DNA of 64,000 nucleotides from positions 58,134-122,133 of the forward strand of contig JAVEZS010000003.1 of assembly GCA_034002885.1 (NCBI GenBank). The letters are read 5' to 3'. Below are positions 1 through 64,000 of the stretch, piece after piece. The notes under the pieces are model-generated. The model did not search any database, had not been told where the DNA came from, and saw only the letters and a program-made list of their open reading frames with translations. Numbering within the stretch: position 1 is the first letter of the stretch; each line of letters begins with the position of its first letter. The DNA comes from Bacteroidales bacterium. Its GTDB lineage: Bacteria; Bacteroidota; Bacteroidia; Bacteroidales; VadinHA17. Made by a program: the position numbers and the translations under genes.

Positions 1-2
1 TC

Positions 3-1208
3 AATTCTGTGATTATCAATAAGCTCAGAACTTTTCTCTCGCTTTTTGGCATAACGATTGGCATCTTCTGCATTATTTCGGTTTTCACTGTTCTCGACTG
101 GATGGAGAAGTCGATCCGCGACAGTATTAATTCGATGGGCAGCAATGTGATCTATGTTCAGAAATACCCATGGTCGTTCAGCGGTGATCTTGCATGGTGG
201 GACATAATAAGGTGGCCATCCATTTCAATGGATGATTTCCGCGCGTTATCTGACCGTTCTCCAAAGACTGAAGCTCTTTCCTTCATTGCCGCCAGGGCCG
301 ACAGGATAAAATACAAGAACAATGTGGCCAATGATGCAGTAATTGCGGCCGTAACATCGGATCTCGAGAATGTTGTAAATTTTGAAATTGAAAAAGGCAG
401 GTACTTTTCTCCCTACGACCTTACGAACGGAGCGAAGGTTGCCGTTTTGGGTGCGGAAGTTGCGGAGAGGCTTTTTGACGATTCCGACCCCATTGGCAGT
501 GAAGTAAAGATCGCGGGTTACAAAACAACAATCATCGGTGTCCTGAAAAAGGAAGGACAGGGAGGAATAAGCCTCAGCAATGTTGATCAGCTTACTTTGG
601 TGCCTCTCAATTTCGGAAGAAATTTTATCAATATCCGGAACCGTTTTATCGATTCACAGATTATCATGAAAGCCAAAAACGGGATTTCCGCTCAGGAGCT
701 TTCCGATGAGGCAACAATGGTTTTAAGGGCTGCCCGGAGGCTGAGGCCTACAGAGACTTCCAACTTCTCGGTAAATACCGCCACGATGCTTTCGCAGGGG
801 TTTGAGGCGGTATTTAAGGGAATTAACATAGGAGGATGGATAATAGGATGTTTTGCTATCCTTGTAGGAGGTTTCGGGATCGCAAACATAATGTTCGTTT
901 CGGTACGTGAAAGAACTAATATAATAGGTATTCAGAAGGCTCTGGGGGCAAAAAGGTCTTTCATTCTTCAGCAATTCCTTACCGAATCGGTCCTTCTCTC
1001 TCTTACAGGCGGTTTTCTTGGTCTTGTTCTTATCTTCATCGGAACCCTTGTGATAAACTACCTTTACGATCTCAACATGTTCCTCACAGCCGGAAATATT
1101 GTACTTGCCCTCTTTATATCCGGACTTATCGGCATTGTTGCCGGATATGCTCCTGCCAATTCAGCTGCAAAGATGAATCCTGTTGATGCAATGGGATTCT
1201 CATTCTGA
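3..1208 (+). CDS. ABC transporter permease, MacB/FtsX family (5' end cut by window edge)
   Basis: Track ORF 9..1208. The frame stays open back to base 3, so the listed GTG is probably internal. It has an N-terminal TM helix (FLSLFGITIGIFCIISVF), a periplasmic loop of about 230 aa, and a C-terminal FtsX-type TM bundle (IQKALGAKRSFILQQFLTES ... NPVDAMGF). Confidence 0.8.
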   Translation, partial: NSVIINKLRTFLSLFGITIGIFCIISVFTVLDWMEKSIRDSINSMGSNVIYVQKYPWSFSGDLAWWDIIRWPSISMDDFRALSDRSPKTEALSFIAARADRIKYKNNVANDAVIAAVTSDLENVVNFEIEKGRYFSPYDLTNGAKVAVLGAEVAERLFDDSDPIGSEVKIAGYKTTIIGVLKKEGQGGISLSNVDQLTLVPLNFGRNFINIRNRFIDSQIIMKAKNGISAQELSDEATMVLRAARRLRPTETSNFSVNTATMLSQGFEAVFKGINIGGWIIGCFAILVGGFGIANIMFVSVRERTNIIGIQKALGAKRSFILQQFLTESVLLSLTGGFLGLVLIFIGTLVINYLYDLNMFLTAGNIVLALFISGLIGIVAGYAPANSAAKMNPVDAMGFSF

Positions 1209-1973
1209 ATTAGCAGCAACCCAGTTCGTAAGCGCAGCAAAATCTTCAACGGAAAGCTGTTCAGGCCTCAGATTAAGAACAGGATTATCTTCATTCACAA
1301 GGTTGAACGAGTAGCTGAGAGAGTTCCTCAGTGTCTTTCTGCGTTTATTGAAACCTGCCTTTACCACTTTAACAAACAGCTTTTCGTCACAGTCAGGTTT
1401 TTGTCTGTCATTCCTTCTCAGTCTGATAACTCCTGACTGTACTTTGGGAGGTGGTGAAAAAAGTGTATTTGATACGCTGAAGAGGAATTCAGCAGAATAC
1501 CATGCCTGAATAAGAACACTGAGAATCCCGTAGGCCCTTGAACCCGGCTGCGAACAGATCCTCAGTGCCACTTCTTTCTGAAGCATTGCAACAACCTCGG
1601 CAACCTTATCCCTGTTATCAAGGACCCTGAACAGAATCTGGCTCGAAATATTATAGGGCAGGTTACCTATTATCGCAAGCTTTCCCGGAAATGAAGTTTC
1701 AAGATCGTATTTAAGGAAATCACCTGCTATTATATTCCTCAGGTCTCTGAAATTCTCCTGCAGGTAATGAAGCGATTCATTGTCTATCTCAATAACCCTT
1801 AGATCCGGGAAATTCCTCTCCAGAAGGAAGGTAGTCAGTATTCCTGTACCGGGGCCGATCTCCAGAACACTCTCATAGCCTTCCCCGGTGAGAGACCCGG
1901 CAATCCTTCGAGCTGTTTCCCTGTCTTTCAGGAAGTGCTGTCCCAGATTCTTTTTTGGATAAACCCTGGCCAT
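1200..1973 (-). CDS. rsmA: 16S rRNA (adenine1518/adenine1519-N6)-dimethyltransferase
   Basis: Track ORF 1200..2042 trimmed to Met24 (MARVYPKKNLGQHFL). That ATG (1971-1973) lies 1 nt after the stop of the upstream ABC gene. SAM-binding motif LEIGPGTGILT and GNLPYNISS are typical of KsgA/RsmA. Confidence 0.9.
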   Translation of the reverse strand: MARVYPKKNLGQHFLKDRETARRIAGSLTGEGYESVLEIGPGTGILTTFLLERNFPDLRVIEIDNESLHYLQENFRDLRNIIAGDFLKYDLETSFPGKLAIIGNLPYNISSQILFRVLDNRDKVAEVVAMLQKEVALRICSQPGSRAYGILSVLIQAWYSAEFLFSVSNTLFSPPPKVQSGVIRLRRNDRQKPDCDEKLFVKVVKAGFNKRRKTLRNSLSYSFNLVNEDNPVLNLRPEQLSVEDFAALTNWVAANSE

Positions 1974-1974
1974 C

Positions 1975-4900
1975 TCAAACCTGTAAGAGTTCGCGTCCGA
2001 ATTTCCTCCATATGGGAAGCCTGAGCGATTCAAGAAAAACAATGAACCGTTTAAGAATATTAAAGTAAAGGGTAACGAACAACCCGGCTGTCATTATCCA
2101 GATAGCTATTACATTAAACAGCAGTGTATCAACCCTGAGTTTACCCAGCTGTTTGTACGGAGCATAGAAATGTGCCCGTCCGTATTTCGATCCCGGCCTC
2201 ATCAGGACCGGATCGGCTTTCTGTATCAGCTTCCTGTCGGTCTCATAAATTTTACTGGTACCAAGGCGGTTAAGGACCATGTTAGCCAGACTCTCGTTGT
2301 AGTCTGCCTCCCTGATTTTCTGAAACTCGGCTGCCCCTATCCTTTGGGTAAGAGCTCTTAGGAGCGAATCCTTCCTGTCCTGGAAAATCCTGTTCCTTGC
2401 ACGGAACACAGTTGTAAGGGAATCGACGTAATTCTTGGTCTCGTCGGCAATAAAATCATTATAGTCTTCATAATTCAGGCTGGAGAACCATTCACCCGGT
2501 TTAACCCCTGACTCGACTGCCAGTTCATTGACATGAAAATTCAGCTTTCTGAAATTTTTTCTTGAATAACCTTCATATTCAGGGTTTTTACCTGCGACTC
2601 TGCACTCATCGGCTTTTACCTTAAGCGTTGGGAGAAGAAATGAAGTATACCAACCAGTCTGGCTTATTTCCATATCGTACTCGAAAAACGGCCTTTCAAA
2701 CCTGTTGCTTTTAAATTCTTCCACCATCAGGGCCTCATATGCCCACCTTGTAACCATAGCATCGCCGATAACGGGAACGTACACTTTTCTGCTTATTGAT
2801 TTGTGGAGATCGTCGAATTTTATCATTGCACCGCCCAGAAGAAGCATGGGAACAAGCAAAAGGGGTATCAGGATGTATATGCTGACCGCAGTCCTCATAC
2901 CTGCTGAAATATTCAGTCCAAGCAAATTCCCGAAACAGGCCGTTGAAAAAAGTATAAGCCATTGCTGAAAGAGCATTCCCCTCACTTCGAGAAGCGTGTT
3001 TGCAACAAGCACGAACGAAAGCGACTGAATAGCAGAAAGGATGAAGAGGAAGTTGATTTTAGAAAACAGATAGCTTGAGCGGCTTATGTTCAGGAATTTC
3101 TCTCTCTCAAGGATCTTCCGGTCCCGGAAGATCTCTTCGGCGCTGACAGTAAGTCCGACAAACAGTGAAACAATAATTGCCATGAACAGGAAAACCGGAT
3201 AGTTCTTGTTTCCTCCGAATGTGTAGACTGTTCCCTCGCTGTATTTCGACAGAAATCCAAGAATGAATGCGAGAAGGGGAACTTCGAGGAGATTAATTGT
3301 CATATACTGGCTGTCGGCCAGTTTTCGTCTGACATTTCTTTTTACGAAGGTCTTAAGCTGTTCAATTTTGGCAGGGACCCTGAAGTTACTTTGCGGAAGT
3401 TTTGTTTTCTGTGTTTCGGAGTCAAATGCAGGCATCATCTTCCGCCTGTATTTATCATTCCATTCCTGGGGATTGACCTGCCTTTCCTTCCCGGGATGAC
3501 CAGCATTGTCGATAACCTTTACCTCAACGATATGAAGTATGCTTTCTGTCTCTATATTTCCGCAGTTGGGGCATTCGCTTTCGGCGGCATTCGCCTGCGA
3601 GGTCTCAGTCTTGAAATAAACCAGTGCTTCAACGGGATCGCCGTCGTAAATCATATAGCCCCCCTTGTCGAGAATCCAGAGCTTGTCGAACATCTTAAGG
3701 ATGTCTGATGAAGGCTGGTGGATAATCGTAAACACGAGTTTTCCGGCCAGTGCCTGATTCTTGAGAAGGCTCATTACCTTTTCGCTGTCGAACGATGAAA
3801 GGCCCGAGGTGGGTTCATCGACAAAAAGTACTCCCGGTTCCCTCATGAGTTCCAGTCCGATGTTAAGCCTCTTACGCTGACCTCCGCTTACCTTCTTATT
3901 CATCACATCCCCTACCTGAAGGTCGCGTATTTCAAAGAGGTCAAGATCCTGAAGGACCTTATCAACAGTCTGATTCAGCTGTTCCTCATTATAGTCGCCA
4001 AAACACAGCTTTGCATTGAAATAAAGGTTCTGATATACTGTAAGCTCTTCGATGAGCATGTCGTCCTGAGGAACGAAGCCAATCAGACCGGTAAGCTTAT
4101 CCGACTCTGTATTAAGGTCATAACCGTTAATGTAGATATTGCCTGAAGTCGGCCTAATCTTTCCGTGCAGCAGGTTGAGCATTGTTGTCTTACCAACGCC
4201 ACTGCCTCCCATCAGTCCGATAAGGTTGCCGGATTCGATCCGGAAGTTCATCTTCTTTATACCGTTCTCAGAGTTCTTGAAGACGTACTCTATTTCTCTT
4301 CCTTCAAACACTATCTTGTCCTGGAACCGTTTTGTAACGAATTTCTTATAGATCCTTGAATAATAGATAGGTTCTATCCCCTGTCCCTTGATATTGACTC
4401 CCCTTTCAAGGAGATAGGGCCGGCATGCAATAATGTCGCGGCCCTTGAAATACAATGCAAGGGTGCCGTCGTATGTAAGGATAAGGGAACCCGTGCTTTC
4501 TATATGAAGCACGAACAAATGTCCCTTGAAACCCTTTAACCTTATGTGCCTCCAGGTTTCATAATTCTTATAATTGCCTGATGCCCAGTATTTCGGATTC
4601 TCGTTTTCGATGACCAGCACGCAATCAGGAGTGACCTCATCGTAGGTCTTTTTTATCATGAAGGCAATGGCATTGTCATATTCCTTCTTTGAAATACTGA
4701 ATGTCCTTGCCACGATATCTATGATTGTCTTTTCCTGTTCGGAGATAAGTCCATCCTCGAAGGCGAATTCAAGGAGCTGAAGGAAAACCACCATTCTCTC
4801 TTCCAGGAAAAGGCCCTTTTTTATCTGACGGCAGATATTTGTTATCTGGAATGTAATAAGTGAATCTTCGTCAGCGAGTTCCGCCCTGTCGACACTCTTA

Positions 4901-5103
4901 AGTTCGTTCGAATAGAATTCAAGGTTATTTTCAAAAAGGGCATAATATTCCTCCTCAAGCTCGCGGTTCAGATATCTCCTGAGGTAGCTTCGCAATATTT
5001 TCTTTCCTCTTGAGGATATCCCGCCAGGATTGATCGTGGAAATAATGGCAAAAATATGTATCAGTGCCAGGAGTACGGATTCCCTCATAGAGCCTGAGAT
5101 CAA
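1975..5103 (-). CDS. ABCG-type ABC transporter (ATPase + ABC-2 permease in one chain) with N-terminal TerB-like domain
   Basis: 1042 aa. The N-terminal ~150 aa is a helical TerB-like region (LLEFAFEDGLISEQEKTIIDIVARTFSISKKEYDNA). ATPase motifs: Walker A GGSGVGKTT, signature VSGGQRKRLNIG, Walker B VLFVDEPTSGL, H-loop IIHQPSS. About 6 hydrophobic helices follow. A C-terminal region of about 200 aa ends in one more TM helix (LLFNVIAIWIMTAGLFVTLYF). Confidence 0.75.
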   Translation of the reverse strand: MISGSMRESVLLALIHIFAIISTINPGGISSRGKKILRSYLRRYLNRELEEEYYALFENNLEFYSNELKSVDRAELADEDSLITFQITNICRQIKKGLFLEERMVVFLQLLEFAFEDGLISEQEKTIIDIVARTFSISKKEYDNAIAFMIKKTYDEVTPDCVLVIENENPKYWASGNYKNYETWRHIRLKGFKGHLFVLHIESTGSLILTYDGTLALYFKGRDIIACRPYLLERGVNIKGQGIEPIYYSRIYKKFVTKRFQDKIVFEGREIEYVFKNSENGIKKMNFRIESGNLIGLMGGSGVGKTTMLNLLHGKIRPTSGNIYINGYDLNTESDKLTGLIGFVPQDDMLIEELTVYQNLYFNAKLCFGDYNEEQLNQTVDKVLQDLDLFEIRDLQVGDVMNKKVSGGQRKRLNIGLELMREPGVLFVDEPTSGLSSFDSEKVMSLLKNQALAGKLVFTIIHQPSSDILKMFDKLWILDKGGYMIYDGDPVEALVYFKTETSQANAAESECPNCGNIETESILHIVEVKVIDNAGHPGKERQVNPQEWNDKYRRKMMPAFDSETQKTKLPQSNFRVPAKIEQLKTFVKRNVRRKLADSQYMTINLLEVPLLAFILGFLSKYSEGTVYTFGGNKNYPVFLFMAIIVSLFVGLTVSAEEIFRDRKILEREKFLNISRSSYLFSKINFLFILSAIQSLSFVLVANTLLEVRGMLFQQWLILFSTACFGNLLGLNISAGMRTAVSIYILIPLLLVPMLLLGGAMIKFDDLHKSISRKVYVPVIGDAMVTRWAYEALMVEEFKSNRFERPFFEYDMEISQTGWYTSFLLPTLKVKADECRVAGKNPEYEGYSRKNFRKLNFHVNELAVESGVKPGEWFSSLNYEDYNDFIADETKNYVDSLTTVFRARNRIFQDRKDSLLRALTQRIGAAEFQKIREADYNESLANMVLNRLGTSKIYETDRKLIQKADPVLMRPGSKYGRAHFYAPYKQLGKLRVDTLLFNVIAIWIMTAGLFVTLYFNILKRFIVFLESLRLPIWRKFGRELLQV

Positions 5104-5153
5104 AAAAAGACCGCAAATACAGTACTTTGCGGCCGGTTATTTATCACAATGAA

Positions 5154-5972
5154 TTATAATATTTGGCCTCTGATGCCTTCTATCGCTTTGGTGATATTGA
5201 TTATATCCTGGTTGGTGAGGCTTGTTGTAAGACCCTCGTAAACAGTATTAATAGGCTGTAGCTTATCAACAAAATCCTTGAGATTGGGATCATCAAGGTA
5301 TGGTTTTGTTATATCAAGGAACAGTTCAAATGACTTCTTCTGTTCGAGAAGAACCTTTGAGATCCCTGCAACCTGATAGGCAGCTTCAGAAACGTGTGTA
5401 GTCAGGTACATCCCCTCAACCCAGGCTCCTCCCACAACGAGAAGTGCAAGAGCCTGCTGGTCGTTTTCGCTAAGATATGCATATGTATTGTTGAATGCAT
5501 CTGTAAGAACCTCAACCAGTTTGTCTCTGTTATCGAAGTTATCCTTGATTTTGTCGTAGAGAGTTTCATCGTAAATAGCCGACATATTCAGATCAGATGC
5601 CAGCGACCTGATTGCATCGAGGTAGTTGATCACCTCCTGCTGAATATTGTACAGCGTTGCGTAGCTGAGGTCAGCTCCGTAGGTACCCAGGTTGATTGCT
5701 TTGCTCGGACTGGTCAGGTATTTTTTTGAGTTCTCAACAGGATTTGAGATCCCGATTATATAACCAACCTCTAGCTCTGAAAGCATTTTGATTACTTCAG
5801 CGGAAGTAGGCAGGGGGTAAACGTTCTTTTCAATCTCGCCTTCCAGGGTCTCAACCTGTTCAAGCTCGACCTTCTTTACCTCTTTCTTTTCAGCCCTGTT
5901 CTTGCAAGAAGTGAGCCCTGAAAAACTCAATATCAGAATCGGAATAATGACAACTGCAACAGCCTTTTTCAT
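5154..5972 (-). CDS. Hypothetical lipoprotein, predicted all-helical, unknown function
   Basis: Signal peptide plus lipobox (ILILSFSGLTSC). I recognise no catalytic motif. It lies 50 nt upstream of, and co-directional with, the TerB-ABC gene. Confidence 0.5.
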   Translation of the reverse strand: MKKAVAVVIIPILILSFSGLTSCKNRAEKKEVKKVELEQVETLEGEIEKNVYPLPTSAEVIKMLSELEVGYIIGISNPVENSKKYLTSPSKAINLGTYGADLSYATLYNIQQEVINYLDAIRSLASDLNMSAIYDETLYDKIKDNFDNRDKLVEVLTDAFNNTYAYLSENDQQALALLVVGGAWVEGMYLTTHVSEAAYQVAGISKVLLEQKKSFELFLDITKPYLDDPNLKDFVDKLQPINTVYEGLTTSLTNQDIINITKAIEGIRGQIL

Positions 5973-6139
5973 TTTATTTATTTTAAGGTTAGATTCTCAT
6001 TTAAAACGCGTATAAAAATAATAAATAATATTAAAATAGACCGCTTAGAGTTAGCTATTTTGAAAATTCGGAAAGAAATAATAAAGGCTTTTGCCCGGGC
6101 ACGGAAGCAGCCACTCAGGATTTAATATTCAAATTTGCT

Positions 6140-6147
6140 TATCTTTG
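6140..6147 (+). promoter_or_regulatory. Bacteroidota -7 promoter box (TATCTTTG = TAnnTTTG) for the aminotransferase-carA unit
   Basis: Exact TAnnTTTG match 22 nt upstream of the ATG at 6169. No well-spaced -33 TTTG was found. Confidence 0.4.
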
Positions 6148-6168
6148 AGCGCCTTAAAAAATACAGTG

Positions 6169-7365
6169 ATGAGATGGAACTTTGATGAGGATATTCAGAG
6201 GGAAGGCACTGACAGTCTGAAGTACGACTTCACAAAAGAAGTATTCGGTACAAGGGATATTATCCCAATGTGGATAGCCGATATGGATTTCAGGACTCCG
6301 GAATTCATTATCAATGCACTCAGGGAAAGACTCAATCATGAAATAATGGGGTATTCCTTCAGGCCGCCTGAATTCTACCGCTCAATAAAATCATGGTTCG
6401 GCAGGAGGCACGGCTGGATCATTGAAGAGGATTGGATATGCTTCAGTCCCGGCATTGTTCCTGCGCTTAATCTCTGCACTCTGGCTTTCACACGTCCGGG
6501 CGACTCGGTGGTGATCCAGCCACCGGTTTACACCCCCTTCTTCGGGGCCGTTGAAAGCCATGGCCGGAACCTTATTCTGAATCCCCTTATAGAAAATAAC
6601 GGAAAATGGACAATGGATCTCGAGGGTCTGGAAAAGAACCTGACCCCCGAAGTAAAGATGGTAATAATCTCAAATCCGCATAATCCCGTCGGACGGGCCT
6701 GGTCAGCTGACGAGCTAAGAGAACTGGGAGAGTTGTGCGTCAGGAAAAACATCCTCATCCTTTCCGACGAGATCCATTGCGATCTGATCCTTCCCGGTTA
6801 CAAACATACTCCCATGGCAGCCTTATCGGAAAAGATAGCTGAGATCACCGTAACATGTACGGCACCCAGCAAAACATTCAACCTTGCAGGGCTGTCGACC
6901 TCATCCCTTATAATTTCCAATCCCGTCCTGAGAAAATACTTCAACTCAAAGATCGGACGCCTTCATCTCGGTAACGGGAATATCTTCGGAACAGCAGCTT
7001 CTGTTGCTGCATACACCTCCGGAGATGAATGGCTCGATGCACTCCTCGGATATATCGGCGAAAATTCAAAGCATGTAACGGAATACTTCGCGAAGTCAGT
7101 ACCTGAGATTATTCCTGTGAAGCCTGAAGCCACGTATATGATATGGCTCGATTGCCGTAAGCTTGGAATGAGCGCTGCTGAACTTCAGGAATTCTTTACC
7201 TTAAAGGCAGGAGTGGGACTGAATGAGGGTTCTTCCTTCGGTCAGGGAGGTGAAGGTTTCATGAGGATGAACCTCGGAACAACCAGAAAGATAATAGCAA
7301 AGGCTCTGGAGCAGATATCAGGGGCTGTTTCTCAACTACGAACAAAGAATCATACTGAAGCTTAA
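6169..7365 (+). CDS. PLP-dependent aminotransferase class I/II, MalY/PatB-type C-S lyase (cystathionine beta-lyase-like)
   Basis: Track ORF 6091..7365 trimmed to Met27 (MRWNFDEDIQREGTDSLKYDF), a typical PatB/MalY N-terminus. The PLP-lysine motif is SKTFNLAGL. Its stop overlaps the carA start (TAATG). Confidence 0.8.
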   Translation: MRWNFDEDIQREGTDSLKYDFTKEVFGTRDIIPMWIADMDFRTPEFIINALRERLNHEIMGYSFRPPEFYRSIKSWFGRRHGWIIEEDWICFSPGIVPALNLCTLAFTRPGDSVVIQPPVYTPFFGAVESHGRNLILNPLIENNGKWTMDLEGLEKNLTPEVKMVIISNPHNPVGRAWSADELRELGELCVRKNILILSDEIHCDLILPGYKHTPMAALSEKIAEITVTCTAPSKTFNLAGLSTSSLIISNPVLRKYFNSKIGRLHLGNGNIFGTAASVAAYTSGDEWLDALLGYIGENSKHVTEYFAKSVPEIIPVKPEATYMIWLDCRKLGMSAAELQEFFTLKAGVGLNEGSSFGQGGEGFMRMNLGTTRKIIAKALEQISGAVSQLRTKNHTEA

Positions 7366-8447
7366 TGAAAAAGTCTTTTACTGTACGGCTTACGCTGGAA
7401 GACGGAACTGTTTACACCGGCAAGTCTTTCGGCGCCGCTATCCCTGCAGCCGGTGAAGTTGTATTCAATACTGCGATGACAGGTTATCCCGAAAGCCTTA
7501 CCGACCCTTCATACAAAGGTCAGATACTATGCCTTACCTATCCACTCGTGGGCAACTACGGGGCTCCAAGGAGAGAGGAAGAAAATGACCTTTATTCTTT
7601 CTATGAATCTGCATCAATACATATTTCCGGTCTGATAGTATCCGATTACTCCTTTGACTACAGCCACTGGAATGCAGAGGAAAGCCTTGACGAATGGCTG
7701 GCCCGCAACAGCGTCCCCGGCATCTATGGCATTGACACAAGGGCGCTTACGAAAAGACTAAGGGAGAAAGGAACGATGCTCGGCAAGATTGAACCCGAAG
7801 GTACTTCAACAGAATTTCATGACCCTAATCTTACGAACCTCGTTGCAAGTGTTAGTACCAGTGAAGTTAAAACATACGGATCGGGACATTACAGGATCAT
7901 GCTTGTCGACTGCGGTGTAAAATTCAATATTATCAGAAATCTTCTGAAACGCGATACGACAATAATCAGAGTTCCCTGGGACTACGATTTCACTGGTGAT
8001 GATTACGACGGACTTTTTCTGACAAACGGTCCGGGCGATCCCAAGATGTGCGGACCTGCCATCGCAAACATTAAAAAGGCTTTTGGTAACGACAGGCCTG
8101 TATTTGGAATCTGCCTCGGAAACCAGCTGATGGCTCTTGCTTCAGGAGCTGATACTTATAAACTCAAATACGGACACAGAAGTCACAATCAGCCTGTTAT
8201 CAGGACCGGCACCAGTAAGGCTTACATCACTTCGCAGAATCATGGCTTCGCGGTCGACAACGACACCCTGGGCAGCGACTGGGAGCCACTTTTCATCAAT
8301 ATCAACGACAGCACCAACGAGGGTATGAAACACAAATTCAATCCGTTCTTTTCCACTCAGTTCCACCCTGAGGCATCAGGCGGGCCGACGGATACAGATT
8401 ACCTCTTCGACGAATTCATTGATAACATAAAAAAAAGGGCTACCTGA
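7365..8447 (+). CDS. carA: Carbamoyl-phosphate synthase small (glutamine amidotransferase) subunit
   Basis: 360 aa. Contains the GATase triad motifs GICLGNQLM and FSTQFHPE. The N-terminal CPSase small-chain domain is present (FNTAMTGYPESLTDPSYKGQIL). Confidence 0.9.
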   Translation: MKKSFTVRLTLEDGTVYTGKSFGAAIPAAGEVVFNTAMTGYPESLTDPSYKGQILCLTYPLVGNYGAPRREEENDLYSFYESASIHISGLIVSDYSFDYSHWNAEESLDEWLARNSVPGIYGIDTRALTKRLREKGTMLGKIEPEGTSTEFHDPNLTNLVASVSTSEVKTYGSGHYRIMLVDCGVKFNIIRNLLKRDTTIIRVPWDYDFTGDDYDGLFLTNGPGDPKMCGPAIANIKKAFGNDRPVFGICLGNQLMALASGADTYKLKYGHRSHNQPVIRTGTSKAYITSQNHGFAVDNDTLGSDWEPLFININDSTNEGMKHKFNPFFSTQFHPEASGGPTDTDYLFDEFIDNIKKRAT

Positions 8448-8469
8448 GGGGCTGAAACAGGTAACTGAC

Positions 8470-9801
8470 TCATTTCATTATCTTTTCCGCAAGCTCGTAA
8501 GCTGATTTGCTTACAAAGGGTTTCATCCTTCCCGAAAAGATCTTTTCAATCTCATTGTTGCAGAGATTACCTATGCTTCCCTCGTGAGAATAATCGCCGG
8601 CAGAGGATTCTTTAAAAGGCTCCGTTCCTATCATCTCCGCCACTTTCCTGTATGCATCCCTGAAAGGAACTCCCTGAATAACAAGCCTGTTGACCTCTTC
8701 TGTACTGAAAATACTATTATAGAGCTGCCTATCGGTCACGCCTTCAGTGATGATGATCCTGTTCAGCATAAAGCCTGTGACGGCAAGTAATTCCTTTGTA
8801 TCATTGAAAGCCCTGAAAAGAAGATCCTTCAATAGCTGGAATTCCCTGTTGTAACCCGAAGGCAGCCCTGATACAACAGAGGCTATCTGTGCCGGGAGCA
8901 TCTGTATCAGGTTTGCCTTCCCCCTTATGATTTCAAAAACATCAGGGTTCCTTTTCTGCGGCATTATGCTCGAGCCGGTTATCAACTCATCCGGAAAATC
9001 AATGAAGCGGAATTCTGCTGTCATAAAAAGACATATATCCATCGCAAAACGCGACAGTGTCTGTGCCACTGAGGCAAGAGCGCCTGCAGAAGCAAGCTCG
9101 GCCTTGCCCCTGTTCAGGCTTGCGTAAGCAGAATTGTAGAGCAGGTCATCAAATTCTAGCAAGTCGGTTGTTATCCTTCGCTTCAGGGGCAGTGCGGAAC
9201 CATAGCCTGCTCCGGTACCAAGAGGATTCCTGTTGTTCAGCGAACGGGCAGCTGACAGAAGCACGACGTCATCGGCAAGCGATTCGGCATACGATCCGAA
9301 CCACAGTCCGAACGATGATACCATTGCCGGCTGCATATGGGTATAGCCCGGTATCAGAACGCTTTTGTGCTGTTCGCTCAGCGAAAGAAGCTGGTAGAAG
9401 AGCCTTTCGATATGTTTTGCAGTATCATCGATAACCTTTCTTGTGTAAAGCCTTATATCGACAAGTACCTGATCGTTCCTTGATCGGCCGGTATGGATCT
9501 TTTTTCCCGTTTCTCCCAGCATGGCGGTAAGATCCGTCTCTATCTGAGAATGAATGTCCTCCACTCCCTCCTCTATCTTCAGGGAACCGCTAACTGCCTT
9601 CAGAAGGAGGGAATGAAGGGCTGAAATGAGTTCCTTCCTTTCGTTGTCTGAAATCAGTCCTGCTTCATTCAGCATCCTGGCATGAGCCATCGAACCTGTT
9701 ATGTCCCACTCAGCCAGGACAAGATCAGTAATCCTGTCATTACCTGAAGTGAATTCTATAACGGAAGGTTCAGGAACGGTTTTCTTCTCCCAGAGTTTCA
9801 T
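8470..9801 (-). CDS. argH: Argininosuccinate lyase
   Basis: 443 aa. Fumarate-lyase family signature GSSIMPQKRNPD, and an N-terminus typical of ArgH (MKLWEK...). Confidence 0.9.
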   Translation of the reverse strand: MKLWEKKTVPEPSVIEFTSGNDRITDLVLAEWDITGSMAHARMLNEAGLISDNERKELISALHSLLLKAVSGSLKIEEGVEDIHSQIETDLTAMLGETGKKIHTGRSRNDQVLVDIRLYTRKVIDDTAKHIERLFYQLLSLSEQHKSVLIPGYTHMQPAMVSSFGLWFGSYAESLADDVVLLSAARSLNNRNPLGTGAGYGSALPLKRRITTDLLEFDDLLYNSAYASLNRGKAELASAGALASVAQTLSRFAMDICLFMTAEFRFIDFPDELITGSSIMPQKRNPDVFEIIRGKANLIQMLPAQIASVVSGLPSGYNREFQLLKDLLFRAFNDTKELLAVTGFMLNRIIITEGVTDRQLYNSIFSTEEVNRLVIQGVPFRDAYRKVAEMIGTEPFKESSAGDYSHEGSIGNLCNNEIEKIFSGRMKPFVSKSAYELAEKIMK

Positions 9802-9846
9802 TTTACAGCATTTTAGTTACAGAGAGTAAAGATAATCAGCAAAGTC

Positions 9847-11082
9847 TCAGTTCCTTTTTCTGCCAGCCTCAACAATAGCACGGTGAGCCATAAGCCTTAT
9901 CGCGTTTATCCTGATAAAGCCTTTGCTGTCGACCTGGTTAAAGCCCCCTTCGATATCCATGCTCGAGAGTTCCTTGTTATAAAGCGACGAGGGAGACTCA
10001 CGGCCTTCCACAAGGACATTGCCCTTGTAAAGGCAGAGATGTACGCTTCCGTCTATGAGTTCCTGACTCTTTTCTATGGCTGCCATGAGAAACTCCATTT
10101 CCGGACTGAACCAGAACCCGTAGTAGATGAGTTCTGCAAATTTAGGGGTCAGCATGTTACGTAGTCTCATTACCTCCCTGTCCATTGCAATGCCTTCAAG
10201 GTCCATGTGTGCAATATGAAGTACTGTGGCTGCAGGCGTTTCATACACGCCTCTCGACTTGATTCCCACAAACCTGTTCTCAACCATGTCAAGAAGTCCT
10301 ATTCCGTTCTTCCCGGCAAGATCGTTCAGGTAAGTGTACATCTCGTACGAATCTTCCTTTACTGTTCCGTCTTCCTTGTTTACCAGCTTCACCGGCAACC
10401 CGTTCCTGAAGTGTATTGCTATTCTGGTTTCCCTGTCGGGGGCATCCTGAGGCAGAACCATTTTCTCGAGCATGCTCTTCTGAACCGAGTACATAGGATC
10501 TTCGAGAATACCTGCTTCATGACTGATATGCATCAGGTTGTCATCTTCACTGTATGGTTTGTCGATGCTGGCCTTTACAGGGATGTTCCTTTCAGAGGCA
10601 TATTTCAGAAGGTCAGTTCTTCCCTTGAACCTGTCGAGAAATTCCTGGTCTTTCCATGGTGATATGACCTTTATCCCCGGCCTGAGAGCATAATAGCACA
10701 GCTCGAACCTTACCTGGTCGTTGCCTTTACCAGTTGCTCCATGAGCCACCGCGTTTGCATTCTCGCTCACTGCAGCCTCAATCTGCTTTTTTGCTATCAG
10801 TGGCCTTGCCAGTGCCGTGCCCAGAAGGTACCTTCCCTCATAGACTGCATTTCCCATAATGGCCTTCAGGACATAATTATCAATAAATTCCTTTTTCAGG
10901 TCGGCAATAATAACCTTTGAAGCTCCAAGCAGAAGGGCTTTTTTCCTGCACTCCTCAAAATCATCGGCCTGTCCGACATCAGCAACAAATGCTATCACTT
11001 CATAGTCCTTTTCGATCAGCCATTTCAGAATGACTGATGTATCGAGCCCTCCGCTGTAAGCCAGCACAACTTTTTCTTTCAT
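9847..11082 (-). CDS. argG: Argininosuccinate synthase
   Basis: 411 aa. N-terminal ATP pyrophosphatase motif [12 protein letters not shown], plus the [13 protein letters not shown] motif. Confidence 0.9.
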
Positions 11083-11105
11083 TTTCTTAGTTGATTACTT
11101 TTTAT

Positions 11106-11621
11106 TTACCTTTTATGGTTCAATTCTGAATATTTTTTGTTTTTACCTGCTTCCGCCTGACTGTGAAGTCCGGGTATTATCAGTTCCAGACAGTTATGGA
11201 CCTGTTTGATTGTGACCCCGTTGCGGGGGATTATCAGTATTGTGTCGTCGCCCGCGATCGTCCCCGCGATTTCATACCTTCCGGCATTGTCAATATGATA
11301 TGCCGTGGCACTGGCACTTCCGGGGATTGTCCTTATCACCATAAGGCCCTTAGCTTCGATCAGCCCTTTTATACCGGGGAGTATATCGGGTCTTAAGACT
11401 GCCTCCCCGGCAGGCTGGCCTGCTGAAGGGAGGGAGTACATATATCCACCTTTACCATCGGGAATACGGCTTACCCCAAGCTCCCTGAGGTTTCGCGACA
11501 GCGTAGCCTGAGTGCATTCAAAACCTTTACCTTTCAGCTTTTTCAGCAGAGCTTCCTGCGACGATACCGCCTCAGACGATATTATCTTTTCAATTGCAAG
11601 CAGTCTCCTGGTCTTCTGCAT
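11106..11621 (-). CDS. argR: Arginine repressor
   Basis: Track ORF 11106..11702 trimmed to Met28 (MQKTRRLLAIEKIISSEAVSSQEALLKKL...TQATLSRNLRELG). That region is a winged-helix ArgR N-domain, followed by a C-terminal oligomerisation domain with GTIAGDDTILI. The gap to argG is only 23 nt, so argR-argG-argH is probably one operon. Confidence 0.8.
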   Translation of the reverse strand: MQKTRRLLAIEKIISSEAVSSQEALLKKLKGKGFECTQATLSRNLRELGVSRIPDGKGGYMYSLPSAGQPAGEAVLRPDILPGIKGLIEAKGLMVIRTIPGSASATAYHIDNAGRYEIAGTIAGDDTILIIPRNGVTIKQVHNCLELIIPGLHSQAEAGKNKKYSELNHKR

Positions 11622-11661
11622 ATTTATACATTTTGGATGCAAATATATGCATTTATTTGAT
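11617..11661. promoter_or_regulatory. ARG-box-like operator repeats in the argR/carB divergent region
   Basis: Three sites: TGCATATTTATACA (11617-11630), near-palindromic TGCAAATATATGCA (11638-11651) and TGCATTTATTTGAT (11648-11661). The first two are 21 bp apart start to start. The architecture is TGnAT-N4-ATnCA like classical ARG boxes. The middle box overlaps a minus-strand TATATTTG -7 box (11640-11647) placed correctly for argR. Confidence 0.45.
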
Positions 11662-11689
11662 ACGACTGGTCTGGTATTGAAAATTATTA

Positions 11690-11697
11690 TATTTTTG
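11690..11697 (+). promoter_or_regulatory. Bacteroidota -7 promoter box (TATTTTTG) for carB
   Basis: Exact TAnnTTTG match 18 nt upstream of the carB ATG (11715). Confidence 0.4.
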
Positions 11698-11714
11698 CTC
11701 ATTAAAATCCGGTA

Positions 11715-14700
11715 ATGAAAGATGATATAAGGAAGGTGATTATCCTGGGTTCGGGAGCGCTTAAGATAGGAGAAGCTGGTGAATTTGACTATTCCGGCTC
11801 CCAGGCTCTGAAAGCCCTTCGCGAGGAAGGGATAAAAACAGTTCTTATCAATCCCAACATTGCCACCGTACAGACCTCAGAAGGTCTGGCCGACAGGATA
11901 TATTTCCTCCCTGTCACTCCTCTTTTTGTAGAAAAGGTAATTGCGCGTGAAAGGCCCGACGGAATACTTCTTTCGTTCGGAGGTCAGACAGCTCTCAACT
12001 GCGGAACCGAGCTGTTCAGAAAAGGTGTTTTCGAAAAATACAAGGTCAGGGTTCTGGGAACACCCGTGGAAGCTATAATCGACACCGAGGACCGTGAGTT
12101 GTTTGTAAAAAAGCTTGACGAGATAGGAGTAAGAACGCCCAGGAGCATTGCTGCCGGAGCAGTTGATGAGGCAATATCGGCAGCTGCCGCACTGGGCTTC
12201 CCTGTAATAATCAGGGCTGCCTATACGCTCGGTGGCCAGGGGAGCGGTTTCGCATCGGGGGTTGAGGAACTCAGGGCGCTTGCGGCAAAGGCCCTCTCCT
12301 ATTCAAGCCAGATACTTGTTGAGGAATCGCTAAAGGGCTGGAAAGAGGTTGAGTATGAAGTTGTGAGGGACAGGTACGATAATTGCATAACCGTTTGCAA
12401 CATGGAAAACTTTGACCCGCTGGGTATTCATACGGGTGAAAGCATTGTTGTTGCGCCCTCGCAGACTCTCAGCAACAGCGAATACCACAAACTCAGGGAG
12501 TTGTCGATAAAGATCATAAGGCATATAGGCATAGTCGGAGAGTGCAATGTCCAGTATGCCCTGTCGCCCGAGTCGGAAGACTACAGGGTAATAGAAGTGA
12601 ATGCCCGTCTGTCGCGTTCGAGTGCACTTGCCTCAAAGGCCACAGGATATCCTCTGGCATTCATCGCGGCAAAGCTGGGAATAGGTTACGGGCTTCACGA
12701 ATTAAAGAACTCCGTAACAAAAAACACAACAGCCTGTTTTGAGCCCGCCCTTGACTACGTCGTATGCAAGGTTCCCAGATGGGACCTTAACAAATTCAAG
12801 GGGGTATCGCATCATATCGGGAGCAGCATGAAGAGCGTGGGCGAGGTTATGGCAATAGGAAGGTCGTTCGAGGAGGTAATACAAAAAGCACTCCGGATGA
12901 TAGGCCAGGGGATGCACGGATTCACGGGCAACCTGAAGCTCGATTTCCCCGACATCGAAAAGGAACTGGCTGAGCCTACCGACATGAGGATCTTCGTTAT
13001 AGCAGAAGCCCTTGAAAAGGGTGTTTCGGTCGACAGGATAAACGAACTTACAAAGATCGACCTTTGGTTCCTGTACAAACTGAAAAACATTATCAGTCTC
13101 AAAAACGACTTATGCTCCTTTAATTCGCTCGACGGGTTACCCCCCGAACTTCTCTCCCAGTCGAAGATATACGGCTTCAGCGACTTTCAGATAGCCCGCC
13201 ATGTAATGAAGTCGGGCAACACAACAATAAACAGCGACCTTCTGAAGGTCAGGGAGCACCGGAAAAAGCTGGGGATAGTGCCCTGGGTGAAGCAGATCGA
13301 CACCCTTGCAGCCGAATATCCCGCGGCCACCAATTATCTGTACCTCACTTACGCAGGTTCGGAACATGATGTCTCTTTCGCCGGTGACGGCAAATCGGTC
13401 ATTGTTCTTGGATCCGGAGCTTACAGGATAGGATCGAGCGTTGAATTCGACTGGTGTTCGGTTAACGCTGCCACTACGATAAAGAAGGAGGGGCTTCGTT
13501 CTGTGATGATCAATTACAATCCCGAGACCGTCAGTACCGACTATGATATCTGCGACAGGCTCTATTTCGATGAACTTACCTTCGAGAGGGTTCTCGATGT
13601 AATAGATCTCGAATCGCCGGGAGGAGTGATAGTCTCAGTTGGCGGCCAGATCCCGAACAATCTGGCAATCAGGCTCCACGAGGCGAACGTTCCCGTTCTC
13701 GGAACCTCGCCTCTTTCGATCGACAGGGCCGAGAACAGGCATAAATTCTCGGAAATGTGCGATTCGCTCATGGTCGATCAGCCCCGGTGGAAAGAGCTTA
13801 CATCCATTGATGAAATATTCACTTTTATTGATCAGATAGGATTCCCGGTACTGATACGTCCCTCATATGTCCTCTCGGGAGCTGCAATGAATGTTGTTTC
13901 CAACAGGAGCGAACTCACTCATTATCTTGAACTGGCCGCGAGTGTTTCGAAACAGTATCCTGTTGTCGTATCGAAGTTCATTGAGGATGCCAAGGAGATT
14001 GAAATAGATGCTGTTGCCGGCGAAGGTGAGATACTTGCCTATGCAATAAGCGAACATGTAGAATTTGCAGGCGTTCACTCGGGCGATGCCACCATGGTAT
14101 TTCCTGCCCAGAAGATATATTTCGAAACAGCCAGGCGCATAAAGCGCATATCGAGGCAGATAGCGAAAGAACTCAAAATAACGGGGCCTTTCAACATTCA
14201 GTTCCTTGCAAAGGACAACGACATAAAGGTCATTGAATGCAACCTCCGGGCGAGCCGAAGCATGCCTTTTGTTTCAAAAGTCCTGAAGACAAATCTTATT
14301 GAGCTTGCCACAAGAGTAATGCTCGGACTGCCTTACGACAAACCCCACAAATCGGTGTTTGATCTCGACTATGTGGGTGTAAAGGCACCCCAGTTCAGCT
14401 TTTCGCGTCTTGCGAAAGCCGATCCTGTCCTTGGGGTTGACATGTCGTCGACAGGGGAAGTTGGCTGTATCGGCGAGGGCTTTTATGAAGCGATCCTGAA
14501 AGCCATGTTCTCGGTAGGTTACAGGGTACCCAGAAAAAGTGTGCTCCTCTCAACAGGTCCGGCGCGCTCGAAGGTTGAGCTTCTTAACAGCGCAAGAGCT
14601 CTGCGCGAAAAGGGTCACAGGATCTATGCAACGCGCGGCACACAGCAGTTTCTGATGAATGCCGGCATTGAGGCTCATGTTGCTTACTGGCCTGATGAGG

Positions 14701-14936
14701 GCAACTCTCCCAATACCATTGACCTTATAAAGACAAGGGAGGTCGACCTCGTGGTAAACATACCAAAAGATCTTTCCACGAACGAACTCAACAACGACTA
14801 CTCCATACGCCGTAGTGCAGTGGATTACAATGTACCCCTTCTCACAAACGCAAGGCTGGCAAGTGCTTTCATCCTGGCCTTTTGCAAGCTGAGCGAAGAT
14901 GATCTGGCAATAAAAAGCTGGGACGAGTACAAGTAA
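11715..14936 (+). CDS. carB: Carbamoyl-phosphate synthase large subunit
   Basis: 1073 aa with two ATP-grasp halves, an oligomerisation domain and a C-terminal MGS-like domain. The N-terminus KVIILGSGALKIGEAGEFDYSGSQA is canonical. Confidence 0.95.
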   Translation: MKDDIRKVIILGSGALKIGEAGEFDYSGSQALKALREEGIKTVLINPNIATVQTSEGLADRIYFLPVTPLFVEKVIARERPDGILLSFGGQTALNCGTELFRKGVFEKYKVRVLGTPVEAIIDTEDRELFVKKLDEIGVRTPRSIAAGAVDEAISAAAALGFPVIIRAAYTLGGQGSGFASGVEELRALAAKALSYSSQILVEESLKGWKEVEYEVVRDRYDNCITVCNMENFDPLGIHTGESIVVAPSQTLSNSEYHKLRELSIKIIRHIGIVGECNVQYALSPESEDYRVIEVNARLSRSSALASKATGYPLAFIAAKLGIGYGLHELKNSVTKNTTACFEPALDYVVCKVPRWDLNKFKGVSHHIGSSMKSVGEVMAIGRSFEEVIQKALRMIGQGMHGFTGNLKLDFPDIEKELAEPTDMRIFVIAEALEKGVSVDRINELTKIDLWFLYKLKNIISLKNDLCSFNSLDGLPPELLSQSKIYGFSDFQIARHVMKSGNTTINSDLLKVREHRKKLGIVPWVKQIDTLAAEYPAATNYLYLTYAGSEHDVSFAGDGKSVIVLGSGAYRIGSSVEFDWCSVNAATTIKKEGLRSVMINYNPETVSTDYDICDRLYFDELTFERVLDVIDLESPGGVIVSVGGQIPNNLAIRLHEANVPVLGTSPLSIDRAENRHKFSEMCDSLMVDQPRWKELTSIDEIFTFIDQIGFPVLIRPSYVLSGAAMNVVSNRSELTHYLELAASVSKQYPVVVSKFIEDAKEIEIDAVAGEGEILAYAISEHVEFAGVHSGDATMVFPAQKIYFETARRIKRISRQIAKELKITGPFNIQFLAKDNDIKVIECNLRASRSMPFVSKVLKTNLIELATRVMLGLPYDKPHKSVFDLDYVGVKAPQFSFSRLAKADPVLGVDMSSTGEVGCIGEGFYEAILKAMFSVGYRVPRKSVLLSTGPARSKVELLNSARALREKGHRIYATRGTQQFLMNAGIEAHVAYWPDEGNSPNTIDLIKTREVDLVVNIPKDLSTNELNNDYSIRRSAVDYNVPLLTNARLASAFILAFCKLSEDDLAIKSWDEYK

Positions 14937-14954
14937 GGGTTGTGCCTGTCGCCG

Positions 14955-14977
14955 GCCGGAAGGAAACGGCCTTCGGC
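14955..14977 (+). terminator. Possible hairpin after carB (no U-tract)
   Basis: GCCGGAAGG-AAACGG-CCTTCGGC forms 8 bp with one bulge, 19 nt after the carB stop. No T-run follows. Confidence 0.3.
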
Positions 14978-15029
14978 ATTCCGATGGCTGAAGTAAAAAG
15001 AAGACATATTAATACACAATACTAATGGT

Positions 15030-15479
15030 ATGGTAAAGATCCGCAAAGCTGTTTCAGAAGATGCCGGGGCAATAGTCGACTTTCAGCTCAGGATGGCGTG
15101 GGAGACTGAATCGCTGAAGCTTGATCAGGACAAAGTAGTCAGAGGAGTGGAAGCTGTTTTCTGCGACTCTTCAAAAGGGCAGTACTTCGTTGCCGAGGCT
15201 GAGGGTATCGTAGTGGCTTCCCTTCTTATCACCTACGAATGGAGCGACTGGCGCAATTCGAATGTATGGTGGCTTCAATCGGTATACGTTATCCCGGATT
15301 TCCGCCGCCAGGGAGTTTTCAGGAAGATGTATATGTACATCCGCGATCTTGCAGGAGAGAAGGATGCAGCAGGACTGAGGCTATATGTGGAGACTGGCAA
15401 CGAACGTGCAAGGAAGACCTATGAATCGCTCGGGATGAACTCGGAACACTATGCATTTTATGAATGGATGAGGAAATAG
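15030..15479 (+). CDS. GNAT family N-acetyltransferase
   Basis: 149 aa. Acetyl-CoA binding motif RRQGVFRKM (Q/RxxGxG/A-like) and a typical GNAT length. Confidence 0.7.
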   Translation: MVKIRKAVSEDAGAIVDFQLRMAWETESLKLDQDKVVRGVEAVFCDSSKGQYFVAEAEGIVVASLLITYEWSDWRNSNVWWLQSVYVIPDFRRQGVFRKMYMYIRDLAGEKDAAGLRLYVETGNERARKTYESLGMNSEHYAFYEWMRK

Positions 15480-15482
15480 ATC

Positions 15483-16604
15483 ATGCACTGGCTCCTTCTT
15501 CTTATCCTGGCGCCCTACCTGTACCTTATATCAAGGATTTACAGCAGGCTCCTGACAGTAAGGCAGTTCAGGCCGGGAACTGTTCGCAATGCTTTTGTTT
15601 CCGTTGTGGTTGCCTGCAGAAATGAGGAGTCGGATCTTCCGGTACTGCTTTCCGGGATTGCCCGGCAGACCTATGATCCGGCATCCTTTGAACTTATAAT
15701 AGTTGATGACTGTTCCACCGATTCGACATACGCTATCGCATCTGGTTACAAGTACATTAAGAACCTCAGACTGATAAGGAGCGATGGTTCGGGCAAGAAG
15801 AAGGCTCTCCGTGCAGGGATCGCCGTGGCCTCAGGCGAACTGATCATTACAACGGATGCCGACTGCATACCCGGAAACAACTGGATAAAAACCATTGCTT
15901 CATTCCATTCAGCGAGGAAACCCGATATGATCATCGGGCCTGTTGTTCTTGAGAGCGCCAGGGGTTTCTTCCATAAATTCCAGGAACTTGAGTTTCTCAG
16001 TCTTCAGGGAGTAACTGCCGGAACGGCTGAGGGAGGTGATGCTGTTATGTGCAACGGGGCTAACCTGGCTTTTACTTCAGGAGCTTACAGAAAACACCGT
16101 GAAAAACTTCATGATGAACTTCCCACAGGAGATGATGTGTTCCTGCTTCACGAGATCAAGAAGGAGGACTGGAACAGAATCCTCTGGCTCGAATCGCACG
16201 ACGCTGCTGTAAAAACAACGGCACCCGGAAGCCTTAAAGCCTTCATCCGCCAGAGGGCGCGGTGGATATCAAAGACTGACTATTACTCGGACACATCTTC
16301 AAAGGTACTGGCAATTGTAACATTTGTTACAATCCTGGCCCAGCTTGTCATTTTTGTCTCGTCATTTTTCAAAGCTGCCCTGATGCCGGTATTTATCCTT
16401 TTCTTCACTTTCAAATCGATACCTGATTTTCTTGTCATCGACAACACTGCGGAGAGGTATGGCAAAAAGGATCTTCTGAAATGGTTTATACCATCCCAGT
16501 TTATATATCCCTTTTACATAATTGCTATTGTGCTTTATGCACTTTTTATGAGGTCCGGCCTCAGTTACCCATTTCGGAAAGGAACTTTATCCTCACGAGC
16601 CTGA
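15483..16604 (+). CDS. Glycosyltransferase family 2, membrane-anchored
   Basis: 373 aa. GT-A motifs VSVVVACRNEE, IIVDDCSTD and TTDADC, plus a QRARW-type motif (IRQRARWISK). Has an N-terminal TM helix and C-terminal TM helices. Confidence 0.7.
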   Translation: MHWLLLLILAPYLYLISRIYSRLLTVRQFRPGTVRNAFVSVVVACRNEESDLPVLLSGIARQTYDPASFELIIVDDCSTDSTYAIASGYKYIKNLRLIRSDGSGKKKALRAGIAVASGELIITTDADCIPGNNWIKTIASFHSARKPDMIIGPVVLESARGFFHKFQELEFLSLQGVTAGTAEGGDAVMCNGANLAFTSGAYRKHREKLHDELPTGDDVFLLHEIKKEDWNRILWLESHDAAVKTTAPGSLKAFIRQRARWISKTDYYSDTSSKVLAIVTFVTILAQLVIFVSSFFKAALMPVFILFFTFKSIPDFLVIDNTAERYGKKDLLKWFIPSQFIYPFYIIAIVLYALFMRSGLSYPFRKGTLSSRA

Positions 16605-18741
16605 TCTCTTCTTCCTCAAATTCATTTCCAAGCTCGGCTATTGCTTCCTCGAGCGAGTCGGTCTGGGCCTCTTCCCTGAAATATAAATAGATGTCGTGCT
16701 GGCGTTCCTCGTCGATCACCATGTTTATATAGTAATCGAGGTTGATCCTTGTACCTGCATTGACGATGGCTTCAATCTCATTAATAAGCTCTCCCATCTC
16801 CAGCCCTTTGGCTTCCGCTATGTCTTCGAGAGGCCTTTTAAGATCGATATTCTGGATTATATAGACCTTTATTCCCGACTTATTGACGACAGATTTGACA
16901 ACCATGTCGAGCGGGCGTATGATCTCTTTTTCCTCGACGTACTTCTTTATTATCTCCACGAATTCCTTTCCGTAGCGCTGGGCTTTTCCGGCTCCTACAC
17001 CGGAAATGTTCTGCAGTTCATCCAGGGTAACCGGGTACTGAATTGCCATATCTTCCAGAGAGGGATCCTGAAAAATAACGAAGGGAGGAACATCCTTCTG
17101 TTTTGAGATCTTCTTCCTCAGGTCCTTGAGGATGCTGAACAGTTCCTCGTCGACTGCTGCCGTTCTGGCCCCGAATGCATTTTCCTCGTCCGACGATTCT
17201 GCGTAATCGTGATCCTCGGCAAGCATGAATGAGGATGGTTTCTCAAGGAACTGGAGCCCCAGGGGAGTAACTTTCAGAAGCCCGTAGTTCTCGATGTCCT
17301 TGGCGAGAAATTTTGCAATGAGAGCCTGCCTGATAACCATGTTCCAGTATTTCTCGTCCTTTTCATCGCCTGTCCCGAAGAATTCAAGTTTATGGTGCCT
17401 GTACGACTTGATTGCCGATGTCACCTTACCTGATATTATATTCGCTATATGGTCGGCTTTGAATTTCTCCTTGACTGCAAGAATTGTTTCAAGGACATTA
17501 ACCACTGCCTCGCTTCCCTCGAACTGGGTTTTTGGGTGGAGGCAATTATCGCAGGCTTCGCAGTTCTCAGCGTGATATTCTTCTCCGAAATAATGCAGGA
17601 GGAGTTTTCTCCTGCACACCGATGATTCGGCGTACGAAACAGTTTCAAGAAGGAGTTGTTTGCCTATCTCCTGTTCGGCTATCGGCTTACCCTGCATGAA
17701 TTTCTCCAGTTTCTGGATATCATTATAGCTGTAATAGGCGATGCAGTTCCCTTCTCCTCCGTCACGGCCTGCCCTTCCTGTTTCCTGGTAATAGCCTTCA
17801 AGGCTTTTGGGCATGTCGTAATGAATTACAAATCTGACATCGGGCTTATCAATACCCATACCGAAGGCTATCGTTGCCACTATGATATCAACTTCCTCCA
17901 TAAGGAACTTATCCTGATTTGCAGTACGGGTTGCCGAATCCATTCCTGCGTGGTACGGAAGCGCCTTGATCCCGTTCACTTTTAGCGACTCGGCCAGTTC
18001 CTCTACCTTCTTCCTGCTCAGGCAGTATATGATACCCGATTTGCCGGAATTATTCTTAATGTACTTTATTATCTCCTTCGTTACATCCTGTTTCGACTTT
18101 ACCTCATAGTAAAGGTTGGGTCTGTTGAATGATGATTTGAAGATCCCTGCATCAAGAATTCCCAGGTTTTTCTGTATGTCGTGTTGTACTTTGGGAGTTG
18201 CAGTAGCCGTCAGGGCTATAATGGGCGAGCGTCCGATTGTGTCGATTATTGGTCTTATCCGCCTGTATTCAGGTCTGAAGTCATGACCCCATTCAGATAT
18301 GCAGTGGGCTTCGTCGATGGCGTAGAATGATATGTCAATATTCTTCAGGAAATCAATGTTTTCCTCTTTTGTCAGTGATTCGGGAGCAACGTACAGGAGC
18401 TTTGCCTTTCCTGAAAGTACATCCTTCTTGACCTTTGTGCTTTCAGCTTTTGTAAGGGACGAGTTGAGAAAATGAGCCACGTTGTCCTCTGTGCTGAAGT
18501 TGCGCATTGCATCAACCTGGTTTTTCATAAGGGCAATCAGGGGAGAGATTACTATTGCCGTTCCGGATTTAACCACTGCGGGGAGCTGGTAGCAGAGGGA
18601 CTTGCCCCCTCCTGTCGGCATCAGAACAAAAGTATCCTTGCCTTCCAGAACATTCTTTATTATAGGTTCCTGATTCCCTTTGAAAGTATCGAATCCGAAA
18701 TACTTTTTAAGATAATCGTGAATTGTAGCGTCGGTGGTCAT
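16561..18741 (-). CDS. recQ: ATP-dependent DNA helicase RecQ
   Basis: 726 aa. Helicase motifs MPTGGGKSLCYQLP, DEAHCISEWGHDFRP, the zinc-binding CRR...C..CDNC, and a C-terminal HRDC-like region. Confidence 0.9.
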   Translation of the reverse strand: MTTDATIHDYLKKYFGFDTFKGNQEPIIKNVLEGKDTFVLMPTGGGKSLCYQLPAVVKSGTAIVISPLIALMKNQVDAMRNFSTEDNVAHFLNSSLTKAESTKVKKDVLSGKAKLLYVAPESLTKEENIDFLKNIDISFYAIDEAHCISEWGHDFRPEYRRIRPIIDTIGRSPIIALTATATPKVQHDIQKNLGILDAGIFKSSFNRPNLYYEVKSKQDVTKEIIKYIKNNSGKSGIIYCLSRKKVEELAESLKVNGIKALPYHAGMDSATRTANQDKFLMEEVDIIVATIAFGMGIDKPDVRFVIHYDMPKSLEGYYQETGRAGRDGGEGNCIAYYSYNDIQKLEKFMQGKPIAEQEIGKQLLLETVSYAESSVCRRKLLLHYFGEEYHAENCEACDNCLHPKTQFEGSEAVVNVLETILAVKEKFKADHIANIISGKVTSAIKSYRHHKLEFFGTGDEKDEKYWNMVIRQALIAKFLAKDIENYGLLKVTPLGLQFLEKPSSFMLAEDHDYAESSDEENAFGARTAAVDEELFSILKDLRKKISKQKDVPPFVIFQDPSLEDMAIQYPVTLDELQNISGVGAGKAQRYGKEFVEIIKKYVEEKEIIRPLDMVVKSVVNKSGIKVYIIQNIDLKRPLEDIAEAKGLEMGELINEIEAIVNAGTRINLDYYINMVIDEERQHDIYLYFREEAQTDSLEEAIAELGNEFEEEEIRLVRIKFLSEMGN

Positions 18742-18981
18742 TTTATTCCCTTGCTGTTTATGCCTTACAAAAAATATCTTAGCTGAGTAACATAGATAAA
18801 GTTATATAATTTAAAACACAAAACCCACAAATGTTTTAATATTAACAAACTTTTGCTATTGCAAGGTTCACCGCTTAATTTTCCATTCTCTGAAGGCGTG
18901 TATCAAATAATTGTTGTTTTGCAGGATAAGATTTATAATCTTTACACCCTGAATTTTTTAAACGGGCGATAGCAAAGGAGA

Positions 18982-19827
18982 ATGGCTGAACAGAATAAGA
19001 AAAAGAAGAGTAACGAGGGAGAGATGTCGTTTCTTGAGCATCTCGAGGAACTCCGCTGGCATATAATAAGATCGGTAGTAGCCATAATGGTGCTTATGAT
19101 AGTGGCTTTCGTCTTCAAGAATATCATATTCGACAAGATAATACTGGCGCCCAAGGAGCCCGGATTCCTCACGAACCGTCTTCTCTGCCAGCTGGGGCAG
19201 CTTGTTCACATAGAAGCCCTCTGCATAAACACGAAACCCGTTAACCTGATCAGCATCAAGATGGCCGGTCAGATCACCACTCACATCACAGTGGCTCTTG
19301 TTGCCGGCCTTATACTGGCCTTTCCCTATATCCTGTGGGAATTCTGGCAGTTCTTCAAGCCGGCTCTTCACCCCAACGAGAGGAAGCATGCAAGAGGAGG
19401 GGTTTTTGCAGCATCTTTACTTTTCTTTACAGGAGTTCTGTTCGGGTATTTTGCCCTTGCGCCTCTCTCCATTCATTTTCTTACGACATATCAGGTCAGT
19501 CCCGATGTGGTAAACCAGATAAACATACGGTCATTTATCGGCACCCTTACCTCAATTTGCCTCGCTACCGGACTCATTTTCGAATTGCCCATACTTGCGT
19601 TCTTCCTGACAAAAGTCGGGCTTATTACCCCTCAGTTCATGATTAAGTACAGAAGGCATGCCATTGTGGTCATTGTTATCGTGGCAGCTATAATAACGCC
19701 TCCCGATGTATTCTCCCAGATGCTCGTGTGTATCCCTCTCCTGGGCTTATATGAAGTGGGTATACTTATTTCGAAGCGGGTCATGAAGAAGAAAGCAAAG
19801 GAGCATGAGGAGTTCATGAAGTCATAG
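18982..19827 (+). CDS. tatC: Twin-arginine translocase subunit TatC
   Basis: 281 aa. MSFLEHLEELRWHIIRS is the canonical TatC N-terminus, followed by 6 TM segments. The start could instead be Met15 at 19024. Confidence 0.85.
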   Translation: MAEQNKKKKSNEGEMSFLEHLEELRWHIIRSVVAIMVLMIVAFVFKNIIFDKIILAPKEPGFLTNRLLCQLGQLVHIEALCINTKPVNLISIKMAGQITTHITVALVAGLILAFPYILWEFWQFFKPALHPNERKHARGGVFAASLLFFTGVLFGYFALAPLSIHFLTTYQVSPDVVNQINIRSFIGTLTSICLATGLIFELPILAFFLTKVGLITPQFMIKYRRHAIVVIVIVAAIITPPDVFSQMLVCIPLLGLYEVGILISKRVMKKKAKEHEEFMKS

Positions 19828-19868
19828 GTTTCATTTATCAACAGATATGAAAAAAGCATCCGGAAGCA

Positions 19869-20594
19869 ATGAAGCTGTACACTGAAAACCTTGTAAAGAA
19901 GTACCACAACAGGACTGTCGTCGATCATGTTTCAATAGAGGTTGAGCAGGGTGAGATAGTCGGGCTTCTGGGTCCGAACGGTGCCGGAAAGACCACCTCG
20001 TTTTACATGATCGTCGGATTGATCAGGCCCCGTGAGGGAAGGATCTTTCTTGAGCAGGAAGACATCACCACACTTCCCGTTTACAAGAGGGCAAGGAAAG
20101 GCATTGGCTATCTTGCACAGGAAGCTTCGGTATTCAGGAATCTTTCAGTTGAAGACAATATAAAAGCTGTTCTCGAAATGTCGCCTCTGAAAGGCGGTGA
20201 ACAAGCGGAAAGGCTTGAAATCCTCCTTAACGAATTCGGACTTCAGAAGATCAGGAAAAGCAAAGGCATCCAGCTATCGGGAGGCGAGCGAAGGCGTACG
20301 GAGATTGCAAGGGCTCTTGCACTTAAGCCCAAGTTCATTCTCCTTGACGAGCCTTTTGCCGGTGTTGACCCTATTGCTGTTGAGGATATCCAGGATATAG
20401 TTTCAAAACTTAAAAGCAAAAACATCGGAATAATCATCACCGATCACAACGTTCATGAAACCCTGGCCATCACCGACAGGGCTTATCTCCTCTTTGAAGG
20501 AAGGATCCTGATGTCGGGTACCTCAGCCCAACTTGCGGAAGATGAACATGTAAGAAAAGTATACCTTGGCAAGAACTTTGAGCTCCGAAGGTAA
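19869..20594 (+). CDS. lptB: LPS export ABC transporter ATP-binding protein
   Basis: 241 aa soluble ABC ATPase. Walker [10 protein letters not shown], signature [15 protein letters not shown], and an LptB-like C-terminus ([12 protein letters not shown]). Confidence 0.85.
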
Positions 20595-20603
20595 TCATCT
20601 GAC

Positions 20604-20634
20604 TTTGTTATAATAATAATTTTCTATACTTTTG
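20604..20634 (+). promoter_or_regulatory. Bacteroidota sigma-A type promoter for tRNA-Leu (TTTG-N19-TACTTTTG)
   Basis: -33 TTTG at 20604-20607 and -7 TAnnTTTG at 20627-20634, with a 19-nt spacer. The tRNA starts 12 nt after the -7 box. Confidence 0.55.
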
Positions 20635-20645
20635 CGGGGATTTTT

Positions 20646-20728
20646 GCGGATGTGTCGTAATTGGTAGCCGAGCAAGACTTAGGATCTTGTGTCTTTAAGA
20701 CGTGGGGGTTCGAGTCCCTTCATCCGCA
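20646..20728 (+). tRNA. tRNA-Leu (anticodon UAG), class II with long variable arm
   Basis: Acceptor GCGGATG pairs with CATCCGC, with discriminator A. D-loop AATTGGTAG. Anticodon stem CAAGA/TCTTG with loop CTTAGGA. Variable arm GTCTTTAAGAC. T-arm GGGGG-TTCGAGT-CCCTT. No encoded CCA. Confidence 0.9.
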
Positions 20729-20740
20729 CACTAACTACTT

Positions 20741-20782
20741 CCGCCTGTAACAATCATTTACTGTGCGTTTTGGCGGTTTTTT
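20741..20782 (+). terminator. Possible terminator after tRNA-Leu
   Basis: CCGCC (20741-45) pairs with GGCGG (20772-76), followed by T6 (20777-82). The loop is long (26 nt) with internal GTAA/TTAC pairing. Confidence 0.35.
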
Positions 20783-20802
20783 AATACTCAATATTTTTAA
20801 AA

Positions 20803-22152
20803 ATGAATATCACAAGGGAAAGTACTGACGCTCTTAATGCCGTTCTGAAGATAAATGTGGAAAAGACCGATTACGAAGGTAATGTGGAGAAGGTCCTGAG
20901 GGACTATCGCAAAAAAGCCAATATAAAAGGATTCCGTCCCGGAATGGTGCCTTTCGGTCTTATAAGGAAGATGTATGGAAGGGCTGTTCAGATCGATGAG
21001 ATAAACAAGCTTGTAACCGGGAATATTCAGAAATACCTTAGCGACGAAAAGGTTGAGATACTGGGAGATCCTCTTCCAAGGCTTGATGAGAATGAAAAGA
21101 TCGACTTTGAGAACAGCGAGAACTTCGCTTTTTCATTTGATCTTGGCCTGGCGCCGGAATTTGAGATAAAGCTTAGCAGCAAGAACAAGGTTACATACTA
21201 TGAGATAGAGGCCGACGGTAAGATGAAGAATGACTATCTCGATAATTATACGCGCCGCTACGGTCATTTTGAGAAAGCTGAGGCTTCAGAAGAAAAGGAC
21301 ATGCTGAAAGGCAGGATCGAGGCTCTCACCGGAGAGGGTAATCCGCAAGAGGAAGGTCTGATGGCCGACGACACAACACTGTCTGTTGATGTTATCAAGG
21401 ATGAGGAAATAAAGAACAGGTTCCTTGGCAGAAAGGAGAACGAAAGCGTCGATTTCGAACTCAGGAAAGCTTTCCCCAACGATTTTGAGATCGCTGCCAT
21501 CCTCAAGAAGCAGAAGGACGAAGTTGCCGGAGTAGAAGGGAATTTCAGATTCACCATAAACGAGATAAGCCGTTTCCGGCCGGCCGAACTAAACCAGGAA
21601 CTATTCGACAGGATATACGGTGAAGGCGTCATCAGCTCTGAAGAAGAGTTCAGGGACAGGCTCGACCAGGAGATCGCATCTAACCTCAGGACCGAGAGCG
21701 ATTATAAATTGTCGGTCGATCTGAAAAAACTTGCGATAGAGAAGACACCCTTTGATCTTCCTGAGGAATTCCTCAAAAGGTGGCTTCTGAGGGTCAATGA
21801 GAATACCACGGAAGAACAGATCGAAAAGGAATTCGATTCTTTCCGCACCGACCTGAAATGGCAGCTGATCCGTAACAGGATAGCAAAGGAGAATGAGTTG
21901 AAAATTAGCCCGGAAGAACTTCAGAAAGAAGCGGAGAACATTACAAGATACCAGTTCCGTCAGTACGGACTTTTCTATGCTACCGACGAACAGGTTGCCT
22001 CCTATGCAAAGGAAACACTCAGCCGCGAGGAAGATGCAAAAAGGATAGCCGACAAGATCCTCGAGGAAAAAGTCATTGAGCTTATAAAGGGAATGGTAAA
22101 GACCGAAAACAAAAAAGTATCGCTCGAAGAGTTCAACAAGCTCTTCGAATAG
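20803..22152 (+). CDS. tig: Trigger factor
   Basis: 449 aa. The N-terminal ribosome-binding region contains GFRPGMVP. The tig-clpP-clpX gene order is conserved. Confidence 0.9.
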   Translation: MNITRESTDALNAVLKINVEKTDYEGNVEKVLRDYRKKANIKGFRPGMVPFGLIRKMYGRAVQIDEINKLVTGNIQKYLSDEKVEILGDPLPRLDENEKIDFENSENFAFSFDLGLAPEFEIKLSSKNKVTYYEIEADGKMKNDYLDNYTRRYGHFEKAEASEEKDMLKGRIEALTGEGNPQEEGLMADDTTLSVDVIKDEEIKNRFLGRKENESVDFELRKAFPNDFEIAAILKKQKDEVAGVEGNFRFTINEISRFRPAELNQELFDRIYGEGVISSEEEFRDRLDQEIASNLRTESDYKLSVDLKKLAIEKTPFDLPEEFLKRWLLRVNENTTEEQIEKEFDSFRTDLKWQLIRNRIAKENELKISPEELQKEAENITRYQFRQYGLFYATDEQVASYAKETLSREEDAKRIADKILEEKVIELIKGMVKTENKKVSLEEFNKLFE

Positions 22153-22185
22153 CCATTTTCGCGGGTCTCAGTGCAATATTTTTCG

Positions 22186-22193
22186 TATTTTTG
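22186..22193 (+). promoter_or_regulatory. Bacteroidota -7 promoter box (TATTTTTG) for clpP-clpX
   Basis: Exact TAnnTTTG match 26 nt upstream of the clpP ATG. Confidence 0.4.
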
Positions 22194-22218
22194 CATTTAA
22201 ACAACAAAGATATTCAAT

Positions 22219-22896
22219 ATGAGTAAATTAGATGATTTCGGCAAATATGCACGGAGCAACAGGGGAATAAGTTCCCTGGCGCTTAACAAATACAGCAAAA
22301 TCACAAGCAGTTACATCTCACCCACAATCATAGAGGAACGTCAGCTGAATGTGGCTTCCATGGATGTGTTTTCGCGTCTTATGATGGACCGGATTATCTT
22401 TCTCGGACTGCCTATCGACGACTATGTTGCCAATATAGTACAGGCACAGCTGCTTTATCTCGATTCGTCAGATCCGGGAAAAGACATTCAGATATACTTC
22501 AACACACCCGGAGGTTCCGTTTATGCAGGTCTGGGAATTTACGACACCATGCAGTATATTTCGGCTGATATTTCGACAATCTGCACAGGAATGGCAGCTT
22601 CTATGGGTGCTGTGCTTCTTACTGCCGGCAAAAAAGGAAAACGCTCCGCGCTGAAGCATTCGAGGATAATGATCCATCAGCCCATGGGAGGATTTGAAGG
22701 CCAGGCCTCGGATATCGAGATACAGGCCCGCGAGATACTCAAAATGAAAAAGGAGCTTTATGAAATTATCGCGCTCCATTCCGGCAAATCATTCGAACAG
22801 GTTGAAAAGGATTCAGACCGAGATCACTGGATGACAGCAAAAGAAGCTGTTGAATATGGAATGATTGACGAGATACTCCAGAAATCAGAAAAATAG
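22219..22896 (+). CDS. clpP: ATP-dependent Clp protease proteolytic subunit
   Basis: 225 aa. Catalytic motifs GMAASMGAVLL (Ser) and IMIHQP (His). An N-terminal extension is present. Confidence 0.95.
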   Translation: MSKLDDFGKYARSNRGISSLALNKYSKITSSYISPTIIEERQLNVASMDVFSRLMMDRIIFLGLPIDDYVANIVQAQLLYLDSSDPGKDIQIYFNTPGGSVYAGLGIYDTMQYISADISTICTGMAASMGAVLLTAGKKGKRSALKHSRIMIHQPMGGFEGQASDIEIQAREILKMKKELYEIIALHSGKSFEQVEKDSDRDHWMTAKEAVEYGMIDEILQKSEK

Positions 22897-22899
22897 AAA

Positions 22900-24114
22900 A
22901 TGGATAAGTGTTCATTTTGCGGCCGAACGAAAAAGGAGGTAAGCATACTGATTGCCGGCCTTGAGGGACATATTTGTGATCACTGCATCGAGCAGGCGCA
23001 CACAATTATGAACGAAGAACTCGGCTCTAAAAAGAACGTTCCTTTCGATACGATAAACCTTCTTAAGCCCGCCGAGATAAAAAACTTCCTCGACCAGTAC
23101 GTAATAGGACAGGAACAGGCCAAGAAGATCATTTCGGTTGCAGTATACAACCATTACAAGAGGCTTATGCAGAAACCCGACGCGGAGGATATAGAGATAG
23201 AAAAATCCAACATCATCCTCGTCGGGGAAACCGGTACGGGCAAGACTCTTCTCGCACGTACCGTCGCCAAGATGCTGCATGTTCCCTTTACAATAGTCGA
23301 TGCCACTGTACTTACCGAGGCCGGATATGTGGGCGAGGATATAGAAAGCCTTCTCACAAGGCTTCTCCAGAATGCCGACTATGATGTAAAAGCTGCTGAA
23401 AGAGGAATAGTGTTCATCGACGAGATCGACAAAATAGCCAGGAAGGGAGATAACCCGTCAATTACAAGGGACGTATCGGGAGAGGGAGTTCAGCAGGGCC
23501 TTCTCAAACTTCTTGAAGGTTCTGTTGTAAACGTACCACCGCAGGGAGGAAGAAAACATCCCGAACAGAAGATGATCCCCGTCGACACAAAGAACATTCT
23601 TTTCATCTGCGGAGGTGCCTTCGAAGGTATTCAGAAGAAAATAGCCCAGCGCCTCAACACACAGGTTGTAGGATTCGGAGCTTCAAAGAAAAGGGAGAGG
23701 ATCGACCGCGACAATCTGCTTCAGTATATTGCACCCCAGGATCTCAGGGCATACGGGATGATCCCGGAAATAGTGGGAAGGCTTCCTGTTCTCACACACC
23801 TTAACCCTCTCGACAGGAAAGCGCTCAGGGACATACTCAGCGAACCAAAGAACGCCCTGGTAAAGCAGTATATTAAACTCTTCAGGATGGACGACATCGA
23901 GCTGACATTCGCTGAAGGAGTCCTCGACTTCATCGTCGACAAGGCTATAGAATTCAAGCTTGGTGCAAGGGGGCTCAGGTCAATATGCGAGATCATAATG
24001 CTCGATGCGATGTTCGACACCCCGTCATCCGGAATAAAGGAGATAACCATAACCACCGATTACGCCATCCGTAAACTCGAAAAGGTGGACATGAAGGTTC
24101 TCAAGGCGTCGTAA
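22900..24114 (+). CDS. clpX: ATP-dependent Clp protease ATP-binding subunit ClpX
   Basis: 404 aa. N-terminal zinc finger CSFCGR...CDHC, Walker A GETGTGKTLLA, Walker B VFIDEIDK. Confidence 0.95.
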   Translation: MDKCSFCGRTKKEVSILIAGLEGHICDHCIEQAHTIMNEELGSKKNVPFDTINLLKPAEIKNFLDQYVIGQEQAKKIISVAVYNHYKRLMQKPDAEDIEIEKSNIILVGETGTGKTLLARTVAKMLHVPFTIVDATVLTEAGYVGEDIESLLTRLLQNADYDVKAAERGIVFIDEIDKIARKGDNPSITRDVSGEGVQQGLLKLLEGSVVNVPPQGGRKHPEQKMIPVDTKNILFICGGAFEGIQKKIAQRLNTQVVGFGASKKRERIDRDNLLQYIAPQDLRAYGMIPEIVGRLPVLTHLNPLDRKALRDILSEPKNALVKQYIKLFRMDDIELTFAEGVLDFIVDKAIEFKLGARGLRSICEIIMLDAMFDTPSSGIKEITITTDYAIRKLEKVDMKVLKAS

Positions 24115-24140
24115 AAAAAATAAGGACATACTATAGGTAT

Positions 24141-24174
24141 AAACTAAGGACATGCCATGTCATGTCCTTAGTTT
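24141..24174. terminator. Perfect 14-bp-stem hairpin between convergent clpX and folA (candidate bidirectional terminator)
   Basis: AAACTAAGGACATG (24141-54), loop CCATGT, CATGTCCTTAGTTT (24161-74). The right arm overlaps the folA stop codon (24173-75). An A8 run lies on the left flank, which reads as U8 for leftward transcripts. Confidence 0.55.
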
Positions 24175-24658
24175 ATATCCTTTCATAAACCATGTATGTA
24201 TACGGGATCCGGTTCTCATCCTCCGATACACACTCCTCTTTTTCTATGACTTTCCACCGTTTGCGGTCGATTTTGGGGAACCATACATCGGCCGGTGCCT
24301 TTTTGTGGACATGAGTAATATATAACCTGTCGGCAAGGGGCATGAACTGCCTGTACACCGATCCTCCTCCCATAACAAAGATCTCATCCTCACCCTCGCA
24401 TTTGCTTAATGCATCTTCAATTGAATATGCAGTAACCGAACAACCGATGCACTCATTGGCAATATCGGTAAGTACTATATTCTTCCTTCCCGGGAGGGGT
24501 CGCCGGGGAAGAGATTCCCATGTTCTCTTTCCCATAATGACACATTTGCCCATGGTAAGCTTTTTGAATCTTTTAAGGTCTTCGGGTATGTGCCAGAGAA
24601 GCTCATTTTCCCTTCCTATTCCCCAGTCGTCGGAGACAGCAACTATTATTGATATCAT
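24173..24658 (-). CDS. folA: Dihydrofolate reductase
   Basis: Track ORF trimmed to Met10 (MISIIVAVSDDWGIGRENELLWHIPEDLKRFK), the canonical DHFR N-terminus. Confidence 0.9.
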   Translation of the reverse strand: MISIIVAVSDDWGIGRENELLWHIPEDLKRFKKLTMGKCVIMGKRTWESLPRRPLPGRKNIVLTDIANECIGCSVTAYSIEDALSKCEGEDEIFVMGGGSVYRQFMPLADRLYITHVHKKAPADVWFPKIDRKRWKVIEKEECVSEDENRIPYTYMVYERI

Positions 24659-24668
24659 AGTAAGATAT

Positions 24669-25463
24669 TTATACTGATATTTCACCCTTTATATGAGGAT
24701 GGGCCAGATAATCCGACAGGGTGAAGTCGTCGTATCCGAAGCCTGTGATCTCCTTCACATCCTTGTTGATCGTCATCCGTGGAAGCTTGTAAGGCTCCCT
24801 GGTAAGTTGCAGCTTTACCTGTTCAACATGATTCAGATAAATGTGAGCATCGCCCAGGGTATGAATGAATTCACCCGGCCTGTAACCCGTCACCTGTGCA
24901 ACCATCAACGTCAGCAGTGAGTAGGATGCAATGTTGAAAGGCACTCCGAGAAAGATGTCGCAGCTTCGCTGATAAAGCTGGCATGATAACCTTCCGTCGG
25001 CCACATAAAACTGAAAAAGTATATGGCATGGAGGGAGTGCCATCTTCTCTATTTCTCCCACGTTCCATGCACTGACGATATGCCGGCGGGAATCAGGCGA
25101 TTTTCTTATAGCCCCGATGACCTCCGAAAGCTGATCTATCTTCCTTCCGCCGGCTGCCGGCCACGAACGCCACTGGCTCCCGTAAACCGGCCCGAGGTTA
25201 CCCCCGGCATCAGCCCACTCATTCCATATTCTCACACCATTGTCGGTAAGGTATTTAATGTTTGTCTCACCCGATATGAACCATAGAAGCTCGTGGATAA
25301 TTGACTTGAGGTGTAGCTTTTTGGTGGTTATCAGCGGAAATCCCTCTTCAAGGTCAAACCTCATCTGATAGCCAAAGACACTTATTGTTCCCGTGCCTGT
25401 CCTGTCGGTTTTCCGTGCACCGTTTTTCAAAACATGATCAAGAAGTTCAAGATACTGCCTCAT
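24669..25463 (-). CDS. thyA: Thymidylate synthase
   Basis: Track ORF trimmed to Met9 (MRQYLELL...DRTGTGT...). The active-site motif is ALPPCH. 264 aa, ThyA type. Confidence 0.95.
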
Positions 25464-25521
25464 TAAATAATTTCTTTCGCATTGCACATTAATTCAGTAA
25501 ACCCCGGGATACTTAACATTT

Positions 25522-25574
25522 TTCTCCCCCGCAGGACCCCTGTCAGTTCTCCCCCGGCTATCGGACCCTGTCAG
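25522..25574. repeat. Imperfect tandem direct repeat (25 + 28 nt) in the thyA upstream region
   Basis: Unit A is TTCTCCCCCG-CA-GGACCCCTGTCAG (25522-25546). Unit B is TTCTCCCCCG-GCTATC-GGACCCTGTCAG (25547-25574). A third CCTGTCAG copy lies at 25632-25639. Confidence 0.6.
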
Positions 25575-25726
25575 AATCAGGTCCTTCAGGAATCTTTTAT
25601 CTACGGGTGCAGCAAGTTTCCATCAGGTATTCCTGTCAGCTTCACCGTATCCGGCCATATATCATTTTAATATATTTTTGATATAATAACATATTATAAC
25701 AATATATATTTAATATCAAAATGATA

Positions 25727-27673
25727 TCATCTTGGCGAAATTCTTGCGACCCAGCCTCCTCCGGGAGCCATTTCAATTTTCAGCTTATCACCTGAGCTGA
25801 CATTGTTTTTCAGGTGCTTATAGTCCTGAGCGTGTTTGCCGGCATTGATACCGTCCTGAAAACAGTCCATCGCGTAGTTTCCCTCCGGGAGGAATGAGAG
25901 GTCAAGTTCCATTGTACGTGGGTTCCAGTCGGTCATGCCTCCCACGAACCAGTCTTTTCCCGACCTTCTGGCAAGGAGGAGGTAATTGCCGGTTTTTGCT
26001 TTAAGCACCTTTGTATCGTCCCAGGTAACAGGGATTCCGGTAATGAAGCTGGTGCATTCCTGTTCCCTGATGTAGTTTGAAGGCGAATCAGCAAGCATCT
26101 GGAGCGGGCTTTCGTAGATGACGTACATTGACATCTGGTGAACCCTTGTTCCCTGACTTGCCGGACGTGTAAAATCAGGAGTAAAATTTCCCCTTTCCAT
26201 ATTGATCATTGCACCCGGGGTGAAATCCATGGGTCCGGCAACCATACGTGTAAACGGAAGTGTAACGTCGTGCCCTGGGGTTATTGTATTCTCCCATTTA
26301 CAGTTTTCGAGGCCTTTCACGCCTTCCCGGGTAAGAACGTTGGGGTATGTCCGGTGAAGGCCGTCGGGTTTATACGATCCGTGAAAGTCGACGAGCAGGT
26401 GATGTTCGGCTGCTTTTCTTGCTGTTTCATAATAGAAATTCACAACTTTCTGGTCGTCCCTCTGCATGAAATCGACCTTTATTCCCTTTACTCCCCACTT
26501 CTCGTAAAGAGCCGTGGCCTCGTCAATCTTGTCCCAGAAAGTCTTCCATACAACCCAGAGGATAACGCCGACATTTTTGCTTTCGGCATATCTGCACAGT
26601 TCCGGAACGTCAATTTCAGGAATTGACTCAAGGACGGTTCCTTTCCTGTACCAGCCCTCATCGAGGATAATATATTCAATACCATTCGCGGATGCAAAAT
26701 CGATATAATATTTATATGTCTCATTATTTATTCCCGAGCTGAAATCGACACCGCGGATATTGTTGGCATTCCACCAGTCCCACGCCACCTGGCCGGGTTT
26801 TATCCATTCCGTGTCGGCAAGTCTGTTCGGAGCGCCCAGCCTGTAAACCATATCGCTTTCCACAAGTTCACCGTCTTCTTCTGTTATTAGGAAAATTCTC
26901 CAGGGGAAGGTGCGAGACCCCCTTGTTACTGCTACGTGGTCCTTTGCTGAAGTCACACGGAGGTCCCGGTCAGTTGCAAGCTTTTCAGTTTCGGGGTATG
27001 GAGGCTGCACTCCGTGCATTCTACATTTATCCGCTCCTCTCAGCCACAGTCCTGCATAGTCCTCAACGTCGGCTTCCGTGGCAAGGACGTTGATCCCTTC
27101 GGCCCGGAAGAGGACCGGAAGACTTGCCAGGTGTTTTTCGCCAATGGTGTCGAGCGATGAATACAGGAACAGGCGTTCGTTGTGCGACATCATGCTTTCC
27201 TCGAGAGGGTACCATGCACAGGAGCCTTCGGGGAAGCTGAATTCCACAATCTCATTCTTCACAACCAGATCGTTTTTGAATGAAGTCTCGAACCTGTAGG
27301 CAACACCGTCGTTGTAGGCTCTGAACTGGACGGCGGCTCCCGATCTGAACTCAAGGAGGAGGGTGTTGCATCTGTTCTCCACGACCGCCCTTTTGCATGC
27401 AACCACTGGTTTAATGGATTCATCAATCTTTCCGGAAGTCGCTCTGCGGATCTTCTCGTCACTACCTAATATCCTGCCGTCGCCGAGTACCATTCCTGCC
27501 TCGGCTGAAGCAATTACCACGTTTCCGTTGAAGGCTGCAGTCCATTTAAGTCCGGTTCCCGCTGAAACCGTAAGTACTATCCTTCCGTCGGGGGAAGTGA
27601 GCGTATAGTCTTTGGCAGACAATGATCCCGCTATGGGTAAAAGCAGGAACATAAAGAGTAAATAATGTTTCAT
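25727..27673 (-). CDS. Glycoside hydrolase family 97 (SusB-like alpha-glucosidase/alpha-galactosidase family), secreted
   Basis: 648 aa with a signal peptide. Length and sequence blocks (IEYIILDEGW, GIKVDFM) are ones I recognise as GH97. Specificity cannot be inferred from the sequence. Confidence 0.75.
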   Translation of the reverse strand: MKHYLLFMFLLLPIAGSLSAKDYTLTSPDGRIVLTVSAGTGLKWTAAFNGNVVIASAEAGMVLGDGRILGSDEKIRRATSGKIDESIKPVVACKRAVVENRCNTLLLEFRSGAAVQFRAYNDGVAYRFETSFKNDLVVKNEIVEFSFPEGSCAWYPLEESMMSHNERLFLYSSLDTIGEKHLASLPVLFRAEGINVLATEADVEDYAGLWLRGADKCRMHGVQPPYPETEKLATDRDLRVTSAKDHVAVTRGSRTFPWRIFLITEEDGELVESDMVYRLGAPNRLADTEWIKPGQVAWDWWNANNIRGVDFSSGINNETYKYYIDFASANGIEYIILDEGWYRKGTVLESIPEIDVPELCRYAESKNVGVILWVVWKTFWDKIDEATALYEKWGVKGIKVDFMQRDDQKVVNFYYETARKAAEHHLLVDFHGSYKPDGLHRTYPNVLTREGVKGLENCKWENTITPGHDVTLPFTRMVAGPMDFTPGAMINMERGNFTPDFTRPASQGTRVHQMSMYVIYESPLQMLADSPSNYIREQECTSFITGIPVTWDDTKVLKAKTGNYLLLARRSGKDWFVGGMTDWNPRTMELDLSFLPEGNYAMDCFQDGINAGKHAQDYKHLKNNVSSGDKLKIEMAPGGGWVARISPR

Positions 27674-27726
27674 CTCGCAGGTTTTATTGTGATTTTAATT
27701 GAGAAATGCTGGGGTCAGGCTGATAT

Positions 27727-28323
27727 TCAGGGCTTTCTCTTCTTCCTTTTTTCTATCTCATCCCTTATTGAGGCAGCTCTTTCGTAATCTTCGGTTTTTA
27801 CTGCTTCGTCTATCATCTTATAAAGCTCATCCTCGGAGTAATTCTCATATTTTGAACCTCCAGCATCGAACAGGTTATCGTTGTCATCCTCTTCAGCCGT
27901 TTCGGTCTCTGATGCCGTTACTGTTATGCCAGCCTTATCGAGTATTTCAGAAGCAATATAAATGGGGCATCCGAATCTGAGGGCGAGAGCGACTGCATCG
28001 GAGGTTCTGCTGTCGATCGACAGTTCCTTTTCTCCGTTATTGCAAAGAAGGCGTGAGTAGAATACTCCTTCTTCCAGTTTATAGATCATCACCTCGATTA
28101 TGGAGATATTGAATTCCCCTGCAAAACTTCTGAAAAGGTCGTGAGTGAGAGGTCTCGGAGGCTCGAGGTTTTCGAGTTTTATAACAATAGCCTGCGCTTC
28201 AAAGCCGCCGATAATTATAGGTACCCTTCTATCACCGTTCTCCTCCACCAGTATCAGGGCATAGGCTCCCGACTGAGTCTGGCTGTATGAGATCCCCAAT
28301 ACCTTTAGTTTTACTCTTTTCAT
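27727..28323 (-). CDS. Bifunctional nuclease family protein (DUF151/BFN domain) with C-terminal UVR motif
   Basis: 198 aa. The N-terminal block LILVEENGDRRVPIIIGGFEAQAI...PRPLTHDL is typical of BFN. An acidic linker follows, then a UVR-like EDYERAASIRDEIEKRK. Confidence 0.7.
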   Translation of the reverse strand: MKRVKLKVLGISYSQTQSGAYALILVEENGDRRVPIIIGGFEAQAIVIKLENLEPPRPLTHDLFRSFAGEFNISIIEVMIYKLEEGVFYSRLLCNNGEKELSIDSRTSDAVALALRFGCPIYIASEILDKAGITVTASETETAEEDDNDNLFDAGGSKYENYSEDELYKMIDEAVKTEDYERAASIRDEIEKRKKRKP

Positions 28324-28520
28324 ATCAATTATTTAAAAACCAGAAGAATACCTGTATTTATGCGTCAATGGCAAATATAAATATAATGTATCTATGATTA
28401 AATACCGTCCTTTTCTTTTTATTAACAGTACTTTCAGGGCGGAAAGTATAAACGGACAAGATGAATGAATAAGTATGGAGACAGGGGCTTCAATTTAATT
28501 GATAAAAATCGACGGTATGG

Positions 28521-28550
28521 TTTGTAAATAAATGAATTTATATATCTTTG
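28521..28550 (+). promoter_or_regulatory. Bacteroidota-type promoter for rplU-rpmA (TTTG-N18-TATCTTTG)
   Basis: -33 TTTG at 28521-24 and -7 TAnnTTTG at 28543-50. This implies a 5' leader of about 90 nt before the rplU ATG at 28645. Confidence 0.45.
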
Positions 28551-28644
28551 CAGTCCGAAATTGAATAAATCCACCGGGGCAATATCAAAGTCACAGGAAG
28601 CAGAGTTCAGGTGCGCCTCATGGAGTAACATAAAAACAACAGAA

Positions 28645-29172
28645 ATGTACGCAATAGTTGAGATTGCAGGTCAGCAGTTCAAGGCAGAGGAAGGGAAAAC
28701 AATTTTTGTTCACCGTCTCGAAGCCGAAAAGGATTCGTTTGTTGAGTTTGACAGGGTTCTTCTTATTGAGGAAGGCGACAATGTTATGGTAGGTGAGCCG
28801 GTCGTTCCCGGTTACGTTGTTGAAGGGAAGGTTCTGGATCATGTCAAGGGCGACAAAGTGATAGTCTTCAAAAAGAAGAGAAAGAAAGGCTACAGGGTTA
28901 AGAATGGTCATCGTCAGCTCTTTTCACAGCTTGAGATAACAGCCATCGGAGAAAAAGGGAAACTGGTTCGCAAGGAAACTCCTAAGAAGGAAAGCAAAAA
29001 GGCGGTTGTTAAGGATGAAGCAGCAGAGGCAGTTGAAGAAGTAAAGGCAGTTGAGAAGAAGACTTCTGCAAAAAAGACCGTCAAAAAAGAATCTTCAGCA
29101 AAGAAGTCATCTGAAAAGAAAGAGGCTGAGAAGAAGCCGGCCGCAAAAAAGGCTTCCAGAAAGAAAGAATAA
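28645..29172 (+). CDS. rplU: 50S ribosomal protein L21 with Lys/Ala/Glu-rich C-terminal extension
   Basis: Track ORF trimmed to Met29 ([25 protein letters not shown]). The ~105-aa L21 core is followed by a ~70-aa low-complexity basic tail ([31 protein letters not shown]...[10 protein letters not shown]). Confidence 0.9.
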
Positions 29173-29199
29173 TAATTCAGGCAGATAAAATAACATACT

Positions 29200-29460
29200 A
29201 TGGCACACAAGAAAGGAGCAGGAAGTTCACGTAACGGCCGCGATTCCCAAAGCAAAAGGCTGGGTGTGAAACTGTTTGGCGGCCAGGCTGCCAAAGCAGG
29301 AAACATTATTGTCCGCCAGAGGGGAACCAGGCACAATCCGGGTCTCAACGTGGGCGTTGGAAAAGACCACACACTGTTTGCGCTTATCGATGGTGAAGTG
29401 GAATTCAGTAAGAAGAAAGACAATAAGATCTTTGTTTCGGTAAAGCCGTTATCAGAGTAG
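29200..29460 (+). CDS. rpmA: 50S ribosomal protein L27
   Basis: 86 aa. [24 protein letters not shown] is canonical L27. Confidence 0.95.
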
Positions 29461-29541
29461 AGTCGGTCACTAAGGAGCAACTGACTCCCGAAAATCTTTT
29501 GGCAAAGAGAAAATCATTCCCGGGAGTTTTTATATTTTTAC

Positions 29542-29570
29542 AGCAGGCTTTAACGGCCTGCTTTTTATTT
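29542..29570 (+). terminator. Rho-independent terminator after rpmA
   Basis: Stem AGCAGGC (29542-48) pairs with GCCTGCT (29556-62) around a 7-nt loop, followed by TTTTTATTTT. Confidence 0.6.
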
Positions 29571-29584
29571 TAATACTTTCCCCT

Positions 29585-30859
29585 ATGCTTACACTGAACC
29601 TCATCCGTGAAAAGAAAGAGTATGTAACCGGCCGGCTCAAGATAAAGAACTTTGAGTCGGGGGAGATCGTCGGAAGGATTTTATCGATCGACACCGAGCG
29701 CCGTGAAATACAGGTAAAGGCTGACAACCTGCAGGCCGAGATGAACCGTATCTCGAAGGAGATAGGTTCACTGATGAAGGACGGGAAAAAAGCAGAAGCA
29801 GACAGTGCCAGGGAAAAGACTTTTTCGATAAAGAATGAGATACGGATCCTCACTGAGAGGCTTGCGCCTCTCGAAGAGCAGCTCAGGGAGGAGATCATCA
29901 AGCTTCCCAATCTCCCTCACGAATCGGTTCCTCAAGGGTATGGGGCCGGCAACAATGTAAGCGTCAGGGAAGGCGGAAAGATCCCTATACTTCCTGAAAG
30001 CGCCCTGCCTCACTGGGAACTCATAAAAAGGTATGATATAATAGACTTCGATCTCGGGATAAAGCTTACGGGAGCAGGGTTTCCGGTATATAAGGGTAAG
30101 GGAGCCAAGCTTGAAAGATCGCTTATAAACTACTTCCTCGATGAGGGTTCAAAAGCGGGTTATACCGAGATGATGCCTCCGATAATGGTAAATGAGGATT
30201 CAGGTTTCGGCACTGGTCAGCTTCCCGACAAGGAAGGGCAGATGTATCATGCAGGGCTTGACAATTTCTATCTTATTCCTACGGCTGAAGTACCTGTAAC
30301 AAATATTTACCGCGACGTTATACTGAGTGCTGAACAGCTTCCGGTCAGGAATGTTGCATACACGCCATGCTTCAGGAGGGAGGCCGGCTCATGGGGTGCC
30401 CATGTGCGCGGGCTCAACCGTCTGCATCAGTTCGATAAGGTGGAGATAGTACAGATTGCACACCCCGATCATTCATATGAAGCCCTTGAGGAGATGGTTA
30501 AGCATGTTGAGGGTCTTGTCTCGAGGCTTGAACTGCCCTACCGGATAATGAAACTGTGCGGAGGGGATATGTCGTTCACCTCTGCCCTCACTTATGACTT
30601 TGAGGTGTGGTCGGCAGCGCAGAGGAGATGGCTTGAAGTAAGCTCTGTATCAAATTTCGAATCGTTCCAGGCTAACAGGCTCAAATGCAGGTTCAGGGAA
30701 AAAGGAGAGAAACAGACGAAACTTGTTCACACACTGAACGGGAGTGCCCTTGCCCTTCCTCGTATCGTGGCAGCTCTTCTCGAGAACAACCAGACTGACT
30801 CCGGAATAAGGATCCCTGATGTACTTGTTCCATATACCGGTTTTGGCATCATCAACTGA
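29585..30859 (+). CDS. serS: Seryl-tRNA synthetase
   Basis: 424 aa. N-terminal coiled-coil arm and class II motifs (FRREAGS, GSALA.PR). Confidence 0.95.
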   Translation: MLTLNLIREKKEYVTGRLKIKNFESGEIVGRILSIDTERREIQVKADNLQAEMNRISKEIGSLMKDGKKAEADSAREKTFSIKNEIRILTERLAPLEEQLREEIIKLPNLPHESVPQGYGAGNNVSVREGGKIPILPESALPHWELIKRYDIIDFDLGIKLTGAGFPVYKGKGAKLERSLINYFLDEGSKAGYTEMMPPIMVNEDSGFGTGQLPDKEGQMYHAGLDNFYLIPTAEVPVTNIYRDVILSAEQLPVRNVAYTPCFRREAGSWGAHVRGLNRLHQFDKVEIVQIAHPDHSYEALEEMVKHVEGLVSRLELPYRIMKLCGGDMSFTSALTYDFEVWSAAQRRWLEVSSVSNFESFQANRLKCRFREKGEKQTKLVHTLNGSALALPRIVAALLENNQTDSGIRIPDVLVPYTGFGIIN

Positions 30860-30922
30860 ACATACTTTGGGCAGGCCCGGAGGATACACAAAGCTGCTGC
30901 ACTAAAACTGTTTCATCATCAG

Positions 30923-31810
30923 ATGGAAAAAAGCCGACTATCGTATATTTATGCCGGAGTGGCTGTCTTCTTCTGGTCGACAATTCCGACAGCATTCAAG
31001 ATTTGTCTCGCTGAGATGGAAATCCTGACTATGCTCTCCATCGCCACATTCACTTCCGCCGCTGCCCTGTTTCTTATCCTGGCCGCAGAGGGAAAGCTGA
31101 GCCTGATAAAACTCAACACCCCCAGGCAGCTTCTTGGTTCGGCCTTGCTTGGTTTTATCAATCCCTTCGTCTACTACCTGATACTTCTTAAGGCATATCA
31201 GCTGTTACCGGCTCAGGTGGCCCAGCCTCTGAACATGATATGGCCGATAATACTGGTTTTTCTCTCAGTTCCCATTCTGAAGCAGAAGATTGCCGCAAGG
31301 AGCTTCGTTGCCCTTTTCATATCATTCGTTGGGGTATACATTATATCTTCCCAGGGGAATATCTTCTTCAGGGATCATGCCGATCTCAAAGGAGTTCTTC
31401 TCGCAACGGGAAGTTCGGTTTTCTGGGCCTTCTATTTCATTATGAATGTCAGGGACCCCAGGGATGAAGCTGTAAAGCTCTTCCTTAATTTTCTCTTCGC
31501 ATCAGTGGTACTGGCAGTCATTATGATCCTCACAGGCAGATGGGACGGTGACGCAGGGCACAGGGGAATAATCGCCGCAGTTTATATAGGGCTATTTGAG
31601 ATGGGCATCACTTTCTTCCTATGGCTCAAGGCACTTCAGCTTGCTTCTTCGACCGATAAGGTAAGCAACCTTGTATATCTGGCTCCTTTCTTATCGCTGG
31701 TTTTTGTGCATTTTATACTCGGGGAACCGCTTTTTTATACAACTCCGGCAGGATTATTGCTGATAGTTTTTGGTATATTGATACAGAGCAGGAGGGTCGG
31801 GAGGAATTAA
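30923..31810 (+). CDS. EamA/DMT superfamily transporter
   Basis: 295 aa with about 10 TM helices arranged as two EamA-like halves. Confidence 0.75.
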   Translation: MEKSRLSYIYAGVAVFFWSTIPTAFKICLAEMEILTMLSIATFTSAAALFLILAAEGKLSLIKLNTPRQLLGSALLGFINPFVYYLILLKAYQLLPAQVAQPLNMIWPIILVFLSVPILKQKIAARSFVALFISFVGVYIISSQGNIFFRDHADLKGVLLATGSSVFWAFYFIMNVRDPRDEAVKLFLNFLFASVVLAVIMILTGRWDGDAGHRGIIAAVYIGLFEMGITFFLWLKALQLASSTDKVSNLVYLAPFLSLVFVHFILGEPLFYTTPAGLLLIVFGILIQSRRVGRN

Positions 31811-31857
31811 TTGTATATTTGTAACTCTCTCTGAACTAAAATTTAACTGATTTTCAT

Positions 31858-33168
31858 ATGAAGAAGCTTATTGCAATCTTACTTATTATGGCGGCAGTGT
31901 TTTCTGCTTGTAAAAAGGATGATGATCCGCCGGTTGTAATTGATAAGGAACTTACGGATGCAATGGCGCGCGACAGTCTCTACTTCCTTATGAAGCAGTG
32001 GTATTTCTGGTACAAGGAGATGCCTCCGGTTGTAAAGGAGAATTATGATGATCCTTATGAGCTTCTCGAAGCCATGAGATACAGGACTCTCGACAAATGG
32101 AGTTTCGTCGCCGACTACGATGAGTTTATTGCAGAGATGCAGGGTGAATTTGTAGGTCACGGAATCAGGATTGGAATTGATGATTCAGACAAGGCCAGGA
32201 TTGCAATGATTTACAATAAATCACCTCTTTACGGGAATGGTGTTCGCCGCGGATGGATAGTGAAGACGGTAAACGGGCAAGACATAGCCCGGATAATTAT
32301 TAACGGCGATTCGGAAGCATACAATAATACTATGGGACCGGGGACAGCCGGAATAATCAATAATTTTGTTTTTATCAATCCCGACGGTGAGGAAGTAGCA
32401 ATATCATCAGCAAAGAAGTCATTCACGATCAACTCAGTAATACTTTACGACACCCTTCACCTTTCTAACGAAAAGATTGCGGGGCATCTTGTTTTTGAAT
32501 CCTTCATTCAGCCTTCTTCGGGTGAGCTTGTGGAAGCTTTCGAGTTTTTCCATTCATGCGGGGTGAACGATCTTATCCTTGATCTGAGATACAATTCGGG
32601 TGGCTACCTTTTTGTTGCCCAGGAACTTGCCAGCTACATCACCGGCAACAGCCTTGCTCTTTCAAAAAAGGTTTTTGCCACTCTGAAGTACAATGACAAG
32701 AATCAGTCGCAGAATGAGTCTTATCCCTTTTTATCAACATCATCTCCCCTGAACCTGAACAGGATTGTTTTCATTACTTCTCGTTTAACGGCATCGGCAA
32801 GTGAAGCTGTAATGAATGGCCTTGAACCATATCTCGAGGTGGCCGCCGTGGGTGACACAACGCTTGGGAAACCGATGGGAATGAACGGCTGGACTGTCGG
32901 AGAGAAATATTTCTACTGGCCCATTACCTTCAAAATGGTCAATGCTGATAATGTAGGTGACTTTTTCGATGGGATCCCGCCTGAGAAAACAGCTCCGGAT
33001 GACATTACCCGTGATTTCGACGACAGGAATGAGGCTTGTCTGAAAGAGGCTGTTCGATATCTTGAAACAGGATCATTTTCATCCAAGGGCTCTTCACGTT
33101 TTTATCGTCATCCTCAGTATTCCGAGAAGCCCGACTGGGTTAAGAACGGTCTTACAATAATTAAGTAG
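31858..33168 (+). CDS. S41 (C-terminal processing/tail-specific) peptidase family lipoprotein
   Basis: 436 aa. Lipobox AAVFSAC, and S41 blocks LILDLRYNSGGYL and TASASEAV. Confidence 0.7.
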   Translation: MKKLIAILLIMAAVFSACKKDDDPPVVIDKELTDAMARDSLYFLMKQWYFWYKEMPPVVKENYDDPYELLEAMRYRTLDKWSFVADYDEFIAEMQGEFVGHGIRIGIDDSDKARIAMIYNKSPLYGNGVRRGWIVKTVNGQDIARIIINGDSEAYNNTMGPGTAGIINNFVFINPDGEEVAISSAKKSFTINSVILYDTLHLSNEKIAGHLVFESFIQPSSGELVEAFEFFHSCGVNDLILDLRYNSGGYLFVAQELASYITGNSLALSKKVFATLKYNDKNQSQNESYPFLSTSSPLNLNRIVFITSRLTASASEAVMNGLEPYLEVAAVGDTTLGKPMGMNGWTVGEKYFYWPITFKMVNADNVGDFFDGIPPEKTAPDDITRDFDDRNEACLKEAVRYLETGSFSSKGSSRFYRHPQYSEKPDWVKNGLTIIK

Positions 33169-33187
33169 CTGATCATACAGTAAAGTC

Positions 33188-33751
33188 TTGAATCAGAAAG
33201 GCAGGGAGCGTATAATTCTTGGCATTGACCCCGGTACCAGTACCACGGGATATGGTATAATTAAGGCTGCGGGCACCGAGCCCAAACTCATAACAATAGG
33301 GGCCATCGATCTGACAAAGTATGATGATCATTATGTTAGGATAAAGCATATCTTCGAACGGACCATTGGCATAATAGAGGAGTACCACCCCGACGAGCTG
33401 GCCATCGAGGCTCCGTTCTACGGAAAGAATGTACAGTCGATGCTGAAGCTTGGAAGGGCTCAGGGAGCTGCAATAGCCGCGGCTCTCAGCCGCTCGATAC
33501 CGGTTTTTGAATATGCCCCGAGGAAGATAAAGATGTCAATAACCGGCCGCGGTTCTGCCTCAAAGGAACAGGTGGCGGAGATGCTTATGAGGATACTGCA
33601 TTTCGCGAAACTTGAGATAAAGCTCGATGCAACCGATGGGCTTGCCGCAGCCCTCTGTCATTTCTATCAGACGAACAATCCCATGCCCCTGAACGAATAC
33701 AACAGCTGGAAGGATTTCATAAACAAAAACCCTAAGAGAGTAAGGAAATAG
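33188..33751 (+). CDS. ruvC: Crossover junction endodeoxyribonuclease RuvC
   Basis: 187 aa. [16 protein letters not shown] is the catalytic Asp motif. The start codon is TTG and its position is uncertain. Confidence 0.9.
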
Positions 33752-33755
33752 AGGT

Positions 33756-34457
33756 TTACATTACCGCATAAGCCAGGGCGATTGCGCTTACCATTACATT
33801 TTCGGTGCTGAGAAGTTCACTAGTGCATGCTTCAATCGTTGACCCGGTAGTGATTACATCGTCGACCAGGAGAACATGCTTTCCTTCGAGCCACGAATGA
33901 TCCCTCACCCTGAAAATATCGCAGACATTGGTCCACCTGTCGTATCTCGATTTTCTTGTCTGCGTTTTTGTAACGGTTCTTCTCTCAAGTATCCCGGTAT
34001 CGAAAGGGATACCTGTTGCCTGCGACAGTCCCTCAGCTATCAGGTCGCTCTGGTTGAATCCCCTCTGTCTTTGTTTCGACGGATGAAGCGGAACAGGTAT
34101 TATCACATCGATCCCCCCCAGGAAAGAGGACCCTCTCAGGCTGTTTCCGTATATTCTTCCCAGTTCCCTGCCGATTTCCCTTATCCCCCTGTACTTAAGC
34201 TGATGGATCAGTCTGCGTATCCTGCTGTCTCGTGTATAATATGAAAACGCAGCGGCCCTCTCAAGCCTGCACCTTCCCCAGAAAAGCTGTTCAACCGGAT
34301 TACCCTGGGTCAGATGAAAATCCGTCCGGGGTATGAGTACATAACATTCCGTGCAAATGATCCTTTCGTTGCGTAAAAGCTGAGAGCCGCAACCATAACA
34401 GATGCGCGGAAAGAGAAGACTTATAAAGTCGTCCCACAGATCATACAGGTAATTCAT
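33756..34457 (-). CDS. comF: ComF family protein (phosphoribosyltransferase domain with N-terminal zinc ribbon)
   Basis: 233 aa. Zinc ribbon CYGCG...CTEC, and a PRTase motif VLLVDDVITTGSTI. Confidence 0.75.
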   Translation of the reverse strand: MNYLYDLWDDFISLLFPRICYGCGSQLLRNERIICTECYVLIPRTDFHLTQGNPVEQLFWGRCRLERAAAFSYYTRDSRIRRLIHQLKYRGIREIGRELGRIYGNSLRGSSFLGGIDVIIPVPLHPSKQRQRGFNQSDLIAEGLSQATGIPFDTGILERRTVTKTQTRKSRYDRWTNVCDIFRVRDHSWLEGKHVLLVDDVITTGSTIEACTSELLSTENVMVSAIALAYAVM

Positions 34458-34504
34458 GCAGCGAGCAGAATTTCTCCTTTAAATATAATAAAAAGGAAGA
34501 ATTG

Positions 34505-34903
34505 TCAGAGTTGCACCCTTGAACTTATTTTAGCCGCGATTGAAGTGAATTCTTCGGGTGTGAATTTCATTTTCGGGTTTCTGAAGTTGAGGTCGTTCAT
34601 GGTATCCATGGGTACAAGATGAATGTGAACATGAGGAACCTCGAGGCCCACCACTGCCACACCTATCCTGGCGCATGGAATTGATTTCTCAATTGCAAGG
34701 GCCACCTTTTTGGCGAAAACCATGAGACCGGCGAGCTGTTCGTCTCCGAGGTCGAAGATATAATCTGTTTCAGCTTTAGGTATCACGAGTGTATGACCGG
34801 CCTTCAGGGGATTTATATCGAGAAAGGCAAAATAATTATCATCTTCTGCAATTTTATAACAGGGGATCTCTCCCTTTATGATCTTTGTGAATATTGTTGA
34901 CAT
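34505..34903 (-). CDS. HIT family (histidine triad) protein
   Basis: Track ORF trimmed to Met38 (MSTIFTKIIKGEIPCYKIAEDD). The HIT motif is HVHIHLVP. Confidence 0.85.
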   Translation of the reverse strand: MSTIFTKIIKGEIPCYKIAEDDNYFAFLDINPLKAGHTLVIPKAETDYIFDLGDEQLAGLMVFAKKVALAIEKSIPCARIGVAVVGLEVPHVHIHLVPMDTMNDLNFRNPKMKFTPEEFTSIAAKISSRVQL

Positions 34904-34916
34904 TGCCAAAAAAAGA

Positions 34917-35405
34917 TTATGTTGATATCGACAGTATTTCAAAAGGGATAACGCCGGATGGGACCTTGATCTGAACCATCTCTCCCACTTTTTTGCCGAT
35001 AAGGCCCATCGCAATGGGTGAATTAACAGCCAGCTTACCCATCTTGAGGTTTGCTTCGCTTTCAGGCACTATCTGGTATTCCATTACCATTCCGTTGTTC
35101 CTGTTCTTTATTTTCACCCTGTTGAGTATCCTGACTGTGGACGTGTCGATTTTCGACTCATCGAGAAGTCTTGAGCGGGCGATGGTATCCTCGAGTTTTG
35201 AAATTTTCATTTCGAGCATACCCTGGGCCTCCTTGGCAGCTGAGTATTCGGCATTTTCAGTCAGATCACCCTTGTCTCTGGCTTCAGCAATCATCCTTGA
35301 GATTGCGGGTCTTTCCACAAGCCTCAGATGATCCAGTTCCTGTTTTAGCTTCTGAAGGCCATCTTCCGTTATGTATAAGATGTCTGACATTTTCTGGTCA
35401 ATCAT
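34917..35405 (-). CDS. greA: Transcription elongation factor GreA
   Basis: 162 aa. N-terminal coiled coil with ENAEYSAAKE, plus the C-terminal FKBP-like domain. An alternative start is Met6 at 35390. Confidence 0.9.
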   Translation of the reverse strand: MIDQKMSDILYITEDGLQKLKQELDHLRLVERPAISRMIAEARDKGDLTENAEYSAAKEAQGMLEMKISKLEDTIARSRLLDESKIDTSTVRILNRVKIKNRNNGMVMEYQIVPESEANLKMGKLAVNSPIAMGLIGKKVGEMVQIKVPSGVIPFEILSIST

Positions 35406-35536
35406 TTAAAAAATAAGAAGAATCCCGGGGAACCCGGAACTCTTCAGTAACAAATATAAAAAAACTTTGAATAATCTCCAAATAAAAAGAACATGAAAAG
35501 AGGTATAATACAAGTAATTATAGTCTATTCTTCATG

Positions 35537-35920
35537 TTACCGGTATTTTTTCCTGCTTCTTTTGGAATTTTCTTTCTCTTTTTTCCGTTTTTCCCTGTAG
35601 TTCTGGTCTGCGTCTTTTCTATTTTGTTTCATTCTTACCTGAACTTCAGGTGATTGTATTTCAACAGCCCTTTTTCTTTGAGCCTTAACATATTCATCAT
35701 ACTCTTTATCCAGCTTTTTCTGTTTTGCTTCCTGTTTCTTACGTGCCCTTACAATGCTTGGGGCCTCGCGGTACTTAACCTGTTTCTTTTTCAGTGACCT
35801 GCCGAAAAGCTGTTTTTCGGGATTTCCTGACGGCCTGCCGCTCTGGGCTTCGCAGACTGTGGAAGCCGACACCAGGACAAGAAGCAGAAGTATGAACTTT
35901 GGATCCCGGGTAAACCGCAT
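35537..35920 (-). CDS. Hypothetical secreted, highly basic (Lys/Arg/Glu-rich) small protein
   Basis: 127 aa. A signal peptide (ILLLLVLVSASTVCEA) is followed by charged low-complexity sequence. I recognise no family. Confidence 0.4.
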   Translation of the reverse strand: MRFTRDPKFILLLLVLVSASTVCEAQSGRPSGNPEKQLFGRSLKKKQVKYREAPSIVRARKKQEAKQKKLDKEYDEYVKAQRKRAVEIQSPEVQVRMKQNRKDADQNYREKRKKEKENSKRSRKKYR

Positions 35921-36011
35921 GAGTCTTGTTTTTAAAATAGTGTTTCACAAAATAGCATAATTTATGCCGCTAATGCTAATTTTGGTGTTTATTACTATAA
36001 CGAAGGAATAC

Positions 36012-36488
36012 ATGAACAGATTTTCGGGAGCCCTGCTTTTTTTTGTCTTTTTATCTCCTCTTCTTATTGTCCAGTCATGCGGGGAGGCAAACAACGATGT
36101 CATCCCGGATGTAAGCATCGACTTTACCATCGATCTCCTTGATCCTGAGTTTGTGGGCCTGACTGCTATAGGTGCTGTTGATACAATTGATTCATCCACA
36201 AACAACTGGGGGTTCCGTTCATCGGGTTATGACAACAACGGGATCATTATTTACAGCGGCCCGGATGAATATTATGCCTTCGACCGCACCTGTCCTCATG
36301 ATTTCTCGGAAAATGGCCTGAGCGTAAAGGTAAATGTTGATGCATCACTTGCTGTCTGTCCGGTTTGTGGCACCTCATATGCCCTTTCAGCCTACGGTAC
36401 TCCCTTATCGGGTCCGGGCAGACTTCCCCTTAAGAATTACAAAACGAGCTTTGACGGAGAGAGGTACATCAGGGTATGGAACAACTGA
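36012..36488 (+). CDS. Hypothetical lipoprotein with Rieske-like CxH...CxxC motif
   Basis: Track ORF trimmed to Met17 (MNRFSGALLFFVFLSPLLIVQSC). The motif is CPH-x19-CPVCG in a small beta-rich domain. Confidence 0.45.
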   Translation: MNRFSGALLFFVFLSPLLIVQSCGEANNDVIPDVSIDFTIDLLDPEFVGLTAIGAVDTIDSSTNNWGFRSSGYDNNGIIIYSGPDEYYAFDRTCPHDFSENGLSVKVNVDASLAVCPVCGTSYALSAYGTPLSGPGRLPLKNYKTSFDGERYIRVWNN

Positions 36489-36587
36489 TGCTGTTCTGAC
36501 CACATTTACACTGAGATCCTTCAGGGACACAACCAGCTTAGGACTGTGTTACAGTGTTCAGCTATAAGGCCTTAAGTGATTTTCTTA

Positions 36588-38003
36588 TTAATACCTGTAA
36601 TGATCGGGTTTAAACGGACCATTTTCCGGAACACCGATATAATCGGCCTGATCTGCTGTCAGCTTTGTGAGTTTTACACCAAGCTGACTGAGATGCAGTC
36701 TGGCCACCTCTTCATCAAGGTACTTTGGAAGCCTGTATACCCCTATTTCGTAGTTGTTGGTCCAGAGGTCGATCTGGGCCAGGGTCTGGTTGCTGAACGA
36801 GTTGCTCATCACAAATGAAGGATGGCCTGTTGCACATCCGAGGTTTACGAGGCGCCCTTCAGCCAGAAGGAAGATTGCATGCCCGTCGGGAAAGAGATAT
36901 TTGTCAACCTGGGGCTTGATATTTATCTTCTTTATACCTTCCATTCCGTTAAGCCTGTCGACCTGTATTTCGTTGTCGAAATGTCCTATATTACAGACTA
37001 TTGCCTGGTCCTTCATTCCGGACATATGCTCAAGGGTTATAACGTCTCTGTTCCCTGTGGCTGTAACGAAGATGTTCCCCTCATCGAGTGCATCCTCGAC
37101 GCTTTTCACTTCAAAGCCTTCCATTGCAGCCTGCAGTGCGCAAATGGGATCTATTTCAGTTACAATGACCCTTGCCCCGTAGGCTCTCATTGATTTTGCG
37201 CAGCCTTTTCCGACGTCACCATATCCGCAGACGACAACCACTTTTCCTGCAATCATCACGTCGGTTGCCCTTTTAATACCGTCGGCCAGAGATTCCCGGC
37301 ATCCGTAGAGGTTATCGAACTTTGATTTTGTTACCGAATCGTTCACGTTAATTGCAGGGGCAAGAAGCTCACCCTTTTCCAGCATCTGATAGAGCCTGTG
37401 AACTCCCGTTGTTGTTTCCTCCGAGATCCCCCTGAGACCGCTTACCACACGGTGCCATTTACCGGGTTCTTCAGAAAGGATATTCTTTAATGTCTTCAGG
37501 ATGATGGCCTCCTCGTTTCCTGAAGGTTTTTTATCAAGTACCGAAGGATCATTCTCGGCTTTAAAGCCCAGGTGGACCATCAGGCTGGCATCTCCCCCAT
37601 CGTCGACGATAAGGTTAGGGCCTTTGCCATCAGGGAAGGAAAGGGCCTGAGCGGTGCACCACCAGTACTCTTCAAGCGATTCTCCCTTCCATGCAAAGAC
37701 AGGGATTCCCCTTTCGGCAATTGCTGCCGCAGCATGATCCTGTGTCGAAAAGATGTTGCAGCTGGCCCACCTGACATCGGCTCCCAGCTCCACCAGTGTT
37801 TCTATCAGAACAGCCGTTTGTACCGTCATATGCAGAGAACCGGTTATCCTGGCTCCCCTGAGCGGTTTATCCGAGGAATATTTCCTCCTTATCGACAGGA
37901 GACCCGGCATTTCCTTTTCTGCTATCTCTATTTCCTTCCTTCCGAAGGATGCCAGGGAGATATCCCTTACGGCATACTGTTGTGTTCTTATTTTTTGGTC
38001 CAT
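36588..38003 (-). CDS. ahcY: Adenosylhomocysteinase
   Basis: Track ORF trimmed to Met16 (MDQK...[26 protein letters not shown]). The NAD-binding motif is [12 protein letters not shown]. Confidence 0.95.
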
Positions 38004-38065
38004 CGGTGGTATCATAATTTTCTTTTTACCAGGGTGCAAAGTTAACAATAATTCCGGGCTGTTGT

Positions 38066-38995
38066 TCAGGTCAGTAACCTTAATGATGTCTCCTGGTCGA
38101 GTTTCATCTGCTGTTTAAGTTCCATGATGCTTCCGAAATGTATCTCATCCCTTAACCTGAATCTGAAAATAGCGGTTATTTCCTTTCCATAGAGATCTCC
38201 GTCAAAATCGAAAATATTGACTTCAACAGATTTTGTTTTTTCTCCTCTGCTGACTGTGGGATTCGATCCTATGCTCAGCATTCCCTTCATTCTGTTCTTT
38301 CCTGTTATTACTTCAACGGCATATACCCCGTCGGCGGGAATAAGTTTGTTCGGATCGTCCGGTTTTATGTTTGCCGTTGGAAAGCCGAACGATTTTCCGA
38401 GTCCCCTTCCTTCAATTACCGTTCCGCTGAGCGGGTAATGATAGCCGAGCCATCTGTTTGCGTCATCCAGCTTACCTTCGAGAAGGGCCATTCGTATTGA
38501 TGTCGAGCTTACCGTATCGTTACCGGAAGAATATTTCCCCAGACGTTCAACTGAAAACCCGTATCTGGCAGCTTTCACTTTTATTCTTTCAAAATCACCT
38601 TCCTTTCCTTTTCCAAGGTGGTTGTCGTGGCCCATGACAAGATATTCCACCCCTATCCCCTTAACAAGAATCCTGCTGATAAATGTATCCGCATCCATTC
38701 CCGCAAACTCAGGAGTGAAGTTGATAATTACCAGATGACCGGCTGATGATTTTTCCATGAGATTTACCTTCTCATCAATTGTTGACAGGTAGGAGATATT
38801 TTCCCCGGGCTTTGACAGAACGAGTCTGGGGTGAGGATTAAAAGTCACAATAACCGATTCTCCCCCTTCCCTGCCGGCCTTTCCGACAAGATGTTCAATA
38901 AGGCTCATATGTCCCATATGCACCCCGTCGAACACTCCGATGGTAACGAAGGGTCTTTTCAGCTTCAGGTTTTCATATCCATGATGTACTATCAT
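38066..38995 (-). CDS. ribF: Bifunctional riboflavin kinase / FMN adenylyltransferase
   Basis: 309 aa. N-terminal FAD synthetase motif [10 protein letters not shown], and a C-terminal riboflavin kinase block ([20 protein letters not shown]). Confidence 0.9.
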
Positions 38996-39105
38996 CCGGT
39001 TCTCGTTGTATCAGGTCAGCAAAATTAGCAAAGCCTGTGAAAAGGTTACAGTTAAGTGATTTAGTTTTTGTAATTTTATGAAAATAATCCAACCAGACCC
39101 ACTCC

Positions 39106-41133
39106 ATGAATCCTAATGAATTTTACCTGTCCGATCCCTGGCTCGATCCTTTTAAAGGTATTATTAAGAGCAGAATAAAAAAATGCATTGCCAGGGAGAG
39201 TTCTCTGACAGGCGGAAAGAGTCTGAAGGAGTTTGCCATGGGGCACTTTTATTACGGACTGCATCGCGGAAACGATGGATGGATCTTCAGGGAATGGGCT
39301 CCGAATGCCGAGAGCATATTCCTCACGGGTATTTTCAGCGACTGGAAGGAGAAGCCGGCCTACAGGCTTGAAAGGATCAACAAATATGGCGACTGGGAGA
39401 TAAGGCTTCCGGGCGAATCGCTTAAGCACGGGGATCTTTACAAGCTTTCGCTCCACTGGAAGGGAGGAAGGGGTGAGCGGATTCCCTCTTATGCCAATCG
39501 TCTGGTACAGGACGAGATCACCAAGATATTTTCGGCTCAGGTATGGAACCCGGAGGAGGGCTACAAGTGGAAAACAGGTGATTTTACACCACCCGATACT
39601 GCTCCGCTTATTTATGAGGCGCATATCGGTATGGGGACTGCGGAAGAGAAGATAGGCACCTACAGGGAGTTTGCCGAGAATGTGCTGCCGATGGTAAAGA
39701 AATCGGGATACAACACCTTGCAGCTGATGGCCATACAGGAGCATCCTTTTTACGGATCGTTCGGATATCATGTATCCAGTTTCTTTGCAGCCTCGTCGCG
39801 TTTCGGAACACCCGAAGACCTGAAGTCTCTCATCGACGATGCGCATTCGATGGGTATCAGGGTTATAATGGACCTGGTTCATTCCCACTCAGTTAAGAAC
39901 ATCAATGAAGGATTAGGATTATTCGACGGTACTCCCGGGCAGTATTTCCACACTAATGAGAGGAGGAACCATGTAGCCTGGGATTCGCTGTGTTTTGACT
40001 ACGGTAAAGACAATGTGCTTCATTTCCTTCTTTCGAACTGCAGGTACTGGCTGGAAGAATACCGGTTCGACGGCTACAGGTTTGACGGTATCACAAGCAT
40101 GATCTACTACAATCATGGTCTGGAAAAGAATTTCACCACTTACGATGATTACTTCGACGGAGGGCAGGATGAAGATGCTCTGATATATCTTTACCTGGCC
40201 AACCGGATGATACACGAATTCAAACCCGGAGCTCTAACGATAGCCGAGGAGATGAGCGGTATGCCGGGGATTGCCTGCGACACTTCAAGGAGCGGTTATG
40301 GTTTTGATTACAGGCTATCGATGGGAGTTCCCGATCTATGGATAAAACTGGTAAAGGACACTCCGGATGAAAACTGGGATATGGGACATCTTTTCCACGA
40401 GCTTACCCAGCACCGTCCCGAGGAAAAGATCATCTCTTACTGCGAATCGCACGACCAGGCTCTTGTAGGCGACAAAACCCTGATTTTCAGGATGCTCGAT
40501 GCCGAGATGTACACCGGGATGAATAAATCCTACCACTCTTTCGCTCTCGACCGGGGTATAGCCCTTCACAAGATGATCAGGCTTATCACATTCAGCAATG
40601 CCGGGGGAGGATATCTTAATTTCATGGGGAATGAATTTGGTCATCCGGAGTGGATCGATTTTCCGCGTGAAGGGAATAACTGGAGTCATAAATATGCCAG
40701 ACGGCAGTGGCACCTTGCAATGGATGAAGATCTGAAATATTCATATCTTCTGAAGTTCGATAACGCCATGATAAGGCTTCACACAGAATACAGGATTCTG
40801 GATGATGTCTTTATCAACAGGTTATTTGAAAACAATACCGACAAAGTAGTTGCCTACATGAGGGGTGAATTGCTTTTTGTATTCAATTTCCATCCCACCC
40901 GCTCATTTACTGATTACGGAATCCCTGTCAAAGGCAAGTTCAGCATTCTCCTTGATTCTGATGATCCTCTTTTCGGGGGTTTTGACAGGATTAACCGCAA
41001 GACTATTTTCACCAGCCAGAAGAAAACAGTAAGGCCGACCCTTGATCAGCCTTTCTATCTTTTTCTTTATCTGCCCGCAAGGAGCGCCCTCGTTTTAAAG
41101 AGCGAGCCTGTAAGAAGGGCTACCGAAATCTAG
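39106..41133 (+). CDS. glgB: 1,4-alpha-glucan branching enzyme, GH13 (eukaryote-like subfamily)
   Basis: 675 aa. GH13 conserved regions are DLVHSH, GYRFDGITSM, IAEEMSG and YCESHDQ. The N-terminal CBM48-like region contains GWIFREWAPNA. Confidence 0.9.
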   Translation: MNPNEFYLSDPWLDPFKGIIKSRIKKCIARESSLTGGKSLKEFAMGHFYYGLHRGNDGWIFREWAPNAESIFLTGIFSDWKEKPAYRLERINKYGDWEIRLPGESLKHGDLYKLSLHWKGGRGERIPSYANRLVQDEITKIFSAQVWNPEEGYKWKTGDFTPPDTAPLIYEAHIGMGTAEEKIGTYREFAENVLPMVKKSGYNTLQLMAIQEHPFYGSFGYHVSSFFAASSRFGTPEDLKSLIDDAHSMGIRVIMDLVHSHSVKNINEGLGLFDGTPGQYFHTNERRNHVAWDSLCFDYGKDNVLHFLLSNCRYWLEEYRFDGYRFDGITSMIYYNHGLEKNFTTYDDYFDGGQDEDALIYLYLANRMIHEFKPGALTIAEEMSGMPGIACDTSRSGYGFDYRLSMGVPDLWIKLVKDTPDENWDMGHLFHELTQHRPEEKIISYCESHDQALVGDKTLIFRMLDAEMYTGMNKSYHSFALDRGIALHKMIRLITFSNAGGGYLNFMGNEFGHPEWIDFPREGNNWSHKYARRQWHLAMDEDLKYSYLLKFDNAMIRLHTEYRILDDVFINRLFENNTDKVVAYMRGELLFVFNFHPTRSFTDYGIPVKGKFSILLDSDDPLFGGFDRINRKTIFTSQKKTVRPTLDQPFYLFLYLPARSALVLKSEPVRRATEI

Positions 41134-44100
41134 TCGATCCACCTCAGCAGGTAGAAATCCTGCTTATGTGGAAGGTCGTTATGTTTCGGATAGATCCTTA
41201 TTCCGTAGAAGAAGGTTCCGGCTTTTTCAGGAACCAGGTTAGCCCTGTAAAGGCACTTGCCGTTTTTGCTGCTTATCAGTTTGAATTCCTGGCTGTCGAC
41301 GAACTCATACTCACCGTTCTTGTTAAGGAAAGTGAATACGAATTCGACCCCTACATTATCCCTGGGTATATTTTTGATATCGAGAGCAATCTCTGCACGG
41401 TAGTCATGGCCGGAGTGATAATGGCTTTCTGCAGGTCTTTCAAAGTTATAGTTAAGCACCTCTATGTTGTCCCATTCCTGTTTCATGGTGTTTTTCCATG
41501 CAGCCAGTTCTTTTGACTTCTCAAACTCGTTGGCAGTCATATATTTGTTTCTCGACCAGAGTTTCTTATAATACTTGTTGAGATAGTCGTCGAGCATTCT
41601 CTTCATTGTGAACTCAGGAGCAATCTTAACCAGGGTGTTTTTGATATGGCTGATCCATTCAACAGGTACTCCTTCGCTGTTGAATGAATAGAATGCCGGG
41701 GCTATCTCATATTCGAGCATGTTGTAGATAGTTTCAGCATCGACATCGTCCTGCAGTTCCTGATTATTGAAAGTTCTTTTCTTGGGCAGGGCCCATCCTG
41801 CAAATGCCCGGTATCCCTCAACCCACCAGCCATCGAGAACACTGAAGTGAAGAGTCCCGTTCATAACAGCCTTTTCACCGCTTGTCCCGGATGCTTCGAG
41901 AGGCCGGGTTGGTGTATTGAGCCATATGTCAACGCCTCTTACGAGATGTTTTGCCAGTTCGATATCGTAGTTCTCAAGGAAGATAACCTTTCCAGCGAAC
42001 CTGGGCATCTGAGAAATCTCAAAGACTCTTTTTATAAGATCCTGGCCTCCCCCGTCGTGAGGGTGAGCTTTCCCTGCAAAAATAAACTGAACGGGCCTGT
42101 CGGGGTCATTGACAATTTTCGCCAGCCTGTCGAGATCCCTGAAAAGAAGGGATGCCCGCTTGTAAGTGGCAAACCTTCTGGCAAATCCTATGGTAAGAGC
42201 TTTTTCGTTCAGATGGGTGCTTATATTAAGGAGAGTCCTCGGACTCACATGCTTATCGATCATTTCAGTCTGCAGGCGTTTTCTGATATTTACGAAAAGC
42301 TTTTTCTTAAGCGACATCTTGACATCGTATACCCTCTTGTCGTCGATGTTATAGAGTTTCTCCCAAAGGCTTCTGTCGGTCTGGTCGAAGTTTATTGTTC
42401 CTGTAATTTCCTTGTAGATTTCCTGCCATTCGGGAGCTACCCATGTCGGATGGTGCACTCCATTCGTGACATAGCCAACGTAGAGTTCTTCTTTGAGGTA
42501 ACCAGGCCAGAGCTTGTTAAAGAGGCCCTGGGTAACCTGTCCGTGAAGTTTGCTAACTCCGTTCAGTTCCTGCGACATATGAGTAGCAAGGTAGCTCATG
42601 TTGAAACGCCTGTCAGCCTCCCCGGGGCATCGTCCGAGAGCTATAAGGTCTTCCCAGCTTATATTCAGTCTTGAGTGATAGTGCGAGATATACTTTCTGA
42701 GAAGATCTTCCTCAAAGGCGTCGTGGCCTGCAGGAACCGGTGTATGGGTAGTGAACAGGGTTGAGGACCTCACGGCCTCAACTGCCTGATCGAAGGTAAG
42801 ATGATGGTCCTCAATAAGTTTCCTTAGTCTTTCAAGGCTGATAAATGCAGAATGTCCCTCGTTGCTGTGATAAAGATCCGGTTTCAGTCCCATGGCGTTG
42901 ATGGCCCTTATACCGCCAATACCGAGGATAAGTTCCTGCCTGAGGCGGTTTTCATGGTCACCTCCGTAGAGGTAATGTGTAATTGAGCGGTCTTCGGGTG
43001 AGTTATCCTCGAAATCGGTATCGAGCAGGAAGAGTGATACCTTACCTATTTTAGCTTCCCATACCCGGACCTTAACGCTCCGGCCTGGCCATACAATACT
43101 GACTGTAAGGTGTTTTCCTTCGGAATCCTTAATCGGATCGATGGGAATCCTCGAAAATTCCTCGGCTTCATAGATGGTAAGCTGTTCCCCCTTGGGTCCC
43201 AGTTTCTGTTTAAAATATCCGAACCTGTACAGCAATCCGACGCCTATTATCTGAACGTTGGAGTCGCTTGCCTCTTTAAGGTAGTCGCCTGCAAGTATTC
43301 CGAGGCCTCCGGAATAGATCTTAAGGCATGGGTGGATTCCGAACTCCATACTGAAATATGCCACAGAGGGTATTTCAGTGTTCCAGGGTCTTTCGAGGTA
43401 TGCTCTGAACTCTCGGTAGATCGTTTCGAGATCCGTTACAAATTCCTCATCATCTTCAAGAACCAGCAGCCGTTTGTAATCTATTTTCTCGAGCATCAGC
43501 TTCGGATTATGGTACACTTCCTCCCAGAGTGAGGGATCCATTCTTCTGAAAAGTGCCTCTGCTTCGGAGTGCCAGGTCCACCAGAGATTGTTTGCGATTT
43601 CCTTCAGGGATGAAAGTCTGTCGGGAACATCGCTCTGAACGTAGATATCCTTCCAAACCGGTATCTGGTGCGGTTTTCTTATTTTAAGATCAGGAGCTTC
43701 AACAAACTGGGCGAATTCCCTTGGTTCATCCCTTCTTGCCTTACTGTTCTCAAGGGCTATTTCGTAGGCGGTAAAGTAGTGTTTTACCAGGTTGTCCCAC
43801 ATTGCTATCCTTGAGACCTCATGTGCCTTCTTCCTCGCCTCATCTATCTCCTTTCCGCTAAGTCCAATGAACTTCCTTATGAAATCCTTCATTTCGTCGA
43901 CAACCTGTTCCTGGTTGTCGTCGGTTCTTTCGATTATAGCTATCCCGTTACCCGGATCGCTGAAATAATCCTTCACCCACAATCCGAATCCTGAAAGAGA
44001 TGTTGTCACCGTTGGTATTGAGAACATAAGGCTTTCAAGCGGGGTATAGCCCCAGGGTTCATAATATGATGGAAAGACTGAAAGGTCAAAACCAATCAGC

Positions 44101-45356
44101 AGGTCATAATATGAGAGGTTAAAGATCCCGTCATTACCGTTGAGGTAAGAAGGTGCGAAGATTATCTTCACCTTATCGTCAGGGTTGTTTGTGAGCCCGT
44201 TATTTTTTATGTTCTGAAGGACAGGATCCGACGACGGGTAGTGAAGGCAGTGGGTAAGGTATTTGTCGATTCCGTTTACCTGGCCATTATTGTTAAGAAT
44301 ATCGGCAAGGTCTTGGCGTGGGCCCTTGTGATATGCCGGCATCAGAAGGAATGCCACGCATTCCTTTTCCAGATCTGCGTTTTTGTTGAGTTTCCCTAGC
44401 GAATCAATAAATATATCAACTCCTTTGTTCCGGTATTCGTATCTTCCGCTGTTGGCAATGAACATGCAGGAGTCAGAAAGCTTGTAGCCGAGGACTGCTT
44501 CAGCAACCTTTTTGAGTTTATCCCTCGCGGCAGCTCTTTTCTCCATGAAGACATCGTTTGCCGGGACAAATGAATCCTCAAAACCGTTTGGTGTAACAAT
44601 ATCGACATCCTGCCCAAGGAAATGGGAGCATTCGCGTGAGGTTATCTCGCTTACTGTTGTAAAGACGTCGGCTTCGGCAGCTGACAGTTTTTCGAGCGAC
44701 TGTTTTGCCACGACGTTAAATTCGCGGGAGATCTGAGCCGGGTTATACTCTTTCATTTTCCCGTACAGGGGTCTGTTGTTTCCTGCGATACATCTACCGA
44801 GGACCGTGGCATGGGTAGTGAACGAAGTGGCTATCCAGGGAACATATTTCTCGAGGTAGAGAATTCCTGTTCCTGTCATCCATTCATGGAACTGCGCTAC
44901 AATATTATTATGGTCGCGGTAGAACGAAATGAAACTTTCTATCACTTTCCCGGCTGCATATCCGAAGAGTGCCGGTTCGACATAGTCCCACTGTCCTGTA
45001 ATACTATCGAGTTTATAGGTTTCCCAGAAACTGGCAAAGATCTCATTCTGCTGACCAAAGTAAGGTGTAAAATCTATAAGGAAGACTATCGGTTTTCCTG
45101 ATATGTTCCATCTTCCTGTTTTAACCTTCAGTCCTTCATTTGCTGCAATCATTTTCCATTCAGCAAACAGGTTTTCGTCGGGAATGAATTCAGGATTTGT
45201 AACTTCTTCTCTCCACACGTCGGGACCAATAAGTACATAATTGTCGCCGAGCTCATTTACAATGTTCAGTGCTTTTGTTGAGATCACAGTATGAATTCCT
45301 CCGACCTTGTTGCAAACCTCCCAACTGGTCTCAAAAACTAGTTCAATATTCATCAT
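41130..45356 (-). CDS. Fusion protein: GT3 glycogen synthase (N-terminal ~540 aa) + GT35 alpha-glucan phosphorylase with DUF3417-type N-region (~575-1290) + ~110-aa C-terminal beta-rich domain
   Basis: 1408-aa uninterrupted ORF. The N-terminus FETSWEVCNKVGGIHTVISTKA is the eukaryote-type glycogen synthase motif. The middle carries NNLWWTWHSEAEALFRRMDPSLWE and YFSMEFGIHPCLKIYSGGLGILAGDYLKEASD. The PLP-lysine block is EASGTSGEKAVMNG. Confidence 0.85.
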   Translation of the reverse strand: MMNIELVFETSWEVCNKVGGIHTVISTKALNIVNELGDNYVLIGPDVWREEVTNPEFIPDENLFAEWKMIAANEGLKVKTGRWNISGKPIVFLIDFTPYFGQQNEIFASFWETYKLDSITGQWDYVEPALFGYAAGKVIESFISFYRDHNNIVAQFHEWMTGTGILYLEKYVPWIATSFTTHATVLGRCIAGNNRPLYGKMKEYNPAQISREFNVVAKQSLEKLSAAEADVFTTVSEITSRECSHFLGQDVDIVTPNGFEDSFVPANDVFMEKRAAARDKLKKVAEAVLGYKLSDSCMFIANSGRYEYRNKGVDIFIDSLGKLNKNADLEKECVAFLLMPAYHKGPRQDLADILNNNGQVNGIDKYLTHCLHYPSSDPVLQNIKNNGLTNNPDDKVKIIFAPSYLNGNDGIFNLSYYDLLIGFDLSVFPSYYEPWGYTPLESLMFSIPTVTTSLSGFGLWVKDYFSDPGNGIAIIERTDDNQEQVVDEMKDFIRKFIGLSGKEIDEARKKAHEVSRIAMWDNLVKHYFTAYEIALENSKARRDEPREFAQFVEAPDLKIRKPHQIPVWKDIYVQSDVPDRLSSLKEIANNLWWTWHSEAEALFRRMDPSLWEEVYHNPKLMLEKIDYKRLLVLEDDEEFVTDLETIYREFRAYLERPWNTEIPSVAYFSMEFGIHPCLKIYSGGLGILAGDYLKEASDSNVQIIGVGLLYRFGYFKQKLGPKGEQLTIYEAEEFSRIPIDPIKDSEGKHLTVSIVWPGRSVKVRVWEAKIGKVSLFLLDTDFEDNSPEDRSITHYLYGGDHENRLRQELILGIGGIRAINAMGLKPDLYHSNEGHSAFISLERLRKLIEDHHLTFDQAVEAVRSSTLFTTHTPVPAGHDAFEEDLLRKYISHYHSRLNISWEDLIALGRCPGEADRRFNMSYLATHMSQELNGVSKLHGQVTQGLFNKLWPGYLKEELYVGYVTNGVHHPTWVAPEWQEIYKEITGTINFDQTDRSLWEKLYNIDDKRVYDVKMSLKKKLFVNIRKRLQTEMIDKHVSPRTLLNISTHLNEKALTIGFARRFATYKRASLLFRDLDRLAKIVNDPDRPVQFIFAGKAHPHDGGGQDLIKRVFEISQMPRFAGKVIFLENYDIELAKHLVRGVDIWLNTPTRPLEASGTSGEKAVMNGTLHFSVLDGWWVEGYRAFAGWALPKKRTFNNQELQDDVDAETIYNMLEYEIAPAFYSFNSEGVPVEWISHIKNTLVKIAPEFTMKRMLDDYLNKYYKKLWSRNKYMTANEFEKSKELAAWKNTMKQEWDNIEVLNYNFERPAESHYHSGHDYRAEIALDIKNIPRDNVGVEFVFTFLNKNGEYEFVDSQEFKLISSKNGKCLYRANLVPEKAGTFFYGIRIYPKHNDLPHKQDFYLLRWID

Positions 45357-45389
45357 CAGATATGTTGGTTCAGATTAATTATGCGATTT

Positions 45390-46841
45390 TTACTTTGTTT
45401 TGCGTGTTTTGGTTGTGGCAGAAGTTTTTGATTTTTTTGCTGTTTTAGTTTTAGATGAACTTAACAGAAGCATATTCCCTGCCAGGGATGGTTGTTTTGT
45501 AAGGGTTCCCTTTCCAGCTTTCTTTGTCCTGCTATTTTTCCTCAGCGAGTCCAGCTCACCTGTAAGCTGATCGATGAGAGACTCCTTTTCCTTCAGCAGG
45601 TTATTTAGTTTCGAAACTTCATTTACCTCATGGCTGTCGGGGACAAAGCGTTTAAGTCTTATTTCAAAGTCGCTGAGGACGTTCATATAGTTCATGAAAG
45701 CGTCATAGGGTGTGTCGTACGGGTTGAAATAGGCATGAACGGCTCCGTCCGAGAAGAATTTCGTTGCCATGTAGTAGAAATGGTCGCTTGCCTGCAGGTA
45801 TTCCCAATCTTTCTTGATCTGGGCATCGTCGCATATTCTTACCTTTTCGGAAAGGCTGTAGAGTTTGTCGAGTGCTGCTGACTGCAGTTCATTGCCGCAC
45901 CAGGCTGTAATATCTCTTTCCTCGTCGGCCCAGGAGATGGGTGAGGGTATGTTTATCGCGGAAACAGGCTGGAGGTAATCAGCTACTTCAGCAGGTGTCA
46001 TGAACTTGTAGGGTGTCTTTTTAAGGATGGCACCCGGCATATGAGTCAGAAAGTCAAATATTCCTGTTTCCTTTCTGTTATGTTCACCGAAAGTCTCATA
46101 ATCCAGAAACACGTTGATAAGTTCGCTTTTGGATGTCAGTTTATTTATCCAGGATGCATACTTATCGGCAGTAAGTGGCCATTCGCTCCAGTTGGTGTTG
46201 GAGAATCTGAAAGCAATGTCGTCGCTCAGAACGAAATTCCGGAGCAACACCTTAAGCCGGGGGTTTATGGAATTGCAATAGAGGTAATTGGGGCTTTTCC
46301 ATCCCAGAACATGTTTTGCTCCTTCCGTAAGGATTGCTTTAAAGCCCATATCGGCCACCCACGAACCTATCTGATCAGAATAGATAAGTTCTGTGTTTCT
46401 GAACGATGTGGGTTCCACTCCGAGGTGATCGTGGATCATTGCCTTATGCACCTCAACCTGGCGTTCAAACTCTGTACGTGATCTTACCGAGGCGAGGGAA
46501 TGGGATTCCGTTTCAGCAAGAAACTCAACCATACCGGTTTCCGCGAGTTTCCTGAACGACTCGAGCACTTCGGGGGCATAAAGCCTGAACTGTTTTATTA
46601 CAAGTCCTGTAAGGGAGAAAGTAACTTTGAACTTCCCCTTGTTCTTTATAATCTGATCCAGAAGGATCTCGTTGGCGGGGAGGTAGCATTTCTCTGCCAC
46701 CTTTCGCATTATTGACTCATTGGTGAAGTCATCATAGTAATAATGGTCGTGGCCGAGATCGAAAAACCTGTATCTTTTTAGCCTGAAAGGCTGATGAACC
46801 TGAAAATAAAAGCAAATAGCTTTTTTACCTGTTAGACTCAT
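45390..46841 (-). CDS. Glycoside hydrolase family 57 protein (alpha-amylase/branching-enzyme family) with basic C-terminal tail
   Basis: 483 aa. The N-terminal block ICFYFQVHQPFRLKRY is the GH57 HQP region, and FLDYETFGEH is also present. The last ~45 aa are Lys/Thr/Ser-rich (SSSKTKTAKKSKTSATTKTRKTK). Confidence 0.75.
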   Translation of the reverse strand: MSLTGKKAICFYFQVHQPFRLKRYRFFDLGHDHYYYDDFTNESIMRKVAEKCYLPANEILLDQIIKNKGKFKVTFSLTGLVIKQFRLYAPEVLESFRKLAETGMVEFLAETESHSLASVRSRTEFERQVEVHKAMIHDHLGVEPTSFRNTELIYSDQIGSWVADMGFKAILTEGAKHVLGWKSPNYLYCNSINPRLKVLLRNFVLSDDIAFRFSNTNWSEWPLTADKYASWINKLTSKSELINVFLDYETFGEHNRKETGIFDFLTHMPGAILKKTPYKFMTPAEVADYLQPVSAINIPSPISWADEERDITAWCGNELQSAALDKLYSLSEKVRICDDAQIKKDWEYLQASDHFYYMATKFFSDGAVHAYFNPYDTPYDAFMNYMNVLSDFEIRLKRFVPDSHEVNEVSKLNNLLKEKESLIDQLTGELDSLRKNSRTKKAGKGTLTKQPSLAGNMLLLSSSKTKTAKKSKTSATTKTRKTK

Positions 46842-46843
46842 AT

Positions 46844-48142
46844 TTAGTTTTTATTTTGCCAAATCACTCTGTAATAAATATCTCTCACGTGTCGTGCTGA
46901 ATTATCCCATTTCAGTCTTACAACCTCTTCTTTCCCGTTTTTGATGAACATTTTTGACAGGGCAGGATAATTCAGTATAGCGTAAATGGCATCGGCCATG
47001 GCATCGATGTCCCAGAAATCGGTTTTGACAGCGTGTGTAAGTATTTCCGAAACGCCTGATTGCTTGCTTATTATAACGGGAACGTTTGATTGCATTGCTT
47101 CGAGGGGGGAGATACCGAATGGTTCCGATACTGATGGCATAATATACACATCGCTAATGCTAAGCATATTGAACACATCCTTTCCCTTCAGAAAGCCAGT
47201 AAAGTGAAAGCGGTCGGTAATATTGAGCGCTGCTGCCCTTCGCATCATTCTTTCCATCATGTCGCCCGAACCGGCCATAACAAATCTTACATTGGGCATC
47301 ATTTTAAGGACTTTGTTTGCTGCTTCGATGAAGTATTCAGGGCCTTTCTGCATTGTTATTCTTCCGAGGAAGGTAACCACCTTGTCGTCGAAACCCTTGT
47401 TGACATCGGCATCGCCTGAGAGTTTTACGGGTTCTACTGCGTTATATACTGTCTCAACCTTATCGGGATCGATGTTGTATTTATTAATTACGATATCGCG
47501 GGTAAGGTTACTTACCGTTATTATTTTTGAAGCGGCATCCATGCCCATTTTCTCTATCCGGTAAACGTCGGGGTTCACATTACCCCCGCTGCGGTCGAAA
47601 TCGGTAGCGTGGACATGTATAACAAGAGGTTTTCCCGAAACTTCCATTGCAGCTATCCCTGCAGGATAGGCGAGCCAGTCGTGAGCGTGAATAATATCAA
47701 AATCGTTTTCCTGGGCAATTACGGCAGCCACCACGGAATACTTGTATATCTCGTCCATGAGGGATGTATCGTATCTTCCTGAGAAATCGATTGTTCCCTC
47801 ATTGTTTGTCTGTACCACCAGTTTATAGCCGGATGTTTCTGAATTGATCTTCTGATAGTACTGTTCCGGGTCAGTATAAGGAACAATTTTCGAGGATATT
47901 TCAATCTGCTCGATAGGTCGTTTAAAGCCTTTATAGTGTACCTGTTTGAATGCCACGGGCACTTTGTTGGCCCCGATGAGCCGCACCTTTGTCTGGTCTT
48001 CGTCTCCCCATTCTTTGGGAACAACGAAAATGACTTCAAGGTCTTCGAGTGTTGACATCCCTTTGGTAAGACCGAAACTGGCCGTACCCAGTCCGCCGGA
48101 GATATGTGGCGGGAACTCCCAACCGAACATTAGTACACGCAT
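46844..48142 (-). CDS. Glycosyltransferase family 4 (glycogen-synthase-like, retaining GT-B)
   Basis: 432 aa. N-terminus MRVLMFGWEFPPHISGGLGTA, and a C-terminal E-x7-E-type block (PSVSEPFGISPLEAM). Confidence 0.8.
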   Translation of the reverse strand: MRVLMFGWEFPPHISGGLGTASFGLTKGMSTLEDLEVIFVVPKEWGDEDQTKVRLIGANKVPVAFKQVHYKGFKRPIEQIEISSKIVPYTDPEQYYQKINSETSGYKLVVQTNNEGTIDFSGRYDTSLMDEIYKYSVVAAVIAQENDFDIIHAHDWLAYPAGIAAMEVSGKPLVIHVHATDFDRSGGNVNPDVYRIEKMGMDAASKIITVSNLTRDIVINKYNIDPDKVETVYNAVEPVKLSGDADVNKGFDDKVVTFLGRITMQKGPEYFIEAANKVLKMMPNVRFVMAGSGDMMERMMRRAAALNITDRFHFTGFLKGKDVFNMLSISDVYIMPSVSEPFGISPLEAMQSNVPVIISKQSGVSEILTHAVKTDFWDIDAMADAIYAILNYPALSKMFIKNGKEEVVRLKWDNSARHVRDIYYRVIWQNKN

Positions 48143-48154
48143 AGCGCAACCGGT

Positions 48155-50110
48155 TTAGATATTAGAAAATTTTGTATCAAGAATATCGATAATCCTCAGT
48201 ACTTCACCCACACTCCATGCCTGCGAAATAGTTCCGTTAGGGGCATGCGGCGGGTCTCCGTCGTAAATCTCTGATATTGTGCTCACCCCGTGTTCACTCA
48301 TCACCTCCTCCAGTCCGTAGATAAGTCTTTTTACCTTCTGCACGCCCTGCTGCCCGTATACTTTGAGCCACCCTTCGCAGAAAGGACCGTAAAGCCATGG
48401 CCAAACTGTTCCGTTATGATAGGCGTTATCCCTCTCTTCCTGGCTACCACCGTAGGTTCCCTTGTAGAGCGGGTGTCCGGGTGAGAGAGTCCTTAAACCC
48501 CGTGGTGTTACAAGCTCCTTGTCAGCAATTTCAAGGACACGCTGCATTTGTTCCTTTGAAAGCATGGAGTAAGGCAAAGAAACTGCGATGAGCATATTGG
48601 GTCTGACAAAATAGTTTTTTCCCTCCTCGTCATTTACATAGTCGGCAAGATAGCCTTTCTGGTGGTCGCAGAAGAGCTCGTGGAAAGAGCTGTTAATAAG
48701 TTCAGGGAGATCCTCATATTCTTTAATGAATTTCCTGTCTTTTACCTGTGCAGCCATGTCGAGAGCGAAGCATACGGCGTTGTACCATAGTGCGTTTATC
48801 TCGACAGCATATCCCTTTCTCTGGGTAACGGGAATCCCGTTTACAACAGCGTCCATCCAGGTAAGGGATTTTCCGGGTGCTGCGGCGTAGATAAGTCCGT
48901 TCTCCCTCATTCCAATGTTGAAGGATGTTCCCTTCCTAAAGGCGTCAAGCACCGACTTCATCGACTCCCCGTATCTTATCCAGGCATCTGTCCCGCCGTT
49001 GGCGAGATAATTCTGCACGGCCCAGAAGAACCACAAAGGTGCGTCGATAGAGTTGAAGGCAGGATTGTCCTCTGTTCCCATGTTGGGGAAAAGTCCGTTC
49101 TTCATTTTCGCCACCTGAGTGTCGAGCACTTCCCTGTAGAGTTTCAGTTTCCTGCTCGGGCGTGCCAGGGCAAGCCCAGGAAGGGCAATGAAGGTATCCC
49201 TTCCCCAGGAGCCGAACCACGGATATCCTGCTATAATCAAAGTTTTGCCATCCCTTTTTTCAATAAACTGCTGTGAAGCATTTTTGAGGCAGTTTATAAA
49301 CGAATTCCTTGGTATTTTACCGTTAACCGTTTTTGTGAACTTGGTTTTAAAACCGGATGGTTTCTCCTCTTTTGTTGAAGCTGAGAATACTATCTGATCG
49401 CCCTCTTTTGCTTCCACTTCAAAGAAACCCGGAGTAAAAAGATCCTCCGAATAATCATATCCTCTTTTCTGTTCCTCAGGATATTCCACTCCGAGGTACC
49501 AGTCGGGTACATGAACGAATTCGGCCTTTGTGCTGAACTGCATGTGAAGCGGTGGGAATCCTTCATATAGTTGTGAAATGATCCCGTTCTCAATAAAATC
49601 GACCTTGGTATTAGCTGCCAGGTTAGCATGCGTAAGTTCATGGATGTTCCTGAAAGCAAGATAGGGGCGTATCTGGAGTTTCATCGGTTCGGAAGCCTCA
49701 AGGATTGTAAAGCGGGCAAGGTACTGTTCCTCGTAGTGAACCAGAAGTCTTTCATGCTTTAGCTTTACTCCCCCAACCCTGTAGATCCTCGAAGGAATTG
49801 ACTCCATTTCGAGTTCTTCAATGTACTTGTGTCCTTTCGGACTGAAATAGTCGCCTTTGTACTTTCTGATACCGACATTGAAGCTCCTGTCGTTGTTGAC
49901 AACTGTTACATCAAGAGAAGAAAGCAGGACGTGCCTTTCGCCACCGAAAGCGTCGACCGGACATATCAGAAGTCCATGGTATTTTCTTGTATTGCATCCA
50001 ACGATTGTGGTGCAGGAGTATGAACCTGCCCTGTTCGTCCTTAACACTTCCCTTTTTAAGGAATACTCCAGATTTACTATCTGTCCCTTTTCAAACTTTA
50101 TGTAACTCAT
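48155..50110 (-). CDS. Glycogen debranching enzyme, amylo-alpha-1,6-glucosidase family (GH133-like)
   Basis: 651 aa. The N-terminal GDE_N-type block is TNRAGSYSCTTIVGCNTRKYHGLL. The C-terminal (alpha/alpha)6 block contains GYPWFGSWGRDTFIAL and HNGTVWPWL. Confidence 0.8.
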   Translation of the reverse strand: MSYIKFEKGQIVNLEYSLKREVLRTNRAGSYSCTTIVGCNTRKYHGLLICPVDAFGGERHVLLSSLDVTVVNNDRSFNVGIRKYKGDYFSPKGHKYIEELEMESIPSRIYRVGGVKLKHERLLVHYEEQYLARFTILEASEPMKLQIRPYLAFRNIHELTHANLAANTKVDFIENGIISQLYEGFPPLHMQFSTKAEFVHVPDWYLGVEYPEEQKRGYDYSEDLFTPGFFEVEAKEGDQIVFSASTKEEKPSGFKTKFTKTVNGKIPRNSFINCLKNASQQFIEKRDGKTLIIAGYPWFGSWGRDTFIALPGLALARPSRKLKLYREVLDTQVAKMKNGLFPNMGTEDNPAFNSIDAPLWFFWAVQNYLANGGTDAWIRYGESMKSVLDAFRKGTSFNIGMRENGLIYAAAPGKSLTWMDAVVNGIPVTQRKGYAVEINALWYNAVCFALDMAAQVKDRKFIKEYEDLPELINSSFHELFCDHQKGYLADYVNDEEGKNYFVRPNMLIAVSLPYSMLSKEQMQRVLEIADKELVTPRGLRTLSPGHPLYKGTYGGSQEERDNAYHNGTVWPWLYGPFCEGWLKVYGQQGVQKVKRLIYGLEEVMSEHGVSTISEIYDGDPPHAPNGTISQAWSVGEVLRIIDILDTKFSNI

Positions 50111-50290
50111 ATGCTATTGTTTTCTTTAAAACGGGAATTAAAAACATTTCAATATAATTGTTTTTATTAAACCTTGCAAGTGAATGAGACGCCGTAAGAA
50201 AGAAAGTTAACGGAAAACTGATCAATCATTGCCGGGCGTTGTGACCCTTGTATAAAATCGCCGACCGGCATTGCCAGACCAAAAAAAGAA

Positions 50291-50298
50291 TAACTTTG
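50291..50298 (+). promoter_or_regulatory. Bacteroidota -7 promoter box (TAACTTTG) upstream of the TlpA-like pair
   Basis: Exact TAnnTTTG match 42 nt upstream of the ATG at 50340. Confidence 0.4.
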
Positions 50299-50339
50299 CA
50301 TCTCGATAATTGACTTATTTAAAAAGTATTTTTGTTTCA

Positions 50340-51503
50340 ATGATCAGAAAACTAATAATATGCCTGATTTGTTCAGTGCTGTTGTCAGCCTGCGGTAAAA
50401 AGAAAGTGGAAATAACCGGTATTCTTGAACAGCCACGACCCGGAGTGTTTCTGTTTCTACAGGAACTTTCGGACAATGATCTTACAACTGTCGACTCGCT
50501 GTTGATCCCTGAGGACGGCAGTTTTGAGTTCAGAACGAAGGTTAAATCCCCGTCTTTCTATCTGCTCAAAATTAATCAAAATAACTTTCTGACAATGCTT
50601 ATTGAGCCGGGAGAGAAAATAAAATTGACTTCTCACTTTGATTCGCTCAATTATCCTTTACTTGTGACCGGTTCTGAGGGGACGGAAATATTGTCGCGGT
50701 ACAACAGGGTTGTACTGGGTACTATTCATAAGCTGAGGCATATCAGTGAGACTCACGACAGAAATCTCGGCCGGCCTGATTTTGCATCTCTTGTCGACTC
50801 TCTGGAAAATGCCGGCAACGACCATCTTTCAGAACTTAACAGCTTCACAAAGAGATATATCGACGACAATATCAACTCACTTGCCACAATTGTAATACTG
50901 AATTCCCAGATCTCGCCGGGAACAGGAATTATAAACCCGGAGTATGATCTTGATTATTTCTCCAGAGTTGATTCGTCACTTTTTAGTAAATATCCTGAAA
51001 ACGGACTTGTCATTTCCCTGCATAACCTGGTAAAGGATATGAAAGCGGTACATGATAACAAGCGTCTCAGTTCACTGGAAGGCGAAGCTGGTGCTATTGC
51101 CCCCGACATTGCACTGCCAACACCCGAAGGCGACACCATTCGTCTCTCCTCCACGCGGGGGAAATATGTCCTTCTCGATTTCTGGGCAGCGTGGTGTCCA
51201 CCGTGCCGGAGAGAAAATCCCGGCCTGGTAAGGGCTTACAATGCATATCACGACAGGGGTTTTGAGATCTATCAGGTCTCGCTCGACAAGACCAGGGAAG
51301 CCTGGGTAAAGGGCATAGCCGACGACCGCCTTGAAAAATGGATCCATGTCAGCGACATTAAATACTGGAATTCGGTTGTTGTTCCTCTCTACGGCATTGA
51401 ATCGATACCTGCCAGCTACCTGCTCGATCCGGAAGGCCGAATCATCGCAACCAACCTCAGGGGCGATGCCCTTCAGAGAAAGCTGGCCGAATTGTTTGAC
51501 TGA
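50340..51503 (+). CDS. TlpA/ResA-like thiol-disulfide oxidoreductase lipoprotein (DUF4369-like N-domain + thioredoxin fold)
   Basis: Track ORF trimmed to Met11 (MIRKLIICLICSVLLSAC lipobox). The intact WCPPC active site lies at 51192-51206. Confidence 0.75.
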   Translation: MIRKLIICLICSVLLSACGKKKVEITGILEQPRPGVFLFLQELSDNDLTTVDSLLIPEDGSFEFRTKVKSPSFYLLKINQNNFLTMLIEPGEKIKLTSHFDSLNYPLLVTGSEGTEILSRYNRVVLGTIHKLRHISETHDRNLGRPDFASLVDSLENAGNDHLSELNSFTKRYIDDNINSLATIVILNSQISPGTGIINPEYDLDYFSRVDSSLFSKYPENGLVISLHNLVKDMKAVHDNKRLSSLEGEAGAIAPDIALPTPEGDTIRLSSTRGKYVLLDFWAAWCPPCRRENPGLVRAYNAYHDRGFEIYQVSLDKTREAWVKGIADDRLEKWIHVSDIKYWNSVVVPLYGIESIPASYLLDPEGRIIATNLRGDALQRKLAELFD

Positions 51504-51546
51504 TGTGAAACTGCCAACCGGAAAATTCTAATCTACCATATCAAAG

Positions 51547-52707
51547 ATGAAAAAATCAATAATTCTTCTGCTTCCCCTGATAATAATAGCCGGATGCCGG
51601 AATACAGAATCGTTTACAATAAAAGGCGTTATTGACAATGCTGACAACAAGACTCTTTATCTGCGAAAGGTTGATGTCAACACTCTTGTTATGATTGATT
51701 CGTCGAAAACAGGCAGTGGCGGAGAATTCAGATTCAAAGTAAAGGCAACGGCTCCTGATTTTTACCAGCTCGGGTATTCCGAGACTTCTTTTCTCACTCT
51801 TCTGGCTGAACCTGGTGAAAAAATCGGGATGAAGATTAACGGAGCCAATCTTTCAGGCGACTACACCATTACGGGATCGGAAGGTTCAGAAAAGGTAAGG
51901 ATGCTTGATCTCAGGCTGGCAAGGACAAAAAGCAGGCTTGATTCTCTGCGAACACTGTATGAAGCAGCTTCTGCAGAGCCGGATTTCGAAGAGAAAGGAG
52001 CTCTTCTTGAACAGGAATTCAACAACACTGTATCCGACATACGAAAAAAAACTATCGAGTTCATTATAGGCAACACTACCTCCCTTGCATCACTGAAGGC
52101 CCTGTACCAGAGAATAGATGATAATGCCTATGTACTTTATGATCCCCGCGACCTCCAGTACATGAAGATAGTTTCCGATTCGCTGGGCAAGTATTATCCC
52201 AGGTCAAGGAATGTTATTGCCCTTTCTGAAGATGTGAAAAGGGAGATGGGCGAATTCAATACAAGGCAGCTTCAGAATATGGCTAATAATTCCCCGGAGA
52301 TAAGGCTCGATCCGGAGCTTACCGACATAAACGGGAAAAGGATCGCCCTTTCTTCACTCAGGGGCAAGGTTGTTCTCCTTACCTTCTGGAGTGTCGATTC
52401 GCCTGAGTGCATAGCCGAGAACCTTCAACTGAAAGAGTTCTATAAAACTTACAACAGGAAAGGCTTCGAGATTTACCAGATAAATCTTGACGAGGATGAG
52501 GAAAAATGGAAAAGACAGGTCAGATTTGACGAGCTGCCGTGGATAAGCACAAGGGAAGACGATCCTTCCAATCCGAAAAATGCAATCCTCTATAACGTAA
52601 AGGCCTTGCCTGCCAGTTATCTCTATGGCAGGGATGGCACCATCATCGGAACTGATCTTCACGGAAGGTCGCTTCAGATCAAACTCAATCAGCTCTTTAA
52701 CAATTAA
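51547..52707 (+). CDS. TlpA-like thioredoxin-fold lipoprotein paralog with degenerate active site (SPEC instead of CxxC)
   Basis: 386 aa with lipobox IIAGC. It has the same two-domain layout as the upstream gene. The active-site position reads FWSVDSPEC (52399-52410), so the first Cys is lost. Confidence 0.7.
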   Translation: MKKSIILLLPLIIIAGCRNTESFTIKGVIDNADNKTLYLRKVDVNTLVMIDSSKTGSGGEFRFKVKATAPDFYQLGYSETSFLTLLAEPGEKIGMKINGANLSGDYTITGSEGSEKVRMLDLRLARTKSRLDSLRTLYEAASAEPDFEEKGALLEQEFNNTVSDIRKKTIEFIIGNTTSLASLKALYQRIDDNAYVLYDPRDLQYMKIVSDSLGKYYPRSRNVIALSEDVKREMGEFNTRQLQNMANNSPEIRLDPELTDINGKRIALSSLRGKVVLLTFWSVDSPECIAENLQLKEFYKTYNRKGFEIYQINLDEDEEKWKRQVRFDELPWISTREDDPSNPKNAILYNVKALPASYLYGRDGTIIGTDLHGRSLQIKLNQLFNN

Positions 52708-52713
52708 GCTTCT

Positions 52714-53460
52714 GTGGTGAAGGAAAAAGGTAAAATATTTTTTGCATCCGACTTTCATCTGGGTTTAAAGGCCGGGAGTGATCCGGCTGAAAGGGAAAGA
52801 AAGGCTGTGCAATGGCTGAATACCGTTGCTCCGGAAGCAAGGGCTATTTTTCTTCTGGGAGATATCTTCGACTTCTGGTGGGAGTATAAGCTTGTTGTCC
52901 CCAGAGGTTTTACAAGATTCCTGGGGACGGTATCATCAATCACCGATTCAGGAATACCTGTCCATTTCTTCACGGGGAACCACGATATGTGGATCACCGA
53001 TTATCTTCCGGGGGAGTGTGGGATCATAGTCCATTCTGCTCCGGAGACCTTCGACTTTGACGGCAGAAAATTTCATCTCGCACATGGTGAAGGTCTCGGA
53101 TCGGAGAGCAGGCTTTACAGGACATTGCTGGCAATCTTCAGGAACAGACCCCTCAGGTTTCTTTACTCAATTATTCATCCGCGCATCGGTATTGCAATTG
53201 GTCATGCATGGTCGCTGAATTCAAGACTGGGTAAAGGGGAAAAGCTGGAATTTCTTGGTGAGGAGAAGGAAGACCTTATAAGGTATTCAAAAGAAGTAAT
53301 GAACGAAAGCAAGATCGATTTCTTCATTTACGGCCACCGTCATCTGGCCATGAAATACGCTCTCAACGGAGGTTCGGAAATATTGTTCCTCGGAGACTGG
53401 ATAAGCAGGGGAAGCTACGCCGTGTGGGATGGAAGCTTACTTGATCTTATGGAATTCTGA
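52714..53460 (+). CDS. lpxH: UDP-2,3-diacylglucosamine diphosphatase (LpxH-type metallophosphoesterase)
   Basis: 248 aa with a GTG start. Calcineurin-like motifs are SDFHLG, GDIFDFWWEY, GNHDMW and GHRH. Confidence 0.7.
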   Translation: MVKEKGKIFFASDFHLGLKAGSDPAERERKAVQWLNTVAPEARAIFLLGDIFDFWWEYKLVVPRGFTRFLGTVSSITDSGIPVHFFTGNHDMWITDYLPGECGIIVHSAPETFDFDGRKFHLAHGEGLGSESRLYRTLLAIFRNRPLRFLYSIIHPRIGIAIGHAWSLNSRLGKGEKLEFLGEEKEDLIRYSKEVMNESKIDFFIYGHRHLAMKYALNGGSEILFLGDWISRGSYAVWDGSLLDLMEF

Positions 53461-53464
53461 GGGG

Positions 53465-54580
53465 TCAGCCCTCTTCCTTGTCGACCCTTACGGTCATGGT
53501 AAAATACGTGTACAGCTCATTCACCAGCCGGAAATCGTACTGAAGCCTGCTTCCCGATTTCAGGGCAATATTTATAAGTCCCATGTTACCTGTGCTGTCA
53601 TTTTCTATACTCTGTCGCGACAGTGATGAGTAGAAGAGTTTTTTAAGGTCCTCCCTTACTGAATTGTTGACAGAATCGAGGATACTTTTTAGGACCCCGA
53701 CGTTATTGTTATTCATAAGGTTACCAGTCGTAAGTATCACCGCGCCCTCATCGATCCTGACAATGGCAGCCGGCATCCCGTATTCCTTCTCAGCTTCGCG
53801 CCCGGGATTGTATTTTGACATGTTCTCAAGGGTCTCTACCATAATGTTGAAAACCCTTCGCCTGAACCTGCTTCCCATATCTTCTTCAGTAAGCCTCGAT
53901 TCGGTTATGGAGAGGACTTCCTCCCCTATACCCGGTGTAAGGTGACCCGACCAGATCATGTAGATCCTGTTTTCGGCCATTACATTTTCGAGGTCCATTA
54001 CAGAAGCCGTGTTGAAAACTGTTTCCCTGTTACCGTTATAGATTCCTGTTCCCGTTGAATCAACAGTTTTACCGATAACAAAATAGGAATAATCATTTTC
54101 AACCGGTTCAAAACCATATTCAAGCTTATTACCTGTTTTAGCGGCCATCTCTATAAGCCCCAGGCCGGCCCCTCCCTTTTCACTGAATTCCGAGGTTCTG
54201 AGGATCTGCTTGTACAGAGCCTTAATCCCTTCTGCATCAAGACTTGTAACCTTTCTAAGCTTTCTGTCGAGCGAATCAACCTGGGCTGCTGCAATCAGGT
54301 TTCCTGTCACTATCCTGTAACCGTCATCGGTTTTGGAATAGGTAACCAGCGACATGTGACCATCTTTTTTATGTTCACCGTGTTTTACGATGTTCTGGAG
54401 ATTTTCAAGGACATACATGAACAGACGTTTTCTTCCGGTAAAACTGAAGGCGTCCTCCTTCATTTCATTCTCAAGAAGGGTAAGCAACGACAGTGAGTTT
54501 TTGTCGTTAACATCACCCCTGAATGCAAACAGTAGCCCTCTCTGAGCTACTTTGTCCTGAACCCTCTTAATTATATCCAT
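53465..54580 (-). CDS. Tandem-duplicated SiaB/RsbW-like (GHKL ATPase-type) protein, second copy degenerate
   Basis: 371 aa. Residues ~15-173 and ~205-366 align with a constant offset of 193. Repeat 1 has an N-box E59-x3-N63-x3-H67 and a glycine lid GGAGLGL (136-142). Repeat 2 has E249-x3-N253-x3-Y257 and STGNMGL (329-335). Confidence 0.4.
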   Translation of the reverse strand: MDIIKRVQDKVAQRGLLFAFRGDVNDKNSLSLLTLLENEMKEDAFSFTGRKRLFMYVLENLQNIVKHGEHKKDGHMSLVTYSKTDDGYRIVTGNLIAAAQVDSLDRKLRKVTSLDAEGIKALYKQILRTSEFSEKGGAGLGLIEMAAKTGNKLEYGFEPVENDYSYFVIGKTVDSTGTGIYNGNRETVFNTASVMDLENVMAENRIYMIWSGHLTPGIGEEVLSITESRLTEEDMGSRFRRRVFNIMVETLENMSKYNPGREAEKEYGMPAAIVRIDEGAVILTTGNLMNNNNVGVLKSILDSVNNSVREDLKKLFYSSLSRQSIENDSTGNMGLINIALKSGSRLQYDFRLVNELYTYFTMTVRVDKEEG

Positions 54581-54683
54581 GCAATAAAACCAGAAAAATG
54601 GTATGCCTTTGTAATCATTGCTAAATAAACGTCATACTTTTTAGTTTATTGCCTACATTAGAATGCCGTAAATCAGATTTGCA

Positions 54684-54695
54684 ATTGTATACAAT
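54684..54695. promoter_or_regulatory. Perfect 12-bp palindrome ATTGTATACAAT upstream of the glycyl-radical operon (candidate operator)
   Basis: It sits 28 nt upstream of the activase ATG (54723), in the 142-bp divergent intergenic region. Confidence 0.3.
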
Positions 54696-54722
54696 GATCA
54701 TTATTTTCAGCTTTTTAAAGGT

Positions 54723-55619
54723 ATGCTGACAGTTTTTAACATACAGAGATATTCTCTTCACGACGGGAAGGGAGTAAGGACAAATATTTTTTTCAAGGGA
54801 TGTCCCCTTCACTGCCAGTGGTGCAATAATCCGGAGAGCATTGACCCTTTCCCCTCCCTGATGTTCGATGAAAGGGCCTGTCATTCCTTCGGGGACTGCA
54901 TTTCCTCCGGCGAAGGATACATCTACGTAAGCGATGGGAAACTCCTTATCGACAGGGATAATATTGTCAGTTATGAAAAGCTAAGGGATATCTGCCCGTC
55001 GAAGGCTCTTGTTATAGCAGGAAAGGCCATGAGCACAGAGGAGATAATGGCAGAAATTGAAAAGGATATTCCCTTTTACGAAATGAGTGGCGGAGGAGTC
55101 ACGATTACCGGAGGCGAGCCCTTTGCACAGGACCCGGAACTTAAGGGCCTTCTCAGGCTGATCAGGGAAAGGGGTATTCATATTTCTGCTGAGACATCAC
55201 TGAATATACCATGGGAGGTTATTGAAAGCTACACGGAGCTGGTTGACGTGTTCCTTGCTGATCTTAAACATACCGATCCTGTAAAACTCTCCGCCTTCAC
55301 AGGAGGAGATGCTGAGCTCGTGTCAGCGAACTTCAGGAAGCTCGACGCAATGGGTTGCTGTATAGTGGTGAGGGTTCCTGTAATTCCTGATTTTAATTTC
55401 TCGGTAACGGAGATGCAGGGAATAATAGATTTTGCTTCGGGACTGGCGAATGTATCGGAAATAAATTTCATCCCCTTTCACTCACTCGCAAGGGAGAAGT
55501 ACCTTATGCTGGACAAGCCATATATTTTCGAGAATCAAAAAGATATTGACAAAAAAGATCTCCTGCCTTTTGTTCAGTATGCTGAACAAAAAGGACTGAA
55601 AGCCAAAATACTTAACTGA
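54723..55619 (+). CDS. Glycyl-radical enzyme activating protein (radical SAM)
   Basis: 298 aa. The radical-SAM cluster motif is C27-x3-C31-x2-C34 (GCPLHCQWC). GGGVTITGGEP is the SAM-binding motif. The ferredoxin-like insert (res 40-100) keeps only 3 Cys. Confidence 0.9.
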   Translation: MLTVFNIQRYSLHDGKGVRTNIFFKGCPLHCQWCNNPESIDPFPSLMFDERACHSFGDCISSGEGYIYVSDGKLLIDRDNIVSYEKLRDICPSKALVIAGKAMSTEEIMAEIEKDIPFYEMSGGGVTITGGEPFAQDPELKGLLRLIRERGIHISAETSLNIPWEVIESYTELVDVFLADLKHTDPVKLSAFTGGDAELVSANFRKLDAMGCCIVVRVPVIPDFNFSVTEMQGIIDFASGLANVSEINFIPFHSLAREKYLMLDKPYIFENQKDIDKKDLLPFVQYAEQKGLKAKILN

Positions 55620-55620
55620 C

Positions 55621-58035
55621 ATGACATACGATACAGCAACCATTCCCCTGACGCAGCGGATAGCCCGGATGAGGGAAAAGATCATTTCAGCAAAATCAAC
55701 GGTTTGCACCGAAAGGGCAAAATTTTATACTGAAGCTTACCGCGAAAATGAAGAATTGCCTGTAATCCTGAGACGAGCCCTGGCCCTTGAGAAGACGCTC
55801 AGCAGCATGACGGTTTTCATTGATGAAGGAGAACTCATTGTCGGGAATCAGTCGTCAGCCGTTCGGGCTGCACCTATATTCCCTGAGTATGTGACATCAT
55901 GGATCTTAAAGGAGCTGGATGAATTCGACAAGCGTCCGGGAGATGCATTTTATGTTACCGAAAATCAGAAAAGCGAGTTAAGGGAGCTGTGCAGGTACTG
56001 GGAAGGAAAGACGCTTATCGAAAGAGGACATTCCATTATGTCGCCGCTCAACAGGGATATTCATGATTCGGGGATAATCAGGGCCGAGGGCAATCTGACA
56101 TCCGGAGATGCGCATATTGCCGTTAACCTGGAAAAGATCCTGAGGATAGGCCTGACGGGCTTCCTTAAAGAAACAGACATTGCCAGAAAGGCTATCGATC
56201 AGGGGGATCCCGAACGTGAAAAAAAGCTCAGTTTTTACAAAGCCCTTGAAATATCTCTTTCAGCTTTCATAAATTTCATTCAAAGATTCGAGTCGCTTGC
56301 CGGCGGGCTCGCCGCCGGAGAAACCGATCTGGAAAGAAAAAATGAACTTATCGTCATCGCGAAAAACTGCAGGAACATTGCCGCCGGACCACCAGCGGGA
56401 TTTTATGAAGCGCTCCAGCTTACATGGTTCGTTCAGCTTATACTGCAGATCGAGAGCAACGGACACTCAGTCTCTCTGGGCAGACTGGATCAGTACCTGT
56501 ACCCATTTTACAAAAAGGACCGTGAGGCAGGTCTTATAAGTGATGAATTCGTCCTCGAGCTTCTGGAGAACACCTGGCTTAAACTGCTTTCGGTAAATAA
56601 GATAAGGTCGTGGTCACATACCAGGTACTCGGCCGGGGGTCCTCTATACCAGAATGTCACAATCGGTGGTCAGACCGTTTCGGGGCAGGATGCCGTGAAC
56701 CCTCTGAGTTTTCTTATCCTCGGTTCAGTAGGCCGCATGAAACTCACACAGCCAAACCTCTCTGTAAGGTATCATAAGAACATCGACCACCGCTTCCTTG
56801 AGGAATGCATCAACGTTATTGGAAAGGGCTTCGGCATGCCCGCCTTCAACAATGACGAGATTGTGATACCCTCGCTTATTGAACTTGGGGTAAGCAGGGA
56901 AGATGCATATAATTACTCTGCAATAGGCTGCATTGAGATTGCTGTTCCGGGGAAATGGGGATACAGATGTACGGGAATGAGTTTTCTGAATTTCATGAGG
57001 GTTTTTCTTGCAGCCATGAACGACGGACTTGACACTATGTCGGGCCTTAAGTTCTTTGACGGAACGGGCAGCTTCAGCGAATTCAGCACCTTTGACGACC
57101 TGATGAAGGCCTGGAAGCATCAGGTCAGCTTATATACACGGGCTTCCATAGAGATCGACACCGCTGTCGACCATGCACTTGAGGAGCTGGTACCCGACAT
57201 TCTGTGTTCAGCCTTCGTTGACGACTGCATAGAAAGAGGAAAGACCATCAAGGAGGGGGGCTCGGTTTACGATTTTATCTCGGGCCTTCAGGTAGGAATT
57301 GCCAACCTTGGGAATTCGCTCGCGGCAATAAAAAAGCTCGTTTTCGAGGAAAAACTTATTGACAGGGAGCTTCTGGAAAAGAATCTGAGGAACAACTTTG
57401 AAGGCAAGGAGGGCGAGAGGATAAGACAGATCCTGCTAAACTACGCTCCCAAGTACGGGAATGATGATGATTATGTTGACAAGCTCCTGGTTGAAGCATA
57501 TAACTGTTATATAGAGGAACTTCCGGCCTATAGAACTACGCGTTTCGGAAGAGGTCCCGTCGGTTGTGCTTATTATGCCGGAACTTCAAGCATCTCTTCG
57601 AATGTACCCTCGGGTGCTGTCGTTCCTGCAACACCCGACGGGAGAAAAGCCTTTACTCCGCTTGCCGAAGGATGTTCTCCGACGTCGGGCACCGATATCA
57701 TGGGTCCCACGGCGGTTTTCAAGTCGGTATCAAAACTTCCCACCGGCAAAATAACAGGAGGGGTTCTTCTGAACCAGAAACTTTCTCCCTCGGCACTGTC
57801 GAACGAAACCCAGAGGGAGAAGCTTATCTCCATACTCCAAACTTTCTTCGCAACCCTTAAAGGATGGCATGTGCAGTATAACATTGTCTCGCGCGAGACC
57901 CTTCTGGCAGCAAAAAAGAACCCTGAGAACTACAGGGATCTTGTTGTAAGAGTTGCAGGTTATTCGGCTTTTTTCACAACACTGTCGCCCGACACCCAGG
58001 ACGACATCATTGCACGCACTGAACAGACATTATAG
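55621..58035 (+). CDS. Glycyl radical enzyme, PFL2/dehydratase (1,2-eliminase) class, YbiW/PflD-like
   Basis: 804 aa. The glycyl radical motif RVAGYS puts Gly780 at codon 57958-60. The thiyl loop AIGCIE gives Cys437 and Glu439 (56929-56937), which is not the PFL Cys-Cys pair. Blocks LQIESNGHSVS, GFGMPAFNNDE, SGLQVGIANLGNSLAA and YRDLVVRVAGYSAFF are as I recall them for E. coli YbiW/PflD. Confidence 0.85.
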   Translation: MTYDTATIPLTQRIARMREKIISAKSTVCTERAKFYTEAYRENEELPVILRRALALEKTLSSMTVFIDEGELIVGNQSSAVRAAPIFPEYVTSWILKELDEFDKRPGDAFYVTENQKSELRELCRYWEGKTLIERGHSIMSPLNRDIHDSGIIRAEGNLTSGDAHIAVNLEKILRIGLTGFLKETDIARKAIDQGDPEREKKLSFYKALEISLSAFINFIQRFESLAGGLAAGETDLERKNELIVIAKNCRNIAAGPPAGFYEALQLTWFVQLILQIESNGHSVSLGRLDQYLYPFYKKDREAGLISDEFVLELLENTWLKLLSVNKIRSWSHTRYSAGGPLYQNVTIGGQTVSGQDAVNPLSFLILGSVGRMKLTQPNLSVRYHKNIDHRFLEECINVIGKGFGMPAFNNDEIVIPSLIELGVSREDAYNYSAIGCIEIAVPGKWGYRCTGMSFLNFMRVFLAAMNDGLDTMSGLKFFDGTGSFSEFSTFDDLMKAWKHQVSLYTRASIEIDTAVDHALEELVPDILCSAFVDDCIERGKTIKEGGSVYDFISGLQVGIANLGNSLAAIKKLVFEEKLIDRELLEKNLRNNFEGKEGERIRQILLNYAPKYGNDDDYVDKLLVEAYNCYIEELPAYRTTRFGRGPVGCAYYAGTSSISSNVPSGAVVPATPDGRKAFTPLAEGCSPTSGTDIMGPTAVFKSVSKLPTGKITGGVLLNQKLSPSALSNETQREKLISILQTFFATLKGWHVQYNIVSRETLLAAKKNPENYRDLVVRVAGYSAFFTTLSPDTQDDIIARTEQTL

Positions 58036-58043
58036 AAAAGACT

Positions 58044-59006
58044 ATGGATAAAATCCTTTGCGGTGTCGATCTCGGAGGCACCAAGTTATCGGCCGGTCTG
58101 GTTTACCCCGATGGGAGAATCCTTGACAAGACTGTTGTATATGATCATTCCGGAAGAAGCGAGACAGAGATTGTTAATTATATAACAGAGCTCATAAAGC
58201 AGATCCTCCGGAAGAATGGTCTCGCCGAGAATGACCTTGAAGGGATAGGAATAGGCTTTCCCGGGCATGTACGGTATCGCGACGGTTATACAATTACGAC
58301 GTCGAACCTCAGGGGCTTCAAGAATTTCCCTCTCCGCGATTCCGTTGCCGCCGGGTTTGGGGTTCCGGTAAGGCTCGACAACGATGCCAATGCCCAGGCT
58401 TACTGTGAGTACAGGTTCGGGGCGGGCCGGGGTTACGATGATCTCATCTTCCTTACAATCAGTACGGGTATTGGTGCCGGCATAATACTTAACGGCCGTG
58501 TATACCGTGGACATACGGGAACTGCCGGTGAATTCGGGCACACAATTGTGGATCTCAACAGCGAGTTTACATGTACGTGCGGCAACAGGGGCTGCCTGAT
58601 GGGTATTGCCTGCGGCTTATCCCTGCCCCACCGCTTCAGGAAAAAAATAGAGGAAGGGGTTGGGACCAAGTTGCCCCTGGAGGCTGGTTTTGACTATTCA
58701 AAGGTGAATGGAAAGCTTATCCGGGAGGGGCTGAAGATTGATGATCCGGTGTCGAAGTCGATTGTACGTGAGTGTGCCGACTATATCGGCATAGGCATTT
58801 ACAATATCTTTCAGGTATTCAATCCTCCGGTGATTATACTCGGAGGCGGGCTTATGAATCTTGGTGACTACTATTTTGACAGGATCAGGAGTAAGTTCTA
58901 TGAGCTTGCGAGGGATATGATCTTTGATCCTATTGCGATAGTGAAGTCGGAAGCGGAGGCTGATGCTGGTCTTATAGGTGCCGCGGCCCTTCTTCTTGAA
59001 GAATGA
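58044..59006 (+). CDS. ROK family sugar kinase (no DNA-binding domain)
   Basis: 320 aa. It starts directly with the ATP motif GVDLGGTKL. The ROK zinc motif is GEFGH...CTCGNRGCLMG. There is no N-terminal HTH. Confidence 0.8.
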   Translation: MDKILCGVDLGGTKLSAGLVYPDGRILDKTVVYDHSGRSETEIVNYITELIKQILRKNGLAENDLEGIGIGFPGHVRYRDGYTITTSNLRGFKNFPLRDSVAAGFGVPVRLDNDANAQAYCEYRFGAGRGYDDLIFLTISTGIGAGIILNGRVYRGHTGTAGEFGHTIVDLNSEFTCTCGNRGCLMGIACGLSLPHRFRKKIEEGVGTKLPLEAGFDYSKVNGKLIREGLKIDDPVSKSIVRECADYIGIGIYNIFQVFNPPVIILGGGLMNLGDYYFDRIRSKFYELARDMIFDPIAIVKSEAEADAGLIGAAALLLEE

Positions 59007-59017
59007 TCACTTATGGC

Positions 59018-60556
59018 CTATCCGGCCCATCCTTCCCTGTCGAGGTTCCTGTAGTTTATTGCTTCGGAGATGTGTTCAGCCATTATATTATCAGACTCAT
59101 CGAGATCTGCGATCGTTCTCGCCACCTTCAGGATCCTGTCGTAAGCCCTTGCAGACAGTCCCCGGAGTTCCATTGCCGTCCTAAGAAGTTTTCCTCCGGT
59201 TTCGTCGAGCTGGCAGTACCTTCTCTGCATCGAGGCTGTCATCTGCGAATTTGAGTAGACGCCTTTTACATGAGCGAATCTATTTGCCTGGATATTCCTC
59301 GCCTTTATTATCCTTTCCCTGACGTTCTCTGATCTGTCGGCTTTTGCCTGATCTGCAAGCTTCTCATATTTTACGGGGACAACCTCTATATGGATATCGA
59401 TTCTGTCGAGCAGGGGGCCTGAGATACGGTTAAGATATTTCTGAACCATTCCGGGGGAGCACACGCAATCCTTGTCGGGGTGGTTATGAAATCCGCAGGG
59501 GCATGGGTTCATGGATGCTATCAGCATGAAACTTGCCGGGTAGTCGCATGTCGATTTTGCCCTGGATATCGTTATGATCCTGTCTTCGAGGGGTTGGCGC
59601 ATCACCTCGAGTACGCTTCTTTTGAATTCGGGCAGTTCGTCGAGGAAAAGGACTCCGTTATGGGCAAGTGATATCTCGCCCGGCTGAGGGAAAGTTCCTC
59701 CGCCAACAAGGGCGACATCAGAAATGGTATGATGGGGTGAGCGGAATGGTCTGCGGGTCATAAGTGCGGTATGATCATCTATCTTGCCGGCTACAGAATG
59801 TATCTTTGTCGTCTCGAGTGCCTCTTCGAGGGTAAGAGGCGGCATTATTGTCGCGAGGCGTTTCGCGAGCATTGTCTTACCCGAACCGGGCGGGCCTATC
59901 ATCAGCAGATTATGGTGTCCGGCCGCCGCCACTTCGAGAGCCCGTTTGACATTTTCCTGACCTTTGACGTCGGAGAAATCGACATCGTATCTGTTTGCCT
60001 CTCCGTTAAAAATTTCGTTGAGATCGATCCTTACCGGTTCAAATTTCCTTGTGCGGTTGAACAAATCGATTACGTCGGCCAGTTTTTCAAGGCCGAAGAC
60101 CTCAAGACCGTTAACCACTGCAGCTTCCCTCGCGTTCTTTGAAGGAAGTATTACGCCCTTGAATCCTTCCTCCCTGGCCCTGAGGGCTATAGGGAGCACT
60201 CCCCTCACCGGCTGAAGGGTGCCGTCGAGAGACAATTCTCCCATTAAGACAAACGATTCGAGGTCCTTTCCCGATATTTTCCCGTCGGCTGCGAGGATTC
60301 CTGCAGCAAGGGGAAGGTCGTATGCTGAGCCCTCCTTGCGGATGTCGGCCGGGGCCATGTTAACGACAACCTGGCGGCCGGGCCAGTGGTACCCGAGGGT
60401 TCGTATTGCAGATTCTATCCTTTGCTGGCTCTCCTTTACAGCGACATCAGGAAGACCCACAAGAAAAAAACGTATCCCCTGCGAAACGTTTACTTCAATA
60501 GTGACAGTGACGGCATCAATACCGGCAACAGCACTGGCAAATGTCCTTACCAACAT
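59018..60556 (-). CDS. comM: YifB/ComM family Mg-chelatase-like AAA+ ATPase
   Basis: 512 aa. Lon-protease-like N-domain, Walker A GPPGSGKTMLA, and DELPEF Walker B. Confidence 0.9.
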   Translation of the reverse strand: MLVRTFASAVAGIDAVTVTIEVNVSQGIRFFLVGLPDVAVKESQQRIESAIRTLGYHWPGRQVVVNMAPADIRKEGSAYDLPLAAGILAADGKISGKDLESFVLMGELSLDGTLQPVRGVLPIALRAREEGFKGVILPSKNAREAAVVNGLEVFGLEKLADVIDLFNRTRKFEPVRIDLNEIFNGEANRYDVDFSDVKGQENVKRALEVAAAGHHNLLMIGPPGSGKTMLAKRLATIMPPLTLEEALETTKIHSVAGKIDDHTALMTRRPFRSPHHTISDVALVGGGTFPQPGEISLAHNGVLFLDELPEFKRSVLEVMRQPLEDRIITISRAKSTCDYPASFMLIASMNPCPCGFHNHPDKDCVCSPGMVQKYLNRISGPLLDRIDIHIEVVPVKYEKLADQAKADRSENVRERIIKARNIQANRFAHVKGVYSNSQMTASMQRRYCQLDETGGKLLRTAMELRGLSARAYDRILKVARTIADLDESDNIMAEHISEAINYRNLDREGWAG

Positions 60557-60749
60557 ATTCTTAATATTTGCACGTACAGCGAAACAGTACCAAATATAAT
60601 AAAAAGGAAGACAAGGACAACAGGACGCAGGTAAAAGATTAAGAAGAAGCCATGATTATTACTTATGCCTTTAAACCGGCAGGAAGAATGAAATGGGTTC
60701 AATGATGAACAGAGAACAGGCATGGCCATTCCTATCGAGGATGGTTATT

Positions 60750-62231
60750 TCAGCCTGTTTCGGAGGCCTCCCGGGGACCAAGAACCTCATGGGCCATGCG
60801 CAGGCTCTCGGCATTTTCGGCGACAATCACAAGGACATCGCCGGGTTCTATAACTGTTGATCCGTTGGGAGTAACGAAGCTGCCCTTCCGCTTGATAAGT
60901 GCGATAAGTGCTGCACGGGGAAATCCCAGGTCGAGGATACGTTTCCCGGTCGCCCTGCTCGTATCGTCAATGACAATTTCTGTCAGTTCGGTCTTGATCG
61001 TATCCGAAAGTTCTATGTCGGGAGGGGTCCTTTGCTTTGCCTTCTCCGGAACAGAAACATGAAGGAGCTTTGCCACCCATCCCAGGAATGTTCCCTGCAA
61101 AAGCACAGAGGTAAGAGAGATAAAAAAGACAATGTTGAATATCATCTGCGACTTTTCGAGTCCGGCAAGCAGTGGGAAAGTGGCAAAAACTATCGGTACC
61201 GCCCCTCTCAGACCGACCCAGGAGACGAAAGTAATTGTACGGAGTTTAAGCCTGTAGGGTATAAGGCACAGAAAGACGCTCAGGGGCCTTGCAATAAACA
61301 TTAGAAAAGCCGATACAAGAAGACCTATGCCCAGAACAGGGACGATATGACTCGGAAAAACGAGCATACCAAGCGTGAGGAAGAGAACGATCTGCATCAG
61401 CCATGCAAAACCATCAAAGACTTGCAGAATCGTTTTTTTATGAATAAGATACTGATTACCAAGATAAACAGCCTGGAGGTATATTGCAAGGAAGCCATTG
61501 CCTCCGAGAAAGTCGGTAAGAGAATAGGTAAAGAACATCAGTGCCATTACCAGGACCGGGTACAGTCCGGCATAGTCCAGTTCAATACGGTTTATGATTT
61601 CCTTGCCTATCTTCCCGAAAAGGAATCCTGTTGCGACACCAATAACAACCTGGCGTATGAATAAGGGGACAATATCAATAATTGAGCTGTGCTCCGAGAG
61701 AATTATACCCATAACTGCCACAGTAAGGAAATAGGCCATAGGGTCGTTGCTGCCGCTCTCAAGCTCGAGGAGCGATCGTATGTTCTTCTTTAACCCGAGC
61801 TGCCGCGATCTCAGTATGGAAAATACTGCGGCAGCGTCTGTCGAAGAGACTATTGCACCCAGAAGAAATCCCTCATAAATACTGAAATCGGTTATCGCCC
61901 AGACAAACACTCCGACAGCCGCCGCGGTGATCAACACTCCTGCTGTTGAGAGTGTAAGGCCGTGCCAGAAAACAGGTTTGATAACTTCCCAGCGTGTCTC
62001 AAGACCGCCGGAGAAAAGGATGAAGTTGAGTGCCACAATTCCCACGAACCTTGCAATGTCAGGATCATTGAAATTAATTTTTCCTATCCCCTCCGAACCA
62101 GCAAGCATACCAACAAAAACGAACAGGATGAGTGTCGGCACTCCAAGCCGGAATGATGTTTTTCCTGCAAGAACGCTTATTCCCAGCAAAAGTGACCCTA
62201 TCAGCAGTATGTTTTCGAGGGTAATATTCAT
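60750..62231 (-). CDS. K+/H+ antiporter (CPA1, NhaP2-like) with C-terminal TrkA-C domain
   Basis: 493 aa with about 12 TM helices. The C-terminal soluble domain contains RILDLGFPRAALIALIKRKG...GDVLVIVA. Confidence 0.8.
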   Translation of the reverse strand: MNITLENILLIGSLLLGISVLAGKTSFRLGVPTLILFVFVGMLAGSEGIGKINFNDPDIARFVGIVALNFILFSGGLETRWEVIKPVFWHGLTLSTAGVLITAAAVGVFVWAITDFSIYEGFLLGAIVSSTDAAAVFSILRSRQLGLKKNIRSLLELESGSNDPMAYFLTVAVMGIILSEHSSIIDIVPLFIRQVVIGVATGFLFGKIGKEIINRIELDYAGLYPVLVMALMFFTYSLTDFLGGNGFLAIYLQAVYLGNQYLIHKKTILQVFDGFAWLMQIVLFLTLGMLVFPSHIVPVLGIGLLVSAFLMFIARPLSVFLCLIPYRLKLRTITFVSWVGLRGAVPIVFATFPLLAGLEKSQMIFNIVFFISLTSVLLQGTFLGWVAKLLHVSVPEKAKQRTPPDIELSDTIKTELTEIVIDDTSRATGKRILDLGFPRAALIALIKRKGSFVTPNGSTVIEPGDVLVIVAENAESLRMAHEVLGPREASETG

Positions 62232-62349
62232 CCTTCAAGCATAATTCTCCTCCCTGCGTTCCTGATCCAACAGAATATGATGCTGACAAAAAAACCGCAT
62301 TTGTCCTTTTCGACTACAAAATAATTATTTTTTTGCATAAATGGTTCCG

Positions 62350-62369
62350 ATTGTAACATTTGTTACAAT
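62350..62369. promoter_or_regulatory. Perfect 8-4-8 palindrome ATTGTAAC-ATTT-GTTACAAT upstream of hcp (candidate CRP/FNR-family, HcpR-type operator)
   Basis: The inverted repeat has a 4-bp spacer, centred about 117 nt upstream of the hcp ATG. Confidence 0.5.
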
Positions 62370-62476
62370 CACTTGGTGGGAAAATTGGTTTTTTTGCAGT
62401 AATTTACTCCGCGTAGGACGGGGAACGATTGTTTGGGACAACGAAGTAATATTTATTAACCAAAATAATTCAAATC

Positions 62477-64000
62477 ATGAGTATGTTTTGCTACCAGTGT
62501 CAGGAGACTGCAAAAGGAACAGGCTGCACTATTGCCGGTGTTTGCGGCAAGAAGGAAGATGTTGCCAATATGCAGGATCTTCTGGTTTTTGTAACAAAGG
62601 GAATTTCCTTTTATGCTATTAAGCTGAGGGAACTCGGCATTGAAAGTGACGAATCCGGAAAGTTCATTGTTGACAGTCTGTTCATGACCATCACAAATGC
62701 AAACTTCGATTATGAGAGGTTCGTTACAAGGGTAAGGGAAGGACTTAAGCTCAGGGATGAGCTTAAGGAGCTTTATCTGAAAGCAGGCGGCAAAGTGCCC
62801 GCCAGCGTTCATGAATCGGCAACCTGGACGGGTCACAATGCTGAGGAGTTCGAATCCAAAAACAAGTCGATCGGTGTTCTTTCGACCGGAAATGAGGATG
62901 TAAGATCGCTCAGGGAAATGGTCATCTACGGCCTGAAGGGTATGGCAGCATACACCGAGCATGCCTTTAACCTGGGTTTTGAAGACAAGTCGATCTACAA
63001 ATTCATTGAGGAAGCTCTTGTTGCAACCACCAACGACAGCTTAAGCGCTGACGAGCTTGTCGCCCTGGTTATGGAGACAGGAAAATTCGGAGTAAGTGCA
63101 ATGGCTCTTCTCGACAAGGCCAATACCACCACTTACGGCAATCCTGAGATAACCAAGGTGAATATCGGCGTAAGGAACAATCCGGGCATCCTTATTAGCG
63201 GACACGACCTCAGGGATATGGAAGATCTTCTGGTTCAGACCGAAGGAACGGGAGTCGATGTCTACACCCACAGTGAGATGCTCCCTGCCAACTATTATCC
63301 TGCATTCAAGAAATACAAGCATTTCGTGGGTAACTACGGAAGCTCATGGTGGCAGCAGAAGGAGGAGTTCGAGACCTTCAACGGGCCTATCCTTTTCACC
63401 ACAAACTGCATTGTTCCCCCGAAAGCAGGTGCTTCATATACCGACAAGGTCTATACCACCGGAGCAGCCGGATTCACGGGATTCAGGCACATAGGAGAAA
63501 GGCCTGCAGGAGGCAGGAAGGATTTTTCGGAGATAATTGAGCATGCAAAGCTTTGCCAGCCCCCCGTTGAAATTGAAAAAGGCGAGATCGTTGGAGGCTT
63601 TGCACACAATCAGGTCATTGCCCTTGCCGATAAGGTTGTTGATGCAGTGAAAACAGGAGCAATTAAAAAGTTCTTCGTGATGGCCGGATGCGACGGAAGA
63701 TTCAAGCAGCGCAGCTATTACACCGAATTCGCCGAGGCTCTTCCCAAGGACACGGTTATTCTTACGGCAGGCTGTGCAAAATACCGTTACAACAAGCTTC
63801 CGCTTGGAGACATAGGAGGCATACCCAGAGTCCTGGATGCAGGACAGTGCAACGACTCATACTCGCTGGCAGTGATCGCCCTTAAACTCAAGGAAGTGTT
63901 CAATCTGAAAGACATCAACGAACTGCCTATCGCATTCAACATTGCGTGGTATGAACAGAAGGCAGTGATCGTTCTGCTTGCGCTCCTTTATCTTGGAGTG
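62477..64000 (+). CDS. hcp: Hydroxylamine reductase / hybrid-cluster protein (3' end cut by window edge)
   Basis: This ORF is not in the supplied track because no stop codon occurs before the window end. My manual translation from ATG 62477 gives 508 in-frame codons. It starts [25 protein letters not shown] (N-terminal Cys cluster). It continues through [52 protein letters not shown] and [11 protein letters not shown]. Confidence 0.9.

Follow-up and report, generated by a model that had tools for sequence, protein, structure and literature searches.

The window, by which we mean the whole 64-kb stretch of DNA analysed, carries three co-directional genes that encode a glycyl radical enzyme (GRE) activase, a GRE and a ROK kinase (Table 1). 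The spacers between them measure 1 nt (activase-GRE) and 8 nt (GRE-ROK), and the ORF coordinates and translations match the packed arrangement described in an earlier sequence-only reading of this locus. The three genes are real, the very strong family matches of their products excluding a chance pattern, and the two short gaps, with no internal signals, suggest that they may form a single transcription unit. The intergenic region upstream is common to the operon and to a divergent DUF6272/SiaB-like gene, and it contains a perfect 12-bp palindrome (ATTGTATACAAT, positions 54684-54695) that is present in a single copy within the window and was found elsewhere only on contigs of the same species. 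A sigma-70 scan of the operon gave no signal exceeding those of shuffled sequences.

Table 1. Features of the activase-GRE-ROK locus (window coordinates)
Feature	Position	Strand	Size or sequence	Remark
Upstream intergenic region	54581-54722	+		Presumed operon promoter region
Activase gene	54723-55619	+	298 aa	First of the three-gene set
YbiW-type GRE gene	55621-58035	+	804 aa	Second of the three-gene set
GRE Cys loop	56926-56937	+	G436-C437-I438-E439	Translated motif
GRE glycyl radical motif	57949-57966	+	R-V-A-G780-Y-S (residues 777-782)	Translated motif and Gly_radical match
ROK kinase gene	58044-59006	+	320 aa	Third of the three-gene set; no HTH domain
ROK zinc signature	58572-58601	+	C177-T-C179-G-N-R-G-C184-L-M186	Translation

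As judged from its domains, the first protein is a radical SAM GRE-activating enzyme. It contains the Radical_SAM and Fer4_12 domains (Pfam) and the CxxxCxxC cluster motif (C27-P-L-H-C31-Q-W-C34), scores 298 bits against the TIGR02494 GRE activase model of NCBIfam (cut-off 174), and shares 43% identity with E. coli YbiY. The second protein shows the PFL-like (679 bits) and Gly_radical (110 bits) domains and matches NCBIfam TIGR01774 with 1008 bits. Its RVAGYS sequence identifies Gly780 as the glycyl radical residue, and C437 and E439 of its GCIE loop correspond to C441 and E443 of E. coli YbiW, which are given in the review PMC13450708 (section 5.7) as the thiyl radical cysteine and the general-base glutamate, respectively. 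Both motifs had been proposed beforehand and were indeed found in the translation.

The enzyme had been labelled YbiW/PflD-like, a description that stands for YbiW but not for PflD. In a PDB search the window GRE matched YbiW (8id7/8yjn) with 993 bits and 6xs4 with 1007 bits, as against 615 bits for glycerol dehydratase, the next-best characterised family, 578 for diol dehydratase, 506 for PflD, 430-488 for CutC and 436 for HypD, and it reached none of the NCBIfam equivalog cut-offs for other GRE functions. In a neighbor-joining tree it was nested within the YbiW clade, where the fsa-linked branches of Gammaproteobacteria and of Firmicutes flank it. Over the full length, its identity is 58% with E. 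coli YbiW and only 38-39% with PflD, which makes it as close to YbiW as, or closer than, the streptococcal fsa/gldA-linked homologues (51%). Of the 252 positions at which fsa-linked YbiW homologues do not vary, it keeps 240, and of the 63 that discriminate YbiW from PflD it keeps 59; at these 59, all four PflD-clade sequences have a different residue. The deviating positions are conservative or vary across the clade, and the latter is also true of the single charged residue that is missing, R509 of YbiW. These data, which set the enzyme apart from HypD, CutC and the dehydratases, indicate on sequence grounds that it is a YbiW orthologue, and it is a predicted 1,5-anhydroglucitol-6-phosphate (AG6P) C-O lyase (isomerase) yielding 1-deoxyfructose-6-phosphate, although neither the 58% identity nor the retention of discriminating residues establishes that it acts on the same substrate as YbiW.

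The YbiW/YbiY pair of E. coli was reportedly assigned, together with FsaA, to an "anhydroglycolysis" pathway by Ma et al. (JACS 2024, doi 10.1021/jacs.4c07718). This pathway is reviewed in PMC12441222 and PMC13450708, where YbiW is presented as the AG6P C-O lyase. The window resembles the E. coli system in that the cognate activase lies immediately upstream of the GRE, in the same order. In both branches, moreover, many members are associated with orthologous DeoR regulators. In contrast, fsaA is divergently adjacent to ybiW-ybiY in E. coli, which phosphorylates the sugar of the AG pathway during PTS uptake (PMC12441222), whereas no PTS, fsa or gldA homologue was detected by tblastn in the whole 64 kb and the window operon has a dedicated ROK kinase as its third gene. 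A sugar transporter was likewise not found in the window, nor did Pfam and NCBIfam searches reveal any transporter or regulator within the operon, all of which agrees with the earlier report of an operon whose only partner gene is the ROK kinase. The E. coli neighborhoods given in that report also match the K-12 gene order, in which pflD-pflC lies among frwCBD, ptsA, fsaB and gldA. PflD/PflC, the 1,5-anhydromannitol-6-phosphate branch, has in common with the window enzyme the GRE superfamily, the Cys-x-Glu loop and, as predicted for the latter, the kind of ring-opening chemistry on a 1,5-anhydrohexitol phosphate, but its locus is PTS-linked and the window GRE, at 506-596 bits, comes nowhere near the 1109 bits required by the NF007437 equivalog model. 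The B12-independent glycerol/propanediol dehydratases share the C-x-E thiyl loop and the GRE architecture; nevertheless, the window GRE scores far lower against them than against YbiW, no microcompartment or diol-metabolism genes lie near it, and it adjoins a sugar kinase, its relatives also adjoining a DeoR sugar-phosphate regulator.

The ROK domain of the third protein (232 bits, Pfam) fills residues 6-319 of 320, so that an HTH domain is absent, as had been anticipated. This kinase shares its fold family with the glucokinases of S. griseus (GlkA, 3VGK), E. faecalis (2QM1) and T. thermophilus (3VOV) and with the human GNE kinase domain, and it maintains the DxGxT ATP motif (D9-T13), the sugar-pocket residues Asn113, catalytic Asp114, Glu163 and His166 (N113-D114 and E163-x-G-H166), and the Cys3His zinc site (C177, C179, C184). 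It differs from them, however, at the end of the signature GHx9-11CxCGx2G(C/H)xE, where the terminal Glu, which contacts the 1'-OH of the sugar in ROK kinases, is replaced by Met186; in the alignment this residue takes the place of the Glu of the three bacterial glucokinases and of E588 in human ManNAc kinase. The Met variant was present in 120 of 120 close homologues among the matches listed. Among 150 representative ROK relatives, Glu was found in 117 and Met in 21, the latter including all top-scoring representatives whose motif could be located. The score against the TIGR00744 glucokinase model (212.8 bits) lies under the cut-off of 260.35. Sequence evidence thus sets the window kinase apart from ordinary glucokinases; the protein is a predicted ATP-dependent 1,5-anhydro-D-glucitol (AG) 6-kinase of a GRE-linked ROK subfamily, and Met186 would fit a substrate such as AG, whose C1 is a bare methylene.

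The association of this kinase with the GRE was surveyed in 80 genome loci of the GRE, 12 of which constitute the activase-GRE-ROK clade. At all 12 (8 from Bacteroidota, 3 from Spirochaetota and 1 unclassified) a ROK gene whose product is 47-75% identical to the window kinase lies directly downstream of the GRE gene. In 16 of the 80 loci, namely the 12 clade loci and four Treponema-type loci with the order ROK then GRE, a Met-type ROK lies no more than 150 nt from the GRE, and one further Met-type ROK lay at 2 kb. Each of the 18 zinc-type ROKs that these loci carry at up to 2 kb from the GRE (that of the window plus 17) is of the Met type, and together they span two clades mutually only 32-34% identical. 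The reverse search gave a consistent picture, since the six Met-type ROKs with informative contigs all adjoin a PFL-like GRE, and two of the representative ROK proteins are Met-type ROK-activase fusions; the gene for P0257, the fusion whose contigs were examined, immediately precedes a GRE gene. The ROK is hence co-conserved with the GRE clade, the pair recurring in unrelated genomic contexts across phyla. At none of the 12 clade loci does an fsa-type aldolase, a gldA or a sugar transporter occur within 7-10 kb. A DeoR-family regulator (37-51% identical) is linked to the GRE clade in 52 of the 80 loci across phyla; 8 of the 12 clade loci have it in fourth place, after ROK, whereas it is missing from the window and its lineage.

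Taken together, the grouping of the GRE and the co-conservation of the ROK support the kinase-dependent, PTS-independent reading put forward from the sequence, and we consider it likely that the operon encodes an AG kinase plus AG6P lyase module through which a PTS-lacking Bacteroidales bacterium would enter anhydroglycolysis. The specialised ROK kinase would probably replace the import-coupled phosphorylation of E. coli. Such a kinase-fed, PTS-independent module would be a variation on the already known YbiW pathway. Free intracellular AG, taken up by an importer encoded outside the window, would be phosphorylated at O6 by the ROK kinase with ATP, while the radical-SAM activase would place the radical on Gly780 of the GRE. 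For the chemistry that would follow, the published mechanism of E. coli YbiW serves as the model: the radical would move from Gly780 to Cys437, which would take the hydrogen from C2 of AG6P; Glu439 would deprotonate the C2-OH, the C1-O5 ring bond would be cleaved, and return of the hydrogen would give 1-deoxyfructose-6-phosphate. An aldolase encoded elsewhere would then cleave this ketose phosphate to glyceraldehyde-3-phosphate and hydroxyacetone.

It is less likely that the same enzyme types serve a different 1-deoxy or 1,5-anhydro hexitol (for instance 1,5-anhydromannitol or 1,5-anhydrogalactitol) or some other cyclic ether sugar of this kind, the phosphorylated product of which would take a route that does without an Fsa aldolase. 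Met186 reports the missing 1'-OH only and is silent on the configuration at C2 to C4; 1,5-anhydromannitol or a different 1-deoxy sugar would suit the signature just as well. The fsa gene is adjacent in only 1 of 17 Met-ROK loci versus 47 of the 63 others, counts that are uncorrected for phylogeny and include some truncated contigs, but locus L029 does combine a Met-type ROK with fsa, and the orthologous DeoR regulator is common to fsa-linked loci. As for the GRE, it deviates at 4 of the 63 discriminating and 12 of the 252 invariant positions, yet these changes are of the mild kind noted above and its place in the tree is between two fsa-linked branches. The more distant ROK-linked GREs of loci L091 and L093 are only 44-50% identical to both the window GRE and YbiW, which makes some substrate drift plausible in the wider group.

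It is very improbable that the ROK is the cell's ordinary glucokinase/hexokinase, merely adjacent to a GRE that mainly detoxifies AG6P, a glucose-6-phosphate analogue arising as a side product. The sub-cut-off TIGR00744 score, the Met of all GRE-near zinc-type ROKs in two distant clades while most relatives retain Glu, the fusions to activase and the joint occurrence of kinase and GRE across phyla argue against this explanation, even though the nearest solved structures are glucokinases (167 bits), JGI annotates homologues as "glucokinase", and mammalian glucose-phosphorylating enzymes erroneously turn AG into AG6P (PMC6347702). A glycogen gene cluster does lie 4.6 kb upstream of the operon, but this synteny is restricted to the lineage of the window. 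A reversed order, in which the GRE opens free AG to 1-deoxyfructose and the ROK then phosphorylates it, would be in keeping with the existence of ROK fructokinases (1xc3 and 3ohr among the PDB matches), with Met186, since a 1-deoxy ketose lacks a 1-OH as well, and with the gene order, but we hold it to be highly doubtful, because the 240 shared invariant positions are those of homologues from PTS users, to which the sugar comes already phosphorylated, the one charged residue missing from the window GRE varies within the clade, DeoR-family regulators typically sense sugar phosphates, and Treponema-type loci have ROK before the GRE.

Beyond Bacteroidota, Spirochaetota and some Firmicutes also showed the linkage of the kinase to the GRE, in their case accompanied by ABC sugar transporters and now and then by fsa. 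CUT2 ABC sugar transporters adjoin the Met-type ROK loci L008, L013, L017 and L028, an arrangement typical of systems in which a transporter and a kinase take the place of a PTS, and ROK, GRE and fsa occur together at L029, L037, L056 and L060.

As described in the sequence-only reading, the operon consists of three co-directional ORFs separated by gaps of exactly 1 and 8 nt, all of them on the plus strand (table). The activase (AE) of the glycyl radical enzyme (GRE) carries the cluster motif CxxxCxxC as C27-x3-C31-x2-C34, and its gene ends 1 nt before that of the GRE. The operon is delimited by a divergent SiaB-like/DUF6272 gene on its 5' side and by a convergent yifB-like gene on its 3' side. 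A scan of positions 53000-60000 against Rfam gave zero matches, and scans for sigma-70 promoters and terminators revealed no signal above that of shuffled sequences. A perfect 12-bp palindrome is located 28 nt 5' of the AE start codon; it is present as a single copy in the window and elsewhere only in contigs of the same species (L085-L088), with no conservation beyond them.

Coordinates of the operon, of its surroundings in the window and of selected features in loci from other genomes (L numbers)
Feature	Location	Strand	Remarks
Glycogen metabolism cluster	window 39106-50110	+/-	branching-enzyme-like (+); 1408-aa glycogen synthase/phosphorylase fusion, GH57, GT4/GT5 glycosyltransferase and debranching enzyme (all -)
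DUF4369-thioredoxin (TlpA/ResA-like) paralogues	window 50310-51503; 51547-52707		tandem pair
SiaB-like/DUF6272 protein	window 53465-54580	-	divergent from the AE gene
Palindrome ATTGTATACAAT	window 54684-54695		12 bp
AE, radical SAM	window 54723-55619	+	298 aa; TIGR02494 298 bits (cut-off 174)
GRE, PFL-like	window 55621-58035	+	804 aa; PF02901 679.5 bits; PF01228 110.5 bits; TIGR01774 1008 bits
ROK protein	window 58044-59006	+	320 aa; PF00480 232 bits, residues 6-319
DeoR regulator, examples	L001 7835-8581; L004 13387-14133; L005 13356-14099; L006 13321-14109; L010 13351-14097		fourth gene of the module
ROK-activase fusions P0257, P0259	L091 6001-8025; L092 3948-5972		single polypeptides
Second Met-type ROK protein	L008 7004-8146	-	380 aa, 59-aa N-terminal extension
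LacI-type regulator and CUT2 ABC sugar transporter	L008 2398-6978	-	neighbours of the second ROK gene
Short-chain dehydrogenase	L089 1089-1838		behind Met-type ROK
Aldo-keto reductase	L093 5124-6131		behind ROK-linked GRE
Aldo-keto reductase/ferredoxin fusion	L058 13429-14733		behind fsa
GFO/IDH/MocA-family oxidoreductase	L083 10965-12161	-	convergent on the ROK gene
IS200-type Y1 transposase	L083 12760-13233	-	beside the oxidoreductase

Both catalytic motifs that had been read in the GRE were verified, i.e., the glycyl radical motif R777-V-A-G780-Y-S782, which fits RVxG[FWY] inside the Gly_radical domain, and the thiyl loop G436-C437-I438-E439, with the Cys-x-Glu arrangement. The counterparts of the latter in E. 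coli YbiW are C441 and E443, whose roles have been assigned in a 2026 review on GREs (PMC13450708). When the window GRE was scored against all PDB sequences, 1007 bits were obtained with 6xs4 and 993 bits with E. coli YbiW (8id7, 8yjn), followed by glycerol dehydratase (615 bits), diol dehydratase (578 bits), PflD (506 bits), CutC (430-488 bits), HplG (447 bits), HypD (436 bits) and IslA (394 bits). Among the characterised GREs, YbiW is therefore the closest over the full length, a neighbour-joining (NJ) tree concurs, and none of the NCBIfam equivalogs for other functions reaches its cut-off on the window GRE. The window GRE is 58% identical to E. coli YbiW, compared with 51% between the latter and the streptococcal enzymes linked to fsa/gldA, and it is 38-39% identical to PflD.

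When one genome was scanned for each species, 80 loci encoding relatives of the enzyme were obtained; the nearest relatives come from uncultured Bacteroidales MAGs. In the NJ tree the YbiW clade stands well apart from the PflD-like sequences and is divided into a gammaproteobacterial branch that includes E. coli YbiW, a branch of Firmicutes, Actinobacteria and Treponema, and a branch of Bacteroidota and some Spirochaetota to which the window GRE belongs. Columns at least 97% constant across the fsa-linked members (252 in total, 63 of which show a residue missing from all four PflD-clade sequences) were taken as a proxy for the substrate pocket rather than as crystal contacts; the window GRE retains 240 of the 252 invariant and 59 of the 63 discriminating columns, and its exceptions are either conservative or variable inside the YbiW clade. 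On these comparisons we concluded that the enzyme is a YbiW orthologue. YbiW breaks the ring C-O bond of 1,5-anhydroglucitol 6-phosphate (AG6P), PflD does the same on the mannitol epimer, and the product of both, 1-deoxyfructose-6-phosphate, is split by Fsa aldolases (PMC13450708, PMC12441222). We infer that AG6P is also the likely substrate of the window GRE, with a predicted conversion to 1-deoxyfructose-6-phosphate.

The neighbour genes of the 80 loci were called by panel BLAST. The order activase-GRE-ROK was found in all eight Bacteroidota loci (Draconibacterium, Mariniphaga, Roseivirgaceae, Rikenellaceae, Odoribacter and three Bacteroidales MAGs), as well as in three loci from Spirochaetota and in an unclassified one. 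Hence, the ROK gene is co-conserved with this GRE clade, adjoining the GRE in 12/12 loci; the encoded proteins are 47-75% identical to the window ROK, and their genes start 0-34 nt past the GRE. The reverse test, made from the kinase side, showed that ROK homologues with 67-68% identity also adjoin a GRE. Eight of the 12 clade loci have a DeoR-family regulator as a fourth gene behind the ROK, and an orthologue of it (37-51% identical) lies beside YbiW-clade GREs in 52 of the 80 loci, from several phyla; neither the window nor its closest relatives (L014, L083 and L084) have this gene. The flanks outside AE-GRE-ROK-DeoR are unrelated among the Bacteroidota loci (acyltransferase, histidine kinases, MgtE, Nramp, haemolysin-III, UDP-glucose dehydrogenase, DEAD helicase) and, therefore, the AE-GRE-ROK(-DeoR) module moves as a unit.

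The window ROK displays the features of its family, i.e., D9-L-G-G-T13, N113-D114, E163-F-G-H166 and the zinc-site cysteines C177, C179 and C184. Because the ROK domain fills residues 6-319 of 320, there is no space for a DNA-binding domain, which agrees with the reported lack of an N-terminal HTH. The ROK signature GHx9-11CxCGx2G(C/H)xE ends in a Glu that belongs to a set of five residues binding the sugar (PMC2742894) and touches the 1'-OH of the sugar (PMC3553997); in NagK, this hydroxyl interacts with an Asp (PMC10031466). The signature of the window protein reads C177-T-C179-G-N-R-G-C184-L-M186, so that Met186 replaces the terminal Glu, and in HMMER alignments M186 is paired with the Glu of three glucokinases and with E588 of human ManNAc kinase. 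This replacement, together with a TIGR00744 score (212.8 bits) below the cut-off of 260.35, indicated that the window ROK is not an ordinary glucokinase. A kinase acting on a sugar with a methylene C1 would be expected to have lost the hydrogen-bond acceptor of the anomeric hydroxyl, and Met186 would fit 1,5-anhydroglucitol (AG) because its C1 is a methylene.

Met occupies this site in all zinc-type ROKs located within 2 kb of a GRE, namely that of the window and 17 in the 80 loci, including a Treponema/Merdimonas group only 32-34% identical to the window ROK; the sole Glu-type ROK in any locus is 8.3 kb away. All 120 close homologues of the window ROK among the matches listed carry Met. Among the best 150 cluster representatives from 1.8 billion proteins, Met was found in 21 and Glu in 117, and every top-scoring representative where the motif was detectable showed Met. 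The Met-type proteins with informative contigs lie next to a PFL-like GRE in 6/6 cases, a count from which P0302 (397 aa) was left out since its contig is too short. Two representatives, P0257 and P0259, are single polypeptides of 663-674 aa that combine an N-terminal Met-type ROK (GCLM or GCVM) with a C-terminal radical-SAM activase (CPLRC.WC); P0257, whose contigs were inspected, is encoded directly 5' of a GRE (803 aa) sharing 50% identity with that of the window. The remoter relatives of the window ROK further include proteins of some 650-690 aa made of two ROK units in tandem (P0246, P0251, P0254, P0255, P0261 and P0315), each half bearing the standard Glu-type zinc signature.

The supply of the phosphorylated substrate appears to vary across the YbiW clade. 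Streptococci and some others encode a lactose/cellobiose-type PTS (IIA-IIB-IIC) beside GRE-fsa-gldA, and the gammaproteobacterial loci contain only fsa, activase, GRE and DeoR, these bacteria presumably relying on general PTS systems. Hidden kinases or PTS parts after fsa or GRE in Firmicutes and Proteobacteria were rejected, the genes checked being unrelated (SBP_bac_5, MatE, PGI, JetA, Amt, AKR, EamA). In several Firmicutes a zinc-less ROK adjoins the GRE, in three cases (L037, L056 and L060) with fsa too, and Treponema-type loci show the order DeoR-ROK-GRE, with fsa present in L029. Spirochaetota and Merdimonas harbor a CUT2 ABC sugar transporter beside the Met-type ROK. A transporter plus a kinase is a familiar substitute for a PTS, and this arrangement supports the order import, phosphorylation and ring opening. 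The Bacteroidota loci have no linked transporter. In L008 a second Met-type ROK gene, for a possible kinase or sensor, lies 1.8 kb from the GRE next to regulator and transporter genes (table), and ABC transporters of a similar kind are found beside the Met-ROK loci L013, L017 and L028.

The absence from the operon of any PTS component, aldolase, transporter or regulator was corroborated. No Frw, PtsA, FsaA, FsaB or GldA homologue and no sugar transporter was detected anywhere in the 64-kb window, and no PTS family was found among the neighbours; the annotated ORFs of the window are housekeeping genes, except for a glycogen cluster and a GH97 glycosidase. None of the 12 clade loci contains fsa within 7-10 kb, and fsa adjacency over the 80 loci was observed in 1 of 17 Met-ROK loci versus 47 of the other 63 (Fisher p ~3e-7, with kinship ignored and some contigs incomplete). 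Thus, either an unlinked Fsa/TalC-type enzyme cleaves 1-deoxyfructose-6-phosphate or this product has another fate. The main alternative to AG, which we regard as quite unlikely, is that an anhydro or deoxy sugar closely related to it is processed through a different downstream route. As to possible downstream steps, reductase genes follow the module in some relatives (L089, L093 and L058), and they could act as GldA substitutes for reducing hydroxyacetone. In L083, whose GRE is 75% identical to that of the window, a GFO/IDH/MocA-family oxidoreductase gene is accompanied by an IS200-type transposase gene; the same oxidoreductase family includes the known 1,5-anhydrofructose reductase.

Taken together, the YbiW orthology, the co-conservation of the ROK gene and Met186 support the kinase-dependent, PTS-independent reading of the operon proposed from the sequence, and the operon is likely to constitute a kinase-fed AG6P-lyase module. 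The E. coli anhydroglycolysis set comprises a PTS, the GRE, Fsa and GldA, whereas in the window a ROK kinase takes the place of the PTS, and the Fsa/GldA linkage of the E. coli type is lacking within 64 kb. Both the chemistry of the enzyme and the pathway were already known from E. coli (2024), and what differs here is the supply step and its dedicated kinase, i.e., a so far uncharacterised ROK subfamily that has a distinctive substitution in its active site and is inherited together with the GRE in phyla without a PTS, the ROK-activase fusions and the lack of a linked aldolase. A kinase in place of the PTS is an expected sort of variation. We found no description of a kinase-dependent variant in the searchable literature, although Ma et al. 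2024 may show such neighbourhoods. A wider proposal, which we hold to be rather doubtful, is that the GC-x-Met ROKs form a so far unrecognised kinase family dedicated to 1,5-anhydrohexitols, in some organisms fused to the GRE activase, and that in Bacteroidota and Spirochaetota the AE-GRE-ROK(-DeoR) module without Fsa feeds 1-deoxyfructose-6-phosphate or a related anhydro-sugar-phosphate product into a non-Fsa/GldA route.

AG, a polyol abundant in diet and blood, serves as a clinical marker. To our knowledge, the only known route for its anaerobic breakdown was described in 2024 in PTS-containing enteric bacteria. AG6P harms neutrophils in two inherited diseases (PMC12441222). The radical enzyme and its specialised kinase, which occur together across Bacteroidota and Spirochaetota, in some lineages alongside ABC transporters, would extend the pathway to PTS-lacking anaerobes. 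The Met in place of the 1'-OH-binding Glu offers a simple sequence marker to find such kinases, the window ROK is a candidate ATP-dependent AG kinase for the enzymatic synthesis of AG6P, and the module lends itself to direct tests through the signature of its kinase and the absent aldolase.

The glycogen metabolism cluster lies 4.6 kb 5' of the operon. L014, L083, L084 and L085 share the GDE/thioredoxin/DUF6272 synteny, which the other Bacteroidota loci lack; a functional tie of the operon to the glycogen cluster was rejected as a general feature because this synteny occurs only within the lineage of the window. Two DUF4369-thioredoxin paralogues are placed in tandem between the glycogen cluster and the operon, and the SiaB-like/DUF6272 protein, encoded in the same interval, is internally duplicated, with two matched stretches.
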